DNA from: Alphaproteobacteria bacterium
Lineage (GTDB): Bacteria > Pseudomonadota > Alphaproteobacteria > JAAXGF01
Reading direction: 5' to 3'
DNA: 64,000 bases
NCBI GenBank assembly: GCA_963555825.3
Contig: CAUVXB020000001.1
Location: 416,001-480,000 of the forward strand
Every line of letters starts with the position of its first letter. Position 1 is the first letter of the stretch. The translations under genes were made by a program, and so were the position numbers. The notes below the pieces were generated by a model. It saw only the letters and a program-made list of their open reading frames with translations, was not told the DNA's origin and made no database searches. Of the stretch, positions 1 to 64,000 are shown in pieces.

Positions 1-636
<636 letters not shown>

Positions 637-850
637 TGAATTGGAATTTGCTTGCCTCGCCGTCCATCGGCGGTCAGTGGCGTCGGGCGTCATATACGAC
701 TTCCAGAGCGAGGAAGTCAATCGAAAGGGTCGCGCTCGAAGCGGTCGGTTGACGGCGACGGTGGTCGAATTCGGCCGTCCGTGGCGGACAGTCGGGGCTT
801 CCTTTGATCCGGCAAGCAGCGTAGCTTTACGGCGGGTGATGGGGAAACGA

Positions 851-3844
851 ATGCGACAATCGTTGGCGACCATCGCGCTGGTCCTGGGACTCTCGGCGCC
901 GGCGCTTGCCGGCACCGGCCACGACCGCGCGGTCGTGGCCGGCGCGGGCACAGCGGATGCTGCGGCAGCGCTCCGTCTCGCCCAGCTCGCCGCGACCGGC
1001 GACGCGCGGGTGGCGATCGACTTCGGCACGTATTTCGCGTTGGTCATCGGCAACCAGGAATACAAGAACCTCGCAGACGTGCCGTCCGCACGCGACGACG
1101 CCGACGGCATCGCCGAGGTGTTGACCGAGCGCTTCGGCTTTCAGGTCGAGCTGTTGCTCGATGCATCGCGCTACGAGATCATCTCGGCGCTCGCCGCGCT
1201 GCGCCGCGAACTCGAGGAAACCGACAACCTGCTCATCTACTATGCCGGCCACGGCCATCTCGACATCGAATCGGAGGAGGGCTACTGGCTGCCGGTCGAC
1301 GCCGAGCCGGACAATTCGGTCAACTGGGTGTCGAACAGCACAATGACCGGTTTGATCCGGGCGGTGCGCGCCAAGCACGTCATCGTCATCGCCGATTCGA
1401 CGTATTCCGGCCGGCTGACGCGCAACGTCGACGCTGATTTGATGACCGGGACGGAACAGGACGCCTGGATTGCGCGCATGGTGCTGCACCGCTCGCGCAC
1501 GGCAATGACCTCGGGATCGGCGAAGCCGGTGCCGCACCCGATCGGCGGCCCTAATTCGGTGTTCGCGCGCGCGCTGTTGGAGACATTTCGCGAGATGACC
1601 CGGCCGTCCGATGGCCAGACGGTGTTCGATGCCATCAAGCGGCCGGTCGTGCTCAACGCCGACCGCACGCCGCAATACGCCAATCTCAACAAGGCGGGTC
1701 ACGATGGCGGCGATTTCGTCTTCGTGCCGTTACTCGCCAGCCTGGCGCCCGGCGACGTAACCGAGGCCGTGGTGTTGCTTCCGCCGCCGGCCTTGGCGCC
1801 GGTGCCCGAGGCGCCGCTCGCCGACGCCGAGACGATCGAGCTGGTCTTCTGGCAGTCGGTCGCCAACAGTTCCAGCGCCGCCGACTACCAGGCCTATCTC
1901 GACCAGTATCCCGACGGTATCTTCGCGCCCCTCGCGCAAGGGCGGATCAACGAACTCGGCGGCGCCGCAGCGCCCACGATGCCAGCGCTCGATACGGGTC
2001 CGGGCATCATCGAGCAGGCGTTCTGGGACGCGGTCGCCGACAGCGGCAATTCGCTGGATCTCGAGGCCTATCTGCAGCAGTACCCGAACGGCCATTTCGC
2101 CGAGACCTCGCGCGCCATGCTCGAAGAGATTGCGCGCGCCGAGGCGGTTGAGGCGGAGGGTGAGCGCCTCGCCGCCGAAGAAGCCGAGAGCCAGCGGCTG
2201 GCGGCGGAAGAGGCCGAGCGCATCCGGTTGCAGGCCGAGGCCGACGCGCGCCAACGTCTCGCGGCGGAAGAGGCCGAACGCCAGCGGCGCGCGGCGGAAG
2301 AAGCCGAGCGTCAGCGGTTGGCGGCGCAAGAGGCCGAGCGCCAGCGCCTGGCCGCCGAGACCGAGGCCGAACGCCAGCGTCTCGCCGCCGAAGAAGCCGA
2401 GCGCCAGCGTCTCGCGGCGCAAGAGGCCGAGCGTCAGCGGCTGGCGGCGGAAGAGGCCGAGCGCCAGCGCGTCGCCGCCGAAGAAGCCGAGCGGAAACGT
2501 TGGATGGCGGAAGCCGAACGCCAGCGTCTCGCGGCGCAAGAGGCCGCACGCAAGCGGATCGCGGCGCAAGAGGCCGAGCGTCAGCGCCTCGCCGCCGAGG
2601 CAGCGGAGCAACAGCGTCTAGCCGCCGCGACCGAGGCCGAGCGCCAGCGTCTCGCCGCCGAGGAAGCGGAGCGCCAACGCCTCGCGGCGCTAGAGGCCGA
2701 GCGCCAACGCCTGGCGATCGAGGAGACGGAGCGCGAGCGGCGCGCCGCGGAGGCCGAGGCTGAACGCCAACGGCTGGTGGTGCAAGAAGCGGAACGCAAG
2801 CGCCTCGCGGCCGAGGAGGTGGAACGCCGACGCAGGGCGGCGGAAGAGGCCGAACACCTGCGTCTTGCCGCGCACGAATCCGAACGCCAAATGCGTCTCG
2901 CCGAAGAGGAGGCCGAGCGGCAGCGTCTCGCCGCCGAGGCCGCCAAGCGCCAGCGCCTGCTGGCCGCGGAGGCCGAACGACAGCGCCTCGCGGCGGAAGT
3001 GGCCGAGCGCCGACGTCTCGCGGCGCTAGAGGCCGAACGGAAACGCCTCGCGGCCGAGGAGGCCGAGCGTCAGCGTCTCGCCGCCGAGGCCGCCGAGCAC
3101 CAGCGCCAACTCGCCGCGGAGGCCGAGCGCAAACGGCGCGCCGCCGAACAGACGGCAAAGGAGAATGCCGAGGCGCAGGCGAAGGAGATGAAGACGGCTG
3201 CGTTCGCTCCGTCGGCGGCGGTTACGCCCAAGCAGACCTTCATGGCGAACACCGGCAAGAATATCCCGCCGATCGCCGCGCCGATGTATCTGACCGCCTA
3301 CGCCAGCGTCGTCACCGGCCGGAGCGCCAACGCGATCAAGCCGCTCAGGCACTTGGTCGAGGCCGACCCGGCGCTCGCCGACGTGCACAACGCCCTCGCG
3401 CTCGCCCTGTTCACGGCAGATCCGAACGACGACGCGCTCGCGCTCGAACACGCCGATATCGCGCTTGCGCTGGCCCCCGACGTGCCGCAGTTCGCTGTCA
3501 CGCGCGTTTTGACCGATCGCAAGCAGTGGAAGATCGCCGCCGACGGCACCGCCCGCCTGACGGCCGCCGCCGCGCGCAGCCTGAAGAAGACCGCGAACGT
3601 GCTGGTGACGATGCGCAGCAACGCAAGGAAGCTCGGCAAGCTCCTGTCCGCCATCGAACAGAGCGGCGGCGATGCCGAGTATCCCTTTGTCTTGCCAGGC
3701 TACACGACGCTGATCAAGAACCCCAAACTCGGCTTCACGCGGCCCAGTGACAAGGCTTTCAGGACCGCCCAAAAGGCGATCGAGCAGAAGATCATCGCGC
3801 TCCGGCAACGGATGATCGCTGGCGAAGAAGGCGTCGCGAACTGA
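851..3844 (+). CDS. Exported caspase-family (peptidase C14-like) protein with catalytic Cys replaced by Thr, a long charged helical repeat and a C-terminal TPR-like region
   Basis: Signal peptide; ALVIGNQEY, YYAGHG and IADSTYSG motifs; two FW..V...Y..YL.QYP.G.FA repeats; many AAEEAERQRL repeats; start chosen at ATG 851 within ORF 641..3844. Confidence 0.85.
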   Translation: MRQSLATIALVLGLSAPALAGTGHDRAVVAGAGTADAAAALRLAQLAATGDARVAIDFGTYFALVIGNQEYKNLADVPSARDDADGIAEVLTERFGFQVELLLDASRYEIISALAALRRELEETDNLLIYYAGHGHLDIESEEGYWLPVDAEPDNSVNWVSNSTMTGLIRAVRAKHVIVIADSTYSGRLTRNVDADLMTGTEQDAWIARMVLHRSRTAMTSGSAKPVPHPIGGPNSVFARALLETFREMTRPSDGQTVFDAIKRPVVLNADRTPQYANLNKAGHDGGDFVFVPLLASLAPGDVTEAVVLLPPPALAPVPEAPLADAETIELVFWQSVANSSSAADYQAYLDQYPDGIFAPLAQGRINELGGAAAPTMPALDTGPGIIEQAFWDAVADSGNSLDLEAYLQQYPNGHFAETSRAMLEEIARAEAVEAEGERLAAEEAESQRLAAEEAERIRLQAEADARQRLAAEEAERQRRAAEEAERQRLAAQEAERQRLAAETEAERQRLAAEEAERQRLAAQEAERQRLAAEEAERQRVAAEEAERKRWMAEAERQRLAAQEAARKRIAAQEAERQRLAAEAAEQQRLAAATEAERQRLAAEEAERQRLAALEAERQRLAIEETERERRAAEAEAERQRLVVQEAERKRLAAEEVERRRRAAEEAEHLRLAAHESERQMRLAEEEAERQRLAAEAAKRQRLLAAEAERQRLAAEVAERRRLAALEAERKRLAAEEAERQRLAAEAAEHQRQLAAEAERKRRAAEQTAKENAEAQAKEMKTAAFAPSAAVTPKQTFMANTGKNIPPIAAPMYLTAYASVVTGRSANAIKPLRHLVEADPALADVHNALALALFTADPNDDALALEHADIALALAPDVPQFAVTRVLTDRKQWKIAADGTARLTAAAARSLKKTANVLVTMRSNARKLGKLLSAIEQSGGDAEYPFVLPGYTTLIKNPKLGFTRPSDKAFRTAQKAIEQKIIALRQRMIAGEEGVAN
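2140..3170 (+). repeat. Coding tandem repeat (~30-bp unit) encoding (A/Q)EEAERQRLA
   Basis: Degenerate units such as gaggccgagcgccagcgtctcgccgccgaa, all in frame. Confidence 0.9.
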
Positions 3845-3868
3845 CGCAGCAACCAGGGAGATCGAGCC

Positions 3869-4255
3869 ATGATCGTAAAGACGGCCGAGGACATCGTCGG
3901 CGGCAAGGGCGACACGACGCTTAGTGGCGGCAACGCCCGCACACTACGCTACTTGCTGCGCGACGACGGTGTCGGATTCACCGCCTCCGACATCCGCGTC
4001 GGCGCCGGCGGCGAAAAGGTGCTGTGGTACAAGAACCACATCGAGGCCAATCTCGTAATCGAGGGCGAGGGCACGGTCGAGGACATGGCCACCGGCACGG
4101 TCTACGACCTCAAGCCCGGCACCATCTACGTGCTCGACAAGCACGACAGACACTGCATCCGCTCCAAGACAGCGATGCGCCTGATCTGCGTCTTCACCCC
4201 GCCGCTGGTCGGCGGCGAGGTGCACGACGAGGACGGCGCCTATCCACTGCTCTAG
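3869..4255 (+). CDS. ectC: Ectoine synthase (orphan, cupin fold)
   Basis: WYKNHIEAN..IEGEG and PGTIYVLDKHDRH cupin motifs; C-terminal VFTPPLVGGEVHDEDGAY; no ectAB in the window. Confidence 0.88.
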   Translation: MIVKTAEDIVGGKGDTTLSGGNARTLRYLLRDDGVGFTASDIRVGAGGEKVLWYKNHIEANLVIEGEGTVEDMATGTVYDLKPGTIYVLDKHDRHCIRSKTAMRLICVFTPPLVGGEVHDEDGAYPLL

Positions 4256-4269
4256 ACCGTTCCCAGCAC

Positions 4270-4674
4270 ATGGCCGAGAACGAAGCGGTGCTGTTCGCCA
4301 ACGAGGCGTTCTATCGCGCCTTCGCCGACGGCGACCTGGCGGCGATGGATGCGGTGTGGGCGTCGGTTGCGCCGGTCGCCTGCATTCATCCCGGCTGGAA
4401 CCTGCTCGACGGCCGCGAGGCGGTGATGGCGAGCTGGCGTGCGATCCTGGACAGCCCCAACCGTCCCGACATTTCGAGCGTCGGCGGCGCGGCGACGACT
4501 TACGGCGACACCGCCGTCGTCACCTGCTACGAGGCGGTCGGCGAGGGCTATCTGGTCGCGACAAACATCTTCATCCGCGAGGCCGGCGCCTGGAAGATGG
4601 TGCACCATCAGGCCGGACCGACCCCGCCGCCCACGCTCGAGGCATCGGGCGACACGGCGCCGGCCGTGCATTGA
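4270..4674 (+). CDS. SnoaL/NTF2-like family protein
   Basis: ANEAFYRAF..GDLAAMDAVW..CIHPGW...ATNIF...WKMVHHQA. Confidence 0.85.
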   Translation: MAENEAVLFANEAFYRAFADGDLAAMDAVWASVAPVACIHPGWNLLDGREAVMASWRAILDSPNRPDISSVGGAATTYGDTAVVTCYEAVGEGYLVATNIFIREAGAWKMVHHQAGPTPPPTLEASGDTAPAVH

Positions 4675-4839
4675 GCACGCGGGTGTTCGTCGGATTTGGC
4701 GAAAAGCGTTTGAGACTGTATAGTTAAGCTTGGTGTCCGGCATTCGGGGCGATCGCCTCGGCCGGGCATGCGTTGGATCAATGCGCCGCCGGATACGGAC
4801 CAGCGTCCGGCGGCGGCACTACCCGGAGATACGGTCGGC

Positions 4840-5463
4840 ATGATCAACCGTCGCTTGATACTTACATTGGCACTGGTCGCGATGACCGGCATCGCCGGCG
4901 CCGCCTACGCCACGGCGCAACCCGGCAACGCGTCGCAGTTCATCCATCAGCTCGGCAACCAGGCGATTACCACCCTGCAGACGTCCGGCATCACGCTAGA
5001 GGAACGCGAGGCGCGCTTCCGCGGCATCTTGCGCCAGGGCTTCGACCTGCCCTTCATCGGTCGCTTCGTGCTTGGTCGCTATTGGAAGCAGACCGCGCCC
5101 GATGTTCGTGCCGACTATCTGAACCTGTTCAGCGAGTACTTGGTGCAGATCTATTCGGCGCGGCTTGGCGGCTATGCCGGCGAAACTCTGTCGGTGCTCG
5201 CCGAACGGCCGGCCGGCGCCAAGGACGTCGTCGTCAGCACGCGCATCGTACGCCCCTCGGGACCGCCGATCACGGCCGAGTGGCGGGTGCGCGTCACCGA
5301 CAACCGCCTGCGCATCATCGACGTTTCGGTCGAGGGCGTCAGCATGGTGGTGACCCAGCGCTCGGAATTTGCGTCGGTCATCCAGCGCAACGGCGTCGAG
5401 GGGCTGATCGAGGTGGTGCGCGCGCGCACCACCAAGATGTCGGTCACCGCGGCGGTCAATTGA
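4840..5463 (+). CDS. mlaC: MlaC/Ttg2D phospholipid-binding periplasmic protein
   Basis: Signal peptide; FDLPFIGRFVLGRYW and IIDVSVEGVSMVVTQRSEF. Confidence 0.85.
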   Translation: MINRRLILTLALVAMTGIAGAAYATAQPGNASQFIHQLGNQAITTLQTSGITLEEREARFRGILRQGFDLPFIGRFVLGRYWKQTAPDVRADYLNLFSEYLVQIYSARLGGYAGETLSVLAERPAGAKDVVVSTRIVRPSGPPITAEWRVRVTDNRLRIIDVSVEGVSMVVTQRSEFASVIQRNGVEGLIEVVRARTTKMSVTAAVN

Positions 5464-5521
5464 GTGGGTGGCGAAGATGAAAGCATCGGGACGGGTTGTC
5501 GAAAGTATGAGGATTGAAGAC

Positions 5522-6349
5522 ATGAAGATTGGTTTGACGAGAAACCTGGGCCGCGCCGCCGCGCCCGTGGCGTTCGCCGTGGCGCTCGCCGCGACGCCCG
5601 CGCTGGCCGATTTCACCGACGGCTGGCAGGCCTATCAGAAGGCAGATTTCGGCGCCGCGCTCGAGGAATGGCGGCCGCTCGCCGACGCCGGCGACGCACA
5701 GGCGCAGTTCGCCATCGGCACGATGTACGACCAGGGCAAGGGCGTCGAATGGGATCAGGCGACGGCGGTCGCCTGGTGGCTCAAGGCGGCCGACCAGAAC
5801 TTCGCGCCCGCCCAGCACAACCTCGCCAACAGCTACATCGCGGGCGACGGCGTGCCGCAGGACTACGCCATGGCGATCAAGTGGCTCGAGGCGGCGGGCG
5901 ACCAGGGCCAGGCGCGTTCGAAATACACGCTCGGCAAGATGTACAGCTACGGCCTGGGCGTCCCCAAGGACCAGACGGTCGCCTTCAACTGGTTCGTCGA
6001 GGCGGCCGAGGACGGCTATGTCCGCGCGCAGTACAATCTCGGCAAGATGTACCGTGACGGCCTGGGCGTCGATCAGGACTACGCAGCAGCGGTCGAGTGG
6101 TACCAACTGGCCGCCGACCAGGGCTACGCCAAGGCGCCGGCGAGCCTGGGCAAGCGCTATGCTTTGGGCGAGGGCGTTGACAAGGATTTGGTCCAGGCGC
6201 TGTTCTGGACGTCGCTGGCCGCCGATCAGGGCCTCGAGCGCGCGGTCGTCTCGCGCGACGACATGTCGGCGGACATGACGGCCGAGCAAATCGCCGACGC
6301 CGACGCACTGCTCATCGATACTGTCATCCCCGCCGCCGGCGGCGACTGA
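5522..6349 (+). CDS. Sel1-repeat exported protein
   Basis: Signal peptide then repeated AQ..LG.MY..G.GV.QD...A..W...AA.QG units. Confidence 0.9.
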   Translation: MKIGLTRNLGRAAAPVAFAVALAATPALADFTDGWQAYQKADFGAALEEWRPLADAGDAQAQFAIGTMYDQGKGVEWDQATAVAWWLKAADQNFAPAQHNLANSYIAGDGVPQDYAMAIKWLEAAGDQGQARSKYTLGKMYSYGLGVPKDQTVAFNWFVEAAEDGYVRAQYNLGKMYRDGLGVDQDYAAAVEWYQLAADQGYAKAPASLGKRYALGEGVDKDLVQALFWTSLAADQGLERAVVSRDDMSADMTAEQIADADALLIDTVIPAAGGD

Positions 6350-6420
6350 CCAGCGCGGAGTCGGCCGCAACCGGTCGTCCGTGCCGCGGACCGGCGCGCC
6401 GTGAGTGAGGGGGGAAGCCG

Positions 6421-7671
6421 ATGAGGCAGGCGCGCGTGGAGCGGTTGGCGATTTTCGTCGGTTGCCTGTGCCTGCTTCTGGCGCCCATGACGGCGCGCGC
6501 GGCGTTGCCGCCCCACATCGTCCAGCGCATCCAGCTTGCCGCCCAGGAAAGCCGCTCGCTCGACCAGCGCGACCTTGCGATGGCGCGGATGCTCCAAAGT
6601 GGCGAGCTTGCAACCACGATGGCGCGCCATTCCGGCCGTCATGCCTCGGCGGCAATGAGCGAGGCTGTGGTCGGCTCGATCTCCGAATATCCCTCGCTCG
6701 CCGGCGAGATCGTCGCCACCGCGGTCGCCGTCGCGCCTGGGTTGCGCGACAGCATCGTCAGCAATTCGATCAAGGCGTTCCCGGCCTTCGCGCCGACCAT
6801 CGCCGCCGCCGGTGGCGTATCCGGCGCCGCACCGCCGGCCGGCTATTACGCCCAGACGCCGACCTATTACAGCCAGACACCGACCTATTACGGCCAGGCC
6901 CCCGCGCCGGCCTACGGCTATGGGCAGCCCGTCCAGCCGGCCTTCGGCCAGCAGGCGATGGCGGTCGGCGCGCCGGACATCGACGCGAATTTCACCGAGG
7001 GCGCGGGCGGCACGGGCGAGCGGATCTATGATCCCTTCGAGACCGTCAATCGCGGCACCTTCTTCGTCAATGACGTGCTCGACACCTTTCTGTTCCGGCC
7101 GCTTGCCATCGGTTATCGTTTCGTCACCACCGAAGGCATCCGCCGGTCGAGGCGGAACTTCTTCCTGAATCTCGGCTCGCCGGTCGTGCTCGCCAACGAC
7201 CTGCTGCAGCTCGAGATTGGCGGCGCCGGTGTCACCACCACGCGTTTCGTAATCAACTCGACCATCGGCGTCCTCGGCCTGTTCGAGATGGCCGCGGATT
7301 TCGGCTATGCGCCCCACCACGCCGATTTCGGCCAGACACTGCACAGTTACGGGTCGCAGCCGGGCGCCTATCTGGTGCTGCCGATCCTGGGGCCGAGCAC
7401 CGCGCGCGACGGCGTCGGCACCGCGGTCGACCTGCTCTTCGATCCGTTGTTCTGGCTGCTCGAGCCGTTGCCGAAATTCGGCCTCAACGTCGCCGAGGGT
7501 ACGACCCGGCGCGAGACGCTGATCGAGCCGCTCGACGACCTCAAGGCCGGTTCGGTCGATTACTATTCGGCGTTGCGCAGCGCTTACTATCAGGGCCGCG
7601 CGGTCGAGCTGCGCAAGGGCCGGACGGCCGATAGCAGCAAACTCGACGATCTCTTCGAATCGATGGAATAG
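6421..7671 (+). CDS. mlaA: MlaA/VacJ family protein with long N-terminal extension
   Basis: C-terminal DPFETVNR...FFLNL...RFVINSTIGVLGLF...DFGQTL...YLVLPILGPST.RD. Confidence 0.85.
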   Translation: MRQARVERLAIFVGCLCLLLAPMTARAALPPHIVQRIQLAAQESRSLDQRDLAMARMLQSGELATTMARHSGRHASAAMSEAVVGSISEYPSLAGEIVATAVAVAPGLRDSIVSNSIKAFPAFAPTIAAAGGVSGAAPPAGYYAQTPTYYSQTPTYYGQAPAPAYGYGQPVQPAFGQQAMAVGAPDIDANFTEGAGGTGERIYDPFETVNRGTFFVNDVLDTFLFRPLAIGYRFVTTEGIRRSRRNFFLNLGSPVVLANDLLQLEIGGAGVTTTRFVINSTIGVLGLFEMAADFGYAPHHADFGQTLHSYGSQPGAYLVLPILGPSTARDGVGTAVDLLFDPLFWLLEPLPKFGLNVAEGTTRRETLIEPLDDLKAGSVDYYSALRSAYYQGRAVELRKGRTADSSKLDDLFESME

Positions 7672-7765
7672 GACGCCATTCCGCGGCGCGCTGCGGCGCG
7701 CCCCGCTCGCCATTTTCTAATCGAGCCAGACACCTTTTTAATTCTTTGATGTCAGGTATATTAAA

Positions 7766-9407
7766 CCCGCATTTCCCAAGTATCGTCGATATTCAGTGCG
7801 GCGAGAAGGCGATTCTGCTATAAGAATCATGAAGTTGTAGCATACATGGAGCGGCGGATATGGCACACCCGATGGGTGAATCGAAACCGGGGTGCCTTCG
7901 GGTCGTTTTTGACCGTCGATTGAAGCTTGAATTCCACGGTTCCAAGATCACCTCTGATGCCGGGTTGCTCGCCTACCGGGAGCTTGACGATGCCCTCGGC
8001 CTGACTGAGATGGCCGAGGGTGTTTTCCAGGATAGCCGTACCGGCAAGAACGGATGGCACGGCATGACGGGTCAGTTTCGCCAGTCCGTTTTCGGGCGCC
8101 TTGGCGGCTATGACGATGTGAACGACGCCGACCGTCTGGGACGCGATCCCGCCATGCGCTGGATTGTTGGCGGCAAGGCCATCGAAAGACAGGCCGCTTC
8201 CACCAGCCAGATGGGACGCTTCGAGACGGAGCTATTGGCCACCGACGAGAACGTTGAAGCCTTGGTCGACATGAACGGGGTGTGGATCGACAAGGTTCAT
8301 GACCGCCATCCGCCGAAGATGATCATTCTCGACATGGACAGCAGCGTCAGCCCGACCCATGGCGAACAAGAGGGAACAGCGTACAATGGTCACTTCGGCT
8401 GTACCTGCTAGCATCCGCTATTCCTGTTCAACCAGTTCGGCGACTTGGAGAGATGTTCCCTGCGCCCCGGTAATGTTCACAGTGCCGACGGATGGCGGAA
8501 TGTTCTGGAGCCGGTGGTGATGCGCTATAAGGAAAGGAAGGTGCGGCTGTATTTTCGTGGCGATGCCGCCTTCGCCTCACCGGAGATATACGAATATCTC
8601 GAAGCCGAGGGATTACTCTACGTCATCCGCCTCAAAGCGAACGCGATTCTCCAGCGGAACATTGCCCATCTGCTTACGCGACCTGTCGGTCGCCCGCCCG
8701 ACCATGTTCGCCGTTTCCACGCCAGCTTCAGCTATCAGGCCGGATCGTGGAACAAGAAGCGCCGTGTCGTGGCCAAAGTGGAGTGGCACCCCGGCGAGCT
8801 GGTTCCTCGCGTCGGTTTCATCGTCACTAATCTGTCGCGCCCTACCAAGCGGGTGGTGGCGTTCTATAATCACCGTGGCACGGCGGAGCAGCACATCAAG
8901 GAAGGCAAGAACGCCATCAACTGGACCCGTCTGTCATGTCGCAAGTTCCGCAACAATGCCGTTCGGCTCCAGCTTCACGCCCTGGCCTACAATCTGGGCA
9001 ACTTCATGAGGACACTGGCTTTGCCGAAGGAGGTGGAGCACTGGTCGATGACGACGTTGCGCGACAAGCTGGTGAAGATCGGGGCCAAGGTTGTCCGACA
9101 TGGCCGCTACGTTACGTTCCAATTGGCTGAGGTGGCGGTGCCGAGGGACCTGTTCCGGAAAATCCTGAGCTTGATTGATGATCTGCGACGAAGACCCGCT
9201 CCGGCGTAGGCCGAGGGAATCGACGGCGAGGAGAAAGCGACAGGAGAGGTGTGTCTGGATGGCGAGAAAAATGACCGAGTGGCCTTCCAAGCGCGGGCCG
9301 ATTACCAAAATCATGCCATCGGATGGCTGCATAGGGGATACAGTTCCCTTGGCGGTGGGAAAGTGGTACGATTTCCACGAATTTGGATGGTATATGGGGA
9401 ATGTCGG
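7766..9407 (+). mobile_element. IS1380 family insertion sequence
   Basis: Imperfect terminal IRs (cccgcatttccca at 7766; tggggaatgtcgg ending 9407); flanks ttaaa / ttaag; transposase inside. Confidence 0.8.
7860..9209 (+). pseudogene. IS1380 transposase with in-frame TAG at 8409-8411
   Basis: ORFs 7860..8411 and 8445..9209 share one frame (YNGHFGCTC*HPLF, Tyr expected); TSDAG, LDMDSS, RGDAAF and YNHRGTAEQHIKEGK motifs. Confidence 0.88.
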
Positions 9408-9554
9408 TTAAGGGAAATCCCTCGATTATCACCCATTAGGGTGATGACTGGAGCGCGAAATTGGTCAGAATGGGCCTCGGCAAGGCTGACGATCCCTTGC
9501 CGCCCGGGCCGGCGGCCCGGATTACCGAATCATGTAGAGGTTATCGGATATACC

Positions 9555-9585
9555 GAGCCTCGTTCTTCGGAACGGGGCTCTTTGT
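9555..9585 (+). terminator. Intrinsic terminator-like hairpin
   Basis: gagcctcgttc-TTCG-gaacggggctc followed by tttgt. Confidence 0.6.
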
Positions 9586-9652
9586 GCGTGCGCCACGAGG
9601 CGCGGTACCCGCCCGGGACGGGCGGCGGATGACAAGGAAGGAACCAGTGGTC

Positions 9653-9904
9653 ATGGCGTCGAATACGATTCCCTTCCCCAACGCGAGCAAGAAAGCCCAC
9701 GACCAGTCGCCGCCTTGCGACCCGGAAATCGCCGAGCGAACGCGCCGTGCCGTTGCCGAGCTTCAAGGCGCCATGGACGAAGCGGTGCTTGCCGGTCTCG
9801 TCGTCGAGCCTTGCTTCCGCCGCATCGAGCAACGCTTCGCCGGCGACGGCATGTCGATCGATTCCTTCGTCTGCAAGGTCGATATCTATCGAGGGCTCGC
9901 GTAG
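9653..9904 (+). CDS. Small hypothetical protein
   Basis: aggaagga purine tract upstream; 83-aa ORF MASNTIPFP...; plausible codon usage. Confidence 0.6.
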   Translation: MASNTIPFPNASKKAHDQSPPCDPEIAERTRRAVAELQGAMDEAVLAGLVVEPCFRRIEQRFAGDGMSIDSFVCKVDIYRGLA

Positions 9905-9935
9905 CGCAATCGGCCACGCTTCCCGGGGACGCCCC

Positions 9936-10289
9936 ATGTTCGAACGCATCAAGGATTTTCTGTTCGGCCCGGTACCCGAGCGCAGGCAAGAGCCGCGCAT
10001 CGCGGCGGTCGACGGCACGATCGAGATCGACGGCCAGATCTACCCGATCAAGAACTGGAGTTCGGCGGGCTTCCTGGCGACGTCCTGCGCCATCGAGCGC
10101 GACGTCACGGACGGTCTCGACATCCGGTTCCGGGCGCGGCTTGGCCAACAGATGCTCGACATCGCCTGTCGCGCGACCGTCGTCAGGATCGACCCCGACA
10201 GGCGGGTGCTCGCGGGCCGCTTCACCAAGCTGGACGATGCGGCGATGGGCCAGATCGCGCAGCATTTCGCCGCCGGCGCGGCGGCCTGA
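9936..10289 (+). CDS. PilZ-like single-domain protein
   Basis: RRQEPR (RxxxR) and NWSSAG ((D/N)xSxxG) motifs followed by a beta-rich pattern. Confidence 0.7.
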   Translation: MFERIKDFLFGPVPERRQEPRIAAVDGTIEIDGQIYPIKNWSSAGFLATSCAIERDVTDGLDIRFRARLGQQMLDIACRATVVRIDPDRRVLAGRFTKLDDAAMGQIAQHFAAGAAA

Positions 10290-10312
10290 CGCATTGCCGC
10301 GCCGTTCGATCG

Positions 10313-10753
10313 CTAGTCACCCGCGGCGGGCGTCTCCAACTCACCCTGGAACTTGAATCGAAGGTAACGGGGCAGATCGTCGCTGGTCTCGACCCATGAC
10401 AGGCGGTGTGAGCGCCAGATGTGGATGTCGGGCGCGGTCGCCTCGGGTTCGTCGAACGACGCGATGGCGACGTAGATCTCGGGGATCCGCTCGTCGGTGA
10501 GCGTCAACGAGGTGCCGCATCGGCCGCAGAACGTCCGCGTCACGCCCGGCGACGACGGGTGCGCGACGGGCTCGCCGCTGACCATCTCGAAGCCGGCGCG
10601 ATCGTAGGCCGCCCAGGCCATGAGCGGCGCGCCGCTGGCACGCCGGCAACCCCGGCAGTGGCAGAACTCGATCAACACTGCGTCACCGGCGACACGGAAT
10701 CGAACGTCGCCGCAATGGCAGTGGCCCGTGATGCCGTCATCCGTCTTGGACAT
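10313..10753 (-). CDS. GFA/CENP-V family protein
   Basis: GHCHCG, CHCRGCRR, FCGRCGT. Confidence 0.9.
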   Translation of the reverse strand: MSKTDDGITGHCHCGDVRFRVAGDAVLIEFCHCRGCRRASGAPLMAWAAYDRAGFEMVSGEPVAHPSSPGVTRTFCGRCGTSLTLTDERIPEIYVAIASFDEPEATAPDIHIWRSHRLSWVETSDDLPRYLRFKFQGELETPAAGD

Positions 10754-10861
10754 GGCGCGCTTCTCCCCCCAACCCCCGTTCGATCGTCAGTGTATACCAA
10801 CCCGTTCCGCGATAGGCTATACGCTCCCGGAACCGAACGGCACGCAACGGAGGGTGACGCG

Positions 10862-11266
10862 ATGCGAACCGGTGGATGCCAATGTGGCGCGGTGCGCTAC
10901 GAGACCGTCGACGCGCCGACCGAGCTCTACGTCTGTCATTGCCTGGAATGCCGCAAGCAGTCGGCCTCGGCGTTCGAAATTTCGTTCATCGTGCCGCACC
11001 GCGACATCACCCTGACCCAGGGCACGCCGCGCTTTTGGCAGCGTCCGACCGACAGCGGTGGGCAAATTAGATGTGCTTTCTGCCCGGACTGCGGCTCGCG
11101 GCTGTGGCACGAGGACGCGGCCGATCCCGACCGGGCCAGCATCAAGGGCGGCACGCTCGACGAGGCGCCCGACATCTCGGCGGTCGATCACATCTGGACC
11201 AAGCGCAAGATGCCCGGCATCGTCATTCCCGACGACGCCCGCCAGTTCGCGGAAGAGCCGGACTAG
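10862..11266 (+). CDS. GFA/CENP-V family protein
   Basis: GGCQCG, CHCLECRK, FCPDCGS. Confidence 0.9.
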   Translation: MRTGGCQCGAVRYETVDAPTELYVCHCLECRKQSASAFEISFIVPHRDITLTQGTPRFWQRPTDSGGQIRCAFCPDCGSRLWHEDAADPDRASIKGGTLDEAPDISAVDHIWTKRKMPGIVIPDDARQFAEEPD

Positions 11267-11369
11267 CCGTCTAGCAGGCGGGAACTTCGCCCGACGAGAA
11301 GTGGCCGACCAGCACGATGTCGAACCAGTGGTCCCAGTCTGCCTTGCCGGTCAGCGGCGCGAGCCGCCG

Positions 11370-12560
11370 CTACAGCACCTCGAGGTCGCGTGGTGATTCG
11401 GTGATCACCTCGGTGCCGGTCTCGGTGACCAGCACCGAATCGCCGACCCGCGCGCCGAATACACCGGGCACGGTGATGCCGCCGTCGACGGCGAATAGCA
11501 TGCCGGCCTCGAGCGGTGTCGTGTCGCCTTGCTTGAGCTCGGGCTGCTCGAGCGAGGAATAGCCGAGCGCGCGGCCGGTTCGGTACGACGGCTCGAAGCC
11601 GCCGGCGCGGTAAACCTCGACCGCCGCGGCGTTGACGTCTTGCGCCGTCACGCCCGGCCGCATGGCGGCGATCGCCGCCTGCTGCGCGGCGACGCAGACT
11701 TCGTAGGTGCGCGCCGTCCCGTCGTCGACCTCGCCGACGAAATATTCGCGGTCGTAGCCCAGCTTGAACTGTTTGAAATGCGCGATCGGGCAGAAGCACA
11801 TGTAGACCGGGTCGCCGCGCTCGATCGGCCGGACGCGCGGGTGCAGGTGGACATAGCTGGTGAAGTGACCCGACTGCAGCACCTGGAGATTGTGGATCAT
11901 CGGCGACATCAGCGCGCCGAGGTCCTCGGCGGCGATGATCTCGGCCGCTTTGCGCGTGCCGGCGGCGATGCAGGCGAGCGAGACCTCGTACTCGGGCACG
12001 CCCTCGCCGATCGCCGACTTGCCGGCGGCGCCCATGGCGACGGCCACCCGGCCGGCCTGGCGGATCATGGCGATCTCCTCCGGCCCCTTGATCACGCGCA
12101 GCCGCGCGATGACCTCGGTCGCATCCGACAGCCGCTCGGCATGCGGACCGGCGCGCAGGAAGTCGGCGATGACCGCCGGCACGTCGAACCATTCGAGGCC
12201 GATCCGCGCGCCGGGGCTCGATCCGAGCACGGCGGCGAGCGGCTCGCGCCATTCGCCGCCGTCGCCGTCGGTGTAGCCGCGCAGGTCTTCGACCCAGGTC
12301 ATCGCCTGGCACATCGGCATTTCCATCAGCGGGGTGATCAGCGTCGGCGCGCCGTCCTTGGGCACGACGGCGATGGTCGGGCGGCCGAATTCCATGCCGA
12401 GATCGCCCCAATAGCCGGTCAGGTAGTAGATCGAATCGACATTGGTCACGACCATGACGTCGACGCCTGCCTCGGCGAGCCGGCGCTGCAGCCGCTCGGT
12501 GTGCGTGCGAAACAGGGCCAAGAGCGCGCGCTCGGTGATCGGATGCTGCAAATCGCTCAT
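11370..12560 (-). CDS. M24 (Xaa-Pro peptidase/creatinase-like) hydrolase, metal ligands not conserved
   Basis: Creatinase N-domain (IYYLTGY), RVIKGPEEI; YRTGRALG and RVGDSV in place of GHGIG and RIED. Confidence 0.85.
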   Translation of the reverse strand: MSDLQHPITERALLALFRTHTERLQRRLAEAGVDVMVVTNVDSIYYLTGYWGDLGMEFGRPTIAVVPKDGAPTLITPLMEMPMCQAMTWVEDLRGYTDGDGGEWREPLAAVLGSSPGARIGLEWFDVPAVIADFLRAGPHAERLSDATEVIARLRVIKGPEEIAMIRQAGRVAVAMGAAGKSAIGEGVPEYEVSLACIAAGTRKAAEIIAAEDLGALMSPMIHNLQVLQSGHFTSYVHLHPRVRPIERGDPVYMCFCPIAHFKQFKLGYDREYFVGEVDDGTARTYEVCVAAQQAAIAAMRPGVTAQDVNAAAVEVYRAGGFEPSYRTGRALGYSSLEQPELKQGDTTPLEAGMLFAVDGGITVPGVFGARVGDSVLVTETGTEVITESPRDLEVL

Positions 12561-12662
12561 CGGGTCGCGTCCTTTGCTTGATGCTCGTTCGCGATCGACG
12601 CTATAGCTTTACGGGACAGGCCGACAGCGCAAATTTCGACCGGACCAAGGAGGCGAGGGGAC

Positions 12663-13676
12663 ATGACGAAAGCGGCAACCAAGGTCACCACGGAAATCGA
12701 CTTCGAGGCCGACGGCAAGCACCACGGCACCTTCAACGTGCCGCATTCGCGGAACGATTCGGCGTGGGGCGCGGTGCGCGTGCCGATGACTGTGATCAAG
12801 AACGGCGACGGCCCGACGCTGCTGTTCACGGGCGGCAACCACGGCGACGAATACGAGGGGCCGATCGCGCTGATGAAGCTGGCGCGCTGGCTCGAGCCCG
12901 GCGCGATGCGCGGCCGGGTGATCATCATCCCGGCGCTCAACTACCCCGCCGTCAAGGCCGGCACGCGGGTCTCGCCGATCGACGACATCAACATGAACCG
13001 CGCCTTCCCGGGTAAACGCGACGGCACGGTCACCAAGATGATCGCGCATTACGTCGATAGCCAGTTGGTGCCGATGGCCGACGCGGTGGTCGATATCCAT
13101 TCGGGCGGCAAGACGTTGATGTTTTCGCCCTTCGCCTGCATCCATGCGTTCGACGATGTCGAGGCGATGGCGCGCGCCCGCGCCGCGCTGGCCGCATTCG
13201 ATGCGCCGATCAACCTGGTGCTGGTCGAGCTCGACGCCGAAGGCATGCTCGACACCTCGGTCGAGGCGGCGGGCAAGGTCTTCGTCGGCACCGAGCTCGG
13301 CGGCGGCGGTTCGGCGATCGCCGAATATGTCGCGATCGCCGAGACCGGCGTGCGCAACCTGCTGTGCCACTTCGGCGTCATCGACGGCGAGGTCTCGACG
13401 CGCGAGAGCCGCGGCTTGGCGCCGAGCCGGACGATGGACACCGCCGAGCCCGGCTGCTATGTGCTCGCCGACGACGCCGGCATCTACGAGCCGCTGGTCG
13501 ACCTCGGCGCCGAGGTCGCCGCCGGCGACCCTCTCGGCCAGGTGCACGTCGTCGAGCGGCTCGATCGGCCCCCCACGGTCTACCACGCCGGGCATGCCGG
13601 CACGGTGATCGGCCGTCACCACCCCGGCCTGATCCAGCCCGGCGACTTCCTCGCGCTCGTCGCGTACGACGTTTAG
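12663..13676 (+). CDS. doeB: N-alpha-acetyl-diaminobutyrate deacetylase (DoeB/EutE; AstE/AspA family)
   Basis: SRNDSAWG, GNHGDEYEG, NMNRAFPG, DIHSGG, TELGGGG. Confidence 0.82.
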   Translation: MTKAATKVTTEIDFEADGKHHGTFNVPHSRNDSAWGAVRVPMTVIKNGDGPTLLFTGGNHGDEYEGPIALMKLARWLEPGAMRGRVIIIPALNYPAVKAGTRVSPIDDINMNRAFPGKRDGTVTKMIAHYVDSQLVPMADAVVDIHSGGKTLMFSPFACIHAFDDVEAMARARAALAAFDAPINLVLVELDAEGMLDTSVEAAGKVFVGTELGGGGSAIAEYVAIAETGVRNLLCHFGVIDGEVSTRESRGLAPSRTMDTAEPGCYVLADDAGIYEPLVDLGAEVAAGDPLGQVHVVERLDRPPTVYHAGHAGTVIGRHHPGLIQPGDFLALVAYDV

Positions 13677-13714
13677 GAGATGGTCATCGCCCACGACCTG
13701 TTCCGGCTCTAACC

Positions 13715-14908
13715 ATGCGCGGTACGACGACGACACCGGTTGGCGAACGCCACGGCCCGCTGCTCGCCATGTTCGCGCTCGGCCACATGGCGAACGACTG
13801 GGCGCCGGGGGCGATGTGGATCATCGCGCCGGCGATCGCCGCGGCGATGGGTCTCTCGCCCGCCGAGATCGGCATCCTGTTCGCCATCAAGGGCACCGGC
13901 GCGGCGCTCGCGTTCCTGCCGGCGGGCGTGCTGGCCGACCGGGTCGCCAATCGCGGTGGCCTGTTGCTGGGTACTTTTTGGTGGGTCGCGATCGGCTATT
14001 TCGTCTCGTCGCTGGCGCCCGAGTTTTGGAGCCTCGCGCTTCTGCTCGCGCTGGCCAATGTCGGCGACGCGGCCTGGCACCCGGTCGCGACCGGCGTGCT
14101 CGCCCAGCGCATGCCGAGCCGCCGCGCCCAGGCGCTCGGCATTCACGCGGTCGGCGGCACGCTGGCCGAGGTGCTGGCGCCGCTCGCCACCGGGCTTCTG
14201 CTGACCTTCGTCGACTGGCGCGCGGCGATCATGCTCGCCGGCGTCCCGGCGCTGTTGATGGGGCTGGTCTTCATCCGCTACGCCGCGACGGTGCCGCGCT
14301 CGGGCGACGTGGCGATCTCGCGCGCCGACTTCGGCCAGCTGTTGCACGTGTGGCGTGGTCGCGAGGGCCTCGGCATGATCGCCATGGTCGGCGCCTACTC
14401 CATGGCGCTGATGGCGGCGCTCAGCATGACCCCGCTGTTCCTCATCGACGTGCACGGCGCCAGCGTGGCGACCGCGGGCGTCGTGTTTGCGGCGATGAGC
14501 CTCGTTGGCGCCATTGCGCAGCCCGTTCTCGGGTGGTTTTCGGACGCCATCGGCCGCCGCCCGTTGTTCATCGCGGGCAACGCGATCGCGGCGCTGGCCG
14601 CCGTCGTTGTCGTGCTGGCGCCCGGATTGCCCGTCGCGGTGCCCGCATTGATCGTCGCCGCCGGCGCGCTGATCGGCGTGCGTTCGTGCGTGCTCGCCGC
14701 GGCGGTCGAATTATCGGCCAAGCGCGAGGCGACGACGCTGGGCTTCACCTTCTCGCTGATGGACGGGCTCGGCGCTCTGGGCGCTCTGGTCGCCGGCGCG
14801 GTCGGCAACATCGACCTGCACTACGCCTTCCTGGTGACGGCGGTGCTGGCCGCCGCCGCCGGCGCCACGGCGCTGGCCGCGCCCTTCGGCGCGACAAGCG
14901 CGCGGTAA
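13715..14908 (+). CDS. MFS transporter
   Basis: About 12 hydrophobic segments; GVLADRV and GWFSDAIGRR motif A. Confidence 0.88.
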   Translation: MRGTTTTPVGERHGPLLAMFALGHMANDWAPGAMWIIAPAIAAAMGLSPAEIGILFAIKGTGAALAFLPAGVLADRVANRGGLLLGTFWWVAIGYFVSSLAPEFWSLALLLALANVGDAAWHPVATGVLAQRMPSRRAQALGIHAVGGTLAEVLAPLATGLLLTFVDWRAAIMLAGVPALLMGLVFIRYAATVPRSGDVAISRADFGQLLHVWRGREGLGMIAMVGAYSMALMAALSMTPLFLIDVHGASVATAGVVFAAMSLVGAIAQPVLGWFSDAIGRRPLFIAGNAIAALAAVVVVLAPGLPVAVPALIVAAGALIGVRSCVLAAAVELSAKREATTLGFTFSLMDGLGALGALVAGAVGNIDLHYAFLVTAVLAAAAGATALAAPFGATSAR

Positions 14909-15010
14909 CCGCCGGATGTTGCGCGCGGCTCCGGGGTTCTTCCTGAGTTGTCCTGGCGTCGGCCCGGGCGTACTGTCGGTGATCGCCTTCTGCACTCATG
15001 AGAGGGAAGG

Positions 15011-15397
15011 ATGATGCTGAAGAACCTCCTGAAGCTTTTCAAAAAGAGCCCCGAGGGTCAGGACAGGCGCCGCGAGCCGCGCGAGACGATCGAGGACGGC
15101 GAGGTCGAGATCAGAGGGCGGACCTACCGCCTGAACGATTGGACGCCGCGCGCGTTCATGGCCAAACCCTGCGATGTCGACTGCAATATTACCGACCGAC
15201 TCGAGGTCACCGTCCGCATCCGTTATCCGGACAAGAATATCGAGTTCGCCAGCCGCGCCATCGTCGTCCGGATCGACAAGGAAGGACAGGAACTCGCGGC
15301 CTATTTCGCGATGCTCGACGAAGCGGCCGAGACCGTGATCGCCAACCACTTCGGCGACGGCACGCAGACCTTGGACGACTTGCTCGGCGACGGCTGA
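15011..15397 (+). CDS. PilZ-like single-domain protein (paralogue of 9936..10289)
   Basis: RRREPR; DGEVEIRG.TY...DW aligns with DGTIEIDG.IY...NW; shared VVRID. Confidence 0.65.
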   Translation: MMLKNLLKLFKKSPEGQDRRREPRETIEDGEVEIRGRTYRLNDWTPRAFMAKPCDVDCNITDRLEVTVRIRYPDKNIEFASRAIVVRIDKEGQELAAYFAMLDEAAETVIANHFGDGTQTLDDLLGDG

Positions 15398-15434
15398 GCC
15401 TTGGTATAAAAGGCCGGCGGCACCGAACGTGGCT

Positions 15435-16067
15435 TCAGTGCTCGGCGATCCCGCGAAACGCCTCGGCGCCCCATAGGTCCTCGATCCGGTCGTCGCGGCC
15501 GCATCGGTAGCGGTAGAAATTGTAGCGAATCGGGTTCTTTTCGTAATAGTCCTGGTGATACCCCTCGGCCGGATAGAACGGCCCGGCGAGCTCGATCGGG
15601 GTGACGATCGGCCGGTCGAGCATGGCGGACGCTTCCAGCGCGCGCTTGGATTCCTCGGCCAATCGCTTCTGTTCCGCAGAATTCGCAAAGATGGCGGTCT
15701 GATAACTCTCGCCGCGGTCGCAAAACTGGCCGCCGCCGTCGGTCGGGTCGACGCTGCGCCAGAAGACGTCGAGCAGCGTGGCATACGATGTCTTGGTCGG
15801 GTCGTAGACGATGCGCACGGCCTCGCGGTGCCCGGTGCCGCCGGCGCTGACCCGCTTGTACGTCGGGTCGACCAGATCGCCGCCGGTGTAGCCCGAGGTC
15901 GTGCTGACGACGCCGGGGACATAGTCGAAGTCGGATTCCACACACCAGAAACAACCGCCGGCGAAGGTCGCGGCCTCGAGGCCGTCCTCGGCGGCGCGCG
16001 CGATCGACGCGGTGGTCAACGCCGAAAGCGCCATGGCGAAGCTGACGAGAAGAATTTTTCGAGGCAT
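15435..16067 (-). CDS. msrA: Peptide-methionine (S)-S-oxide reductase, exported
   Basis: FAGGCFWC, GH.EAV, FYPAEGYHQDYY; N-terminal signal peptide. Confidence 0.93.
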   Translation of the reverse strand: MPRKILLVSFAMALSALTTASIARAAEDGLEAATFAGGCFWCVESDFDYVPGVVSTTSGYTGGDLVDPTYKRVSAGGTGHREAVRIVYDPTKTSYATLLDVFWRSVDPTDGGGQFCDRGESYQTAIFANSAEQKRLAEESKRALEASAMLDRPIVTPIELAGPFYPAEGYHQDYYEKNPIRYNFYRYRCGRDDRIEDLWGAEAFRGIAEH

Positions 16068-16318
16068 CGGATGGCACTCCCTGAATCGACGAGCGGTCAT
16101 TTGCGTTGTCGTCCTAGGTGGGGGGTCGATCGGCGAATGCGAGTCGATCTCGCGGAATTTTGATCTCGGCGTGGACGATCCCGAGAAAGCGGCGGACAAT
16201 TTCGATACTCATCTTCGCTTTGCAAAACGCTTTTTCTGCGCCATGACTGCCTTCGCTGTTGCGTGCCCTGGTGGCGCGCGTAGGTTACGACGAGGGGCTC
16301 GATAAGGAGCGGCCGGTC

Positions 16319-17350
16319 ATGCGGTTTAGCGTGTTTCTTTCCTGTCATCTGTTGGATGTCAGCTATCCGCCCGAGCGGCTCTATGCCGAGATGCTCGAGC
16401 AGGCCGCGCTTGCCGAGAACCTCGGCTTCGACGGGCTGTCGTTGCCCGAGCATCATCTGGTCAACGTATTGATGAACCCGAACCCCCTGATGTTCGCGGT
16501 CAAGCTTGCGTCGGTGACCGAGCGGCTGCCGATCACCACGGCGGTCCTGGTGCTGCCGTTCCACGACATGCGCCGGCTGGCCGGCGACATCGCGCTCGCC
16601 GACATGCTGATCGGCGGCGAGCGGCTCGAGCTGGGTTGCGGGCGCGGCGCCTTCGCCTACGAGTTCGGCCGCTTCGGCGTACCGGTCGAGACCAGCCGCG
16701 CGGTGTTCGACGAATCGCTCGACGTGCTCGAGGCGCTGCTGAGCGGCGCGGACGTCGCCTGGGACGGCGATTACTACCAGTTCGAGCCGCTGACCATCAT
16801 GCCGCGCCCGTTGCGCAAGCCGCGCATCTGGATCGCCGCGCTCGGCCCCGAGGCGATCTATCACTGCGCGCGCAAGGGCTACGACGTGCAGACCACGCCG
16901 CTGCGCGGCGGCTTCGAGCTCGGCAAGAAGCAGGCCGCGGCGTTCCACCGCGGCAAGGCCGAGACCGCGGTCCCGATCGAGCTCTCGATGCTGCGCTCGG
17001 CCTATGTCGCGAGCAACGAGGCGGACGCCTGGGCGAAGCGCGAGATCGCCTAAGATTACGGCCGGCGCTTCACCAACGCCTTCGAGACGCCGGGCACGGT
17101 CACGGCCGGCGAGCTGGAGCTGATCGAGCTGGCCTACACGCTCGAGGACGCCGCCAAGCAGCTCATCGTCGGCACCGAGGCCGAGATCACCGACAAGATC
17201 GGCGCCTACGTCGATCTCGGCATGGACGAGATCGCGCTCGACATGCACTTGGGCATCGCGCACCGCGACGTCATGGCGTCGATGGAGCGCTTCGCCGCCA
17301 AGGTGATGCCGCAGTTCAAAGACACGCCCAGGCTGGTCGATGCGGGGTAG
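16319..17350 (+). pseudogene. LLM-class flavin-dependent oxidoreductase with in-frame TAA at 17051-17053
   Basis: LGFDGLSLPEHH and GRG motifs; the frame continues past TAA with LIVGT...MERFAAKVMP to TAG 17350. Confidence 0.85.
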
Positions 17351-17433
17351 TTGAGCGTATCCTCGCGCTTGACCGACAACCCACGCAGGGGTTTCATGGA
17401 GCCAATCGCGTTCGTCGAGGAATGAGAGCCATC

Positions 17434-18537
17434 ATGGCGACCACCGACTACAAGCTCATCGAGCATCCGGGCGCCTGGAGGGCGACCGATTTCGAGGGCA
17501 AGGACGACCTCGCCATCGACCTCGAACCGCGCCACGTCGCGGCGCTCGAGGCAGCGCTCGCCAGCGTGCATGACGCGGGCATCGCGCTCGACGACATCAC
17601 GCGCGAGAGCTTCCCGCTCGACGACATCGCGGCCGACATCGCGGCGTGGCGCGAAGAGGTGATGGAGGGGCGCGGCATCGTCTTGCTGCGCGGCTTTCCG
17701 ATCGACGGGCATTCGGTCGAGAGCATCGGGCTGATGTATTTCGGCCTCGGCGCGCATTTCGGCCATGCGCTGTCGCAGAGCGTGATGGGCGACCGGCTGG
17801 GCCATGTCGTCAACATCGGCGACAAGGATTCGCGCGAGCGCGCCTACCGCAACAGCCGCGAATTAACGCCGCACACCGACGCCAGCGACCTGATCGCCAT
17901 GCTGTGCCTGCAGCCGGCCACGTCGGGTGGGTTCAGCGGCTATGCCAGCATCTACGCGATTTACAACGAACTGGTCCGGCACAACCCGGACTATCTCGAG
18001 GTCTTGTTCCGGGGCTTTCCCTACCACCGCTTCGGCGAGCAGGAGCCAGGCGAGCCGCCGGTCACGACCCATGACGTGCCGATCCTGTCGTGGTGCGAGG
18101 GCCGGCTGAGCGGCGCCTATATCCGCGCCTACATGGAGATGGGCCTCGAAGAGTTGGGCCGCGCGATGAGCGAGCATGAGCGCGCCGCGCTCGATGCCCT
18201 CGACGACTTGAGCTGCAGCGACGACCTGCTGTTCCAGACTCTGCTCGAGCCGGGCGAGATGACGATCATCAACAACTACACGGTGATGCACACGCGCACC
18301 GGCTTCGAGGACGACGACGACCCGGCCAAGAAGCGTCATCTCTTGCGGCTCTGGCTGTCGGCTCACGAGCCGCGCCCGGTGGTCCAAGGCGTGCGCCGCT
18401 ACGATCTGCACAAGAAGGGCATCGCCGTTCAGGCCGGGCAGACGACCTACTACACCGGCGAGACGCCGACCGTCGAGGTGCCGCGGCCCACCGCGCGCGG
18501 TGCAATCCACGTCGCCGACCGCGGCATCACCGGTTGA
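17434..18537 (+). CDS. TauD/TfdA (clavaminate-synthase-like) 2OG-Fe(II) dioxygenase
   Basis: HTD, NNYTVMHTRT, RHLLRLWL. Confidence 0.88.
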   Translation: MATTDYKLIEHPGAWRATDFEGKDDLAIDLEPRHVAALEAALASVHDAGIALDDITRESFPLDDIAADIAAWREEVMEGRGIVLLRGFPIDGHSVESIGLMYFGLGAHFGHALSQSVMGDRLGHVVNIGDKDSRERAYRNSRELTPHTDASDLIAMLCLQPATSGGFSGYASIYAIYNELVRHNPDYLEVLFRGFPYHRFGEQEPGEPPVTTHDVPILSWCEGRLSGAYIRAYMEMGLEELGRAMSEHERAALDALDDLSCSDDLLFQTLLEPGEMTIINNYTVMHTRTGFEDDDDPAKKRHLLRLWLSAHEPRPVVQGVRRYDLHKKGIAVQAGQTTYYTGETPTVEVPRPTARGAIHVADRGITG

Positions 18538-18598
18538 GTATGGAACGCTGGTTAAGTGTGGAACGCTCGCCGGCCTCGGTGGCGCCGCAGCCAATATT

Positions 18599-18654
18599 GG
18601 GGTCAGACTCCTTTATTATACATTTAGAACAATGGATTAAAAATAAGTCTGACC
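18599..18654. repeat. REP-like AT-rich palindrome, copy 1
   Basis: ggggtcagactcctttatt ... aataagtctgacc. Confidence 0.7.
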
Positions 18655-18689
18655 ACGTTACATAAGTCTGGCGGTGAGGCCGCGCGGGC

Positions 18690-19715
18690 CTAATCGCCCC
18701 AGATGGTCGCCAGCGCGCGGACCAGGTTCTCGCCCAGCAGGCCGCGGATGTCGGCCTCTGGCCAGCCCTTCTGTTCGAGTGCGGCGACCACGTTGACGAG
18801 CTCGGCGTGCGAGGAACACCCGGTGAGGTAACGGTTGCGGACGTCGTTGCCGAAGGCGGCGGCATAGGCGCCGATCATCGCCGGATAGCGCTTCGCCGTC
18901 TGCCCGGTGATATGGGCGACGGCGTCGAGGTCGGCGACCGCCGGCAGGTCGGTGCCGATGGCGACGTGGCCGACGCCGGCGACGCCGGCGATATGCTCCA
19001 GGTGGCGGATGAAATCGTCGATCGCCGGCGGGTACGCGGGGTCGCCGTCCCAGCACATCGGACCGTAAATGCTGACGCCGACCGTGCCGCCCGACTGCGC
19101 CACGGCGGCGATCAGCGCGTCGGATTTGTTGCGCGGGTTGTCCGACACCGCGCGCGCGTTGGCGTGGGTGATCAGCACGGGCTTCGCACTCGCCTCGACG
19201 ACGTCGCGCGCGGTGCGCTCACCGACGTGGCTGAGATCGATGGCGATGCCGAGCGCGTTCATCGACGCGACCGCGCGGCCGCCCAGCGCGCTCAGGCCGC
19301 CGTCGTCGGGCTCGAGGCAGCCGTCGCCCATGAAGTTCCGGAAGTTGTAGGTCGGCTGCATGATGCGCAGACCGAGCCGGTGGAACAAGGCGAGCCGGTC
19401 GAGGTCGTCGCCGATCGGCCGCATGTTCTGCCAGCCCATGATCAGGCCAACCTTGCCGTCGGCGCGCGCCGCCGCGATGTCGGCGGCGCTCTCGATCAGG
19501 CGCCACGGGCTGTCGGGCTGGCCGAGACGGGCGTGCCAGCCGGCGAGCTGTTCGCAGGAGGTCTCGAAATCGCCCTCGAAGTGGCTGACCGTCAGATTGA
19601 TCGCCGCGACGTTGCCGGCGCGCAAGCCCTCGACCCCACCGTCGCTGAAGAACACCAGCCCGTCGACGACCAACACGTCGTCGGCGAAACCGCCCGCCGG
19701 GGCGACGACCGTCAT
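18690..19715 (-). CDS. Membrane dipeptidase (M19) family protein
   Basis: IDLSHVG, ITHAN, PRNKSD, VAIGTD, GLLGENLVR. Confidence 0.85.
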   Translation of the reverse strand: MTVVAPAGGFADDVLVVDGLVFFSDGGVEGLRAGNVAAINLTVSHFEGDFETSCEQLAGWHARLGQPDSPWRLIESAADIAAARADGKVGLIMGWQNMRPIGDDLDRLALFHRLGLRIMQPTYNFRNFMGDGCLEPDDGGLSALGGRAVASMNALGIAIDLSHVGERTARDVVEASAKPVLITHANARAVSDNPRNKSDALIAAVAQSGGTVGVSIYGPMCWDGDPAYPPAIDDFIRHLEHIAGVAGVGHVAIGTDLPAVADLDAVAHITGQTAKRYPAMIGAYAAAFGNDVRNRYLTGCSSHAELVNVVAALEQKGWPEADIRGLLGENLVRALATIWGD

Positions 19716-19733
19716 GTCATGCCCCGGACCCGC

Positions 19734-20153
19734 TCACCACTCGCCGGTGTTCGCCATCGAGGCCCAGGGTTCCTGGGCGGGCAGCGCGTCGCCGACCTGC
19801 AAAAGCTCGACCGAGATGTCGTCGGGCGAGCGAATGAAGGCCATGTGGCCGTCGCGCGGTGGCCGGTTGATGGTGACGCCGGCGTCCATCAACTTCTGGC
19901 AGGTCTCGTAGATGTTGCTGACCGCGTAGGCGAGGTGGCCGAAGTTGCGGCCGCCGTCCATCTCTTCCGGATCGTAGTTGTAGGTCAGTTCGACCTGCGC
20001 CTCGTGATCGCCCGGCGCGGCGAGCATGACCAGCGTGAAGCGGTGTTCGGGATAGTCGTAGCGGACGACCTCCTCGAGCCCCAGCTTGTTACAATAGAAG
20101 TCCATCGACGCGTCGAGGTCAGCGACGCGGACCATGGTGTGCAGATACTTCAA
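19734..20153 (-). CDS. gloA: Lactoylglutathione lyase (glyoxalase I)
   Basis: TTG start after gggagg; YLHTMVRV, ELTYN, NFGHLAY, RPPRDGHMAFIRSPD.ISVELLQ. Confidence 0.85.
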   Translation of the reverse strand: MKYLHTMVRVADLDASMDFYCNKLGLEEVVRYDYPEHRFTLVMLAAPGDHEAQVELTYNYDPEEMDGGRNFGHLAYAVSNIYETCQKLMDAGVTINRPPRDGHMAFIRSPDDISVELLQVGDALPAQEPWASMANTGEW

Positions 20154-20467
20154 GGCTTCCTCCCGTTGATGACGTGTCGCCCCCTTAATGGGGCGCAACC
20201 ATGTCGCCCCGTGAAGGGCCGCAACTATGGACCAAGGCCCGAAACGTTGCAATTGCCGGCACCCATAAATCCGGATGGCGGGGCGGGCCTGCGGCGTGAT
20301 ATTCTGCGGCCATGAGATCGAAGGAAGAATATCGCCCTCCCTGCCGCGCCCGGTGACGTGGCGCCGCCGCCCGCGCGCGGGCGGATCGGCCGCCGTTATC
20401 TGCCGTCCCGCAGGCAATCGCCGTCGGGACGATACCGGGATCGAGCAATTCGGGTGGTGTGGTCGAG

Positions 20468-21607
20468 ATGAACAGATCAATTGATGATTTTTACGGCGCC
20501 GAGGCGCTGGCGCGGGTCAGGGGCGACAACGGTCTGGCGAGCCGGCCGCCGACGGTCGCCTACCGCGACACCGACTACCTGAAGTTCGAATACGACCGCT
20601 GGCTGAGCCGGACCTGGCTGTTCGTCGGGCGGGCGCATGAATTGCCCAACCCGGGCGACGCGAAGCCGGTGCCCGGCCCCCCTTATTTCCTGATCCGCAA
20701 CGGCGCCGGTGTGGTCAACTGCTTCCACAACGTCTGCCGCCACCGCGGCAGCGCGTTGATCGACGGTCCGTGCCACAACAAGGACACGGTGGTCTGCCCG
20801 TACCACGCCTGGACCTACGACCTCGACGGTAAACTGGTCGTCGCGCCGCATTTCGGCGGCCACCGGCGCCACACGGCCGACGGCTTCGATCCGGCCGAGT
20901 ACGGCCTGGTCCCGGTGCGCTGCGAGCAATGGCACGACTGGCTGTTCATCAACATCGGCGGTGCGGCCGAGCCGCTCGCCGACTTCGTCGCGCCGCTCGC
21001 CGCCAAGTTCGCCGACGTCGACTTCGGCCGGCTCGATCATTACCTGACGATCGACGTCGGCCGCGTGCCGGCCAACTGGAAGGTCTGCGTCGAGAACACC
21101 ATGGAGCCCTATCACGTGCCGGTCGTCCACAAGGAGAGCGCGGCCGGCCAGCCGCTGGCGCTTCACACCATGGTCGCCGACGGGCCGGTCACCGGCTGCG
21201 CGATCGACATCGAGGGCTCCGACTACACCAACGCGCCGGGCGACAATTCGCTCGACAACCTCGACATGAGCGCGCGCTATCTGCTGCGCGCGCCCAATTT
21301 CTTCCTGACGTCGTACGCGCCCGACAAGATGATCGACACGATGATCGTGCCCGATGCGCGCGACCCGGCGGTCTGCTGGCTGCAGAACGCCTGGTACACG
21401 ACCTCGGGCGCGACGCTGAGTGCGGCCGAAGTCGAGCAGTGGCGCGTGCTCGAGGAACGGGTAGCCGCCGAGGACATCGGCGTCATGGCGGGCGTGCAGC
21501 AAGGCATGGCGTCGCCCATTGCCGACGACGGCGGCGTGCTCTCGCCGGCCTTCGAATCCTGCCTGACGGCGTTCTACGGCAATATGCTCGAGGCGTTCGA
21601 CAGCTGA
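20468..21607 (+). CDS. Rieske ring-hydroxylating oxygenase alpha subunit (choline monooxygenase-like)
   Basis: CRHRG and CPYHAW Rieske motifs; ENTMEPYHVPVVH...ED iron ligands. Confidence 0.88.
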   Translation: MNRSIDDFYGAEALARVRGDNGLASRPPTVAYRDTDYLKFEYDRWLSRTWLFVGRAHELPNPGDAKPVPGPPYFLIRNGAGVVNCFHNVCRHRGSALIDGPCHNKDTVVCPYHAWTYDLDGKLVVAPHFGGHRRHTADGFDPAEYGLVPVRCEQWHDWLFINIGGAAEPLADFVAPLAAKFADVDFGRLDHYLTIDVGRVPANWKVCVENTMEPYHVPVVHKESAAGQPLALHTMVADGPVTGCAIDIEGSDYTNAPGDNSLDNLDMSARYLLRAPNFFLTSYAPDKMIDTMIVPDARDPAVCWLQNAWYTTSGATLSAAEVEQWRVLEERVAAEDIGVMAGVQQGMASPIADDGGVLSPAFESCLTAFYGNMLEAFDS

Positions 21608-21720
21608 TCTCGAAGGCGTGCCGTCGGCCGGCACTGTTCGGCACGCCGCGCGGTTGCTAACATGGCCGCCCGGCTGCGGCGCCGCCGTACGCCCGAACAC
21701 CAGCAACCAACGGACGCAAC

Positions 21721-22242
21721 ATGGAAACCGTCGTTCAAGAATGGGTCGACCAGATCGTCGCCTTCGTGCCGCAGATTGGTTTTGCCCTGCTGATCTTCCT
21801 CGCCTTCTGGCTCGCCGCCAAGCTGATGCGCCGCGGCGTGCGGCTCGCGCTCGCCTCGCTCGGTGCCGACCGCCTCGAGGTCATCAAGCTACTCGCCAAC
21901 GCGGCGCACGCGGGCCTCATGGTGTTCGGCGCGATCACCGCGCTCGGCACCGTCGGCATCGACGTCACCGCGCTCGTCGCCTCGCTCGGGCTCGCCGGCT
22001 TCGGTCTCGGCTTCGCCCTGCGCGACGCGATCTCGAACGTGCTCGCCGGGGTGATCATTCTGATGTACCGGCCCTTCCGGGTCGGCGATCACGTCTCGAC
22101 CGGCGGCCACGAAGGCACCGTTGTGGGCATCGACCTGCGCTACACGACCATCGATTCGGACGAAAACCGCTACCTCATCCCCAACTCGAACCTGCTCTCG
22201 CGGCCGGTAATCCTGCCGCGCGCGGCGGCGGTCGCGGCATGA
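21721..22242 (+). CDS. Short MscS-family mechanosensitive channel
   Basis: GLAGFGLGFALRD.ISN..AG, RPFRVGD, IPNS. Confidence 0.85.
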   Translation: METVVQEWVDQIVAFVPQIGFALLIFLAFWLAAKLMRRGVRLALASLGADRLEVIKLLANAAHAGLMVFGAITALGTVGIDVTALVASLGLAGFGLGFALRDAISNVLAGVIILMYRPFRVGDHVSTGGHEGTVVGIDLRYTTIDSDENRYLIPNSNLLSRPVILPRAAAVAA

Positions 22243-22370
22243 TCCGGGCGTAGCGGAAATTTTGCCTCACCGCGCGGGCCCATCGGGGTAGGCTTGTTGC
22301 GCCTGGATTGATGCAAGGGGGTGCCATGAACAGTGAACGCGGTTTTGCCGTCGATGTCGGGTGAGCCGAC

Positions 22371-24161
22371 ATGACGGCCGCGCAGGCGACGATCTTCGGC
22401 CTCTTGGCGGGCGTTCTGGTGCTCTTCATTTGGGGGCGTTGGCGTTACGACATCATCGCGCTGGCCGCGCTGCTCGTCGCCGTGGTCACCGGGCTGGTGC
22501 TTCCCGGTGACGCCTTCCTCGGCTTCGGCCACCCGGCGACGGTGACCGTCGCCATGGTGCTGATCATGTCGCGGGCGCTGTCGAACGCCGGCGTCATCGA
22601 CATGATCTCGCGCCATGTCAACCTCGCGGCCGAGCGGGTCATGCTGCAGATCGGCGCGCTGTCGAGCCTCGGCGCCGTGCTCTCGACGGTGATGAACAAC
22701 GTCGGCGCGCTGGCGCTTCTGATGCCGGTCGCCATGCAGGCGGCGGGCAAGGTCAAGCGATCGCCGGCGCTCCTCCTGATGCCGCTCTCCTTCGGCTCGA
22801 TCCTGGGCGGCCTGGTCACCATGATCGGCACGCCGCCCAACATCATCATCGCGACGTTCCGCGACAAATCGGCGGGCGAGCCGTTCGGCATGTTCGATTT
22901 CACGCCGGTCGGCGCCGTCGTCGCGCTGGTCAGCTTGGCCTTCGTCGCCACCGTCGGCTGGCGGCTGATCCCCGCGTCGCGGCGCAAGACGCTTTCGGCG
23001 GCCGAGCTATTCGACCTCGAGGACTATGTTTCCGAGGTCAGCGTGCCCGAAACTTCACCGATCATCGACAAGACGATGCTCGAGATCGAGGACATGATCG
23101 AGGACATCGACGCGCTCATCGTCGGCGTCATCCGCAAGGGCCGGCGCGGCTTCGGCGTCGCGCGCCGCGAGCCGGTCAAGGCCGGCGATTTTTTGGTCAT
23201 CGAGGCGTCGCCCGAGAACATCGACGGTCTGATCAAGGAGCTCGGCCTCGAGATCGTTGGCGTCGAGGGGCCCAAGACCAACCTGCTGGTCGCTGACGAC
23301 GTGGCGCTGATGGAGGCGGTGGTGCCGCCGCGCTCGCGCATCGAGCGGCGCAGCGCCAATCAGATGCGCCTGCGTCGCCGCTACGGCGTCAACTTGTTGG
23401 GTGTGTCACGGCAGGGCCGGCCGATCCGCCAGCGCATTCACTCCTTGGCGCTGCGGGCCGGCGACGTGCTGCTTTTGCAGGGCGACGCCGAGCGCCTGCC
23501 CGAGGTGATCGCCGCGATCGGCTGCCTGCCGCTCGCCGGGCGCGGGTTGCAAATGGGCCGCGGCCGCCAGGCGTGGTTCTGTGGCGGCCTGTTCATCGCG
23601 GCGATCGCTGCCGCGACCAGCGGGCTGATGTCGTTCCCGATCGCCATTTCGATCGCGGTCGCGGTGGTCGCCTTCCTCAAGGTCGTGCCGCCGCGCGAGA
23701 TCTACGAGAGCGTCGACTGGCCCGTGGTGGTCATGCTCGGCGCCATGATCCCGGTCGGCGAGGCGCTCGAGACGACCGGCGCCACCGGGCTGATCGCCGG
23801 CGGCATCGTCGATCTGGCGGGCGATGCCTCGCCGGTCGTCATCCTGGCGCTTTTGATGGTCGTCACGATGACGCTTTCGGACATCATGAACAACGCCGCG
23901 ACCGCCGTCGTCACCGCACCCGTCGCGGTCGCCATCGCCGATCAGCTGGGCGCCAACCCCGATCCCTTCCTGATGACCGTCGCGGTCGCCGCGTCTTGTG
24001 CGTTTCTGACGCCGATCGGCCACCAGAACAACATGCTCATCATGGGGCCGGGCGGCTATCATTTCGGCGACTACTGGCGCATGGGGCTGCCGCTCGAGGT
24101 GATCATCGTCTGCGTCTCGATCCCGATGATCCTGTGGGTCTGGCCGCTCTGGCCGCTCTAG
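22371..24161 (+). CDS. SLC13/DASS family permease with TrkA-C domains
   Basis: MNN motifs, IGTPPNII, FLTPIGHQNN...GGYHFGDY. Confidence 0.9.
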   Translation: MTAAQATIFGLLAGVLVLFIWGRWRYDIIALAALLVAVVTGLVLPGDAFLGFGHPATVTVAMVLIMSRALSNAGVIDMISRHVNLAAERVMLQIGALSSLGAVLSTVMNNVGALALLMPVAMQAAGKVKRSPALLLMPLSFGSILGGLVTMIGTPPNIIIATFRDKSAGEPFGMFDFTPVGAVVALVSLAFVATVGWRLIPASRRKTLSAAELFDLEDYVSEVSVPETSPIIDKTMLEIEDMIEDIDALIVGVIRKGRRGFGVARREPVKAGDFLVIEASPENIDGLIKELGLEIVGVEGPKTNLLVADDVALMEAVVPPRSRIERRSANQMRLRRRYGVNLLGVSRQGRPIRQRIHSLALRAGDVLLLQGDAERLPEVIAAIGCLPLAGRGLQMGRGRQAWFCGGLFIAAIAAATSGLMSFPIAISIAVAVVAFLKVVPPREIYESVDWPVVVMLGAMIPVGEALETTGATGLIAGGIVDLAGDASPVVILALLMVVTMTLSDIMNNAATAVVTAPVAVAIADQLGANPDPFLMTVAVAASCAFLTPIGHQNNMLIMGPGGYHFGDYWRMGLPLEVIIVCVSIPMILWVWPLWPL

Positions 24162-24176
24162 CCGAGGGAGACGAGC

Positions 24177-24626
24177 ATGTCCGACCGCATGACCGCCTAT
24201 CGCGTCCGCTGCGACTGCGGCAACATCGAGATGACCTTCGAGACCGCCAAGACGCCCGAGACGCTCGGCGTGCGCGCCTGCGACTGTTCGTTCTGCGCGG
24301 CACGCAACTGCCGCTCGATCAGCGACCCCGACGGACGCGTGCAGATCCGCGTGCGCGACGCCGCCAAGCTCAGCCGCTACCGCTTCGGGCTGAAGACCGC
24401 CGATTTCCTGGTCTGCCGCGAGTGCGGCGCCTACACCGGCGCGTATTTCCCCGACGATGACCGCCGTGGCTACGCCATCATCAGCGCCAATTACCTGGAG
24501 AAACCGCACGGCTTCATCCAGGAAGCGACGCACATGGACTACGACGCCGAGACCGCCGAGGAGCGCCGTGCCCGCCGCCGTATACGCTGGACGCCGGTCG
24601 CGTCATTCACCGAGGGCGCGGGCTAG
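24177..24626 (+). CDS. GFA/CENP-V-like protein
   Basis: CDCG, RACDCSFC, LVCRECG. Confidence 0.8.
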   Translation: MSDRMTAYRVRCDCGNIEMTFETAKTPETLGVRACDCSFCAARNCRSISDPDGRVQIRVRDAAKLSRYRFGLKTADFLVCRECGAYTGAYFPDDDRRGYAIISANYLEKPHGFIQEATHMDYDAETAEERRARRRIRWTPVASFTEGAG

Positions 24627-24650
24627 TCGGTGCGTGAACGCTCGGCAACC

Positions 24651-25616
24651 ATGACGCCCACCGCGATCGGCCAGACGGCCGAGGGGCCGGTGGTGTTGTG
24701 GCGCGATCTCGGCAATCTCGATCTGGATCAACCGTTCTTTCGCGGCGCGGTCGAGAGGGCGCAGCGCCTGTCGGGCGACCCGCAGGTCCCGTTCCGCGCC
24801 GCGCCACCGCTGCGCACCGGGCTGGACGCCTTGGCCGAGGCAGCCGCGGCCCGCTCCGGCCTGCCGCTCGCCGGCCTGATTTTCCACATGACCCATTGTG
24901 GTTCGACCCTGATCAGTCAGGCCCTGGGCAGCCTGCCCCAGGTCCTGGCGCTCGGCGAGCCGGAACCGGTCGGCGATCTCGCGACGCTCGCCGGGACGCT
25001 GCCGGCGGGGCAGGGGGCGGCGGCGTTGCGCAATCTCGTCGGCGTCCTCGGCCGCGCCCGGCGCGCGCCTCAGCGACACATGCTGATCAAGGCCTGGAGC
25101 CCCTTGGCGTGCCACCTTCCACTGTTCCGCGAGGCCTGTCCGGCGACGCCCTGGGTCTTCGTCTATCGCGACCCGGTCGAGGTTCTGGTCGCACTGCTCG
25201 AAAGCGGCGGCAGCCTCCTCGCGTTGCAGGGCGACGCCGCGCGGGCGGCGTCGCTGCTCGGGCTCGACGGCGACCGGTTGGATGCCATGACGGTGACGGA
25301 ATTCGCAGCCCAGGCATTGGCGCGCATTTGCGACGCGGTCGTGGCGGCGGCCGACGGCGCCTGTCTGGTGGTCGACTACGACAGCCTGCCCGCTGCGATT
25401 TGGCAGCGGATCGCGCCGCATTTCGGCATAGAATTGGATGCCGGCATGCGCGACCGCGTCGCCCAGGCGGCGGGCCGCGACGCCAAGAGCCTGGGTCGCG
25501 CCTTTCGTCCCGACGGCGCGGCCAAACGCGCTCGCGCGAGCGCCGAGGTTTGCGACGCCGCCCAGCGCTGGGTCGCACCGGCGTTTGAGCGTGTCCGCGC
25601 GTTGCCGCAGGCGTGA
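24651..25616 (+). CDS. Sulfotransferase-like protein
   Basis: GLIFHMTHCGSTL (5'-PSB-like) and WVFVYRDPVEVL (3'-PB-like). Confidence 0.7.
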   Translation: MTPTAIGQTAEGPVVLWRDLGNLDLDQPFFRGAVERAQRLSGDPQVPFRAAPPLRTGLDALAEAAAARSGLPLAGLIFHMTHCGSTLISQALGSLPQVLALGEPEPVGDLATLAGTLPAGQGAAALRNLVGVLGRARRAPQRHMLIKAWSPLACHLPLFREACPATPWVFVYRDPVEVLVALLESGGSLLALQGDAARAASLLGLDGDRLDAMTVTEFAAQALARICDAVVAAADGACLVVDYDSLPAAIWQRIAPHFGIELDAGMRDRVAQAAGRDAKSLGRAFRPDGAAKRARASAEVCDAAQRWVAPAFERVRALPQA

Positions 25617-25634
25617 GATTGGGGAGCCATCGAC

Positions 25635-26189
25635 GTGACCGAGATGATCTATGGCGTGAAGGTTAAACAGGGGCTGTTCTCGGCCGATGAATGCGCCCGG
25701 CTGATCGCGCTCGATTATCCCATGGAGCCATCGCAGGTCTCCGATGCCGGCCCTTCCGACGTCGTCAACCCGACCGGTAAGACGGCTGAATACAAGCTCT
25801 TGCCGCTCGAGCCCGCGACCGAATGGATCTATCAGCGCCTCTCGCAAATTCTCCAGGCGAGCGGCGCCTTCGGCTTCGCGGTCGAAGAGATCAGTGCGTC
25901 CCTCAAGGTCCAGAAGTACGCGCCAGGCGGCTTCCACGCCTGGCATACCGACATCGGCAATCCGAAGAACACGCGGCGCAAGATCGCCATCTCGGCGCAG
26001 CTCTGCGGCCCGGACGACTACGACGGTGGCGAATTGCAGTTCTTCGACCACCCCGATCCGGTGGTCGGGCCGAAGGATAAGGGCTGCGCCATCTTCTATC
26101 CGGCCTTCCTGCCGCACCGCGTCACCGAGGTCACGCGTGGCACGCGCTACGCCCTGACCGCCTGGTGCCTGGGGCCGCCGTTCAAATAG
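25635..26189 (+). CDS. 2OG-Fe(II) oxygenase (prolyl-hydroxylase/PKHD-like)
   Basis: WHTD, YDGGEL, HRVTEVTRGTRYAL.AW. Confidence 0.88.
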   Translation: MTEMIYGVKVKQGLFSADECARLIALDYPMEPSQVSDAGPSDVVNPTGKTAEYKLLPLEPATEWIYQRLSQILQASGAFGFAVEEISASLKVQKYAPGGFHAWHTDIGNPKNTRRKIAISAQLCGPDDYDGGELQFFDHPDPVVGPKDKGCAIFYPAFLPHRVTEVTRGTRYALTAWCLGPPFK

Positions 26190-26200
26190 GCCGGTCGTGT

Positions 26201-26330
26201 TTACGTATAATTCGATCGATTGCCGTCGATCGGATAATGCCAGCCCGCGACTGCGGGCCGCCGCCCCTGCGGCGAAAGCATGCGCGGCGATTGAGCGCAG
26301 GTCATCTTTACAGCGTAAAGGTGACCGCAC
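26201..26330 (-). repeat. Structured intergenic repeat, copy A (inverted relative to 33938..34091)
   Basis: Reverse complement aligns with 33938..34091 across three hairpins. Confidence 0.8.
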
Positions 26331-26336
26331 AATGAG

Positions 26337-26918
26337 CTACTCGGCTACGACCTTCTCGGCAAACACCAGAAAGCGCAGCGGGCCGCCGGTGGTCAGCGCT
26401 TCGAACGGGTAACACGTCGCCAGGACGAGCCTTGGGACTTCGCCAACGGGGTCGAGGCGGGTGCTGCGCGAATCGACGATGTCGGTGGCGGTGACGCGAA
26501 AGCGATGCGTCGTGCCGAACCGGTCCTCGACCAGGATATCCTCGCCCGGCGCGATGTCTTTTAGGAAGCGGAAATGGGTGTCGCGGTGGCCGCCGATGAT
26601 GGCGGTGCCGGGTTGACCGGGCAGCACCGAGCCGTCGACATGGCCCGGCCCCCAGGCCAGCGTGCGGCCGCTGCCGCCGGCCAGCGCGGTGATCCGCTTG
26701 CCGTGCGTTGGCACGGTGATGCGCGCGACCGGCCAGGTATCGGCCCAGGGCCACGGCTTGGCCCTGTGCTCGCCGTCGAGCGTGCGCGCCCAGGCGCCGT
26801 CGATCAGCGCCTGGCCGAGCCAGGCCTTGGCGTGGATGTAGCCGGCCTCGGCGAACTGCCATACGCCGAGCGCGATGAACAGCGCGCCGAGGCCGGTGGC
26901 GAGGCGTCGGCGCGCCAT
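26337..26918 (-). CDS. Class GN (marine proteobacterial) sortase
   Basis: YIHAKAWL, PWPWADTWP, GHRDTHF, LATCYPF; ATG overlaps the upstream stop. Confidence 0.9.
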   Translation of the reverse strand: MARRRLATGLGALFIALGVWQFAEAGYIHAKAWLGQALIDGAWARTLDGEHRAKPWPWADTWPVARITVPTHGKRITALAGGSGRTLAWGPGHVDGSVLPGQPGTAIIGGHRDTHFRFLKDIAPGEDILVEDRFGTTHRFRVTATDIVDSRSTRLDPVGEVPRLVLATCYPFEALTTGGPLRFLVFAEKVVAE

Positions 26919-29185
26919 CAGGCCCGGCGCCGCCACACACCGAGGACCGTCAGGCCGAGCAGCACGAGCGCCACGCCCGCCAGCAGATGCATCGGCGCCG
27001 GCGTCGCGCCCTGGGGCAGCCCGAGACCCGTCACCACGCCGATCTGGGCCGGCGGCTTGGCCGCGACCATTGCCATCGGTTCCATTTCCGCCGACATTGA
27101 GGACGCGTTCGTCTGGGGCGAGCTGGCGTCCTGCTGGTCGGGCGCCTTCAGCTTGAGCGCCTCGCCGAACACCTTGTCGAACTCCCAGCCCTCGGGCAGG
27201 TTGGTCGGCATCTCCTGGCTCGATAAGGGCTGGTCGAGTGGCCGCGTTGGCGTCACGTCGACGGCCACCAAACTGGTGTATTTGGTCACCAGATGGTGCT
27301 TGAGGCCGAGCGTGACGACACCGGCGCGTACCAGGGCCGGGTCGGCACCCTCGTGCAACTGGTTCATCAGCCGATCGATGCGGTCGCGCGCCCACAGGTT
27401 CGCGGTGCCCGGCGCCGGCGCGCTGTCGGCAAGTTCCAGCTCGGCGCGCCAGCCCTGTTGGCCGATGCGGCCGGTGATCGCAATGCCGCCCTGCAGGGCG
27501 CCGACCCTGGCGGTCAACACGACGGGCTCGCCGGCGTAGAGGTCGGGCACGATAGCGGTTGATGTCTCGGCCTCGATGCCGTCCGGCCAGGTGATCTTGA
27601 GGTCGGTCAGTACCGGCCTCTCGAGCTTGGCGAACAGCTCGCCCATACGCTCGGCGACCTCGTCGATCTGGCCGATATAGGTGAAGGTGCCACGGCCGAC
27701 TTCCGCCGCCTTCGACATGAAGAAACTGTTGGGCGCCGAGCCGATGCCGACGGTGAACAGACGGCTGTCGCCCAGCCCCGCCTCGATGACGCCGAACAGC
27801 TCGCGCTCGTTGCCGACCGCGCCGTCGGTCAGGAAGACGATCTGACGGAAGAAGCCGCGCGGCGCCGTGCCGGCCAGCGCCTGGTGTAGCGCCGGGCGCA
27901 TGTTGGTGCCGCCGTCGGCGGTCAGGCGCTGGACATAGCGCTTGGCCTGACGGCGCGTCTGCGCGTCCATCGTGCGGGCGTCGCGGTAGAGCGACGAGGT
28001 GTTGTTGTTGAACTGGATGACGTTGAAGCGGTCACCCGGCGCCAATCTGTCGAGCGCCATCCCGAGAGCGGCTTTGGCCTGGCTGATCGAGGTGCCCGCC
28101 ATCGAGCCCGAGGTGTCGATCACGAAGATCACCTCGCGTGGCAGAGTGGGCGCCTCGTCGCCGGCCGGCGCGATACTCGGCGGCATCACCATCAAGAGCA
28201 GGTAGTGTTCACCGTCGAGTGCCTCGGTGAACAGCCCGGCGCCCGGCGCCGCGCCGACGACCGGCGTCCAGACCAGCTCGAAATCGCGATCGGCGGGCAC
28301 CGCGCCGTCCTTCAGCTCGACGACGTACTCGTTGCCCGCCTGCTCGGTCACGGTGACGTCGTGATAGGGGCTCGCGACGTCGGCGAGCGGGAAGCCAGGC
28401 GCCAGCGTAATTCGCAGGTGCACCGGGTTGATCTTGCCGAACTCGGGGCGCAGCACCGGCGGCGTGATGCGGTCGGCGTCGGGCACCCGGTCGGTGCCGG
28501 CCAGCCAGCCGGCGCCCGAGCCGTCGTAACTGACGACCTGGACGTTGCCGGGGATGTAGCGCGGCCCGATGACCATCGGGAAGCGCAGGCTGAAAGCGCC
28601 CTGGTCGTAGCGCAGCACGTGCTGGTATTCGATGTCGATGGTGACCTCCTCGCCGGGGCCGATGTTGGCGATCGAGGTGGTGAAGATGTTGGGCCGCTCG
28701 CCTTCCAGCAGGCCGGCCTTCTTGCCCTCGCTCTTGGCCTGCTCGTAAACGCGCCGCGCCTCCTCGCGCTCCTTGATCTGGCCCTCGATGACGCGATCGC
28801 CGACGCGCAGCAACAGGTGGTCGACGGCGGCGTTCTCGGGCAGCGGGAAGACGTAGATGCCTTCGACCCAGCCCTGGCTGGGGTTGAAGAAGGTCTGGCT
28901 GACGCGGGCGCGCGCGACCAGGCCGCCGACCGTGATCTCGACGTTCGCCGCGACGCGCGGCGCGAGCAGCAGCGACTGGCTCTCGTCGTCGACGATCAAC
29001 AAGCTGCCGCGCCCGATGTCGTCGAGCTTAGCCGACGGCAGGATCTCGGCGAGCGCGAGGACCGGCTGGCCCTGCGCGGCGCCGACGCTCTGGGCCGCCA
29101 TCGCGGTACAAAAAAACGCCGCCAGCATGATGGCTGCGGCGTGGATGAAGCGGCTACGGACTCGTGACGTCAATACGGCGGCCAT
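26918..29185 (-). CDS. Marine proteobacterial sortase target protein (VIT + vWA domains)
   Basis: VIT (EGIYVFPLPENAAVD), MIDAS DTSGS and LTDG, C-terminal LPQGAT + TM + RRRA. Confidence 0.9.
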   Translation of the reverse strand: MAAVLTSRVRSRFIHAAAIMLAAFFCTAMAAQSVGAAQGQPVLALAEILPSAKLDDIGRGSLLIVDDESQSLLLAPRVAANVEITVGGLVARARVSQTFFNPSQGWVEGIYVFPLPENAAVDHLLLRVGDRVIEGQIKEREEARRVYEQAKSEGKKAGLLEGERPNIFTTSIANIGPGEEVTIDIEYQHVLRYDQGAFSLRFPMVIGPRYIPGNVQVVSYDGSGAGWLAGTDRVPDADRITPPVLRPEFGKINPVHLRITLAPGFPLADVASPYHDVTVTEQAGNEYVVELKDGAVPADRDFELVWTPVVGAAPGAGLFTEALDGEHYLLLMVMPPSIAPAGDEAPTLPREVIFVIDTSGSMAGTSISQAKAALGMALDRLAPGDRFNVIQFNNNTSSLYRDARTMDAQTRRQAKRYVQRLTADGGTNMRPALHQALAGTAPRGFFRQIVFLTDGAVGNERELFGVIEAGLGDSRLFTVGIGSAPNSFFMSKAAEVGRGTFTYIGQIDEVAERMGELFAKLERPVLTDLKITWPDGIEAETSTAIVPDLYAGEPVVLTARVGALQGGIAITGRIGQQGWRAELELADSAPAPGTANLWARDRIDRLMNQLHEGADPALVRAGVVTLGLKHHLVTKYTSLVAVDVTPTRPLDQPLSSQEMPTNLPEGWEFDKVFGEALKLKAPDQQDASSPQTNASSMSAEMEPMAMVAAKPPAQIGVVTGLGLPQGATPAPMHLLAGVALVLLGLTVLGVWRRRA

Positions 29186-29780
29186 GAACGCCCCCTTAGT
29201 TGCGGCGGCGTCGGTCTTGGCGTTCAGCCCGACCGGGCCCCCTGGTGAACGTGGCGAGGCGAAGGCTGACACGACAATGGGGCGTCAAATCGGACAGAAT
29301 GTGACGAAGTCGCGATAGATCACGGCGAAATTGCGTCCGCGCGGACCGATGCGTGGTGGCGTATTTGCGCTATCATGCGACGGCGGACGACACGACGATC
29401 TACCGTCAGGGGAGGGTCGGATGGCATTGCATTTCAGCCGCGAGGAATTCGCCGAACGGCAGCGCAAGGCGAGCGCGGAGATGGCGGCCCAGGGGCTCCA
29501 CGGCCTGCTGATCTTCCGTCAGGAGAGCATGTATTACCTGACCGGCTACGACACCGGCGGTTTCTCGATGTTCCAGGGCATGTATCTCGGCGCCGACGGT
29601 GCGCTCGGTCTCGTGACGCGCTCGCCCGACCGCACCCAGTCGCGCATAACATCGGTCATCGAAGACGTGCGCATCTGGGTCGACAGCGAGGACGCCAACC
29701 CGGCCGAGGACGTCCGCGACATGCTCGGCGACTACGGCTGTCGCGGCCGGCGCATCGGCGTCGAATACCACGCCTACGGC

Positions 29781-31434
29781 GGGTGCGAGTCTCGCATGGC
29801 AGTGATGTCTGCGGCTTGGTTCGTTGAGTTCAGGCAGCGATTGCCATGGCTGCTGCACGTGGACTGATGTTGTCGTTGGCCGGTGTGTCGGTTGCGCTGA
29901 TCAGGGCCTTCCATGCCCGCTCGAAGCGGCCGGATTTGATCAGGGCGCGGAAGGTCAGAACAGCCTGTCCGCCGACGATCCGCCAGCGCATGCCGGAGCG
30001 CTTCATGCGCTGTGTCACCAGGGTCTTGTTGGCAGCTTCGACCACGCCTGAGCCGATGGCGATGCCCTCTTCCTTCAGGGCGTGGTAGCGCATGCGATGG
30101 CGATGCTTGCGGAAGAAGGCGAGTTCCCGCTCGGTCTCGGCCCGGTCCGGCGCAGCGGCGGCATCGCGAAGGTGGCGCAGCGCCCGGATCACCTTGGCGA
30201 CGCCACGGGGATCGTGACGGAGGATCTCGCGGTACTTCTCGAACCAGCCGGGCGCCACGGCATGGTCGGACGCGGTTTGCAGATGTTCGCAAGCATGCCA
30301 GAAGTCGATCACCTCGGTTTCGGGCGACAGGGTCTCCAGGAAGGTCCAGTTGTCGGCGGCGCCATCGGCGATAGCGACGATCCCGATCTCGGGGCGTGCT
30401 CGCCTGATGTGTGCGACTTCGCTTGCAAGCTGCGCCTTCAGCGTGAGCTTGCCGCTCTCCGGCATGCGGCCGAGATAGAGGGTCTTCAGGCGCTTGCCCT
30501 CGGCGTCGTGGAAGGAGACCGTGCCGCAGGCAGCCTCGCGCCAGGAGGCCTTGGCGCGACCGTCCTCGCCGGGTCTCAGCGGCACCATGACGCCGTCGAG
30601 GGAGACCGAGGCGGTGGTCGCGTCCTGCGGTATGCCCTCGGCCTCACGGATGCTGCCCAGCGTCTCCGGGCCGAGGCTCTCCCAGCATTCGTGCATGCTC
30701 AGGGTCAGGCGCTGCAGGGTGCTCACCGACGGCGTCATGGCGCCGGTCTTCGCAAAGAACGCCGCCGCTTCCCGGGCCGTGCAGTGACCCATCATCAGCA
30801 GACCGAGCTCGGCCGCCGGCCGCGTCAGGTAATCGTCGACGAGGCCCAGGCTCTCGTCGACCGGCACCGGCGATGCCCCGCTCGCGCCGCTGCGGTAACG
30901 CGCTCGCCGGTAGGTCACCGGACCGAGCGAGGTCATGATCGTCTTCGGCGTCACCGCGACCCGGAACCAGCTCTGCCCGTCCCGCTCGATCCGGGAAGCG
31001 CCATCGTCCCGGTTCTCGATGACGGCGCCCATGACATCGCGAGCGAACTCGTTCGTGGCCTCACGCACCCGCAACTCGACCTCCTCGGGCGCCTCGGGGC
31101 GCGGCTCGGAACGAAGCTCCTCGCGACACAGTGCGAGCACCCGGGCGGCCGCCTCGACGACCCGAGGAGGCAGGCCGGAAAGATCGATGGACGAAGGCGC
31201 CGGAGGCGGGGATACTGCCATGGGAATGCTCCCGATGTTGGGTTTCGAGACACGGCATCGTACCGCTTCTGGCGGTGCGGAGCGTTCCCACCTTCCCCTG
31301 CTCGACCCTGCCGTCGTAACAAAATCCTGCCTTGGAGCGGCCCATTGTCACGAATAGCCGATTTCGGCCGTTCGTCTCGACACAAAAAACGCACTAAATC
31401 AATGACTTAGATTTTCCATACCAGACCCACACCC
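29781..31434 (-). mobile_element. ISKra4 family (mutator-like) insertion sequence
   Basis: IRs gggtgcgagtctcgcatgg / ccataccagacccacaccc; 8-bp TSD CCTACGGC at 29773-29780 and 31435-31442. Confidence 0.85.
29830..31221 (-). CDS. ISKra4-type DDE transposase
   Basis: SLDG, IADGA..NW, IDFWHACEHL, GSGVVEAANK..QRMKRSGMRW. Confidence 0.85.
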   Translation of the reverse strand: MAVSPPPAPSSIDLSGLPPRVVEAAARVLALCREELRSEPRPEAPEEVELRVREATNEFARDVMGAVIENRDDGASRIERDGQSWFRVAVTPKTIMTSLGPVTYRRARYRSGASGASPVPVDESLGLVDDYLTRPAAELGLLMMGHCTAREAAAFFAKTGAMTPSVSTLQRLTLSMHECWESLGPETLGSIREAEGIPQDATTASVSLDGVMVPLRPGEDGRAKASWREAACGTVSFHDAEGKRLKTLYLGRMPESGKLTLKAQLASEVAHIRRARPEIGIVAIADGAADNWTFLETLSPETEVIDFWHACEHLQTASDHAVAPGWFEKYREILRHDPRGVAKVIRALRHLRDAAAAPDRAETERELAFFRKHRHRMRYHALKEEGIAIGSGVVEAANKTLVTQRMKRSGMRWRIVGGQAVLTFRALIKSGRFERAWKALISATDTPANDNISPRAAAMAIAA

Positions 31435-32298
31435 CCTACGGCCTGACGGCACAGCGCGGCAAGATGGTCGACGCGGCGCTCGATGGATTCTGCGAGGTGG
31501 TCGACGCGTCCGATCTGGTGCGCCTGCAGCGCCTGGTCAAAAGCCCGGCCGAACTGGCCTATGTGCGGCGCTCGGGCGCGCTGGCCGACGAAGCGCTCGC
31601 CATTGCCAACCGCATGACCGTGCCGGGCGAGGCGAACGGCGCGGGTCTATGGCGAGATGATGAATGCGATGATGCGCGGCGACGGCGACCCGACGGCGAG
31701 CCGCTGGCCGATGGGCTGCGGCGAGGAGGCGATGCTGGTGCGCTACCACACCGGCCACGGCAATGTCGGCGCCCAAGACCAGGTGACCTTCGAGTTCGCC
31801 GCGTCCTACCGCCACTACCATACGGCGTTGATGCACGTCGTCCTGACCGGCGAGGCCGATGCGCGCCAGGCCGACATGCTGGCGGCCTGCATCGCGGCGC
31901 TCGATGCCTGCCAGGACGCGCTCAAGCCGGGTGCGACGGTCGGCGGAATATTCGACGTCCACGCCCGGGTGATGACCGAGATGGGGCAGGGCGCCAACAC
32001 CCTCAACGCCTGCGGCTACACCATGGGGGCGACCTATCCGCCGACCTGGATGGACTGGCCGATGCTCTACACCGGCAACCCACAGGTCATCGAGCCGGGC
32101 ATGGTGTTCTTCATGCACATGATCCTGCTCGACAACGAGACCGGCCTGACCATGTCGCTGGGCGAGACCGCGATCGTGACCGATGGCGCCTGCGAGCCAG
32201 TCAACCACGCGCCGCGCGCGCTGGTCGTCAATTAAATCTTGAAGCTCTATGAGCGGACTGCCATCTATTGAAAGGCGGATGATGGTAAGGGGACGATC

Positions 32299-33171
32299 GT
32301 GAGCACAGCCGAAGCGCCGTCGGGCGGCAGCGAATTCGTCGATTTCTGGAACGAGATTCTGGTTCCGAAGTTCATCCGGTACCGCCACATTCTGGTCGGC
32401 GGCCTAGCCCATCACAGCGCCAAGATATTTCCGTCGCTCGAGGTCGGTGAGGGTGACAGTGCGGTCGACGTCGGCTGCGGCTTTGGCGACACCGCGATCC
32501 TGCTCGCCAAGCGGGTCGGCCCGGCCGGTTCGGTGCTCGGCATCGACTGCTGCGACGCGTTTCTCGAGCATGGCCGCGCGGACGCCGCCGCTGAAGGCAT
32601 CGAGAACGTCAGCTTCGTCGAGGCCGACGTCCAGTCCTATCCTTTCGAAGCCGAGCACGACTTCTGCTTCTCGCGCTTCGGCACCCAGTTCTTCGAGAAC
32701 CCGGTCGCCGGCCTCAGGAGCATGCGCCGCGCGCTCAAGCCGGGCGGCGTGATGACCATGATCGTGTGGCGCACGATCGACGACAACCCATGGCTCGGCC
32801 TGCCGCGTGAGATCATCCTCCAATACCTGCCGCCGCCGGGCGAGGACGGCCGGACCTGCGGCCCCGGCCCGTTCTCGATGGCCAACCAGGAGTTGGTCAC
32901 CAAGCAGCTCGAGGTCGCCGGCTACACCGGCATCGAGTTCGAACGCTTCGACGCGCCGCTGATGGTCGGCAATACGCCGAACGACGCGGTCAACTTCCAG
33001 ATCGCGCTCGGGCCGGCCGGCGAGGTCTATCGCGAGGCCGGCGACGAAGCCGTGCGGCGCCACGAGGAGATCGCCGGGGCGCTCGAGGCCGAGCTCGCCA
33101 AATACGAGACGCCCGAGGGCATCGTCCTGGGTTCGAGCTCATGGAAAGTCACCGCGCGTAACCCGAGTTAG
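32299..33171 (+). CDS. Class I SAM-dependent methyltransferase
   Basis: [26 protein letters not shown]. Confidence 0.88.
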
Positions 33172-33184
33172 CTTGGTGGGCCCG

Positions 33185-33928
33185 ATGGACAAGGTCGCGA
33201 TCGTCACCGGCGCAGGCACAGGCATCGGCCGCGCCGCCGCATTGGCGCTGGCGCAGGCCGGCTACGCGGTCGCGCTCGCCGGGCGGCGCGCGGCACCGCT
33301 CGAGGAGACCGCCGCCGAAATGGTCGGCGCCGCCGCGCTGGTGGTGCCGACCGACGTCGCCGATCCGGCTTCGGTCGAGGCGCTGTTCGCCGCGACCAAG
33401 GAAGCGTTCGGCCGGCTCGACCTGTTGTTCAACAATGCCGGTCTTGGCGCGCCTGCGGTGCCGCTCGAGGAGCTGAGCGTCGAAAAGTGGCAATTGGTCA
33501 TCGACGTCAACCTGACCGGCGCCTTCCTGTGTACGCAAGCTGCGATCAGGCTGATGAAGGACCAGACACCGCGCGGTGGGCGCATCATCAACAACGGCTC
33601 GATCTCGGCCGACCGGCCGAGGCCCAACTCGGCGCCCTACACGGCGACCAAGCACGCAATCACCGGCCTGACCAAGTCGACCTCGCTCGACGGACGCGCC
33701 CATGACATCGCCTGCGGCCAGATCGACATCGGCAACGCTGCGACGCCGATGACCGCCAAGATGAGCGAAGGCATGCCCCAGGCCGACGGCTCGATCGCCC
33801 CGGAGCCGACCTTCGACGTCGCCGAGGTCGGCCGTGCGATTGTACATATGGCGAGCCTGCCGCTCGACGCCAACGTCCAGTTCATGACCATCATGGCGAC
33901 CAAGATGCCCTATATCGGGCGGGGATAG
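33185..33928 (+). CDS. SDR family oxidoreductase
   Basis: [17 protein letters not shown]. Confidence 0.92.
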
Positions 33929-33937
33929 AGGTCTTTG

Positions 33938-34091
33938 GTGCGGTCATCTTTACGCGTTGCGTAAAGATTACCTGCGCTCAAACGCCGCGCATGCCAATCT
34001 TATGGGATCAAAGCTGGCCGAACGGTCGGCGGCCTGCGGTCGCAGGCTGGAAAATTGCGATCGAATCCAACTTTGATCGGATTATACGTTA
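33938..34091 (+). repeat. Structured intergenic repeat, copy B
   Basis: gtgcggtcatctttacg...cgtaaagattacctgcgctcaa...gcctgcggtcgcaggc...cgatcga...ttgatcggattatacgt. Confidence 0.8.
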
Positions 34092-34092
34092 G

Positions 34093-35529
34093 CTACCCGA
34101 ACGGCAGCGTCAGCGGAGCGACTTGGTGTGCCGAATGTCCGGCGTGGTGGCGTTCGGGCACCTTTTCCAGCACCTGTCTCTGGAGATCGGTGACGCGAGC
34201 GGCGATCTCGGCGAAGTCGAGCGTCAGGACCTCGCCGCTCTCGACGACCTTGACGCCGTCGACGTAGACATCGCGCACCGCGCGGTCGGCGGCGGTGTAG
34301 ATCAGGCAGCGGATCGGGTCGTAGACCGGTTGCATCGACGGCTCGGTCAGGTCGATCAGTACGATGTCGGCCTTGGCGCCGGGCGCCAGGCGTCCGATGT
34401 CGTCGCGCCCGAGCGCCCGCGCACCGCCCACCGTCGCCGCCTCGAACACCTGCGTCGTGGTCAGCGCGAACATGTTCTCGTCGGTGACGCGCGCCATGAT
34501 CGCCGCGGTGCGCATTTCCTCGATCATGTTGTGCGGCGAACAATCGGTGCCGATGCCGATGTTGATGCCGGCGTCGAGATAGGCGCCCAGGCTCTCGAGC
34601 GTGATGCCGTAGCGCGAGAACGGCGTCGGGCAATGGGCGACCGAGGTTTCCGTATCGGCGATCAGTCCAATGTCGTCGCGCGTTGCCCAATGCAGCCAGG
34701 AATGATGGTCGAGGAAGATGCCGTGGCCGATGATCGTGCGCGGACCGAGCAGGCCGAGTTCGGCGATCCACTGGATCTGGGTCTTGCCGGTGCGCCGGGT
34801 GATCTCGAGAAACTCCATCACCGCCTCGCCGGCATGCAGCTGTAACGGCAGGTCGCGCTCAACCGCCACCGCCATGCTGTCGCGCAGCAGATCGGCGGTG
34901 CATGTATCGACGGCCATCGGCGCGATCATGCCCGAGAGCCGGCCCGAGTTGTGATTTTCGGCCGCGTCGATCACGGCCAGCGCCTCGTCGAAGACCTTCT
35001 GGCCGTTGTCGTCATACCAGATGTAATCGAGGCGGTAGCCGTTCTCGGTATGCCAGACCGCCGATTCGTAGAGTGGTGCGAAGCACGTCCTGAGCCCCGA
35101 GTCGACGACCGCCTCGATCCAGCCGGGAAACGGCCGGCACATGTCGACGAAGGTCGTGACGCCGCTCTTGAGCAGCTCGCAATGGGCGAAGCGGGCGTTC
35201 CAAACGCGATCCTCGGGCGCCACGACGAACAGATTCCAGCCGTCGTAGAGCGCACTCATGTAAAAGCGCGGGTTGGCGAGTTCCTCGCGCAACCCCTTGA
35301 AAGTCGGCATCGACGAGGTGTGGTTGTGGATGTTGATAAGGCCAGGCATGACGCATACGCCGCTGCCGCCGATCTCCTCGTCGGCCGCGCCTTGATAACG
35401 GCCGCCGACATGGACGATCGCACCGTCGGTGAACGCGACGTCGGCGCCTTGCAGGTATTTGTGGCTCTGGGTCCCGTCGTCCCAGGCGACGACCCAGTCG
35501 GCGTCGCGAATGCAGGTGGTCCGTGTCAT
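34093..35529 (-). CDS. Amidohydrolase family protein (TRZ/ATZ-like)
   Basis: PGLINIHNH, LHAGE, AHCP, GIGTD, GAKADIV. Confidence 0.88.
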   Translation of the reverse strand: MTRTTCIRDADWVVAWDDGTQSHKYLQGADVAFTDGAIVHVGGRYQGAADEEIGGSGVCVMPGLINIHNHTSSMPTFKGLREELANPRFYMSALYDGWNLFVVAPEDRVWNARFAHCELLKSGVTTFVDMCRPFPGWIEAVVDSGLRTCFAPLYESAVWHTENGYRLDYIWYDDNGQKVFDEALAVIDAAENHNSGRLSGMIAPMAVDTCTADLLRDSMAVAVERDLPLQLHAGEAVMEFLEITRRTGKTQIQWIAELGLLGPRTIIGHGIFLDHHSWLHWATRDDIGLIADTETSVAHCPTPFSRYGITLESLGAYLDAGINIGIGTDCSPHNMIEEMRTAAIMARVTDENMFALTTTQVFEAATVGGARALGRDDIGRLAPGAKADIVLIDLTEPSMQPVYDPIRCLIYTAADRAVRDVYVDGVKVVESGEVLTLDFAEIAARVTDLQRQVLEKVPERHHAGHSAHQVAPLTLPFG

Positions 35530-35679
35530 GGCGCGCCTTCCTTGCCGCATGCGATGATGCGCACAGATTAGCGAGTAACCGGGTGCGGGGCGACCGCCGC
35601 GTCGCCACGCCGCTGGCGGGTGAAACGCCCGCCGTGTCGGGGTATGATCGACATCCGCCTCGAGAACGGGAGACAAGCG

Positions 35680-36327
35680 ATGCGTTCCTATCTACTTCTG
35701 CTCCGCTTCGTCGTGGTCAACGCCGTCGCGCTGGCCATCCTGGCGGTGCTCTGGCTGCAGGGCTGGGTGTCGCTGGTGTTTGAAAGCGACATTACCCATC
35801 TGACCGTGGTCATTTCCGCCGTGTTCGCCGTCGGGCTGGCGATCGCCACGGCCAAGGTGTGGCGCTGCAGCCACGAGCTCAACGCGGTGCGCGCCGACCG
35901 ACAGGGTGGCGAGACGCGGCTTCGCTGGTACCGCGACCTGACGGGTCGCGCCGCGGACGGCGCGCGCGGTATACTCGCCGACTGCCTGCGTTCAAGACTC
36001 TACGCGCGCATCGCCGTCGTGCGCACCATGGCCAACAGCCTGGTCGTACTCGGCCTGATCGGCACGGTGGTCGGCTTCATCATCGCGCTCTCGGGCGTCG
36101 ACGCGGGGGCGGCGACCGATGCCAGCACCGTCGGCACCATGGTCTCGACCCTGATCCAGGGCATGGCGGTGGCGCTCTACACCACGTTGGTCGGCGCGGT
36201 TCTGCACATCTGGCTGATGATGAACTACCAGGTGCTGGCGACCGGCACGGTCAATCTCGCCAACGCCATCATCGAGACGGTCGAGGCGCCCGGCGAAGCG
36301 GGCGGCCCGGCACTCGAAGCGGCATGA
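35680..36327 (+). CDS. MotA/TolQ/ExbB proton-channel family protein
   Basis: LGLIGTVVGFIIAL and GMAVALYTTLVG signatures; four hydrophobic segments. Confidence 0.82.
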   Translation: MRSYLLLLRFVVVNAVALAILAVLWLQGWVSLVFESDITHLTVVISAVFAVGLAIATAKVWRCSHELNAVRADRQGGETRLRWYRDLTGRAADGARGILADCLRSRLYARIAVVRTMANSLVVLGLIGTVVGFIIALSGVDAGAATDASTVGTMVSTLIQGMAVALYTTLVGAVLHIWLMMNYQVLATGTVNLANAIIETVEAPGEAGGPALEAA

Positions 36328-36941
36328 TCCCAGATCCCTTTCACGACACCGACGAGGCGAGCGGGACGGTCTTTCGCGATGTCCTGACGCTTGCACTGCT
36401 GGGCTTTCTGGCGGTCATCGTCATCCTGCTACCCTTCGTCAACCCAAAAGGGCGCAAGGCCGAATCGATGGCGCCGCCGCCCGGCAACGTCATCGTCGAG
36501 ATCACCTGGCCGGCCGAGATGAACGCCGACATCGACCTTTGGGTGCAAGCGCCGGGTGACGTGCCGGTCGGCTATTCGAACAAGGGAGGAATCGTGTTCA
36601 ACCTGCTGCGCGACGATCTTGGCAAGTTCATGGACCCGACCAATATCAACCACGAGGTGGCCTATACGCGCGGCCTGATACCGGGCGAGTACACGGTCAA
36701 CGTGCACGCCTATCGCATCGACACCAAGAACCCGCCACCGATCGAGGTCAATGCCGTGGTCAGCGTCAAGCAGGAGAGCGCCACGGCCGATGTCGTGCCG
36801 GTCCTCGGCGCGTCGGCGATGCTGGTCCGACTCGGCCAAGAGCTGACCATTTTCCGCTTCAAACTCGACGAAACGGGACGCGTCGTCGAAGGCTCCGTCC
36901 ACAGCCTGTTCCGACCACTCCGATCACTGGGGGTAAAATAG
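36324..36941 (+). CDS. Single-TM partner of the MotA/ExbB-like protein (TM Asp; YfaP/DUF2135-like soluble domain)
   Basis: ATGA overlap with the upstream gene; TVFRDVLTLALLGF..TM; DIDLWV..P and PGEYTVNVHAY. Confidence 0.72.
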   Translation: MIPDPFHDTDEASGTVFRDVLTLALLGFLAVIVILLPFVNPKGRKAESMAPPPGNVIVEITWPAEMNADIDLWVQAPGDVPVGYSNKGGIVFNLLRDDLGKFMDPTNINHEVAYTRGLIPGEYTVNVHAYRIDTKNPPPIEVNAVVSVKQESATADVVPVLGASAMLVRLGQELTIFRFKLDETGRVVEGSVHSLFRPLRSLGVK

Positions 36942-36943
36942 CC

Positions 36944-37456
36944 ATGTTGCAACTGCCGCTACTCTACGCCTTGTTCGCCGTGCTCGCCGCGGCGCTGGCG
37001 ATCGTCGCGGTCTGGTCGCGGCGCTCGCTCGGCACCCGCGTCGGGAGCGTCGGACTGTTGGTGATCACCTTGGCCGTGGGCTATGTCGCCTATGCCGATC
37101 TCTTGAGCCGGCCCAAGCCGGCGATGCTCGAGTATCGGCGCGCCGGCATGGCCGAGGCGGATGTGCTCGCCGCGGCGCTGCGCGAGCACGAGGGCATTTA
37201 CCTGTGGCTCAAGCTGCCCGAGTTCATCGAGCCGCGCTATTACGTGCTGCCGTGGGACCGCTCGACCGCCCAACAGTTGCAGGACGCCATGCGCAAGGCC
37301 GACCGGGACAATTCGACGATCCGCATGCGCAACCCATTCGAGCCGTCGCTGGAATTGCGCGATGCGCCGCGCTTTTACGCGCTGCCGCAGCCGAAGCTGC
37401 CCGACAAGCCCTATCCGCCGCCACTCGAATACAACCACCCCAGCCTGGCGATCTAG
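36944..37456 (+). CDS. Membrane protein of unknown function (2 TM, Pro-rich C-terminus)
   Basis: Starts 2 bp after the upstream stop; two N-terminal TM segments; IYLW..EPRYYVLPW. Confidence 0.75.
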   Translation: MLQLPLLYALFAVLAAALAIVAVWSRRSLGTRVGSVGLLVITLAVGYVAYADLLSRPKPAMLEYRRAGMAEADVLAAALREHEGIYLWLKLPEFIEPRYYVLPWDRSTAQQLQDAMRKADRDNSTIRMRNPFEPSLELRDAPRFYALPQPKLPDKPYPPPLEYNHPSLAI

Positions 37457-37503
37457 CGCGGCGACGCCCTTCGCCACATCCCCAAAATATGGGATCACAA
37501 ATT

Positions 37504-37565
37504 ATGGGGTCAGACTCCTTTATTCTGATTTGTATTCAATCAATAAAAATAGAGTCTGACCCCAT
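37504..37565. repeat. REP-like AT-rich palindrome, copy 2
   Basis: Perfect 14-bp IR atggggtcagactc / gagtctgaccccat around an AT-rich core. Confidence 0.8.
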
Positions 37566-37586
37566 TAATAGGGAGTGGGTAGAATT

Positions 37587-37614
37587 GCGCCGCGCCGCGC
37601 CGCGCCGCGCCGCG
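37587..37614. repeat. (GCGCC)5 microsatellite
   Basis: Five perfect pentamers plus gcg. Confidence 0.8.
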
Positions 37615-37626
37615 GCCTGCTCTCGG

Positions 37627-38448
37627 TTAGGGCTGTTGGCGGCGTTCTTTCTGCTGGCCGAAATACTGGCCGATCATCAAAAGGGTAATCGAAACGACGA
37701 TCAGGCAGGTCGAGATCGCCGCGATCGTCGGGTCGATCTGGTCGCGCAGCGAATTGAACATGCGGCGCGTCAGCGTCGCGTTCTCGCCGCCCGAGATGAA
37801 CAGCGCGACGATGACCTCGTCGAGCGAGGTGATGAAGGCGAACAGCGCGCCGGCGATGACCGAGAACCGGATCTGCGGCAGGGTGATCGACAGGAAGGCG
37901 CGCAATCGCGGCGCGCCCAGGCTGCGCGCGACCATCTCCTGGTTCATGTCGTACGTCTTGAGCCCGGCGGTGACCGTGACCACGACGAAGGGAATCGCGA
38001 GCACGGTATGCGCCATGATCAGGCCGGTCAGCGTATAGTTCAGCCCCAGCTTGGCGTAGAGGAAGAAGACACCGATGCTGACCAGGATGATCGGCACCAT
38101 CAGCGGCATCATCAGCGCGACCTGGATCATGTTGGTGATACGGAAGCGCGATACCTGCAAGCCATAGGCGGCGGCCGTGCCGAGCGTGGTCGCGACGACC
38201 ATGGTGACGACCGCGACCTTGAGCGACACGACAGTCGCTTCGATCCATTCGAGCGAGCCGAAGTACTCCTCATACCAGCGGAAAGACCACTCGCGCGGCG
38301 GGAACTCGAGATAGGTCGAATCGGAGAACGACATCGGGATGACGATGAACGACGGCACGACCAGGAACAGCATCACCAGGCCGCAGGCGATATAGAGCCA
38401 GAGCCGCCTGAAGTGAGTGATCTGCGTATCTGAAGCCGGTCCGAACAT
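37627..38448 (-). CDS. Polyamine/opine-type ABC transporter permease (PotC-like)
   Basis: EAA loop (EMVARSLGA), FAFITSLDEV. Confidence 0.9.
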   Translation of the reverse strand: MFGPASDTQITHFRRLWLYIACGLVMLFLVVPSFIVIPMSFSDSTYLEFPPREWSFRWYEEYFGSLEWIEATVVSLKVAVVTMVVATTLGTAAAYGLQVSRFRITNMIQVALMMPLMVPIILVSIGVFFLYAKLGLNYTLTGLIMAHTVLAIPFVVVTVTAGLKTYDMNQEMVARSLGAPRLRAFLSITLPQIRFSVIAGALFAFITSLDEVIVALFISGGENATLTRRMFNSLRDQIDPTIAAISTCLIVVSITLLMIGQYFGQQKERRQQP

Positions 38449-39228
38449 CAGCCTATTTTCCGAAAACCTTGTCGAGCCCGAACAGCTTGTTCAGGCCATA
38501 GAGGATGGCCAGCGTGGCGATCAGCAGGACGACGCCCAGCGCGCTCGCCGCGCCCCAATTGGCGTAGAGGTTGATCGACGTTTCGATGCGCTGCGCCCAC
38601 ATGATGATCTTGCCGCCGCCCAACAGCGCCGGGGTGACGTAGAAGCCGAGGCAGAGCACGAAGACGAGCACGACGCCGGCGAACAGCCCGGGCAGCGACA
38701 GCGGGAAGAAGACCCGCCAGAAGGCGTTGATCGGACTGGCGCCAAGATTGGCCGCGGCCTTGAGGAAATCACGATCGATCGACTTCATCGCGGCATAAAG
38801 CGGCAGCACGAGGAAGGGCAGCAGGATTTGCACCATGCCGATCACCGTGCCGGTGAAGTTGTGCACCAGCCGGAGCGGTTCGTCGATGATGCCCGTCTCG
38901 ATCAGCCAGCCGTTGATCACCCCCTTGCGCTGCAGTAGGACGAGCCAGGCATAGGTGCGCACGAGCAGCGAGGTCCAGAACGGCAACAGCACGAAGATCA
39001 TGCAGATGCCCGCCGCGCGTTTGCCGAGTTGCGACAACATATAGGCGAGCGGATAGCCCATCAGGATGCAAATGCCGGTGACGACGAAGCTGATCTCGAA
39101 GGTCGTGCGGAAAGTCTTGATGTAGGACTTCGAGCCGAACATCCGCATAATTCTCGAGCGTCCAGTTGCCCTGGACGTCGAAGTGAGTCGGACCCGATTT
39201 CCTTGGACACAGAATTGGCTTAATCGAA

Positions 39229-39660
39229 GTGTCCAAGGAGGACCGGAACATGACCGACAATTTTGAGAACAAAGTTGCTGTTGATGGGCCTGTGGTAAAC
39301 GAGGGCGAGCTTGGCTCGTCCACGTTTTCCCCGGGCCAGGTTTCGCCGGCAGGCCCGCTGGGACTTGGCCAGCGGTGGACGGTGACGCGCAAGCGTGAGG
39401 TTGCCCTGCGGCTTTTGCGTGGCGAGCCGGTGGAACTTTTGTCGCGGCAGTTGGGCGTGGAGATTTTCCGGCTCGAGCAGTGGCGTGAGAAGGCGATCGC
39501 CGGGATCGATGCCTCGCTCAAGGAACGCAAGGGCGATCCGGTGAAGGCGGAACTGGACATCGCCATGAAGCGGATCGGGGAGTTGATCATGCAGGTGGAA
39601 CTGCTGGAGGCCAAGACGGAGACGTCCGGCCCTTTGGGGCGGCGGAGGTCGCGGCGATGA
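39229..39660 (+). CDS. IS OrfA (HTH)
   Basis: RKREVALRLLRGEPVELLSRQLGV HTH-like segment; ATGA overlap with OrfB; start uncertain (39229 or 39250). Confidence 0.75.
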   Translation: MSKEDRNMTDNFENKVAVDGPVVNEGELGSSTFSPGQVSPAGPLGLGQRWTVTRKREVALRLLRGEPVELLSRQLGVEIFRLEQWREKAIAGIDASLKERKGDPVKAELDIAMKRIGELIMQVELLEAKTETSGPLGRRRSRR

Positions 39661-40568
39661 GTGCCGCCACCTCTCCCGGCACGGGTTTGGCCTACGGCCT
39701 CCAGCGGGTCTGTGCGGCCTGGGGTTTTGCCCGTTCCTCGTTCTACGCCATGAAATCCCGGCAGCAGGCCACCGCTGAGCGCCCACCAGCAAAGCGCCGG
39801 GGACCGAAGCCCTCGATCTCGGACGAGGCTCTGCTGGTGGCCATCGAGGCCGACCTGGAGGCATCCCCCTGGGAGGGCGAGGGACACCGCAAGGTCTGGG
39901 CTCGGCTTCGGGTCTGTCGTGGCATCCGTGTTTCCCGCAAGCGGGGGCTCCGGGTGATGCGCGAGAACAACCTGCTCTCGCCCCATCGCTGCCGCCGCCG
40001 TGGCGGAAATCCCCATGTCGGTGAGATCATCACCCATGCCCCCAACCTCATGTGGGGCACGGACGGCGTTCGGGTGTTCACGGTGGACGACGGCTGGGGC
40101 TGGATATTCACCGCCATCGAGCATTGGAACGCCGAGTGCGTCGGCTGGCATGTGTGCAAGCGAGGCGACCGCTTCGCCGCCCTTCAGCCGATCTCCATGG
40201 GGCTTGCGAGGCTGTATGCCTCGACCTCCGCCGGTGCGGCGCGGGGGCTGGCCTTGCGGATGGATCACGGCTCCCAGTATCTGTCGGACCACTTCACCAA
40301 CCAGATCAAGTTCTGGGGCATCCAGCCGTCCTACGCCTTCGTCGAACAGCCCCAGACCAACGGCGTCGCCGAGAGGTTCAATCGCACGCTCAAGGAACAG
40401 ATCATCCATGGCCGCATCTACCGCAACATCGCGGAGCTGCGGAACGCCGTCCGCGGGTTCGTCGAACAGTACAATGCCCAGTGGATCGTGGAGAAGAACG
40501 GCTACCTGAGCCCCGCTCAAGCTCGTCAGGCGTGGCACACCGCGATGTCACTCAGGCCCGCCGCATGA
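39657..40568 (+). CDS. IS OrfB DDE transposase (rve)
   Basis: WGTDG, DHGSQY, NGVAERFNRTLKE. Confidence 0.9.
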   Translation: MSAATSPGTGLAYGLQRVCAAWGFARSSFYAMKSRQQATAERPPAKRRGPKPSISDEALLVAIEADLEASPWEGEGHRKVWARLRVCRGIRVSRKRGLRVMRENNLLSPHRCRRRGGNPHVGEIITHAPNLMWGTDGVRVFTVDDGWGWIFTAIEHWNAECVGWHVCKRGDRFAALQPISMGLARLYASTSAGAARGLALRMDHGSQYLSDHFTNQIKFWGIQPSYAFVEQPQTNGVAERFNRTLKEQIIHGRIYRNIAELRNAVRGFVEQYNAQWIVEKNGYLSPAQARQAWHTAMSLRPAA

Positions 40569-41886
40569 GACAAACTTGTGTCCAAGGAACCGGGTGCGAT
40601 ACACCTGGACGTCGAAGAACGACAGCCACATGAGCCAGCCGACAGGCAAGAACAGAATAAGCAGGACGAGGAACAGCGAGGGCGAGCACAGCGCGAAGAC
40701 GCTCTGATGCTCCCGCTTGGCGTCCTTGGTCAATCCCTCGGCGTTTTCGCGACTGGCCGGGACCGCCGCGACCTGGTCCGTGGTAATCGCCGTCATCGGT
40801 CGTCCGGCACGACGATCGTGTCCGCTGGATGCAGGCCGAGACGGATCGGCTCGCCGGGACCGGGAACCGCGGCGAGCGACTCGCGGCGGCTCGAGCTGCG
40901 CACGGCAATTTCGATGCCGCCCGTGAGCGCGACGTAGAACAGGAAGGGTTCGCCCTGGTAGACGAGCTCCTTGACCGTCCCGCTGAGCGTATTGAGGTTC
41001 TGGCCGTCGCCGTCGGCGAGCAGCTCGAGCTTTTCGGGCCGGACGACGAGAAGCTGCCGCTTGTCGGATGATATCGGTGGCTCGCCGAGCCGCAAGGTCG
41101 CGCCGTCGAGATCGACGCTTGAGCCATTCACCTCGACCGGCAGGAAGGACGATTCGCCGATGAAGTCGGCGACGAACTTGCTGCGCGGCCTTTCGTACAG
41201 CTCCTTGGGCGCGTCGATCTGCTGGAACTGTCCGAAATCGATGACCGCGACGCGGTCCGACATGGTCAGCGCCTCGCGCTGGTCGTGCGTCACGTAGACC
41301 GTGGTGCGGCCGAGTTTTTCATGCAAGTGCCTGATTTCGATCTGCATTTGCTCGCGCAGCTTCTTGTCGAGCGCCGAAAGCGGCTCGTCCATGAGCAGGA
41401 TTTGCGGGTCGAAGACGATCGCGCGCGCGAGCGCCACGCGCTGCCGCTGACCGCCCGAGAGCTGATCGACGCGGCGCTGCCCGAGATCGCCCAGCTGGAC
41501 CAGATCGAGCGCGCCCTGGACGCGCTCGGCGATTTCGTCCTGCGCGACGCGGCGCAGCTTGAGTGGAAAGGCGACATTGTTGTGGACGTTCATATGCGGG
41601 AACAGGGCGTAGTTCTGGAACACCATGCCCACGCCGCGCTTGTGCGGCGGTTTGCGAATGACCTCTTCGTCGCCGAACCTGACGCTGCCCGAATCGGGCC
41701 GCACGAAACCCGCCAACACCATCAAGAGCGTGGTCTTCCCCGAACCGGAAGGGCCGAGCAAGGTGACGAACTCGCCGCTTTTGACGTCGATGCTGACGTT
41801 ATCGAGGGCCTTCAGGCTGCCGTATGAGGTGGTCCCACTTTGTTGGACAGTTTGGCAGCGCGGTTAAGGTGTATTCCGTTGTTTGA

Positions 41887-42816
41887 TCATGCTGCCAAAA
41901 TCCTTTTTATCACATCCTGTTGCTGTTGTTGAGCCTGTGGGGATGTGGGCAAGGCGCGAGCCTTGTCCATCATATCCACAGGTTGACCGGCCCCGTAGGC
42001 CTCGGCCGGCGTTTGACCGTCGAGGGACGAATGGGGCCGCTCGGTGTTGTAGAAGCCGATCCACTCGCCGATGACCCGTTCGGCGTGGAAGCCGTCGGTG
42101 AGCTCGTGTAGGTAGACCGCCTCATACTTGAGAGACCGCCACAGGCGCTCGATGAAGATGTTGTCCATGCAGCGGCCCCGACCGTCCATGGAGATGCGGA
42201 TGCTCGCGTTCTTGAGCACGCCGGTGAAGTCGAGGCTGGTGAACTGGCTGCCCTGATCCGTATTGAATATCTCCGGCTGGCCGTAGCGGGCCAGCGCGTC
42301 GCCCAAGGCCTCGGCGCAGAATCCAGCGTCCATGGTGTTCGACAGCCGCCAGGATAAAACGTGGCGCGTCGCCCAGTCCATGATCGCTACCAGGTACAGA
42401 AAGCCACGCTGGACGGGGATATAGGTGATGTCGGCGCACCAGACCCGATTGGGCTGGTCGATAGCCATCCCTTTGAGAAGATAAGGATAAATCCGGTGCA
42501 TGGGATGCGGCACGCTGGTTCTCGGCGCCTGATAGATCGCCTCCAGGCCTATCAATCGCATCAACCTGCGAACCCGGTGACGGCCGACGCAAACGCCGTC
42601 CCGCCGCAACTGGCGGACCATCTGGCGGCTGCCGTAGAACGGGTACTTCATGAACAACTCGTCGATCCGACGCATCAGCGCCAGACTCGAAGGGCTCTCC
42701 CCCCTGGGCGCATAATAGAACGAGGACCGGCCGATCGAAAGCAGGCGGCATTGACGGCTCAAGCTCAGCTCGGGGGCGTCGCGTGTGATCATCGCCTTGC
42801 GCTCCCCCCGGCTCAT
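41887..42816 (-). CDS. IS3 OrfB transposase
   Basis: WCADITY, NTDQGSQF, DNIFIERLWRSLKYE. Confidence 0.92.
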   Translation of the reverse strand: MSRGERKAMITRDAPELSLSRQCRLLSIGRSSFYYAPRGESPSSLALMRRIDELFMKYPFYGSRQMVRQLRRDGVCVGRHRVRRLMRLIGLEAIYQAPRTSVPHPMHRIYPYLLKGMAIDQPNRVWCADITYIPVQRGFLYLVAIMDWATRHVLSWRLSNTMDAGFCAEALGDALARYGQPEIFNTDQGSQFTSLDFTGVLKNASIRISMDGRGRCMDNIFIERLWRSLKYEAVYLHELTDGFHAERVIGEWIGFYNTERPHSSLDGQTPAEAYGAGQPVDMMDKARALPTSPQAQQQQQDVIKRILAA

Positions 42817-43094
42817 CGCTTGAGCCCTCTGGCTAAAAAATCCCGTTCCACCGTCAGCTCGCCGATCTTGGCGTGAAGGTCGCGGACCTCGGATTCATGA
42901 TCCCGGCAAGCGCGGTTGGCGCCGTTCGAAAACACTTCGCCCAGACCGTCCACCGCCTGGCGCTTCCAGGCGCTCACCTGGTTCGGATGCACCTTGTGCT
43001 TGGCCGCGATCTGCTGGATCGTCTTGTCGCCCCGCAGCGCTTCCAGCGCCACCCGGGCCTTGAATTCCGCCGTAAACCGGCGTCGATTCGTCAT
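42813..43094 (-). CDS. IS3 OrfA
   Basis: RRRFTAEFKARVALEA..HPNQV..WK..KIGEL.VERDFL. Confidence 0.92.
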   Translation of the reverse strand: MTNRRRFTAEFKARVALEALRGDKTIQQIAAKHKVHPNQVSAWKRQAVDGLGEVFSNGANRACRDHESEVRDLHAKIGELTVERDFLARGLKR

Positions 43095-43248
43095 CTCGTA
43101 TTCCTCCGTTATCCGGTGGAATACACCTTAGCTCCCTGTCCGATTTTCTGGGACCACCTCAGTATGATTTCGTGACCCCGCTGATCGTCAGCGGTAATGA
43201 CTTGGCGTCGGACGACATGGTCTCGCTTTACCCCGGTCTCAAGAGGTC

Positions 43249-43276
43249 GACGGGAGCGGCGGTTGCCGCTCCCGTC
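43249..43276 (-). terminator. Intercistronic stem-loop after the SBP gene
   Basis: gacgggagcggc-ggtt-gccgctcccgtc, perfect 12-bp stem. Confidence 0.55.
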
Positions 43277-43308
43277 AATGCAATGTTAACCAACTATTCC
43301 TCGGCCAA

Positions 43309-44370
43309 CTACTCCTGGATCATCTCGTCGAAACGCTCCTGGAGCCCGTCGTAGCGCCCGACGTAGAAGGACGCATCGAGCACCAACTGAACCTTGGCGT
43401 TGGCCGGCGCCGAGTTGATGTCCTTCGCCTGTTCGGGCGAGATCTTGCCGGTCTCGAATGCCTTCTGGTTCACCGGGCCGTAAGCGATAAACTCAGGCAG
43501 GTTCGCCTGGTTCTCGGGGTTGATGAACTCGTTGATCGCCTTCATGGCGAGCTCCTTGTTCGGCGCGCCCTTGGGCACCATCACGCAATCGAAGTCGAAG
43601 ACACCCTCGTTGAAGGTAAAAGGCGGCCTTGGCGCCATCGTCGATCGCACCCTTGATGCGGCCGTTCCAGATCGAGATGATGTCGACCTCGCCGTCCTTC
43701 ATCAGCTGCATCGACTGCGCGCCCGACGTCCACCACACCGCGACATTCGGCTGGAGTTTCGCGAGCTTGGCGAAGGCGCGGTCCTGGCCCGCCTGGGTCA
43801 ACAGCGTTTCGTAGACCTTGTCCATCGGCACGCCGTCGGCCATCAGAGCGGCCTCGATGTTGTAGTAGGGCTTCTTGTACATCGCGCGCGAGCCCGGGAA
43901 CTTGTCTGTATCGAAGAAGTCCGCCCAGTTCTGCGGACCGTTGTCGCCGAATTTCTCGGTGCTCCAGGCGATGATCGTCGAATAGTAGATGATACCGACC
44001 CAATGGCTGCTGACCAGCGCGGGATCGATGCCGTCGGTGTTGATCACCGAATAGTCGAGCGGCTCGAGATGGCCTTCGTTCTGGAGCTGGACGCAGGTAT
44101 TGCTGCCCTGCTCGGTGATGTCCCACTTCACCGCATTGGCCATGACCTGCGCGCGCACGTCGGCGATGCCGTTGGTGGTGTCTTCCTTGATCGTGATGCC
44201 CAAGGTCTTCGCCGCCGGTATATAGAACGCATTGCGCTCGGCTTCCTGGAACGATCCGCCCCAGGACGACACGGTGATGCTGTCTTGTGCCTGGGCGGGG
44301 GTCGCGGCGAACCCCAGCAACGCGGCGCTGGCGATCGCGGCAGTAAGTGCTTTGACTTTTATGGTCTCAT
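43309..44370 (-). pseudogene. Polyamine-type ABC substrate-binding protein, frameshifted near 43620 and near the start
   Basis: SWGG..Q, WADFFD..KFPG.R, WNGR; an extra base in the A4 run at 43618-43621 splits ORFs 43493..44545 and 43309..43650; the RBS-linked ATG at 44370 reads ATG AGA CCA TAA, out of frame. Confidence 0.82.
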
Positions 44371-44533
44371 GTTCTCCCGTACATCGTTGTTCTCGTTGCC
44401 GCGGCTCGCGGGTTCTTCCCGATGGCTCGATCGAGCAACAGCGACCGTACCGTCCGACCGGCGATCGGAAATCGCGATTCCCAACCCGCCAATTGCGGCA
44501 CTTGCATGCGATGTTACCACAACCTCGGAACCT

Positions 44534-44549
44534 TGCACCGTTCATTCCA
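44534..44549 (-). promoter_or_regulatory. Possible sigma-54 (-24/-12) promoter for the ABC operon
   Basis: TGGAATGAACGGTGCA with GG-N10-GC spacing, about 165 bp upstream of the SBP start; imperfect consensus. Confidence 0.3.
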
Positions 44550-45318
44550 TCGCATGGTCGCAGCGCAGACTAGCCAACGTCGCGCTGGATCGGCAGTGCG
44601 GCGGGTGGCATGTTTTTGCAAGGCAGCTATGCGCCATGGCGAGTTCGCTCATCGCCTGTGACCCCCGTCACAGACAATCAAGCGCCCGTTCGCTAGTGTC
44701 CGGTCCCGAAACCACAGGGATGAACCGGGTGTAAGCCCCTGTTTTTCCCGGTTGGAGAACAAGGAGGGCCTCGACGGTCTGTACGACCCCGCCCCGGCGT
44801 CCTCGAAAGGGCAAACCGTCGGCGACGGCGGGACGCAAAGCCTCCGGCCTGGCATGTGTCAGGTAGCGGGGTTGCCGAAAGGAGACGAACGACGTGCCAT
44901 TCGGCACGTATCCGCTCCTCAAGGACTTTTTCGAGGCCGCGTTTCGATTGGCGAGACGCGGGGTGTCTTGAACACCAGCGGAGGATCTATCGTTGCACCA
45001 CTCTCAACGTTCGATCAGGCCAGCGCGTCCCGCAACAACGGGCGTCGCCGGCCGCAATGGTCCTCCGGTCACGCAACCGTCCCACGCACGCCGCCATGCG
45101 CGTGCGGCGACGGCTTCGGACAACCGAGAACTGGCGGGACCCGCCATCCCTATCGATGGCGGATCGCACAACCCGATCGGCCGCCAATTCGCAACCCAGT
45201 AGGTGCCATGATCGATCAATATTATGACCCGACCCCTAGTTCGAGCCTCTTCGGTTCGGACCTGGACGCAGCCAACACAACGAGCGAGGAAACGCCCGAG
45301 GAGAGCCGGCGGCAGCCG

Positions 45319-46083
45319 ATGCGCGTCATCGTTTTCGCCTCGCAGAAGGGCGGTTCCGGCAAGACGACGCTGTGTGGCCAGCTCGCCGTCGAGGCCGACC
45401 GCGCCGGCGCCGGCCCTGTCGCGCTGATCGACACCGACCCGCAGGGCAGCCTCGCCGACTGGTGGAACGCGCGCGCCTCCGATACGCCGGCATTCGTCAA
45501 GACCTCGTTCGCGCACATGAAGGAAGACCTCGAGGAACTGCGCGCGCAGGGCACCAAGCTGGTCTTCATCGACACGCCGCCGGCGGTCGCCGACACGATC
45601 AAGGCGGTTGTCGGCCACGCCGATCTGGTCGTCATCCCGACGCGGCCCAGTCCGCACGACCTGCGCGCCGTCGGCGCCACCGTCGACATCATCGAGGGCC
45701 TCGGCAAGCCGCTGGTTTTCGCCGTCAACGGCGCGACGCCTCGCGCGCGGATCACCGGCGAGGCCGCCGTCGCGCTGTCGCAGCACGGTACCGTCGCGCC
45801 GGTCACCGTGCACCAGCGGATCGACTTCGCGACCAGCATGATCGACGGCCGGACGGTCAGTGAGATCAACGCGGCCTCGCGCTCGGCCGAAGAGGTCGAT
45901 GGGCTCTGGCAGTACCTCTCGACCCGTCTCGGCAAGGTCGAGCGGCGTATGGCGCGGCTGCCCTTCGACGGTCTCGACAGGCGTCATCCCGACCATGGCC
46001 GCCCGTTCGCGGGCCCGGTCGCGCGCCCGCCTTTCGGGCGGCGCGTCGAGCGCATGGCGGCCGCCCACCAGATCGCCGAGTAG
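45319..46083 (+). CDS. ParA-family ATPase (orphan, short type; start may be 45208)
   Basis: SQKGGSGKTT, LIDTDPQGS, FIDTPP, PTRPSPHDL. Confidence 0.88.
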   Translation: MRVIVFASQKGGSGKTTLCGQLAVEADRAGAGPVALIDTDPQGSLADWWNARASDTPAFVKTSFAHMKEDLEELRAQGTKLVFIDTPPAVADTIKAVVGHADLVVIPTRPSPHDLRAVGATVDIIEGLGKPLVFAVNGATPRARITGEAAVALSQHGTVAPVTVHQRIDFATSMIDGRTVSEINAASRSAEEVDGLWQYLSTRLGKVERRMARLPFDGLDRRHPDHGRPFAGPVARPPFGRRVERMAAAHQIAE

Positions 46084-46505
46084 AACCCTAGCGAGGAGTT
46101 AAAAAGTACAATGATTGACCATAACGCAACCTCGCTCGCGACGGCGCTGTTCGCGCGCAAGGGCGAAGCCATACCGTCGCCTGCCGTCAGCTATGTCAGC
46201 ATCACCCAGCTCGAGGCCGGAACCGACGAACGGCACGCGCCTGCGTCGCTTTGCCTGATCGGCGAAACCGATCTCGAGCCGACCGTCGACGACGCCGAGC
46301 GACCGCTGTCGTCGTTGATTCACAGGCACCGTCCGCGCCCGGCGCCCGTGACCCTGTCGGCCCCGGCCCCGGCCAACGACACGACGACGGCGGCGTGGGA
46401 GCGGTCCGACCGCCAGGGCACGACGATCGATATCATGCGCTATCTCAGCGTCGCATCGGGTCGTGCCAACGACGATGCCGGCAGTGGTGAGCGCGTGGTC
46501 GAGAC

Positions 46506-47883
46506 GAGCTATGTCCGAAAGTTGGTGACGGAGCTATCAGGCGGCGTGTTTGGTTATCTTGATTCCGTCCTTGAACGGCACTCCTTCGACGAGTTCGGCG
46601 AGTTGATTTGATCCGTCCAGCTTCCGCCATTTCCGCCTGGCACTCAAGATCAGTTTGAAGGCCATGGCGAGCGCCGTCTTGCGGCTCAGGCACCCCTTGG
46701 TCTTCACGGTCCTCAGGCGCACCGTGGCGAAGGTGCTTTCGATGGGGTTGGTGGTGCGGATGTGCTTCCAGTGCTCGGCCGGGAAGTCGTAGAAGCTCAG
46801 CAGGCGTTCACGGTCCTTGACCAGGCGCTCTGCGGCCTTGTGGTATTTTGCGCCGTAGGCTGCGATGAAGAAGTCGAAGGCGGCTTCGGCGTCGGCCCTA
46901 GTCTCGGCCATCCAGATGTCGTGCAGATGGCCCTTGGCTTTGGCCTGCAGGGATTTGGGCATCTGGTTGAGCACGTTGGCGGTCTTGTGGACCCAGCAAC
47001 GCTGCACCCTGGTCTCTCCGTAAACCTCGCGTAGCGCCTTCCAGAAGCCCAAGGCGCCGTCGCCGACGGCCAACTCGGGGCCGGTCTCCAAGCCCCGGCG
47101 CTTGAGATCAAGCAGCAGTTCCTTCCAGCTTTGCGCGCTCTCTCGATAACCGTCGACCATGCCGACGATGTCCTTGTTGCCCATGGCGTCGGCGCCGATG
47201 ATCACCAGAACACACTGTTTGTCATGGTCCATGCGAGGCGAGAAGTAGACCCCGTCGGCCCAAAAATAGACGTAGCGCCGAGCCGAAAGGTCGCGCTTTT
47301 GCCAGGCTTCGTATTCGTCCCACCAGACCGCTTTCAGCCGGCCAATGGTGCTGGCCGTCAGGCCCGGCGCGTCCGGTCCCAGCAGCGCCGCCAGGGCCTC
47401 CGAAAAGTCGCCGCTGGAGATGCCCTTCAGATAAAGCCAGGGCAGAAGCGCCTCGACCGACTTGGCGCGCCTGAGATAAGGCGGCAGGATCGATGACGTG
47501 AAACGGATGCGCCCGCCCGTGGCCTGTGGATCTCGGTCTCGCACTCTTGGCCGCTTCACCGTCACAGCTCCGATCCCGGTCTGAACCTCGCGTTCCGGCA
47601 TGTGCCCGTGACGGACAATACGGCGCCGGCCCGAAGCGTCGGTCAAATCGGCATGGGCTTCAATATGGGCGGCAACTTCCGCTTCAATCGCCTGGCCAAG
47701 CAACTGCCGGGCGCCGGCGCGCAATATCTCCGTCAGCGGATCGTCGGAAAATGACTCTGGCTGGCGCAACGCAACAACTGTATCGTCTTTCATGGCGTAT
47801 CCCTTTCTTCGGAAAATTGGCGTCTTCATCAACGCCAGGATACGCCGCCTTCATTCTCCATCACCAAGATTCAGCTATAGCTC
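46506..47883 (-). mobile_element. IS256 family insertion sequence (1378 bp)
   Basis: IRs gagctatgtccgaaagttggtga / tcaccaagattcagctatagctc; 9-bp TSD GGTCGAGAC. Confidence 0.92.
46537..47793 (-). CDS. IS256 transposase
   Basis: WADG, GDGALGFW, QRCWVHK, RTTNPIES. Confidence 0.93.
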   Translation of the reverse strand: MKDDTVVALRQPESFSDDPLTEILRAGARQLLGQAIEAEVAAHIEAHADLTDASGRRRIVRHGHMPEREVQTGIGAVTVKRPRVRDRDPQATGGRIRFTSSILPPYLRRAKSVEALLPWLYLKGISSGDFSEALAALLGPDAPGLTASTIGRLKAVWWDEYEAWQKRDLSARRYVYFWADGVYFSPRMDHDKQCVLVIIGADAMGNKDIVGMVDGYRESAQSWKELLLDLKRRGLETGPELAVGDGALGFWKALREVYGETRVQRCWVHKTANVLNQMPKSLQAKAKGHLHDIWMAETRADAEAAFDFFIAAYGAKYHKAAERLVKDRERLLSFYDFPAEHWKHIRTTNPIESTFATVRLRTVKTKGCLSRKTALAMAFKLILSARRKWRKLDGSNQLAELVEGVPFKDGIKITKHAA

Positions 47884-48224
47884 GGTCGAGACGCCGCCGC
47901 TCCGACTGTCGCGTCGCCACAAGCGCAAGCAACTCACCATGCGTCTCGGCTACGACGCGTTCCGGCATCTCCAGAACATCTCGTACGTATCGGACGCGAC
48001 GTACCAGAGCCTGCTCGAGGCCGCGGTGTTGGCCTACCTCGAGACCCTCGATACGGAACACGCCGCCGAGGCGGGATAGGCGCGAGCGGCGGGCGGGATC
48101 GAACGCGCCTTGTTTGATCGGTCGGGCGCCTGATCCTTGGTATGGGGTCCCGCCCGCCGCCGCTTTATTCCTTTGCGAAATCCGGGCTAGAGTGCGGCAG
48201 CTTTCAGCTGCCGTAGGAAGGCCG

Positions 48225-49949
48225 ATGGCGTTTATCCGACTCCGTACCCCGGCGCGCGCCGCAGCTTGGCTGCTCGGCGCGCTGCTGCTGTGGCAAGCCG
48301 CCGCCCAGGCCGATCAGGCGCCGGCCCGCGCCGAGCGCTACATGATCGCGACCGCCAATCCGCTGGCCGCCCGCGCCGGGCTCGAGATTCTGCGCGCCGG
48401 CGGCAGTGCGGTCGACGCGGCGATCGCCGCGCAAATGGTGCTCAATCTGGTCGAGCCCCAGTCGTCGGGCATCGGCGGTGGCGGCTTCATGCTGCATTAC
48501 GACGCCGAAACGCGGCGCGTGACGGCCTATGACGGGCGCGAGACCGCGCCGGCCGCCGTGACACCCGGGCTGTTCCTCGACGCCGGCGGCGCGCCTCTCG
48601 GCTTCTGGGACGCGGTGATCGGCGGCCGTTCGGTCGGCGTGCCGGGACTGCTGAGCATGCTCGCCCTGGCGCAACGCGACCACGGCCGGCTGCCCTGGCC
48701 TCGCCTATTCACGCGCGCCATCGACCTGGCCGAGACCGGTTTCGCGGTGTCGCCCAGGCTTCATGAGTTGATTGCGGGCGCCAAGGGGCTCGATACCTTC
48801 GAGGCGGCGGGCGACTATTTCTTCACGCCCGACGGCGCGCCGCTCGCGATCGGCGCGCGGCGCGACAATCCGGCGTTCGCGACGACGCTGCGCACGATCG
48901 CGCGCGAGGGCGTCGCGCCGTTCTACGCGGGCGCCATCGCCGCCGACATCGTCGCCGCGGTGCGGCGCGCCAGACGCAACCCCAGCGTCATGACGGCCGC
49001 GGACATGGCGGGCTTCGACGCCCGCGCGCTGGAGCCCGTCTGCGCCGACTACCGGGTGTGGCGCGTCTGCGGCATGGGGCCGCCGAGCTCGGGCGCGGTC
49101 GCCACGCTGCAAACGCTCGGTATCCTGAACGCCTTCGACCTCGCCGCGCTGGCGCCGGGTTCGGCCGACGCGGTGCATCTGATTTCCGAGGCGAGCCGTC
49201 TCGCCTTCGCCGACCGTGCGCGCTATCTGGCCGACGACGCATTCGTCGATGTGCCCGTGCGCGGTCTCCTCGACCCGGGATATCTCGCGCGCCGCGCGGC
49301 GCTCATCGATCCCACGCGAAGCATGGGCAGGGCCGAGGCGGGTAAGCCGCCGTGGCGCGAAGGACGGCTCGGTGATCCCGGCGACGGACAGGAAGGGCCG
49401 TCGACCACCCATCTCAGTGTGGTCGATGCCGCGGGCAATGCCGTGTCGATGACGACCAGCATCGAGAGCGCGTTCGGTTCGCGCCTCATGGTGCGCGGCT
49501 TCATGCTCAACAACCAGCTGACCGACTTTTCGTTCCGTCCGGTGGTCGACGGTATGCCGGTCGCCAACCGGGTCGAGCCCGGCAAGCGGCCACGCTCGTC
49601 GATGGCGCCGACGTTGGTGCTCGACGGCGCGGGCAGGCTGGTGTTGGTCGTCGGCTCGCCGGGCGGCTCGCGTATCATCGGCTATGTCGTCCAGGCGCTG
49701 ATCGCCCAGCTCGATTGGGGTCTCGACGCGCAGCAGGCGCTCAGCCTGCCGCACCACGTCAACCGCAACGGCCCGACCGATCTCGAGTCGGCGAGGGGTT
49801 TTGCGCCGGTCGCGGCGGATCTGGCGTCGCGCGGCCACGAGATCAGGGTGCGCCCGCTGACCAGCGGATTGCACGCCATCGCCGTCACCGAAGACGGCCT
49901 CGAAGGCGGCGCCGACCCACGCCGCGAGGGCGTCGCGCTGGGCGATTGA
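48225..49949 (+). CDS. ggt: Gamma-glutamyltransferase
   Basis: GGSAVDAA, EPQSSGIGGGGF, DGRETAP, STTHLSVVD, NNQLTDF, KRPRSSM, ADPRREG. Confidence 0.93.
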   Translation: MAFIRLRTPARAAAWLLGALLLWQAAAQADQAPARAERYMIATANPLAARAGLEILRAGGSAVDAAIAAQMVLNLVEPQSSGIGGGGFMLHYDAETRRVTAYDGRETAPAAVTPGLFLDAGGAPLGFWDAVIGGRSVGVPGLLSMLALAQRDHGRLPWPRLFTRAIDLAETGFAVSPRLHELIAGAKGLDTFEAAGDYFFTPDGAPLAIGARRDNPAFATTLRTIAREGVAPFYAGAIAADIVAAVRRARRNPSVMTAADMAGFDARALEPVCADYRVWRVCGMGPPSSGAVATLQTLGILNAFDLAALAPGSADAVHLISEASRLAFADRARYLADDAFVDVPVRGLLDPGYLARRAALIDPTRSMGRAEAGKPPWREGRLGDPGDGQEGPSTTHLSVVDAAGNAVSMTTSIESAFGSRLMVRGFMLNNQLTDFSFRPVVDGMPVANRVEPGKRPRSSMAPTLVLDGAGRLVLVVGSPGGSRIIGYVVQALIAQLDWGLDAQQALSLPHHVNRNGPTDLESARGFAPVAADLASRGHEIRVRPLTSGLHAIAVTEDGLEGGADPRREGVALGD

Positions 49950-50026
49950 CGGCGTTGGTCTGTCTCCGGTGAGAATTTCGGGCTAGATTGGGCCGTCCTG
50001 CGGCCAACCAATCAGAGGAGGGAACC

Positions 50027-50716
50027 ATCGGTAAGACAGTTCTGATCACCGGCGCCAATCGAGGTCTCGGGCTGCAATTCGCCAAGCAATACGCCGACGA
50101 CGGCTGGCGCGTCCACGCCGCCTGCCGAACGCCGGACGCCGCCGGGGCGTTGAACGAGGCCGCGGCCGGCGGCGCGATGACGCTGCACCGGCTCGATATT
50201 TGCGACGGCGACCAAGTCGGCGCGCTCGCCGCGGCGCTCGCCGGTGAGGCGATCGACGTGCTGCTCAACAATGCCGGCGTGATCGGCGACCGCAGCGCGT
50301 TCGGCGCCACCGACTATACGGTGTGGGAAGCGACGCTGCGGACCAACACGTTGGCGCCGATGCGCATGGCCGAGGCCTTCGCCGACCACGTCGTGGCGAG
50401 CGCGCGCAAGCAGATGGTTTTCGTCTCGAGCCGCATGGGCAGCATCGGCGACAACGGCGAAGGCGGCTCCTACGTCTACCGCTCGTCCAAGGCGGCGCTC
50501 AACGCCGTGATCAAGAGCCTGTCGATCGATCTCGCCGTGCGCGGCGTCACCGCCGTCGCCTTCCACCCGGGTTGGGTGTCGACCGACATGGGCGGCGCGT
50601 CGGCGCCGATCGGCCCGGCCGAGAGCGTCGGCGGCATGCGCCGGGTCATCGAACGGCTGACGCCGGCCGACAACGGCCGCTTCATCAACTACGACGGTTC
50701 GGAAATTCCCTGGTAG
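50027..50716 (+). CDS. SDR oxidoreductase (CsgA/C-factor-like); apparent start codon is ATC
   Basis: TGANRGLG, NNAG, YRSSK, HPGWVSTDMGG; RBS gaggaggg precedes ATC. Confidence 0.8.
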   Translation: MGKTVLITGANRGLGLQFAKQYADDGWRVHAACRTPDAAGALNEAAAGGAMTLHRLDICDGDQVGALAAALAGEAIDVLLNNAGVIGDRSAFGATDYTVWEATLRTNTLAPMRMAEAFADHVVASARKQMVFVSSRMGSIGDNGEGGSYVYRSSKAALNAVIKSLSIDLAVRGVTAVAFHPGWVSTDMGGASAPIGPAESVGGMRRVIERLTPADNGRFINYDGSEIPW

Positions 50717-50737
50717 GGAGGGCGCCGCTCCGGCCAA

Positions 50738-51000
50738 TACCAAGGATCAGTGATAAAGGCCCATAGAGATCGCGGCCGCTTTTCGCCGGTGAGGCAAGGG
50801 AGCCGCGGACGATGCAGCGCATCGGCTAGGCAACCTGGCGCCCTCCGGCGATAAGCGGCCGCGACCCGAATGGCGACCTGCCGTGGCTCTCGGACGTCGT
50901 TCCACCCGTCTTGCGATGCGCTGCATCGCCACGACGGGCGCGCCTAGCCGAAAAACCACGGCAAGCCGTCTCTATGGGTCTTTATCACTGATCCTTGGTA
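50738..51000. mobile_element. MITE-like element (263 bp including flanking TA)
   Basis: 32-bp terminal IRs with one mismatch (taccaaggatcagtgataaagRcccatagaga); no credible internal ORF. Confidence 0.8.
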
Positions 51001-52200
51001 TCAACGGACGTAGACGTGGACCTCGTTGGTCTGGATCGAGGTGCTGATCGCCGCCGACAGCGTCATGCGGTCGCCCGGCAGGCCCATCTCCGAGAGTGAG
51101 CGGAAGACCTGCTCGGCGTTGCGCTTCGAGAGGTTGCTCTTGACAACGACTTGGGCGGGCGTGCCCGAGTTGGCGGTGTAGGCGACGATGTCGAACGCGG
51201 CCGACGGCCTGCTGCCGAGAACCTGGGAGATGGCCGAATAGAGTGCCTGCTTATAAGGCACGTCGGGACGATCGAATCGGATCACGACGAGCGGCCGGCG
51301 CAACGAGCCCAGCGCGCTGCCCGACACCGGGCCCTGCGCGGCCGGCGCGGCGTAGTACGCGCTGTTCGACGAGAAACCGCTGTTGGCGAGCGGTGGGCCG
51401 AACATCTGGCCGTTCTTGATGCCGAGCGAGAGCGTCGTCAGGTGGCGTCGTTCGTTGTTGGCGTACGACGTCTGGCGCATCACCGTATCGTTGAGCTCGC
51501 CGAGCAGCCGGTCGATCAGGACGATCGTGCGGTTGACCTCGTCCTCGACCCTGGCGAGCTGGCGGTGGTCTTCGTCGACCGCGCCCGACAGCCCATAGGC
51601 CGCGCGGATCGATTCGAGCAGATAGGCCGACATGGCCGCCTTGGCGGCGACATCGTTGGCCAGCGTATTGAGCGCCGCAATGTCGGTCAGGATGCGGTCG
51701 AGCTCGCTCTGCGCGGTGTTCCACTGGCTGACCAGCACCGGGTTGCCCGGCGTCGTGCCGATCTGCAGGCGCGCGTTGACCGCCGCGACGATGGCGTAGT
51801 AGCGCTGCGCGTTTTGCTCGGTAATGCCGCGCAACTGTTGGAAGCGCGCCATGTCATTGGTCATCGACGCCTTGAGCGTCTCGAGTTCCTGCGCGTGCTG
51901 GGCGACCTTTGCGCCGACGAAGGTGCCGGTCGCGCCCATCGGCATGGTCGGCGCCGGCATCGTCGTGGCCGCCGGCATGACCGGCGCCGGCGCGGGCGCA
52001 TAAATCGGCGGCGGCGCGGGCGCATAGCTCGGCGTCGGCGAAAACACCGGCGCCGGTTGCTCCGCGGCCGACGGCCCGACGACGATCGTCTCACTCGGCT
52101 CGTCGCCGGTCAGCGTCGGCCAGAGGTCGTCCATCGACGAGCATCCCGCCAGGATCAGCGCTGCGCCGACGACCGCACCACAACTTCTATGACGTACCAT
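51001..52200 (-). CDS. Hypothetical lipoprotein with coiled coil
   Basis: Lipobox LAGC, Pro-rich linker, long helical region, C-terminal RPLVVIRF...NEVHVYVR. Confidence 0.82.
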   Translation of the reverse strand: MVRHRSCGAVVGAALILAGCSSMDDLWPTLTGDEPSETIVVGPSAAEQPAPVFSPTPSYAPAPPPIYAPAPAPVMPAATTMPAPTMPMGATGTFVGAKVAQHAQELETLKASMTNDMARFQQLRGITEQNAQRYYAIVAAVNARLQIGTTPGNPVLVSQWNTAQSELDRILTDIAALNTLANDVAAKAAMSAYLLESIRAAYGLSGAVDEDHRQLARVEDEVNRTIVLIDRLLGELNDTVMRQTSYANNERRHLTTLSLGIKNGQMFGPPLANSGFSSNSAYYAAPAAQGPVSGSALGSLRRPLVVIRFDRPDVPYKQALYSAISQVLGSRPSAAFDIVAYTANSGTPAQVVVKSNLSKRNAEQVFRSLSEMGLPGDRMTLSAAISTSIQTNEVHVYVR

Positions 52201-52485
52201 CCGCACGGCCTGCCTTTTTATTTTCGGGTCCCGACATGCTTTCGTTCAAATCCCAAGGTGCCGCGCGCATGTCCAGACGCGACGCAATATCGAACGAAAG
52301 CGCTTGATTCGATCGGGCCCCCAACTGCTCGCCGAGTGTACTCAAAGGGTTTGGGATCTACAAGTCTGTTTTAGCGGCGCGATTTGCAGGCGTTTCGCGG
52401 CCCGAAACTGCGGCTATCATGCGTCTGCGGGCTTGCTTTGGCGCGCGGAGATGAGTAGGTTCCGCCGACCAATGGCACAGCCATG

Positions 52486-52562
52486 GCGCCCGTAGCTCAG
52501 CTGGATAGAGCACCAGACTACGAATCTGGGGGTCGGGAGTTCGAATCTCTCCGGGCGCGCCA
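52486..52562 (+). tRNA. tRNA-Arg (ACG)
   Basis: 77-nt cloverleaf: D-arm tagctcagctggatagagc, anticodon loop ctACGaa, GTTCGAATC, encoded CCA. Confidence 0.97.
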
Positions 52563-52567
52563 ATTAA

Positions 52568-52607
52568 AACAAGGTCTTAGCTGGAAACAGCTAGGGCCTT
52601 GTTCTTT
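52568..52607 (+). terminator. Hairpin terminator downstream of the tRNA
   Basis: aacaaggtcttagctg-GAAA-cagctagggccttgtt followed by ctt. Confidence 0.6.
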
Positions 52608-53481
52608 GGAATTGTGGTTTGGCTAACAGCGGGCTATCAGGAGGCCCGGAAGAGTCTGGCCGGTACTCCCGTGTGCACAACCGGACCCCGTTTCGCGCGT
52701 TCTACCCCCCTAAAGTGGGCCGGCGCATGGTACTCTGGCCCAACGGTGATGAAAGAATTATGACCGAGCACGAGATTGAGGACTGGCCACAGTTTGTACG
52801 GATCGCCGAAGCGCTAGACGTTGGTGACCCGTCAAAATTGACGTATGCCTTCCGGGGGCACTCCAATGATGGTTGGGAGCTTCTGCCGTCACTTCTTCGA
52901 GGTATAGGCCAGGAGATTTCAGAAGAACGGGCGCTCGATAACGAGGGCAGCGCGCGAGTAGAGTTTCTGGCACAGGCGCACTTACATCTCAATCCACAAA
53001 CGTTGCCGGCACAGAAAGACGCCATCGGTTGGTGGACATTGATGCAGCATCACGGTGCTCCGACCCGCCTCCTGGACTGGACCGAATCCTTCTATGTCGC
53101 GGCGTACTTCGCGGTTGCAGGTCAGCCAGAATCGGCGGGCGCAATTTGGTGCGTCCAGGTAGGGGTGGCTCATGAGCAAGCGGTAGCGAAATACAAATGG
53201 GCCGGGAATCCGGAAACCGTCAGAGAGATTGAGAAGGAATACCTCCAATCCGGTGCGCCGCAGGTAGTGCATTTCCTGCATACAAAATTGAAAACAAATC
53301 GGGTCGTTGTTCAGCAGGGGCTGTTCAGCATCTGTCGTAACGTGCTCGGGGATCACGGTGCTATCCTCGAAGAGACCATGCCGGCTGGCGGAGGAAAAAT
53401 GGTCTTCCAAAAATTTGTGATCCCCGCTCATCTCAAGACCGTTATTTGTATCGCACCCGGTTCCTTGGACACAAGTTTGTC

Positions 53482-54393
53482 TCATGCGGCGGGCCTGAGT
53501 GACATCGCGGTGTGCCACGCCTGACGAGCTTGAGCGGGGCTCAGGTAGCCGTTCTTCTCCACGATCCACTGGGCATTGTACTGTTCGACGAACCCGCGGA
53601 CGGCGTTCCGCAGCTCCGCGATGTTGCGGTAGATGCGGCCATGGATGATCTGTTCCTTGAGCGTGCGATTGAACCTCTCGGCGACGCCGTTGGTCTGGGG
53701 CTGTTCGACGAAGGCGTAGGACGGCTGGATGCCCCAGAACTTGATCTGGTTGGTGAAGTGGTCCGACAGATACTGGGAGCCGTGATCCATCCGCAAGGCC
53801 AGCCCCCGCGCCGCACCGGCGGAGGTCGAGGCATACAGCCTCGCAAGCCCCATGGAGATCGGCTGAAGGGCGGCGAAGCGGTCGCCTCGCTTGCACACAT
53901 GCCAGCCGACGCACTCGGCGTTCCAATGCTCGATGGCGGTGAATATCCAGCCCCAGCCGTCGTCCACCGTGAACACCCGAACGCCGTCCGTGCCCCACAT
54001 GAGGTTGGGGGCATGGGTGATGATCTCACCGACATGGGGATTTCCGCCACGGCGGCGGCAGCGATGGGGCGAGAGCAGGTTGTTCTCGCGCATCACCCGG
54101 AGCCCCCGCTTGCGGGAAACACGGATGCCACGACAGACCCGAAGCCGAGCCCAGACCTTGCGGTGTCCCTCGCCCTCCCAGGGGGATGCCTCCAGGTCGG
54201 CCTCGATGGCCACCAGCAGAGCCTCGTCCGAGATCGAGGGCTTCGGTCCCCGGCGCTTTGCTGGTGGGCGCTCAGCGGTGGCCTGCTGCCGGGATTTCAT
54301 GGCGTAGAACGAGGAACGGGCAAAACCCCAGGCCGCACAGACCCGCTGGAGGCCGTAGGCCAAACCCGTGCCGGGAGAGGTGGCGGCACTCAT
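53482..54393 (-). CDS. IS OrfB DDE transposase
   Basis: Identical translation to 39657..40568. Confidence 0.9.
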   Translation of the reverse strand: MSAATSPGTGLAYGLQRVCAAWGFARSSFYAMKSRQQATAERPPAKRRGPKPSISDEALLVAIEADLEASPWEGEGHRKVWARLRVCRGIRVSRKRGLRVMRENNLLSPHRCRRRGGNPHVGEIITHAPNLMWGTDGVRVFTVDDGWGWIFTAIEHWNAECVGWHVCKRGDRFAALQPISMGLARLYASTSAGAARGLALRMDHGSQYLSDHFTNQIKFWGIQPSYAFVEQPQTNGVAERFNRTLKEQIIHGRIYRNIAELRNAVRGFVEQYNAQWIVEKNGYLSPAQARQAWHTAMSLRPAA

Positions 54394-54821
54394 CGCCGCG
54401 ACCTCCGCCGCCCCAAAGGGCCGGACGTCTCCGTCTTGGCCTCCAGCAGTTCCACCTGCATGATCAACTCCCCGATCCGCTTCATGGCGATGTCCAGTTC
54501 CGCCTTCACCGGATCGCCCTTGCGTTCCTTGAGCGAGGCATCGATCCCGGCGATCGCCTTCTCACGCCACTGCTCGAGCCGGAAAATCTCCACGCCCAAC
54601 TGCCGCGACAAAAGTTCCACCGGCTCGCCACGCAAAAGCCGCAGGGCAACCTCACGCTTGCGCGTCACCGTCCACCGCTGGCCAAGTCCCAGCGGGCCTG
54701 CCGGCGAAACCTGGCCCGGGGAAAACGTGGACGAGCCAAGCTCGCCCTCGTTTACCACAGGCCCATCAACAGCAACTTTGTTCTCAAAATTGTCGGTCAT
54801 GTTCCGGTCCTCCTTGGACAC
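54390..54821 (-). CDS. IS OrfA
   Basis: Identical translation to 39229..39660. Confidence 0.75.
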   Translation of the reverse strand: MSKEDRNMTDNFENKVAVDGPVVNEGELGSSTFSPGQVSPAGPLGLGQRWTVTRKREVALRLLRGEPVELLSRQLGVEIFRLEQWREKAIAGIDASLKERKGDPVKAELDIAMKRIGELIMQVELLEAKTETSGPLGRRRSRR

Positions 54822-55328
54822 TTCGATTAAGCCAATTCTGTGTCCAAGGAAATCGGGTCCGACTCAGCAAGACCGTTATTCTACGGCGCCTGAGAAACAT
54901 GAACATCACCGCGAACTCACTTTTTCCAGGTCTTGATGGTCTAGGGATGTCTATCCGCGAGTACGTTCAGGTGATGCTCGGTTAGCGCGACATCGTCGCC
55001 GCCATAGAGAAAGACGACGCCCTTGAGACAGCGAGGCCCGTTCGTCACGTCCCGGAGTCGAGGATATATACGATGGATGATGAGCATATCGTAGAGACCA
55101 TATAGGCGCAGGAGCGCGAGCGGTGCGCCCAAGTCGTCGAACGACTGGCGAATTGCTACAAGGATGAGCGGCGCAAGAACGCTGCCAGGGATGCGGCGTT
55201 CTTGGTTCGCCATGGCAGGATTGAGACTTAGGCTTCGACGCGGCGATGACCCGCGCGGAATTCGCCGGGCCAGGCTTAGGGTAATGACGCCCAGCAAACC
55301 GTAACGACGCTTCATTGGCGACGCGAGC

Positions 55329-55889
55329 ATGGCCAAAATTCAAGTCAACAAGATTGAAGGCGCACAGCGCCAAATCGATACGGCCATTCGCCTGCTGTTT
55401 GCGAACGAAGATCCGCTAGCAATTCTCACCTTGGCTTCCGGCGCGTTCCGCGTTTTGCGTGATCTCTCGGAATTTCGAGGCGCTGGGCCTCTCTGGGTAG
55501 GTTTCAAAGATGTGATCAAGCCTGGAATGGAGGGCGAGTTTTTTGCTGCTCTTCATATGCCTGCGAACTTCCTCAAGCATGCCGACCGAGCCCCCGATGG
55601 TGTCTTAGACAACCTTGATGAGGCTGCGATCGATGGCATTCTCCAGATGGCGACAGTCCTGTATCGCGATTTGTGCAATGAGATCACCGTGGAGATGAAC
55701 GCATTTACCCTATGGAACGCTGCGATGAGGCCGCATTTTTTTAATTTCCAGGGCGAGGCTAAAGAACGTGTCGACGTCGCAGCGGAAGCCCTGAAGGGCC
55801 TTAGCAGCAGGGCCGAACAGCTTTCGTTTGGAGGGCACCTTCTCGAAGAGCTGCGAGCTAAAGGCGTCGATAGGATACCAATGCCCTAA
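55329..55889 (+). CDS. Hypothetical helical protein (possibly HEPN-like)
   Basis: AQRQIDTAIRLLF..D.LAILTLA and ANFLKHAD motifs; lower GC. Confidence 0.7.
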   Translation: MAKIQVNKIEGAQRQIDTAIRLLFANEDPLAILTLASGAFRVLRDLSEFRGAGPLWVGFKDVIKPGMEGEFFAALHMPANFLKHADRAPDGVLDNLDEAAIDGILQMATVLYRDLCNEITVEMNAFTLWNAAMRPHFFNFQGEAKERVDVAAEALKGLSSRAEQLSFGGHLLEELRAKGVDRIPMP

Positions 55890-55987
55890 AATCGTCACTC
55901 ATTACGCACGGTCCTCTGCGCCGGGACGTGCTGATATGATGGTTGGAGGATTTCGTCGATAAACTCGTGAAGGAAGGCTAGCGGCGC

Positions 55988-56143
55988 ATGGGCATCTTAC
56001 CGCCGAAGAGCGTCTACAGCCGTATCCGCCGCACTCCTTGGCCGAAGGATCAACGGCTTGAGCCGGTATATGAGAATTTGGAACCCGGCGACGAGGGATA
56101 CGAAGAGGCGGACAATCCGCAAGGCGAGCTTACGGACGATTAG
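55988..56143 (+). CDS. Possible 51-aa acidic small protein
   Basis: aaggaagg upstream; MGILPPKSVYSR...GELTDD; no recognisable family. Confidence 0.3.
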   Translation: MGILPPKSVYSRIRRTPWPKDQRLEPVYENLEPGDEGYEEADNPQGELTDD

Positions 56144-56376
56144 CCGCCGAAACTCGCGCCGCGCGTTGCGTAGTTAGCTCTAAGCTTCATTTTTGTGCTG
56201 TCTAGAGACCTATTTGTCTGATGTATGATGGTCGCTCTGTCGCGAGAACCAGACCTTAAATTTCGAACACGGAACTTCGGCAGCGGTATCCAAATAGTTT
56301 GGTAACAAGCTGGCTAATTCCTCTAGTCCGAGTAAAATTGACGATAGGATGTAGCAAATTGGCGAGAGGAGCGACC

Positions 56377-57175
56377 ATGATGCTCACCTTCTTCGTTCCA
56401 ACGATCTTCACATTTTCAACACTCGTGGCTAGCTTCGGCGTTATCGCTGGAGCTGAACTAGACAAACAAACAATCCTGGTTAGTTCAATTCCTAATATAA
56501 CGGGTAGTGTATACCCTCCCCATTACAAAATGCCACGGCGGAATTTTATGATATTTGTTCCCAATGATCATACGTTTTACATGCAACAAGTGGCGAGCGA
56601 GACGTCCTCGCCAACCACGCTGTCCGATGAAGATGCCCGTGATCTGATCGAACTCGAGTGGAATGCGTATTCAATTCCAATTTGGTTGGGTAATTTTCAG
56701 GTCGGCAAGTGGAAGGACGATTTTGAAAATCGGAAGATGTCGTATGACTCTTTCAAATATTATAAAATGGTTCATCATGCGGGATTGGTATCTATCACAA
56801 TACGCGATAAATTGACAAGTTCATTAGACGAGTCATTCTCATGGAATGATTGGTTGAAGTTGAACAAACACGGCAATGTACTACAAATTAACATTTTTCC
56901 GACAAAAAAATGGGTTGTCATTGCAGATGAACGGCAAACCGGGGCTGAATGACAACCTACTGACTGTGAAAGAGGGGCATTATGAAATTAGCCGGATCGT
57001 TCGCAACGAGGAGATTGTACGGGGTTCATCAGTATATAGACTTGTAATGGGAGAGCATCATGCGGAAATTGACACAAGTATTGCAAAATATTTTGAACTA
57101 AGACATGGTATGACAATGGGTCGAGATAGAAAATTTATTGTACTTCTTGAATATGATTATTTTGATGGTGTTTAG
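56377..57175 (+). pseudogene. AT-rich hypothetical exported protein, probably split by a +1 frameshift in an A7 run (56904-56910)
   Basis: ORFs 56299..56952 and 56876..57175 overlap in adjacent frames; deleting one A fuses them. Confidence 0.45.
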
Positions 57176-57375
57176 AAGATAAAGGCTGGAGATTACGCCA
57201 ATAGGGATGCCGAGTTTTCTACCAACAAAGTGAAAAAAACATTGGCGGCCAATTAGGTGGATTGAGGTGCAGATTTCGGATTGGATGCCCCGTGGAAACT
57301 TTGCGAGCGCGCATGTCATAATCGGCCGCATGATGTGACGGGTTGCAGCATACGTGTGGAGAGAAGGAGCCGGAG

Positions 57376-58200
57376 ATGGCACGGCTCGCTCTATTCAAAC
57401 ACGGGACATTTACTCGCCGAATGTTGAAGGCAGGCGTTCTTCTATTCTTGGGCTTGGCGCTGGGCGGATCCGGCTGGGCCATTGTGCCGATGGCCATAAA
57501 GCCGGACGATACAGCGGCCAAAACCTTTACGCCCGCGCCCGGCCAATCGAACATCTATGTTTACCGGGAACGGGAATTGATTGGCGCGCCCCTGCACCTG
57601 TTTCAGCTTGTGGTCGACGGCCTGTTCGTCGGCGGGATCGCGCCCGAGACCTATCACCTCATCGAAGCCGCGCCCGGCTTACATGTGCTCTCAGTCCTCG
57701 CCGTCGCGAATCAACGAGATACCCAGATTTTCGTCGAGGCCGGCAAGAACTACTTTGCCATCGTGATCGGTCTCGAGGGGGAAGGATTTGCGCCGCGCGT
57801 CAACATCTGGCAGGTATCGGACGAAGAGGGCATGGCTGGCGTTTTGGAGGCCAAGCGCGCGGAAGGGTCACCGGTGAAGTTCTTCGCGCCGATCGACAGC
57901 GAGCCGGCTCCCGAATATCTGTCCCATAGGGACGCGATCCTGGCCGATCCGAATTTAGAAAGGGCGTTGACCAGATACTACAATAGCAACCGAGTGCGGA
58001 GAAAACTGCGAGACGGTACGATGAGAGGGGGGCTTTCGAAGATGGAGTCGATTTCAGATTTGAAATTTTCCGGTGTCAACAAAGACTATTTGAAAATACA
58101 GGGAAAATACACCTGGCGCTTTGATAGTAGTTTCGATGCAAAATTTTCAGACTACATTGTATTTACATTGAAAAAACGGGTGAAGATTACGACATATTAG
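57376..58200 (+). CDS. DUF2846-like exported protein with low-GC C-terminal extension
   Basis: AKTFTP.PGQSNIYVYR...VDG...PGLH...EAGKNYF...V.DEEG. Confidence 0.65.
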   Translation: MARLALFKHGTFTRRMLKAGVLLFLGLALGGSGWAIVPMAIKPDDTAAKTFTPAPGQSNIYVYRERELIGAPLHLFQLVVDGLFVGGIAPETYHLIEAAPGLHVLSVLAVANQRDTQIFVEAGKNYFAIVIGLEGEGFAPRVNIWQVSDEEGMAGVLEAKRAEGSPVKFFAPIDSEPAPEYLSHRDAILADPNLERALTRYYNSNRVRRKLRDGTMRGGLSKMESISDLKFSGVNKDYLKIQGKYTWRFDSSFDAKFSDYIVFTLKKRVKITTY

Positions 58201-58278
58201 GTTTCGAGTTGGGGGCGTGGCCGTTCTAGGCTACGCGCCGTGATCGCCCGATTCCCCGGGTCGGCACGACCGGCGATC

Positions 58279-59451
58279 TCACAACACGTCGAAGGCGACG
58301 TCGCCGCCGCCGACCAGCATATGCGGGCCGTCGTCGGTCAGCGCGTAGGTGCCGCCCTGGACGATGCCGATGCCCTCGTCGGGCAGCTCGATGCAGGCGT
58401 GCAGCACGAAGACCATGCCGGGCTCGAGCCGGCGGACGAAGCCGCGGCTGATCTGCAGCGATTCGAGCCAGATCGGCGGGTAGGCGACGCCGATGCCGTA
58501 GCCGAAGCGCATCTGTGCGAACTCGACCAGCCCGGCGGCGGCGAGCGGCTCGAGCGACGCCTCCTCGACCGCGTCGACCGGCACGCCAGGCTCGATGACC
58601 GCGATGCCGGCGGCCAGCGAGGCACGCGCGATGTCGTAGACCTGGCGGACGCGCGGGCCCGGCTCGCCGGCCGCCATGGTGTGCACCGCGACGGCGTGAT
58701 AGCGGTGCGAGACGCCGGCGAACTCGAGGTGCACCAGATCGCCCGGCTCGATGAGGCGCTCGCGTGGCGTGGCGTGGCCGCCCGGCGTGCGCGGCCCGCT
58801 GGCGAGCTCGGTCGGGACCGCCCAGAAGTCGCTGCCGGCGAGCCGCATGGCGCGCTCGACCTCGCCGGCGAGCGCGATCTCGGTCATGCCGGGCCGCAAA
58901 CTGCGGCGCGCCGCCGCCAAGCCGATCGAAGCGAAATCGGCAGCCTCGCGCAGATAGTCCATCTCGCGCGCCGACTTGATCAGCCGCAGATCGCCCAACA
59001 GCCCGGTGGCGTCGGCGACGCGGGCCGGCGCGAGCGCCGCTTCGAGCGCGATGCCGAAGGCGTGGGGCAGGGCGTAGGACTGCAATTCGACCGCGACGCG
59101 GCCGTCGGCCATGCCTTTCTCGCGCGCGATTCCGGCGATCAGGGCGGGCGCATCGTCGGCGTGCAAATGATACTCCCGGACGTCGTCGAGCCACGAGGTC
59201 TCGGCGGCGAGCGGCCGGTCGACGTTGCGCACCAACAGGGTCGGCGCGTCGTCGCCGGTGGTGAACACCAGGGCTTGCGGGCTGTTGACGCTGACCCAGC
59301 TGTCGTAGCCGGCGAGGTAGTAGAGATGCTCGGGCGCGACCGAGACGCAGCCGGCGAACCCGGCGTCGGCCAGGCTGGCCCGCGCCCGCGCCAGTCGCTC
59401 GCGATGCTCGGCATCGGAAAACGCCGCGAAGACCGGTCCGCCCTGGCTCAT
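58279..59451 (-). CDS. M24 hydrolase (DoeA/EutD/creatinase-like)
   Basis: FSDAEHRERL, YYLAGYD, RLIKSARE, RFGYGIGVAYPPIW, MVFVLH. Confidence 0.85.
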   Translation of the reverse strand: MSQGGPVFAAFSDAEHRERLARARASLADAGFAGCVSVAPEHLYYLAGYDSWVSVNSPQALVFTTGDDAPTLLVRNVDRPLAAETSWLDDVREYHLHADDAPALIAGIAREKGMADGRVAVELQSYALPHAFGIALEAALAPARVADATGLLGDLRLIKSAREMDYLREAADFASIGLAAARRSLRPGMTEIALAGEVERAMRLAGSDFWAVPTELASGPRTPGGHATPRERLIEPGDLVHLEFAGVSHRYHAVAVHTMAAGEPGPRVRQVYDIARASLAAGIAVIEPGVPVDAVEEASLEPLAAAGLVEFAQMRFGYGIGVAYPPIWLESLQISRGFVRRLEPGMVFVLHACIELPDEGIGIVQGGTYALTDDGPHMLVGGGDVAFDVL

Positions 59452-59571
59452 CGTCGCCTCTCGGTATGTTCTGTCGGTCGCACGCCAATATAGCATGGCA
59501 GGCGTGGAACGGCGGCGCTTGACGGGCGGCACGCCGGCACCGAGAGTGCGCCTGCAATCGAAGGGGGTCAC

Positions 59572-61098
59572 ATGGCGGCAACGAACGATTTCCAGATCAT
59601 TCGCGGCGGGCGGCTGCTCGACGTCGAAGCCCGGACGGCGGCGCCGGCGGATATCCTGGTCGAAGGCGCGCGCGTCCGCGAGATCGGTGCCGCGGGGCTC
59701 GCGGTGCCCGAGGGCGCGCGCGCGGTCGATGCCGAGGGGCGTCTGCTCATTGCCGGCCTGGTCAATGCCCACACGCACGGACACGGCGCCCTGGCCAAGG
59801 GCGTCGGCGATCGCTGGTCGCTCGAGCTGCTGCTCAACGCCGGGCCGTGGATCAGCGGCAACCGCTCGCTCGACGACAAATTCCTGTCGGCCCAGTTGAA
59901 CGCCGCCGAGATGCTGCGCAAGGGCTGCACCGCGGCTTACGATCTCTATCTCGAGATCCCGCTGCCGACCGCCGATGGCATGGCGGCGGTCGGCCGCGCC
60001 TATGCCGACGTCGGCATCCGCGCGGTGATCGCGCCGATGATGGCCGACCGGTTGTTCTACGCGGCGATCCCGGGCCTCATTGACGCGCTGCCCGACGATC
60101 TGCGCGCCCGGGTCGAGACGGTCAGCGCGGCGCCCTACGCCGAGAGCGTCGCCGCGGCGCGCGAGATCCTGCACGGCTGGTCGCTCGACCGGGGCCAAGT
60201 CAAGCCGGCGCTGGCGCCGACCATTCCGCTGCATTGCTCGGACGATTTCATCGTCGCCTGCCGCGACCTGGCCGACGAGTACGGCGTCGGCCTGCACATG
60301 CACCTCGGCGAATCCCGCACCCAGGCGGTCTCGGGCATGCGCCGCTACGGCAAGACGCTGACCGCGCATCTCGATGCACTCGGCTTCCTGGCGCCCAATT
60401 TCACCGGCGCGCATTGCGTCTGGCTCGACGACGACGACATCGCGCGCATGGCCGACGCGGGCGCCTCGGTGGCGCATAACCCGGGCAGCAACTTGCGGCT
60501 CGGCTCGGGTATCGCGCCGGCTGGCGCCATGCGACGGCGCGGCGTCAACGTCGGTGTCGGCACCGACGGCTCGAACTGCTCGGACAATCAGAACATGTTC
60601 GAGGCGATGCGCATCGCCTCGTTCGCCTCGCGCGTCGTGACGCCCGATACGGACGGCTGGCTGGCGACCGGCGAGGTCGTGCGGATGGCGACCGAGGGCA
60701 GCGCGCAAGCGCTCGGCTGGGCCGGCGAGATCGGCCGTATCGCGCCGGGCTACCTCGCCGATATCGTGTTCCTCGACCTCGCCAACATCAACTACGTGCC
60801 GCTCAACGACGCGACCAATCAGATCGTCCATTGCGAGGATTCGAGCGCCGTCGAGAGCGTCATGGTCGGCGGCCGCATGGTGCTCGATGCCGGCCGCTTC
60901 ACGAGCTTCGACTACGACAAGCTGAGGCGCGACGCCGAGGCCGCCTGCGAGCGTCTGCGTGGCGCCAACGCCAGCGCCCGCGAGCTTGCCGAGAAGCTCG
61001 AACGACACGTCGGGCGCTTTTGCGTCGGCCTGGCGCGCGAGCCCTATCACATTCACCACCTGGGTGGTCATGCCGACGGCTGGGGTGGTCATGGCTGA
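59572..61098 (+). CDS. Amidohydrolase family protein (TRZ/ATZ-like)
   Basis: GLVNAHTH, MHLGES, AHNPGSNLRLGSG, GTDG. Confidence 0.9.
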   Translation: MAATNDFQIIRGGRLLDVEARTAAPADILVEGARVREIGAAGLAVPEGARAVDAEGRLLIAGLVNAHTHGHGALAKGVGDRWSLELLLNAGPWISGNRSLDDKFLSAQLNAAEMLRKGCTAAYDLYLEIPLPTADGMAAVGRAYADVGIRAVIAPMMADRLFYAAIPGLIDALPDDLRARVETVSAAPYAESVAAAREILHGWSLDRGQVKPALAPTIPLHCSDDFIVACRDLADEYGVGLHMHLGESRTQAVSGMRRYGKTLTAHLDALGFLAPNFTGAHCVWLDDDDIARMADAGASVAHNPGSNLRLGSGIAPAGAMRRRGVNVGVGTDGSNCSDNQNMFEAMRIASFASRVVTPDTDGWLATGEVVRMATEGSAQALGWAGEIGRIAPGYLADIVFLDLANINYVPLNDATNQIVHCEDSSAVESVMVGGRMVLDAGRFTSFDYDKLRRDAEAACERLRGANASARELAEKLERHVGRFCVGLAREPYHIHHLGGHADGWGGHG

Positions 61099-61813
61099 CG
61101 ATACGGTGACGCTGACCATCGACGCGGTCGCCACCGACTACCCGGCATTCCGCGTTGGCTTCGCGGTCGTCCGCGGCATGCGGATGGATGGCGGCGCCTG
61201 CCCGGCGATCGACGCGCTGGTCGCCGAGGCCGAGGCGCTGACCGCCGAGCGTCTGGCGGCGCACGACATCGCCGCGCTTGATGAAATCGCCGACTGGCGC
61301 GCCGCCTACCGCTCGTTCGGCATCAAGAAGACCAGTTACCGCAACGCGTGCGAGGCGCTGTTGCGCCGGCTGCGCGGCGGCGCGGGTCTGCCGCGCGTGC
61401 TGCCGCTTGTCGACCTCTACAACGCGCTGTCGGTCAAGTACCTGATCCCGGTCGGCGCCGACGACGTCGCGTTGCTCGCGCCGCCGCTCGCGTTTCGCTA
61501 CGCGCAGCCCGGCGACAGTTTCCACGACCTCGCCGGCGACCACGAGATCGACGACCCGCCCAAGCCGGGCGAGGTGGTGCTGGCCGACGCGGCACACGTG
61601 CTGTGCCGGCGCTGGAACTGGCGTCAGGACGCGCGCAGCCGGATCCGCCCCGAGACGCGCGCCGCGACCCTGGTGCTGCAGACGCTCGCGCCCGACGGCG
61701 CGGCCAGGCTCGCGGCCGCCGCCGAGGAACTCGCGGCCTGCGCCGCCGCCGACCTCGGCGCCGCGTGCCGCTGGGCGATCGCCAGCGCCGAAGCGCCACG
61801 GGTCGAGGTGTGA
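61091..61813 (+). CDS. B3/B4 (PheT-like editing) domain protein
   Basis: WRAAYRSFG...EALLRR..LP.VLPLVDLYNALS...CRRWNWRQ. Confidence 0.85.
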   Translation: MADDTVTLTIDAVATDYPAFRVGFAVVRGMRMDGGACPAIDALVAEAEALTAERLAAHDIAALDEIADWRAAYRSFGIKKTSYRNACEALLRRLRGGAGLPRVLPLVDLYNALSVKYLIPVGADDVALLAPPLAFRYAQPGDSFHDLAGDHEIDDPPKPGEVVLADAAHVLCRRWNWRQDARSRIRPETRAATLVLQTLAPDGAARLAAAAEELAACAAADLGAACRWAIASAEAPRVEV

Positions 61814-61835
61814 ACCGGAGTATGGGAGGCAAGGC

Positions 61836-62259
61836 ATGGAACAACGCCTGAGCATCATCACGCTGGGCGTCGCCGACGTGGCGCGGGCGCGCGGCTTCTA
61901 CGAGGCGCTCGGCTGGACCGCGTCGCGCGCGAGCAGACGAGATCGTCTTCTTCCAGCTCGCCGGCATGGCGCTCGCGCTCTATGCCGGCGACGACTTGGC
62001 CGAGGACGCCCGCGTCTCGTCCGGGGGCGCCGGTTCGGCGCGCATCACCCTGGCCCATAACGCGCATGACCGCGCCGAGGTCGATGCCCTGCTGGCCGCG
62101 GCGGAGCGGCCCGGCGCGACCATCGTGAAGCCCGCCGAGGACGTCTTCTGGGGCGGCTATTCGGGTTACTTCTGCGATCCGGACGGCCACGCCTGGGAGA
62201 TCGCCTGGAACCCGCACACGCCGCTCCAGGCCGATGGCGGCTTCGTGCTCGCCGACTAG
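61836..62259 (+). pseudogene. VOC/glyoxalase family protein with a frameshift near 61935
   Basis: MEQRLSIITLGVADV..FYEALGW, then DEIVFFQ...FWGGYSGYFCDPDGHAWEIAWNP in another frame. Confidence 0.85.
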
Positions 62260-62316
62260 ATTCATTCTGCATCCCGCGCCTCGACGCGTCAGCGGGCCAT
62301 ATCGGCGCAATATGTT

Positions 62317-62371
62317 GGGATCAGACTCCATTTAATTTGACGAACACACTTAATGAACAAAGTTGTCTGAC
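62317..62371. repeat. Degenerate REP-like palindrome, copy 3
   Basis: gggatcagactccatttaatt ... gtctgac. Confidence 0.5.
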
Positions 62372-62514
62372 AGGATTCAGTCCACGATCCATTTGGCGCG
62401 GTTAGTGCTGGCGCGCACTTTGTGCTACTATCGGTCGCAAACGTAGCGAGCAATCCGCGGAATTCCGACCATAAGGTATCTGATCGATCGCTCGAATCCG
62501 GGTTAGAGGCAGCC

Positions 62515-63132
62515 ATGGCCACTCGCATCGGCATCCTATTGGTTCACGGCATCGGGGAGCAGCGGCGCTTCGAGCACTTGGAAGGTGAGGCGCGGAATAT
62601 CGCTTCTGCGTTGAAAGACGCCCCGACGTTGACGGCACGGGTCGAGGTCCGTACCAGCCCCACCGCCGCATTCGCGGCCGAACAGCAGACCTGGCAGGCC
62701 GAGGGCGTCGCCCCGGTGATGGTCGAGGTGACCGACGACGATGGCGTCGTGACCGAACTCCACTTTCACGAGGTGTGGTGGGCCGATCTCGACGAGCCAG
62801 CGACCCTATGGGTGCGCATCAAATTCTGGATGTGGGGCCTGTCGATGTGGAGCCTCCGCGGTCACCTGGAGAGTAGCCGGACGGGATACGCCGAAATGCG
62901 GCCGCCCGCCAATATCGACAGAAAGCGGCCGCGGATCCGCCTGTGGTCGCGCGTTCGACTGTTCGTGGTCGGCATGATCATCCTGCTGATCCTTCTGACA
63001 ATTTCCCTTTTGAACCTTGTTCTTCGCCGCGTTCTCAACCTCAACATCCCAGGGCCTGAAATACTGGTCGACTACATCGGCGACGTGAAACTGTTCCAGC
63101 AGAAAAGCCGGAGCGGGAAGGGCCCCCTGGCC
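62515..63132 (+). pseudogene. Membrane-associated hypothetical protein (VHGIGEQ, alpha/beta-hydrolase-like start), apparently truncated by an IS end
   Basis: LLVHGIGEQ, EVWWAD, TM segment, DYIGDV; abrupt change at GTAAGCGTTC (63133). Confidence 0.6.
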
Positions 63133-64000
63133 GTAAGCGTTCGTTCAGGCCGTGGAATCAGCGCGGGCGTTTCCATTCGCCCCGGCCGATTTTAGCGATT
63201 GAGGGTGCGTTTCCAATCCCGTCGCAGGGGCCGGAGCCAGACATCCTTTTTAGGCTTGTCGGACTGCCTGTCCCGGTCGTAGCGCCCGCGCCCCTGGGTG
63301 GTCCCGACGCGGGTCCAGCCGGAGGCCCTGTAAACGGCGCCGGTGTAGCGCGGGGTCTCGACGAAGGTCTCGATGAGCACGGGCGTGGTGTTGTAGCGCT
63401 CGGTCCAGTCATCGGGCAGGCGCCGGCGGATGATGGCCAGGATGTGCGAACCCAGGTTGGGGATATTGATCCAGGGCAGGATCAGGAATCTCGGGTTGTC
63501 GACCACGAAGGGAAGGTTCTTCTCGCGCTTCTGCCGTGTCCATCCGATGAAGTTGTCGCGCGGGGCGAGCTTCCACGCGGCGGTGGAGAAGCCGAGCATG
63601 GCGAGCGGCCAGCCGTCGCGGTCGTGGACGGCGTAGCGCATCTGGGCGCCGACCAGGGTCTTGTATCCGAGATAGTGGTAGCGGGCGACGAACTCGTTCC
63701 AGAGCTTGCTCTCCCGGGTGCCGCGCACGACGGGGCGCAGGTCGAGCGGACGGACCTCGTCGAGGGTCGTCGGGGCCGGGAACAGCGGCGCTTCGGTGTC
63801 CGGCCCGAAGACGATCGGCCCGGGCCGGTTCTGCCGTCCCTGCGGCGCCGGCAGGGCGATCAGGCCGTCCCTGTGCATGGCCAGCATGGCGACCCTGGCC
63901 ATCATGTCCTTGAGGCCGCCGTCGGGCTTGAACCAGCCGATGCGCCGGCAGAACTCCTTCGACAGCATATGGCGGTTCAACGGCGGCGGCCCGGCGATCA
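63133..64000 (-). mobile_element. Probable IS66-like element end carrying a DUF4338 gene (partial)
   Basis: GTAAGCG terminus resembles IS66-family IRs; the other end lies outside the window. Confidence 0.5.
63192..64000 (-). CDS. DUF4338 (DruA-like) protein, 5' part outside the window
   Basis: YHYLGY..GAQMRY, RDNFIGW, NPRFLILPW..NLGS, ETFVE..GAVYRASGW..G.TQGRG. Confidence 0.85.
   Translation of the reverse strand, partial: IAGPPPLNRHMLSKEFCRRIGWFKPDGGLKDMMARVAMLAMHRDGLIALPAPQGRQNRPGPIVFGPDTEAPLFPAPTTLDEVRPLDLRPVVRGTRESKLWNEFVARYHYLGYKTLVGAQMRYAVHDRDGWPLAMLGFSTAAWKLAPRDNFIGWTRQKREKNLPFVVDNPRFLILPWINIPNLGSHILAIIRRRLPDDWTERYNTTPVLIETFVETPRYTGAVYRASGWTRVGTTQGRGRYDRDRQSDKPKKDVWLRPLRRDWKRTLNR

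Follow-up and report, generated by a model that had tools for sequence, protein, structure and literature searches.

The locus considered here lies at 35680..37456 of the window (the whole stretch of 64,000 nucleotides that was analysed) and carries three closely spaced genes. The question that it raises is whether these genes specify a motor of the MotA/ExbB kind and, if they do, where the work of such a motor would be delivered. To our knowledge, the MotA/ExbB superfamily comprises the only known ion-driven rotary motors that export energy from the inner membrane. Its known branches are the flagellar, Ton, Tol, gliding and Zorya systems, each of which founded its own field. The original prediction was that the three genes may encode an uncharacterised motor driven by the proton motive force, with the third protein as its force transducer.

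Organization and surroundings of the three genes

The features of the locus are as follows.

35680..36327, + strand: gene 1 (A subunit), MotA/ExbB-family channel protein by sequence, 215 aa, 4 predicted TM segments
36324..36941, + strand: gene 2 (B subunit), predicted single-pass protein, 205 aa, with TM Asp19 and a periplasmic DUF2135-type beta-sandwich
36944..37456, + strand: gene 3 (C subunit), 170 aa, predicted 2-TM hairpin, periplasmic alpha/beta domain and Pro-rich tail
35620..35648, + strand: sigma-70-like promoter match 5' of gene 1 (consensus scan only, GTGAAA-17-TATGAT, 9/12 matches)
37506..37528, + strand: terminator-like hairpin with a T-rich tail, within an AT-rich spacer 3' of gene 3 (pattern scan)

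Genes 1–3 form a single tight operon. As had been described before, genes 1 and 2 share an ATGA overlap (36324–36327), and the TAG of gene 2 is followed, after a 2-bp gap, by the ATG of gene 3 at 36944. A Shine-Dalgarno-like GGGAG run lies ahead of the ATG of gene 1 at 35680. The terminator-like hairpin after gene 3 is a weak call, because one such site was observed against 1.3 expected from shuffled sequences. The three genes are real and not chance reading frames, since gene 2 has 5425 and gene 3 has 392 database relatives, the latter all without a name. Within ∼6 kb of the trio we observed amidohydrolase, SDR, methyltransferase and ABC-transporter genes and IS transposases; no flagellar, TonB-receptor, Tol or Zorya effector gene is present in these flanks, in agreement with the original prediction.

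RNA-library contigs overlap parts of genes 1 and 2, although such libraries may contain DNA. An identical piece of 173 bases lies at 36012–36184, and a piece of 375 bases with 14 differences spans the gene 1/2 junction.

Gene 1 is assigned to the MotA/ExbB channel family

From its match to Pfam MotA_ExbB (PF01618; 37.4 bits against a cut-off of 22.9, E 2.4e-9, residues 103–192), gene 1 is placed in the MotA/ExbB/TolQ channel family. Both signatures that had first suggested this placement, GLIGTVVG and ALYTTLVG, were found in the translation. The best PDB matches of the gene 1 profile were MotA, ZorA-like, PomA and TolQ chains: the top one was the MotA chain 8gqy_A (E 1.1e-5), with the GxxGTxxG and ALxTTLxG motifs aligned, and the ZorA-like chain 8vvn_C was matched at E 0.0037. 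The TM region also gave weak matches to ZorA models (6.7e-5 in NCBIfam and 2.6e-7 in PADLOC), at a score far under the curated cut-off (22 versus 100 bits). The likeness to ZorAB consists of these matches; gene 1, at 215 aa, is without the long ZorA tail, and no genes of the ZorC/D/E type lie near the trio, either in its own flanks or at the other bacterial loci.

Four hydrophobic segments and a Lys/Arg-rich loop at 57–112 (12 Lys/Arg) were found in gene 1. By hydropathy and charge, both termini are predicted to be cytoplasmic, with a cytoplasmic loop of just 56 residues. A 4-TM A subunit and a TM Asp in the B subunit are also features of the MotAB/PomAB stators; unlike these, the trio has no OmpA-like peptidoglycan-binding domain, and the host genome carries no other MotA gene. 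As the A loop is this short, and is missing altogether from the phage forms described below, the trio cannot form a torque-generating interface of the MotAB type.

In an excerpt of PMC12215075, the threonine ring of TolQ is described as adjoining the essential Asp of TolR, and the kink prolines of the pore helices are given as Pro138/Pro187 in TolQ and Pro141/Pro190 in ExbB. T129 and T169 of gene 1 aligned with Thr145 and Thr178 of TolQ, where the TolQ numbering is that counted along the alignment with gene 1. In the A alignment, T129 is conserved in 95/100 bacterial and 23/31 phage rows and T169 in 100/100 and 29/31, respectively; T129 is replaced by Lys in four rows of one clade and by Asn in 7 phage rows. 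The kink prolines, on the other hand, are absent, V122 and W178 being at the aligned sites, and there is no invariant Pro anywhere in the gene 1 family alignment. Gene 1 therefore keeps the pore threonines of the Tol/Ton channel subunits, and differs from these subunits in the missing prolines and in having four TM segments instead of three.

Gene 2 has a conserved Asp in its TM helix

Gene 2 has one hydrophobic segment (20–38 by hydropathy; helix 11–39 in the AF2 model), and the motifs FRDVL, DIDLWV and PGEYTVNVH reported for it earlier are all present in the translation. Of 57 diverse gene 2 relatives, at least 90% have Asp19, which belongs to the FRD motif. In the larger alignment, conservation of the TM Asp among homologues, on which the motor prediction depended, was borne out: 96/105 bacterial rows have it, as does every one of the 37 phage rows whose N-terminus is covered. 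The Asp is at the aligned column in 32/38 phage rows; among the remaining six, five have an Asp at the start of the TM segment and the sixth is cut off. The 9 bacterial rows in which it is missing from the aligned column come from one family, where the motif is FDPLGVMLFKAL; in this clade a Lys lies within the helix, and the closest Asp is five residues upstream.

The top PDB match of the gene 2 profile, 8qyd_F (a 'Membrane protein' chain), was not significant (E 0.47), with the TM Asp residues aligned. The match of the TM segment alone to TolR was likewise not significant (E 0.28), and MotB_plug gave a faint match in just 1/57 relatives. Judged from its N-terminal TM Asp and from the adjoining A gene, gene 2 is MotB/ExbD/TolR-like in these two respects, and the Asp lies at the cytoplasmic end of the TM helix as it does in the Tol/Ton B subunits.

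By profile, the predicted periplasmic head of gene 2 is a DUF2135-type beta-sandwich

The AF2 model of gene 2 (pLDDT 90.5) has eight strands across residues 56–181. Consistent with the claim that gene 2 departs from the standard ExbD/TolR/MotB fold, the modelled domain is a beta-sandwich that is neither ExbD-like nor OmpA-like. The impression that it is YfaP/DUF2135-like was also supported: hhalign gave 95.4% and 97.1% against DUF2135-bearing domains, the targets being the DUF2135-bearing C-termini of ∼1000-aa VIT proteins, with which the sandwich has the motifs W..D..D.DLWV and PG.Y in common. The gene 2 family profile retrieved DUF2135-bearing VIT proteins from genomes (E 1.9e-6 to 4.6e-5), and 5/57 gene 2 relatives matched Pfam DUF2135 (PF09906; best E 1.3e-4). 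By profile, the gene 2 sandwich (∼50–185) and DUF2135 are homologous, while the protein itself stays under the Pfam threshold: it had no Pfam or NCBIfam match at E ≤ 1. Neither gene 2 nor gene 3 had a match in Pfam, NCBIfam, PADLOC or PHROGs, and PDB sequence searches with the two gave nothing significant.

With both aligners, the top fold matches of the gene 2 model were TerD proteins. The matches to 2qz7_B (Z 8.8, rmsd 4.1 over 132 residues) and 2kxt (Z 7.6, rmsd 4.2 over 137 residues) barely exceed the level that the tool rates common, and those from Foldseek were weak (E 1.9e-3 to 1.9e-2, none at E ≤ 0.001). The TerD sequence family (PF02342) was matched by 1/57 relatives (E 0.13), and the C-terminal sandwich of a subtilisin-like protease gave Z 5.9 at 17% identity. 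The closest known relatives of the gene 2 head are therefore the sandwiches of DUF2135 (PF09906; YfaP-type, and C-termini of VIT-domain proteins), TerD and PPC. It differs from DUF2135 in being fused to a MotB/ExbD-like TM helix and in a family-specific invariant segment, NLLRDDLG. Residues W62, D69, D71, R96, D97, D98, G100, E111 and R116 are invariant across all 143 rows of the gene 2 alignment; the acidic cluster among them (D69, D71, D97, D98 and E111) may be a metal site, probably for Ca2+, or a ligand site.

Four longer, apparently fused forms of gene 2 were also considered. They read like frameshifted gene calls and were not taken as genuine fusions, because Arg/Ala-rich stretches sit between their good segments.

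Gene 3 is a predicted hairpin-anchored protein with a small periplasmic domain

The description of gene 3 as a 2-TM protein with a Pro-rich tail agrees with our analysis: hydrophobic segments lie at 6–24 and 33–54, linked by a loop (25–32) with 3 Arg, and 9 prolines fall in the final 32 residues. As charge counts place the A loop 57–112 and the C loop 25–32 in the cytoplasm, the soluble domains of genes 2 and 3 should be periplasmic. The periplasmic portion of gene 3 comprises only ∼115 residues. Its AF2 model has a pLDDT of 88.3; a wide fold search with the model was taken up by helical hairpins over residues 1–57, and Foldseek gave weak small-barrel matches alone (E ≥ 0.025). No Pfam family was matched at a meaningful E, nor was TonB_C or TolA. 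Complex prediction with gene 2 (48–205) and gene 3 (56–170) scored 0.19 against a mark of 0.32, which speaks neither for nor against binding.

The trio is conserved in bacteria and phages

Co-occurrence of the three genes elsewhere was confirmed: the trio is ordered in 76/79 bacterial loci and in 16/17 loci of distant relatives. Genes A and B are present in 7/7 close-relative loci and C in 6/7, the seventh ending at a contig edge; among the 17 distant-relative loci, A was found in 17 and C in 16. Spread is patchy overall (12/41 relatives; full-length gene 2 in 17/401 genomes of a phylum sample) and lineage-wide in places (7/7 genomes of one genus, 9/11 of one family), and some genomes have two copies. 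The bacterial neighbours are ordinary metabolic and envelope genes that vary between lineages. A conserved fourth gene was not detected, any further cluster being common to at most 19/79 loci. An ABC transporter close to the trio, present in the window as well as in up to 19/79 loci, all of them from the closest relatives, was considered as a fourth component; we interpret it as inherited gene order.

Relatives of gene 2 were also found in 29 Rhizobium/Sinorhizobium phage records and 38 IMG/VR contigs. The complete trio is carried by 27/38 viral contigs and by both of the phage records that were inspected; Rhizobium phage 16-3 is one of the phages that have it (p038/p040/p042). The phage channel subunit is without a cytoplasmic loop, and its core is ∼125–140 aa. 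In 4/7 phage loci viewed, the trio sits amid genes of replication and nucleotide metabolism (DNA polymerase, exonuclease, SbcCD-like). A quick midpoint-rooted tree arranges the phage lineages as a grade that surrounds the main clade of bacterial sequences; as this tree has no true root, it does not give the direction of transfer between phages and bacteria. PHROGs has no family for genes 1–3 or for p038–p042 of phage 16-3.

The trio is apparently an uncharacterised relative of MotA/ExbB, as no paper on genes 2 and 3 was found in the literature searched. These searches returned no paper mentioning DUF2135, alone or with MotA, nothing about the function of YfaP, and no account of the trio under phage-encoded stators, phage 16-3, or TerD with ExbB, MotA or TolQ. 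An excerpt of a paper on MotAB evolution (PMC12505986) describes varied 'generic ion transporters' and not the trio architecture; its supplements might list members.

A candidate proton-driven complex with periplasmic output

We consider it probable (about 0.58) that genes 1–3 are an operon for a new family of proton-driven, 5:2-type inner-membrane complex with periplasmic output. The 5:2 stoichiometry and the proton drive are proposed by analogy with the characterised family members, and gene 3, on account of its co-occurrence and predicted periplasmic location, is the putative partner or output of the A–B complex. Gene 1 proteins would, by homology, assemble into a ring, probably a pentamer, inside which the single TM helix of gene 2 would lie like an axle, so placed that Asp19 adjoins Thr129 and Thr169 of the ring. 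Between this helix and the periplasmic DUF2135-type sandwich there would be a linker of ∼15 residues, while the TM hairpin of gene 3 would act as an anchor that puts a small conserved domain and the Pro-rich tail into the periplasm. Protons would cross as Asp19 is protonated and deprotonated beside the Thr ring, and their passage would set A and B in motion against each other, in the manner of MotAB, ExbBD and TolQR. Since phage A subunits do without the cytoplasmic loop, the membrane or periplasm is the probable site at which work is delivered; the likely recipients would be the gene 2 sandwich together with gene 3, which would act on some envelope target.

Alternative explanations

A rather unlikely alternative is that the trio is a module of phage–host or phage–phage conflict, such as a Zorya-type envelope sensor or a system of superinfection exclusion, phage-borne in origin and with domesticated or defensive chromosomal copies. 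The many phage and viral relatives of gene 2, the grade formed by the phage lineages, the patchy spread, the double copies and the ZorA models as the top, if weak, NCBIfam/PADLOC matches of gene 1 are all consistent with it. However, the trio has no linked gene for a nuclease or another effector, gene 1 falls far short of the ZorA cut-off and has no long tail, and the unrooted tree gives no direction of transfer. Retention throughout some lineages, the ordinary metabolic and envelope neighbours in bacteria, and phage locations among replication and nucleotide-metabolism genes in place of a moron-like spot argue in the same direction. We judge improbable a gated ion channel or transporter, in which H+ or a metal ion would flow through gene 1, with the acidic sandwich of gene 2 as a periplasmic Ca2+/metal sensor or gate. 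The invariant acidic cluster, calcium-binding proteins as the best fold matches of the sandwich (TerD, and an NMR entry of a 'calcium-bound form'), the missing kink prolines, and the lack of a rotor-facing cytoplasmic domain, with phages dispensing even with the loop, would suit a channel; gene 3, a regular member of the trio, would be left without a role in it. Moreover, in all the characterised MotA/ExbB-family members known to us, ion flow is coupled to movement.

Gene order in a few phages brings up lysis timing, with the phage trio as a pinholin-like proton leak that collapses the membrane potential and the bacterial copies as remnants: an endolysin gene is directly 3' of the trio in viral contig L134, another is ∼3 kb upstream in viral contig L126, and a lysozyme gene lies ∼4 kb upstream in phage RHph_X2_25. 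This is very improbable, as DNA polymerase, exonuclease and SbcCD-like genes surround the trio in most phage loci, its bacterial copies are intact, strongly conserved and outside prophages, and a leak would not need elaborate periplasmic domains. Least credible of all is a divergent Ton/Tol-type energiser for an outer-membrane receptor or a Pal-like system, with gene 3 as the TonB/TolA analogue. The three-part layout does match that of TolQ-TolR-TolA and ExbB-ExbD-TonB, namely adjacent genes for a MotA_ExbB channel, a single-pass protein with a TM Asp, and a membrane-anchored, Pro-containing periplasmic third protein, and the host genome has no ExbB apart from TolQ. However, this genome (99.3% complete) has no TonB-dependent receptor barrel and already carries a separate tolQ-tolR-tolA-like cluster. 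The gene 2 sandwich is DUF2135/TerD-like in place of the ExbD fold. Gene 3 has neither a TonB_C nor a TolA domain, and its TM hairpin, small periplasmic part and Pro-rich stretch confined to the last ∼32 residues are unlike the one anchor and long spacer of TonB and TolA; as residues 1–54 contain no His, there is also no SHLS-type motif.

Implications for the MotA/ExbB family

Beyond the proton-driven complex proposed above, a bolder reading is that the trio represents a functionally new class of 5:2-type motors, driven by ions and common to bacteria and their phages. In this class a metal-binding DUF2135 sandwich would replace the cell-wall anchor, the output would be a hairpin-anchored periplasmic partner, and phages would use a minimal stator on the host envelope during infection. 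We put this forward tentatively, at somewhat less than even odds.

Members of this branch number in the thousands, and neither a family model nor a name exists for two of the three proteins. If the motor reading is true, the loop-free phage A form of ∼130–140 residues would be a natural minimal stator, useful for finding the smallest working unit of MotA/ExbB motors, and the trio would supply the first functional setting for DUF2135.

Organization of the three-gene module

The window carries three genes on one strand that code for the A, B and C subunits of a MotA/ExbB-like module (the trio). Its features are the following.

35620-35648, promoter-like site upstream of gene 1
35680-36327, gene 1 (A subunit), ORF on the same strand as genes 2 and 3
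36324-36941, gene 2 (B subunit), ORF on the same strand as genes 1 and 3
36944-37456, gene 3 (C subunit), ORF on the same strand as genes 1 and 2
AT-rich spacer downstream of gene 3, a single, weak terminator-like hairpin

A GGGAG run precedes the ATG of gene 1, gene 2 starts within the gene 1 stop codon (ATGA overlap), and the TAG of gene 2 is separated by 2 bases from the start of gene 3. The original prediction of a stand-alone, PMF-driven motor quoted several motifs from these genes, all of which we found. It had also stated that flagellar, Ton, Tol and Zorya effector genes are absent from the neighbourhood, and none was present in the flanks, which consist of amidohydrolase, SDR, methyltransferase and ABC-transporter genes and several IS transposases.

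The ABC-transporter operon downstream of the trio (37627-43094) is apparently disrupted by IS elements: an IS3-type ORF pair (39229-40568) separates the ATPase gene from the permease genes, and a second IS3-type element (41887-43094) adjoins the 5′ end of the ATPase ORF, which begins at the Walker A motif and matches ABC_tran from profile position 16. An M24 peptidase gene (31464-32252) is seemingly frameshifted; ORF 31657-32235 matches only Peptidase_M24 profile positions 53-207, and the start of the overlapping ORF 31464-32252, in another frame, resembles the missing front. Another mobile element near the trio is an ORF of 463 aa (29830-31221) that matches UPF0236 (transposase-like). Among public sequencing data, 20 runs from 11 studies contain sequence of window positions 35400-37700, almost entire in 14 of them, and one is labelled sponge metagenome. 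RNA libraries from marine sediment contain pieces of relatives that are 90-95% alike.

The trio is conserved among bacteria

Loci from seven related genomes all have genes 1 and 2 side by side. Gene 3 is next to them in six, and the seventh ends at a contig edge; one of these loci has the order 1-3-2. The original prediction requires, among other things, that the three genes co-occur elsewhere. Of 79 loci taken from named species genomes, 76 have the complete trio in order; of the other three, one runs into a contig end and two have one partner under the tblastn limit. The named hosts are mainly Alpha- and Gammaproteobacteria (Azospirillum, Skermanella, Arenibaculum, Geminicoccaceae, Arenicellales and Poriferihabitaceae), and a few trio-bearing MAGs carry other taxon labels. 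Full-length gene 2 was found in 17 of 401 sampled genomes of the phylum, including 7/7 of one genus. HMM searches of 17 loci from the other 16 genomes, where gene 2 identity falls to about 30%, recovered gene 1 in all 17 and gene 3 in 16 of them, with the order unchanged.

Naive ORF clustering of the 79 loci gave no fourth gene common to more than 19 of them; three other large clusters were antisense shadows of the trio. The gene directly upstream, present in 77 loci, is very variable (ABC-transporter parts, CN-hydrolases, esterases, Sel1, CBS, GlmS, Amidase_3 and BON-LysM proteins, among others). The absence of a widely shared fourth gene and the variable upstream neighbour indicate that the module is self-contained.

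Some genomes have the trio twice. Locus L035 has two trios 7 kb apart (about 7388-9055 and 14832-16553), several MAGs have two trio loci each, and each of the seven Azospirillum megareplicons compared (H21-H27) has two matching places. Locus L111 (genome G172) has a weak match to the gene 2 TM region alone (positions 4-49, E 8.7e-4) and a 335-aa gene 1-like ORF (E 3e-11), which may be another unclassified MotA/B-like pair.

Gene 1 is a compact MotA/ExbB-type subunit

Gene 1 matches Pfam MotA_ExbB with 37.4 bits (curated cut-off 22.9), and none of its matches to the NCBIfam and PADLOC models of ZorA, MotP, PomA, MotA and TolQ comes near the cut-off. When run against PDB, a profile built from 33 family members matched MotA (8gqy_A, E 1.1e-5), a ZorA-like chain, PomA and TolQ, which makes the family about equally distant from all the known branches. 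Four TM segments (5-23, 38-56, 122-140 and 162-180) are predicted from hydropathy. The Lys/Arg-rich loop 57-112 should be on the cytoplasmic side, and both short loops are free of Lys and Arg; the predicted topology is MotA-like, with a very small cytoplasmic part.

Using the TolQ of the same genome as an alignment bridge and counting by hand along the alignment, we matched T129 and T169 of gene 1 to Thr145 and Thr178 of E. coli TolQ, which excerpts of a published structural study (PMC12215075) place in a polar ring next to the essential TolR Asp23. T169 is conserved in 100/100 bacterial and 29/31 phage rows. T129 is conserved in 95/100 bacterial rows, four rows of one clade having Lys, and in 23/31 phage rows, seven having Asn. 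Unlike TolQ as described in those excerpts, gene 1 has no equivalent of the kink prolines, V122 and W178 occupying their positions, and the 33 family members have no invariant proline.

Gene 2 combines a membrane Asp with a predicted periplasmic sandwich

The gene 2 protein had no Pfam, NCBIfam or PADLOC match at E <= 1. It has 5425 relatives at E <= 0.001 in a 90%-clustered database, and the 120 matches listed had no Pfam domain or informative name. The family forms 1474 clusters at 50% identity, 192 of them at E <= 1e-30. In its AlphaFold model, which is confident (pLDDT 90.5, pTM 0.79), a long helix spans 11-39 and is joined by a short linker to a sandwich of eight strands (56-181).

The N-terminal helix resembles those of MotB, ExbD and TolR in pattern only; the family profile aligns its Asp with the TM Asp of PDB chain 8qyd_F (E 0.47) and with TolR of the same genome (E 0.28), neither being significant alone. 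D19 is at least 90% conserved among 57 diverse members and present in 96/105 bacterial rows. The nine rows lacking it form one family-level clade, whose helix, FDPLGVMLFKAL, lacks Asp at the aligned position and contains a Lys. In the phage set of 38 rows, Asp occupies the aligned column in 32 and, read by eye, the helix start in another five; the remaining row is truncated. The distant Asp-less clade (L098-L106; genomes G096, G206, G301, G305, G323, G375, G377, G425 and G429) retains both threonines in gene 1, and its sister clade (L093, L095-L097) retains the Asp and has Lys for T129; these clades may represent alternative charge arrangements.

Invariant among the 57 members are W62, D69, D71, W73, G83, L94, R96, D97, D98, G100, E111 and N126; in the sandwich, all 143 rows share W62, D69, D71, R96, D97, D98, G100, E111 and R116. 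Such strict conservation of an acidic cluster hints at a metal or ligand site. Foldseek gave no match at E <= 0.001, the best rows being an unnamed Streptomyces protein and TerD proteins (E 1.9e-3 to 1.9e-2, TM 0.38-0.45). A wide structural aligner also had TerD on top (2qz7_B, Z 8.8, rmsd 4.1 over 132 residues; 2kxt, Z 7.6, rmsd 4.2 over 137 residues), followed by rows at Z <= 6.2. Because such values barely exceed those of models having no true match, we call the fold TerD-like, not TerD.

The sequence of the sandwich points to DUF2135. PF09906 (DUF2135) is touched by 5/57 members (best E 1.3e-4), and the closest named Atlas clusters, taken only as leads, carry DUF2135 or PPC (scores 0.83 and 0.82). 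In four genomes the family profile matched the C-terminal ~125 residues of ~1000-aa VIT-domain proteins (E 1.9e-6 to 4.6e-5); Pfam DUF2135 lies inside the matched stretch in two of the three examined, and hhalign gave 95.4% and 97.1% against these two C-termini, in line with the predicted DUF2135-like domain. As Pfam DUF2135 covers only 48 residues of the VIT-protein sandwich, the true domain would be ~125 residues long. Three such proteins (L113 1083-4439, L114 3970-6840, L115 1534-4560) have an N-terminal VIT domain and a gene 2-type sandwich at the end, one with TPR repeats as well.

Gene 3 has a membrane hairpin and a conserved soluble domain

Gene 3 has 392 relatives, none named, and matched no family in Pfam, NCBIfam, PADLOC or PHROGs. 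In its model (pLDDT 88.3), helices 3-24 and 29-55 form a TM hairpin that is followed by a small alpha/beta domain and an extended, Pro-rich terminus; fold searches gave no convincing match. Judged by the charge of the Arg-rich interhelix loop, the predicted soluble domain faces the periplasm, as does the gene 2 sandwich. The invariant residues (E81, I85, P97, Y100, W104, F144, P148, P153 and K155) cluster in this soluble part.

Phages carry a shortened form of the trio

The original prediction had not foreseen the trio in phages. Tblastn with gene 2 found 29 phage records (27 Rhizobium and 2 Sinorhizobium) at 26-44% identity and at least 80% query coverage in all; plasmid matches were only the seven Azospirillum megareplicons. 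Two of the phage records were inspected. The temperate Rhizobium phage 16-3 has p038 (138 aa; gene 1 HMM, E 5e-10), p040 (gene 2, E 4e-43) and p042 (gene 3, E 2e-12) in the bacterial order with small ORFs interspersed, and RHph_X2_25 has all three genes (E 2e-24, 4e-44 and 1e-11). Gene 2 also occurs in 38 further IMG/VR contigs, accompanied by gene 1 in 30 and gene 3 in 32, with 27 complete trios. We scanned seven of these loci with PHROGs. Six have named phage functions nearby (for example DNA polymerase, exonuclease, SbcCD-like nuclease, clamp loader, UvsX-like recombinase, primase, ribonucleotide reductase, endolysin, tail protein or terminase); the seventh has unnamed PHROGs only.

Measured from HMM positions <= 25 to >= 175, the A subunit has a median span of 132 aa in 31 phage rows versus 204 aa in 98 bacterial rows, and the missing piece is the cytoplasmic loop. 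Two phage-labelled rows of 200 and 202 aa are IMG/VR contigs that group with bacteria. In a quick, midpoint-rooted gene 2 tree of 143 rows (SH-aLRT support only), the window groups with 87 bacterial rows and 4 IMG/VR contigs in a clade of 92 rows (support 95). Another 15 bacterial rows form a distant clade, and there are several phage lineages. One bacterial row nested among 16-3-like phages may be a prophage.

A trypsin-like protease gene of periplasmic type lies just upstream of the trio in 16-3, RHph_X2_25 and one viral contig, and a DegP-like trypsin-PDZ gene is upstream in one bacterial locus (L061 5976-7088). The phage and viral protease genes are the following.

L116, 3241-4140, trypsin-like protease gene
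L117, 3589-4236, trypsin-like protease gene
L126, 3969-4676, trypsin-like protease gene

Possible function of the trio

The best-supported reading is that the trio is a new family within the MotA/ExbB superfamily. The family libraries searched had no model for genes 2 and 3, the source annotation is only 'hypothetical protein', and we found no published description of the architecture in the main texts of the open-access literature.

Given its presence in phages, the trio could instead be a conflict module of phage origin, which we consider unlikely; the gene 2 tree lacks a true root and no direction of transfer can be read from it. A gated channel is a more doubtful proposal. A leak that times lysis is improbable. 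Least probable of all is a divergent Ton/Tol energiser. The host assembly (99.3% complete) has only two MotA_ExbB genes, and the second is a clear TolQ (E 2.5e-48 versus PDB TolQ), followed by the sole ExbD-family gene and a 302-aa Pro/Ala-rich ORF. The assembly has no flagellar stator; a TonB-dependent receptor barrel was not found in it, which makes a Ton-like role unlikely in this host.

As a new family of the superfamily, the trio would have a ring of A subunits around an Asp-bearing B axle, with a proton relay as in TolQR, ExbBD and MotAB. Its periplasmic head differs from theirs, and it has a dedicated third protein. The topology and the strict co-occurrence of the three genes agree with gene 3 as a candidate force transducer, as the original prediction proposed. 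Since the phage forms do without the cytoplasmic loop, the membrane or periplasm is the most likely place for the module to do its useful work.
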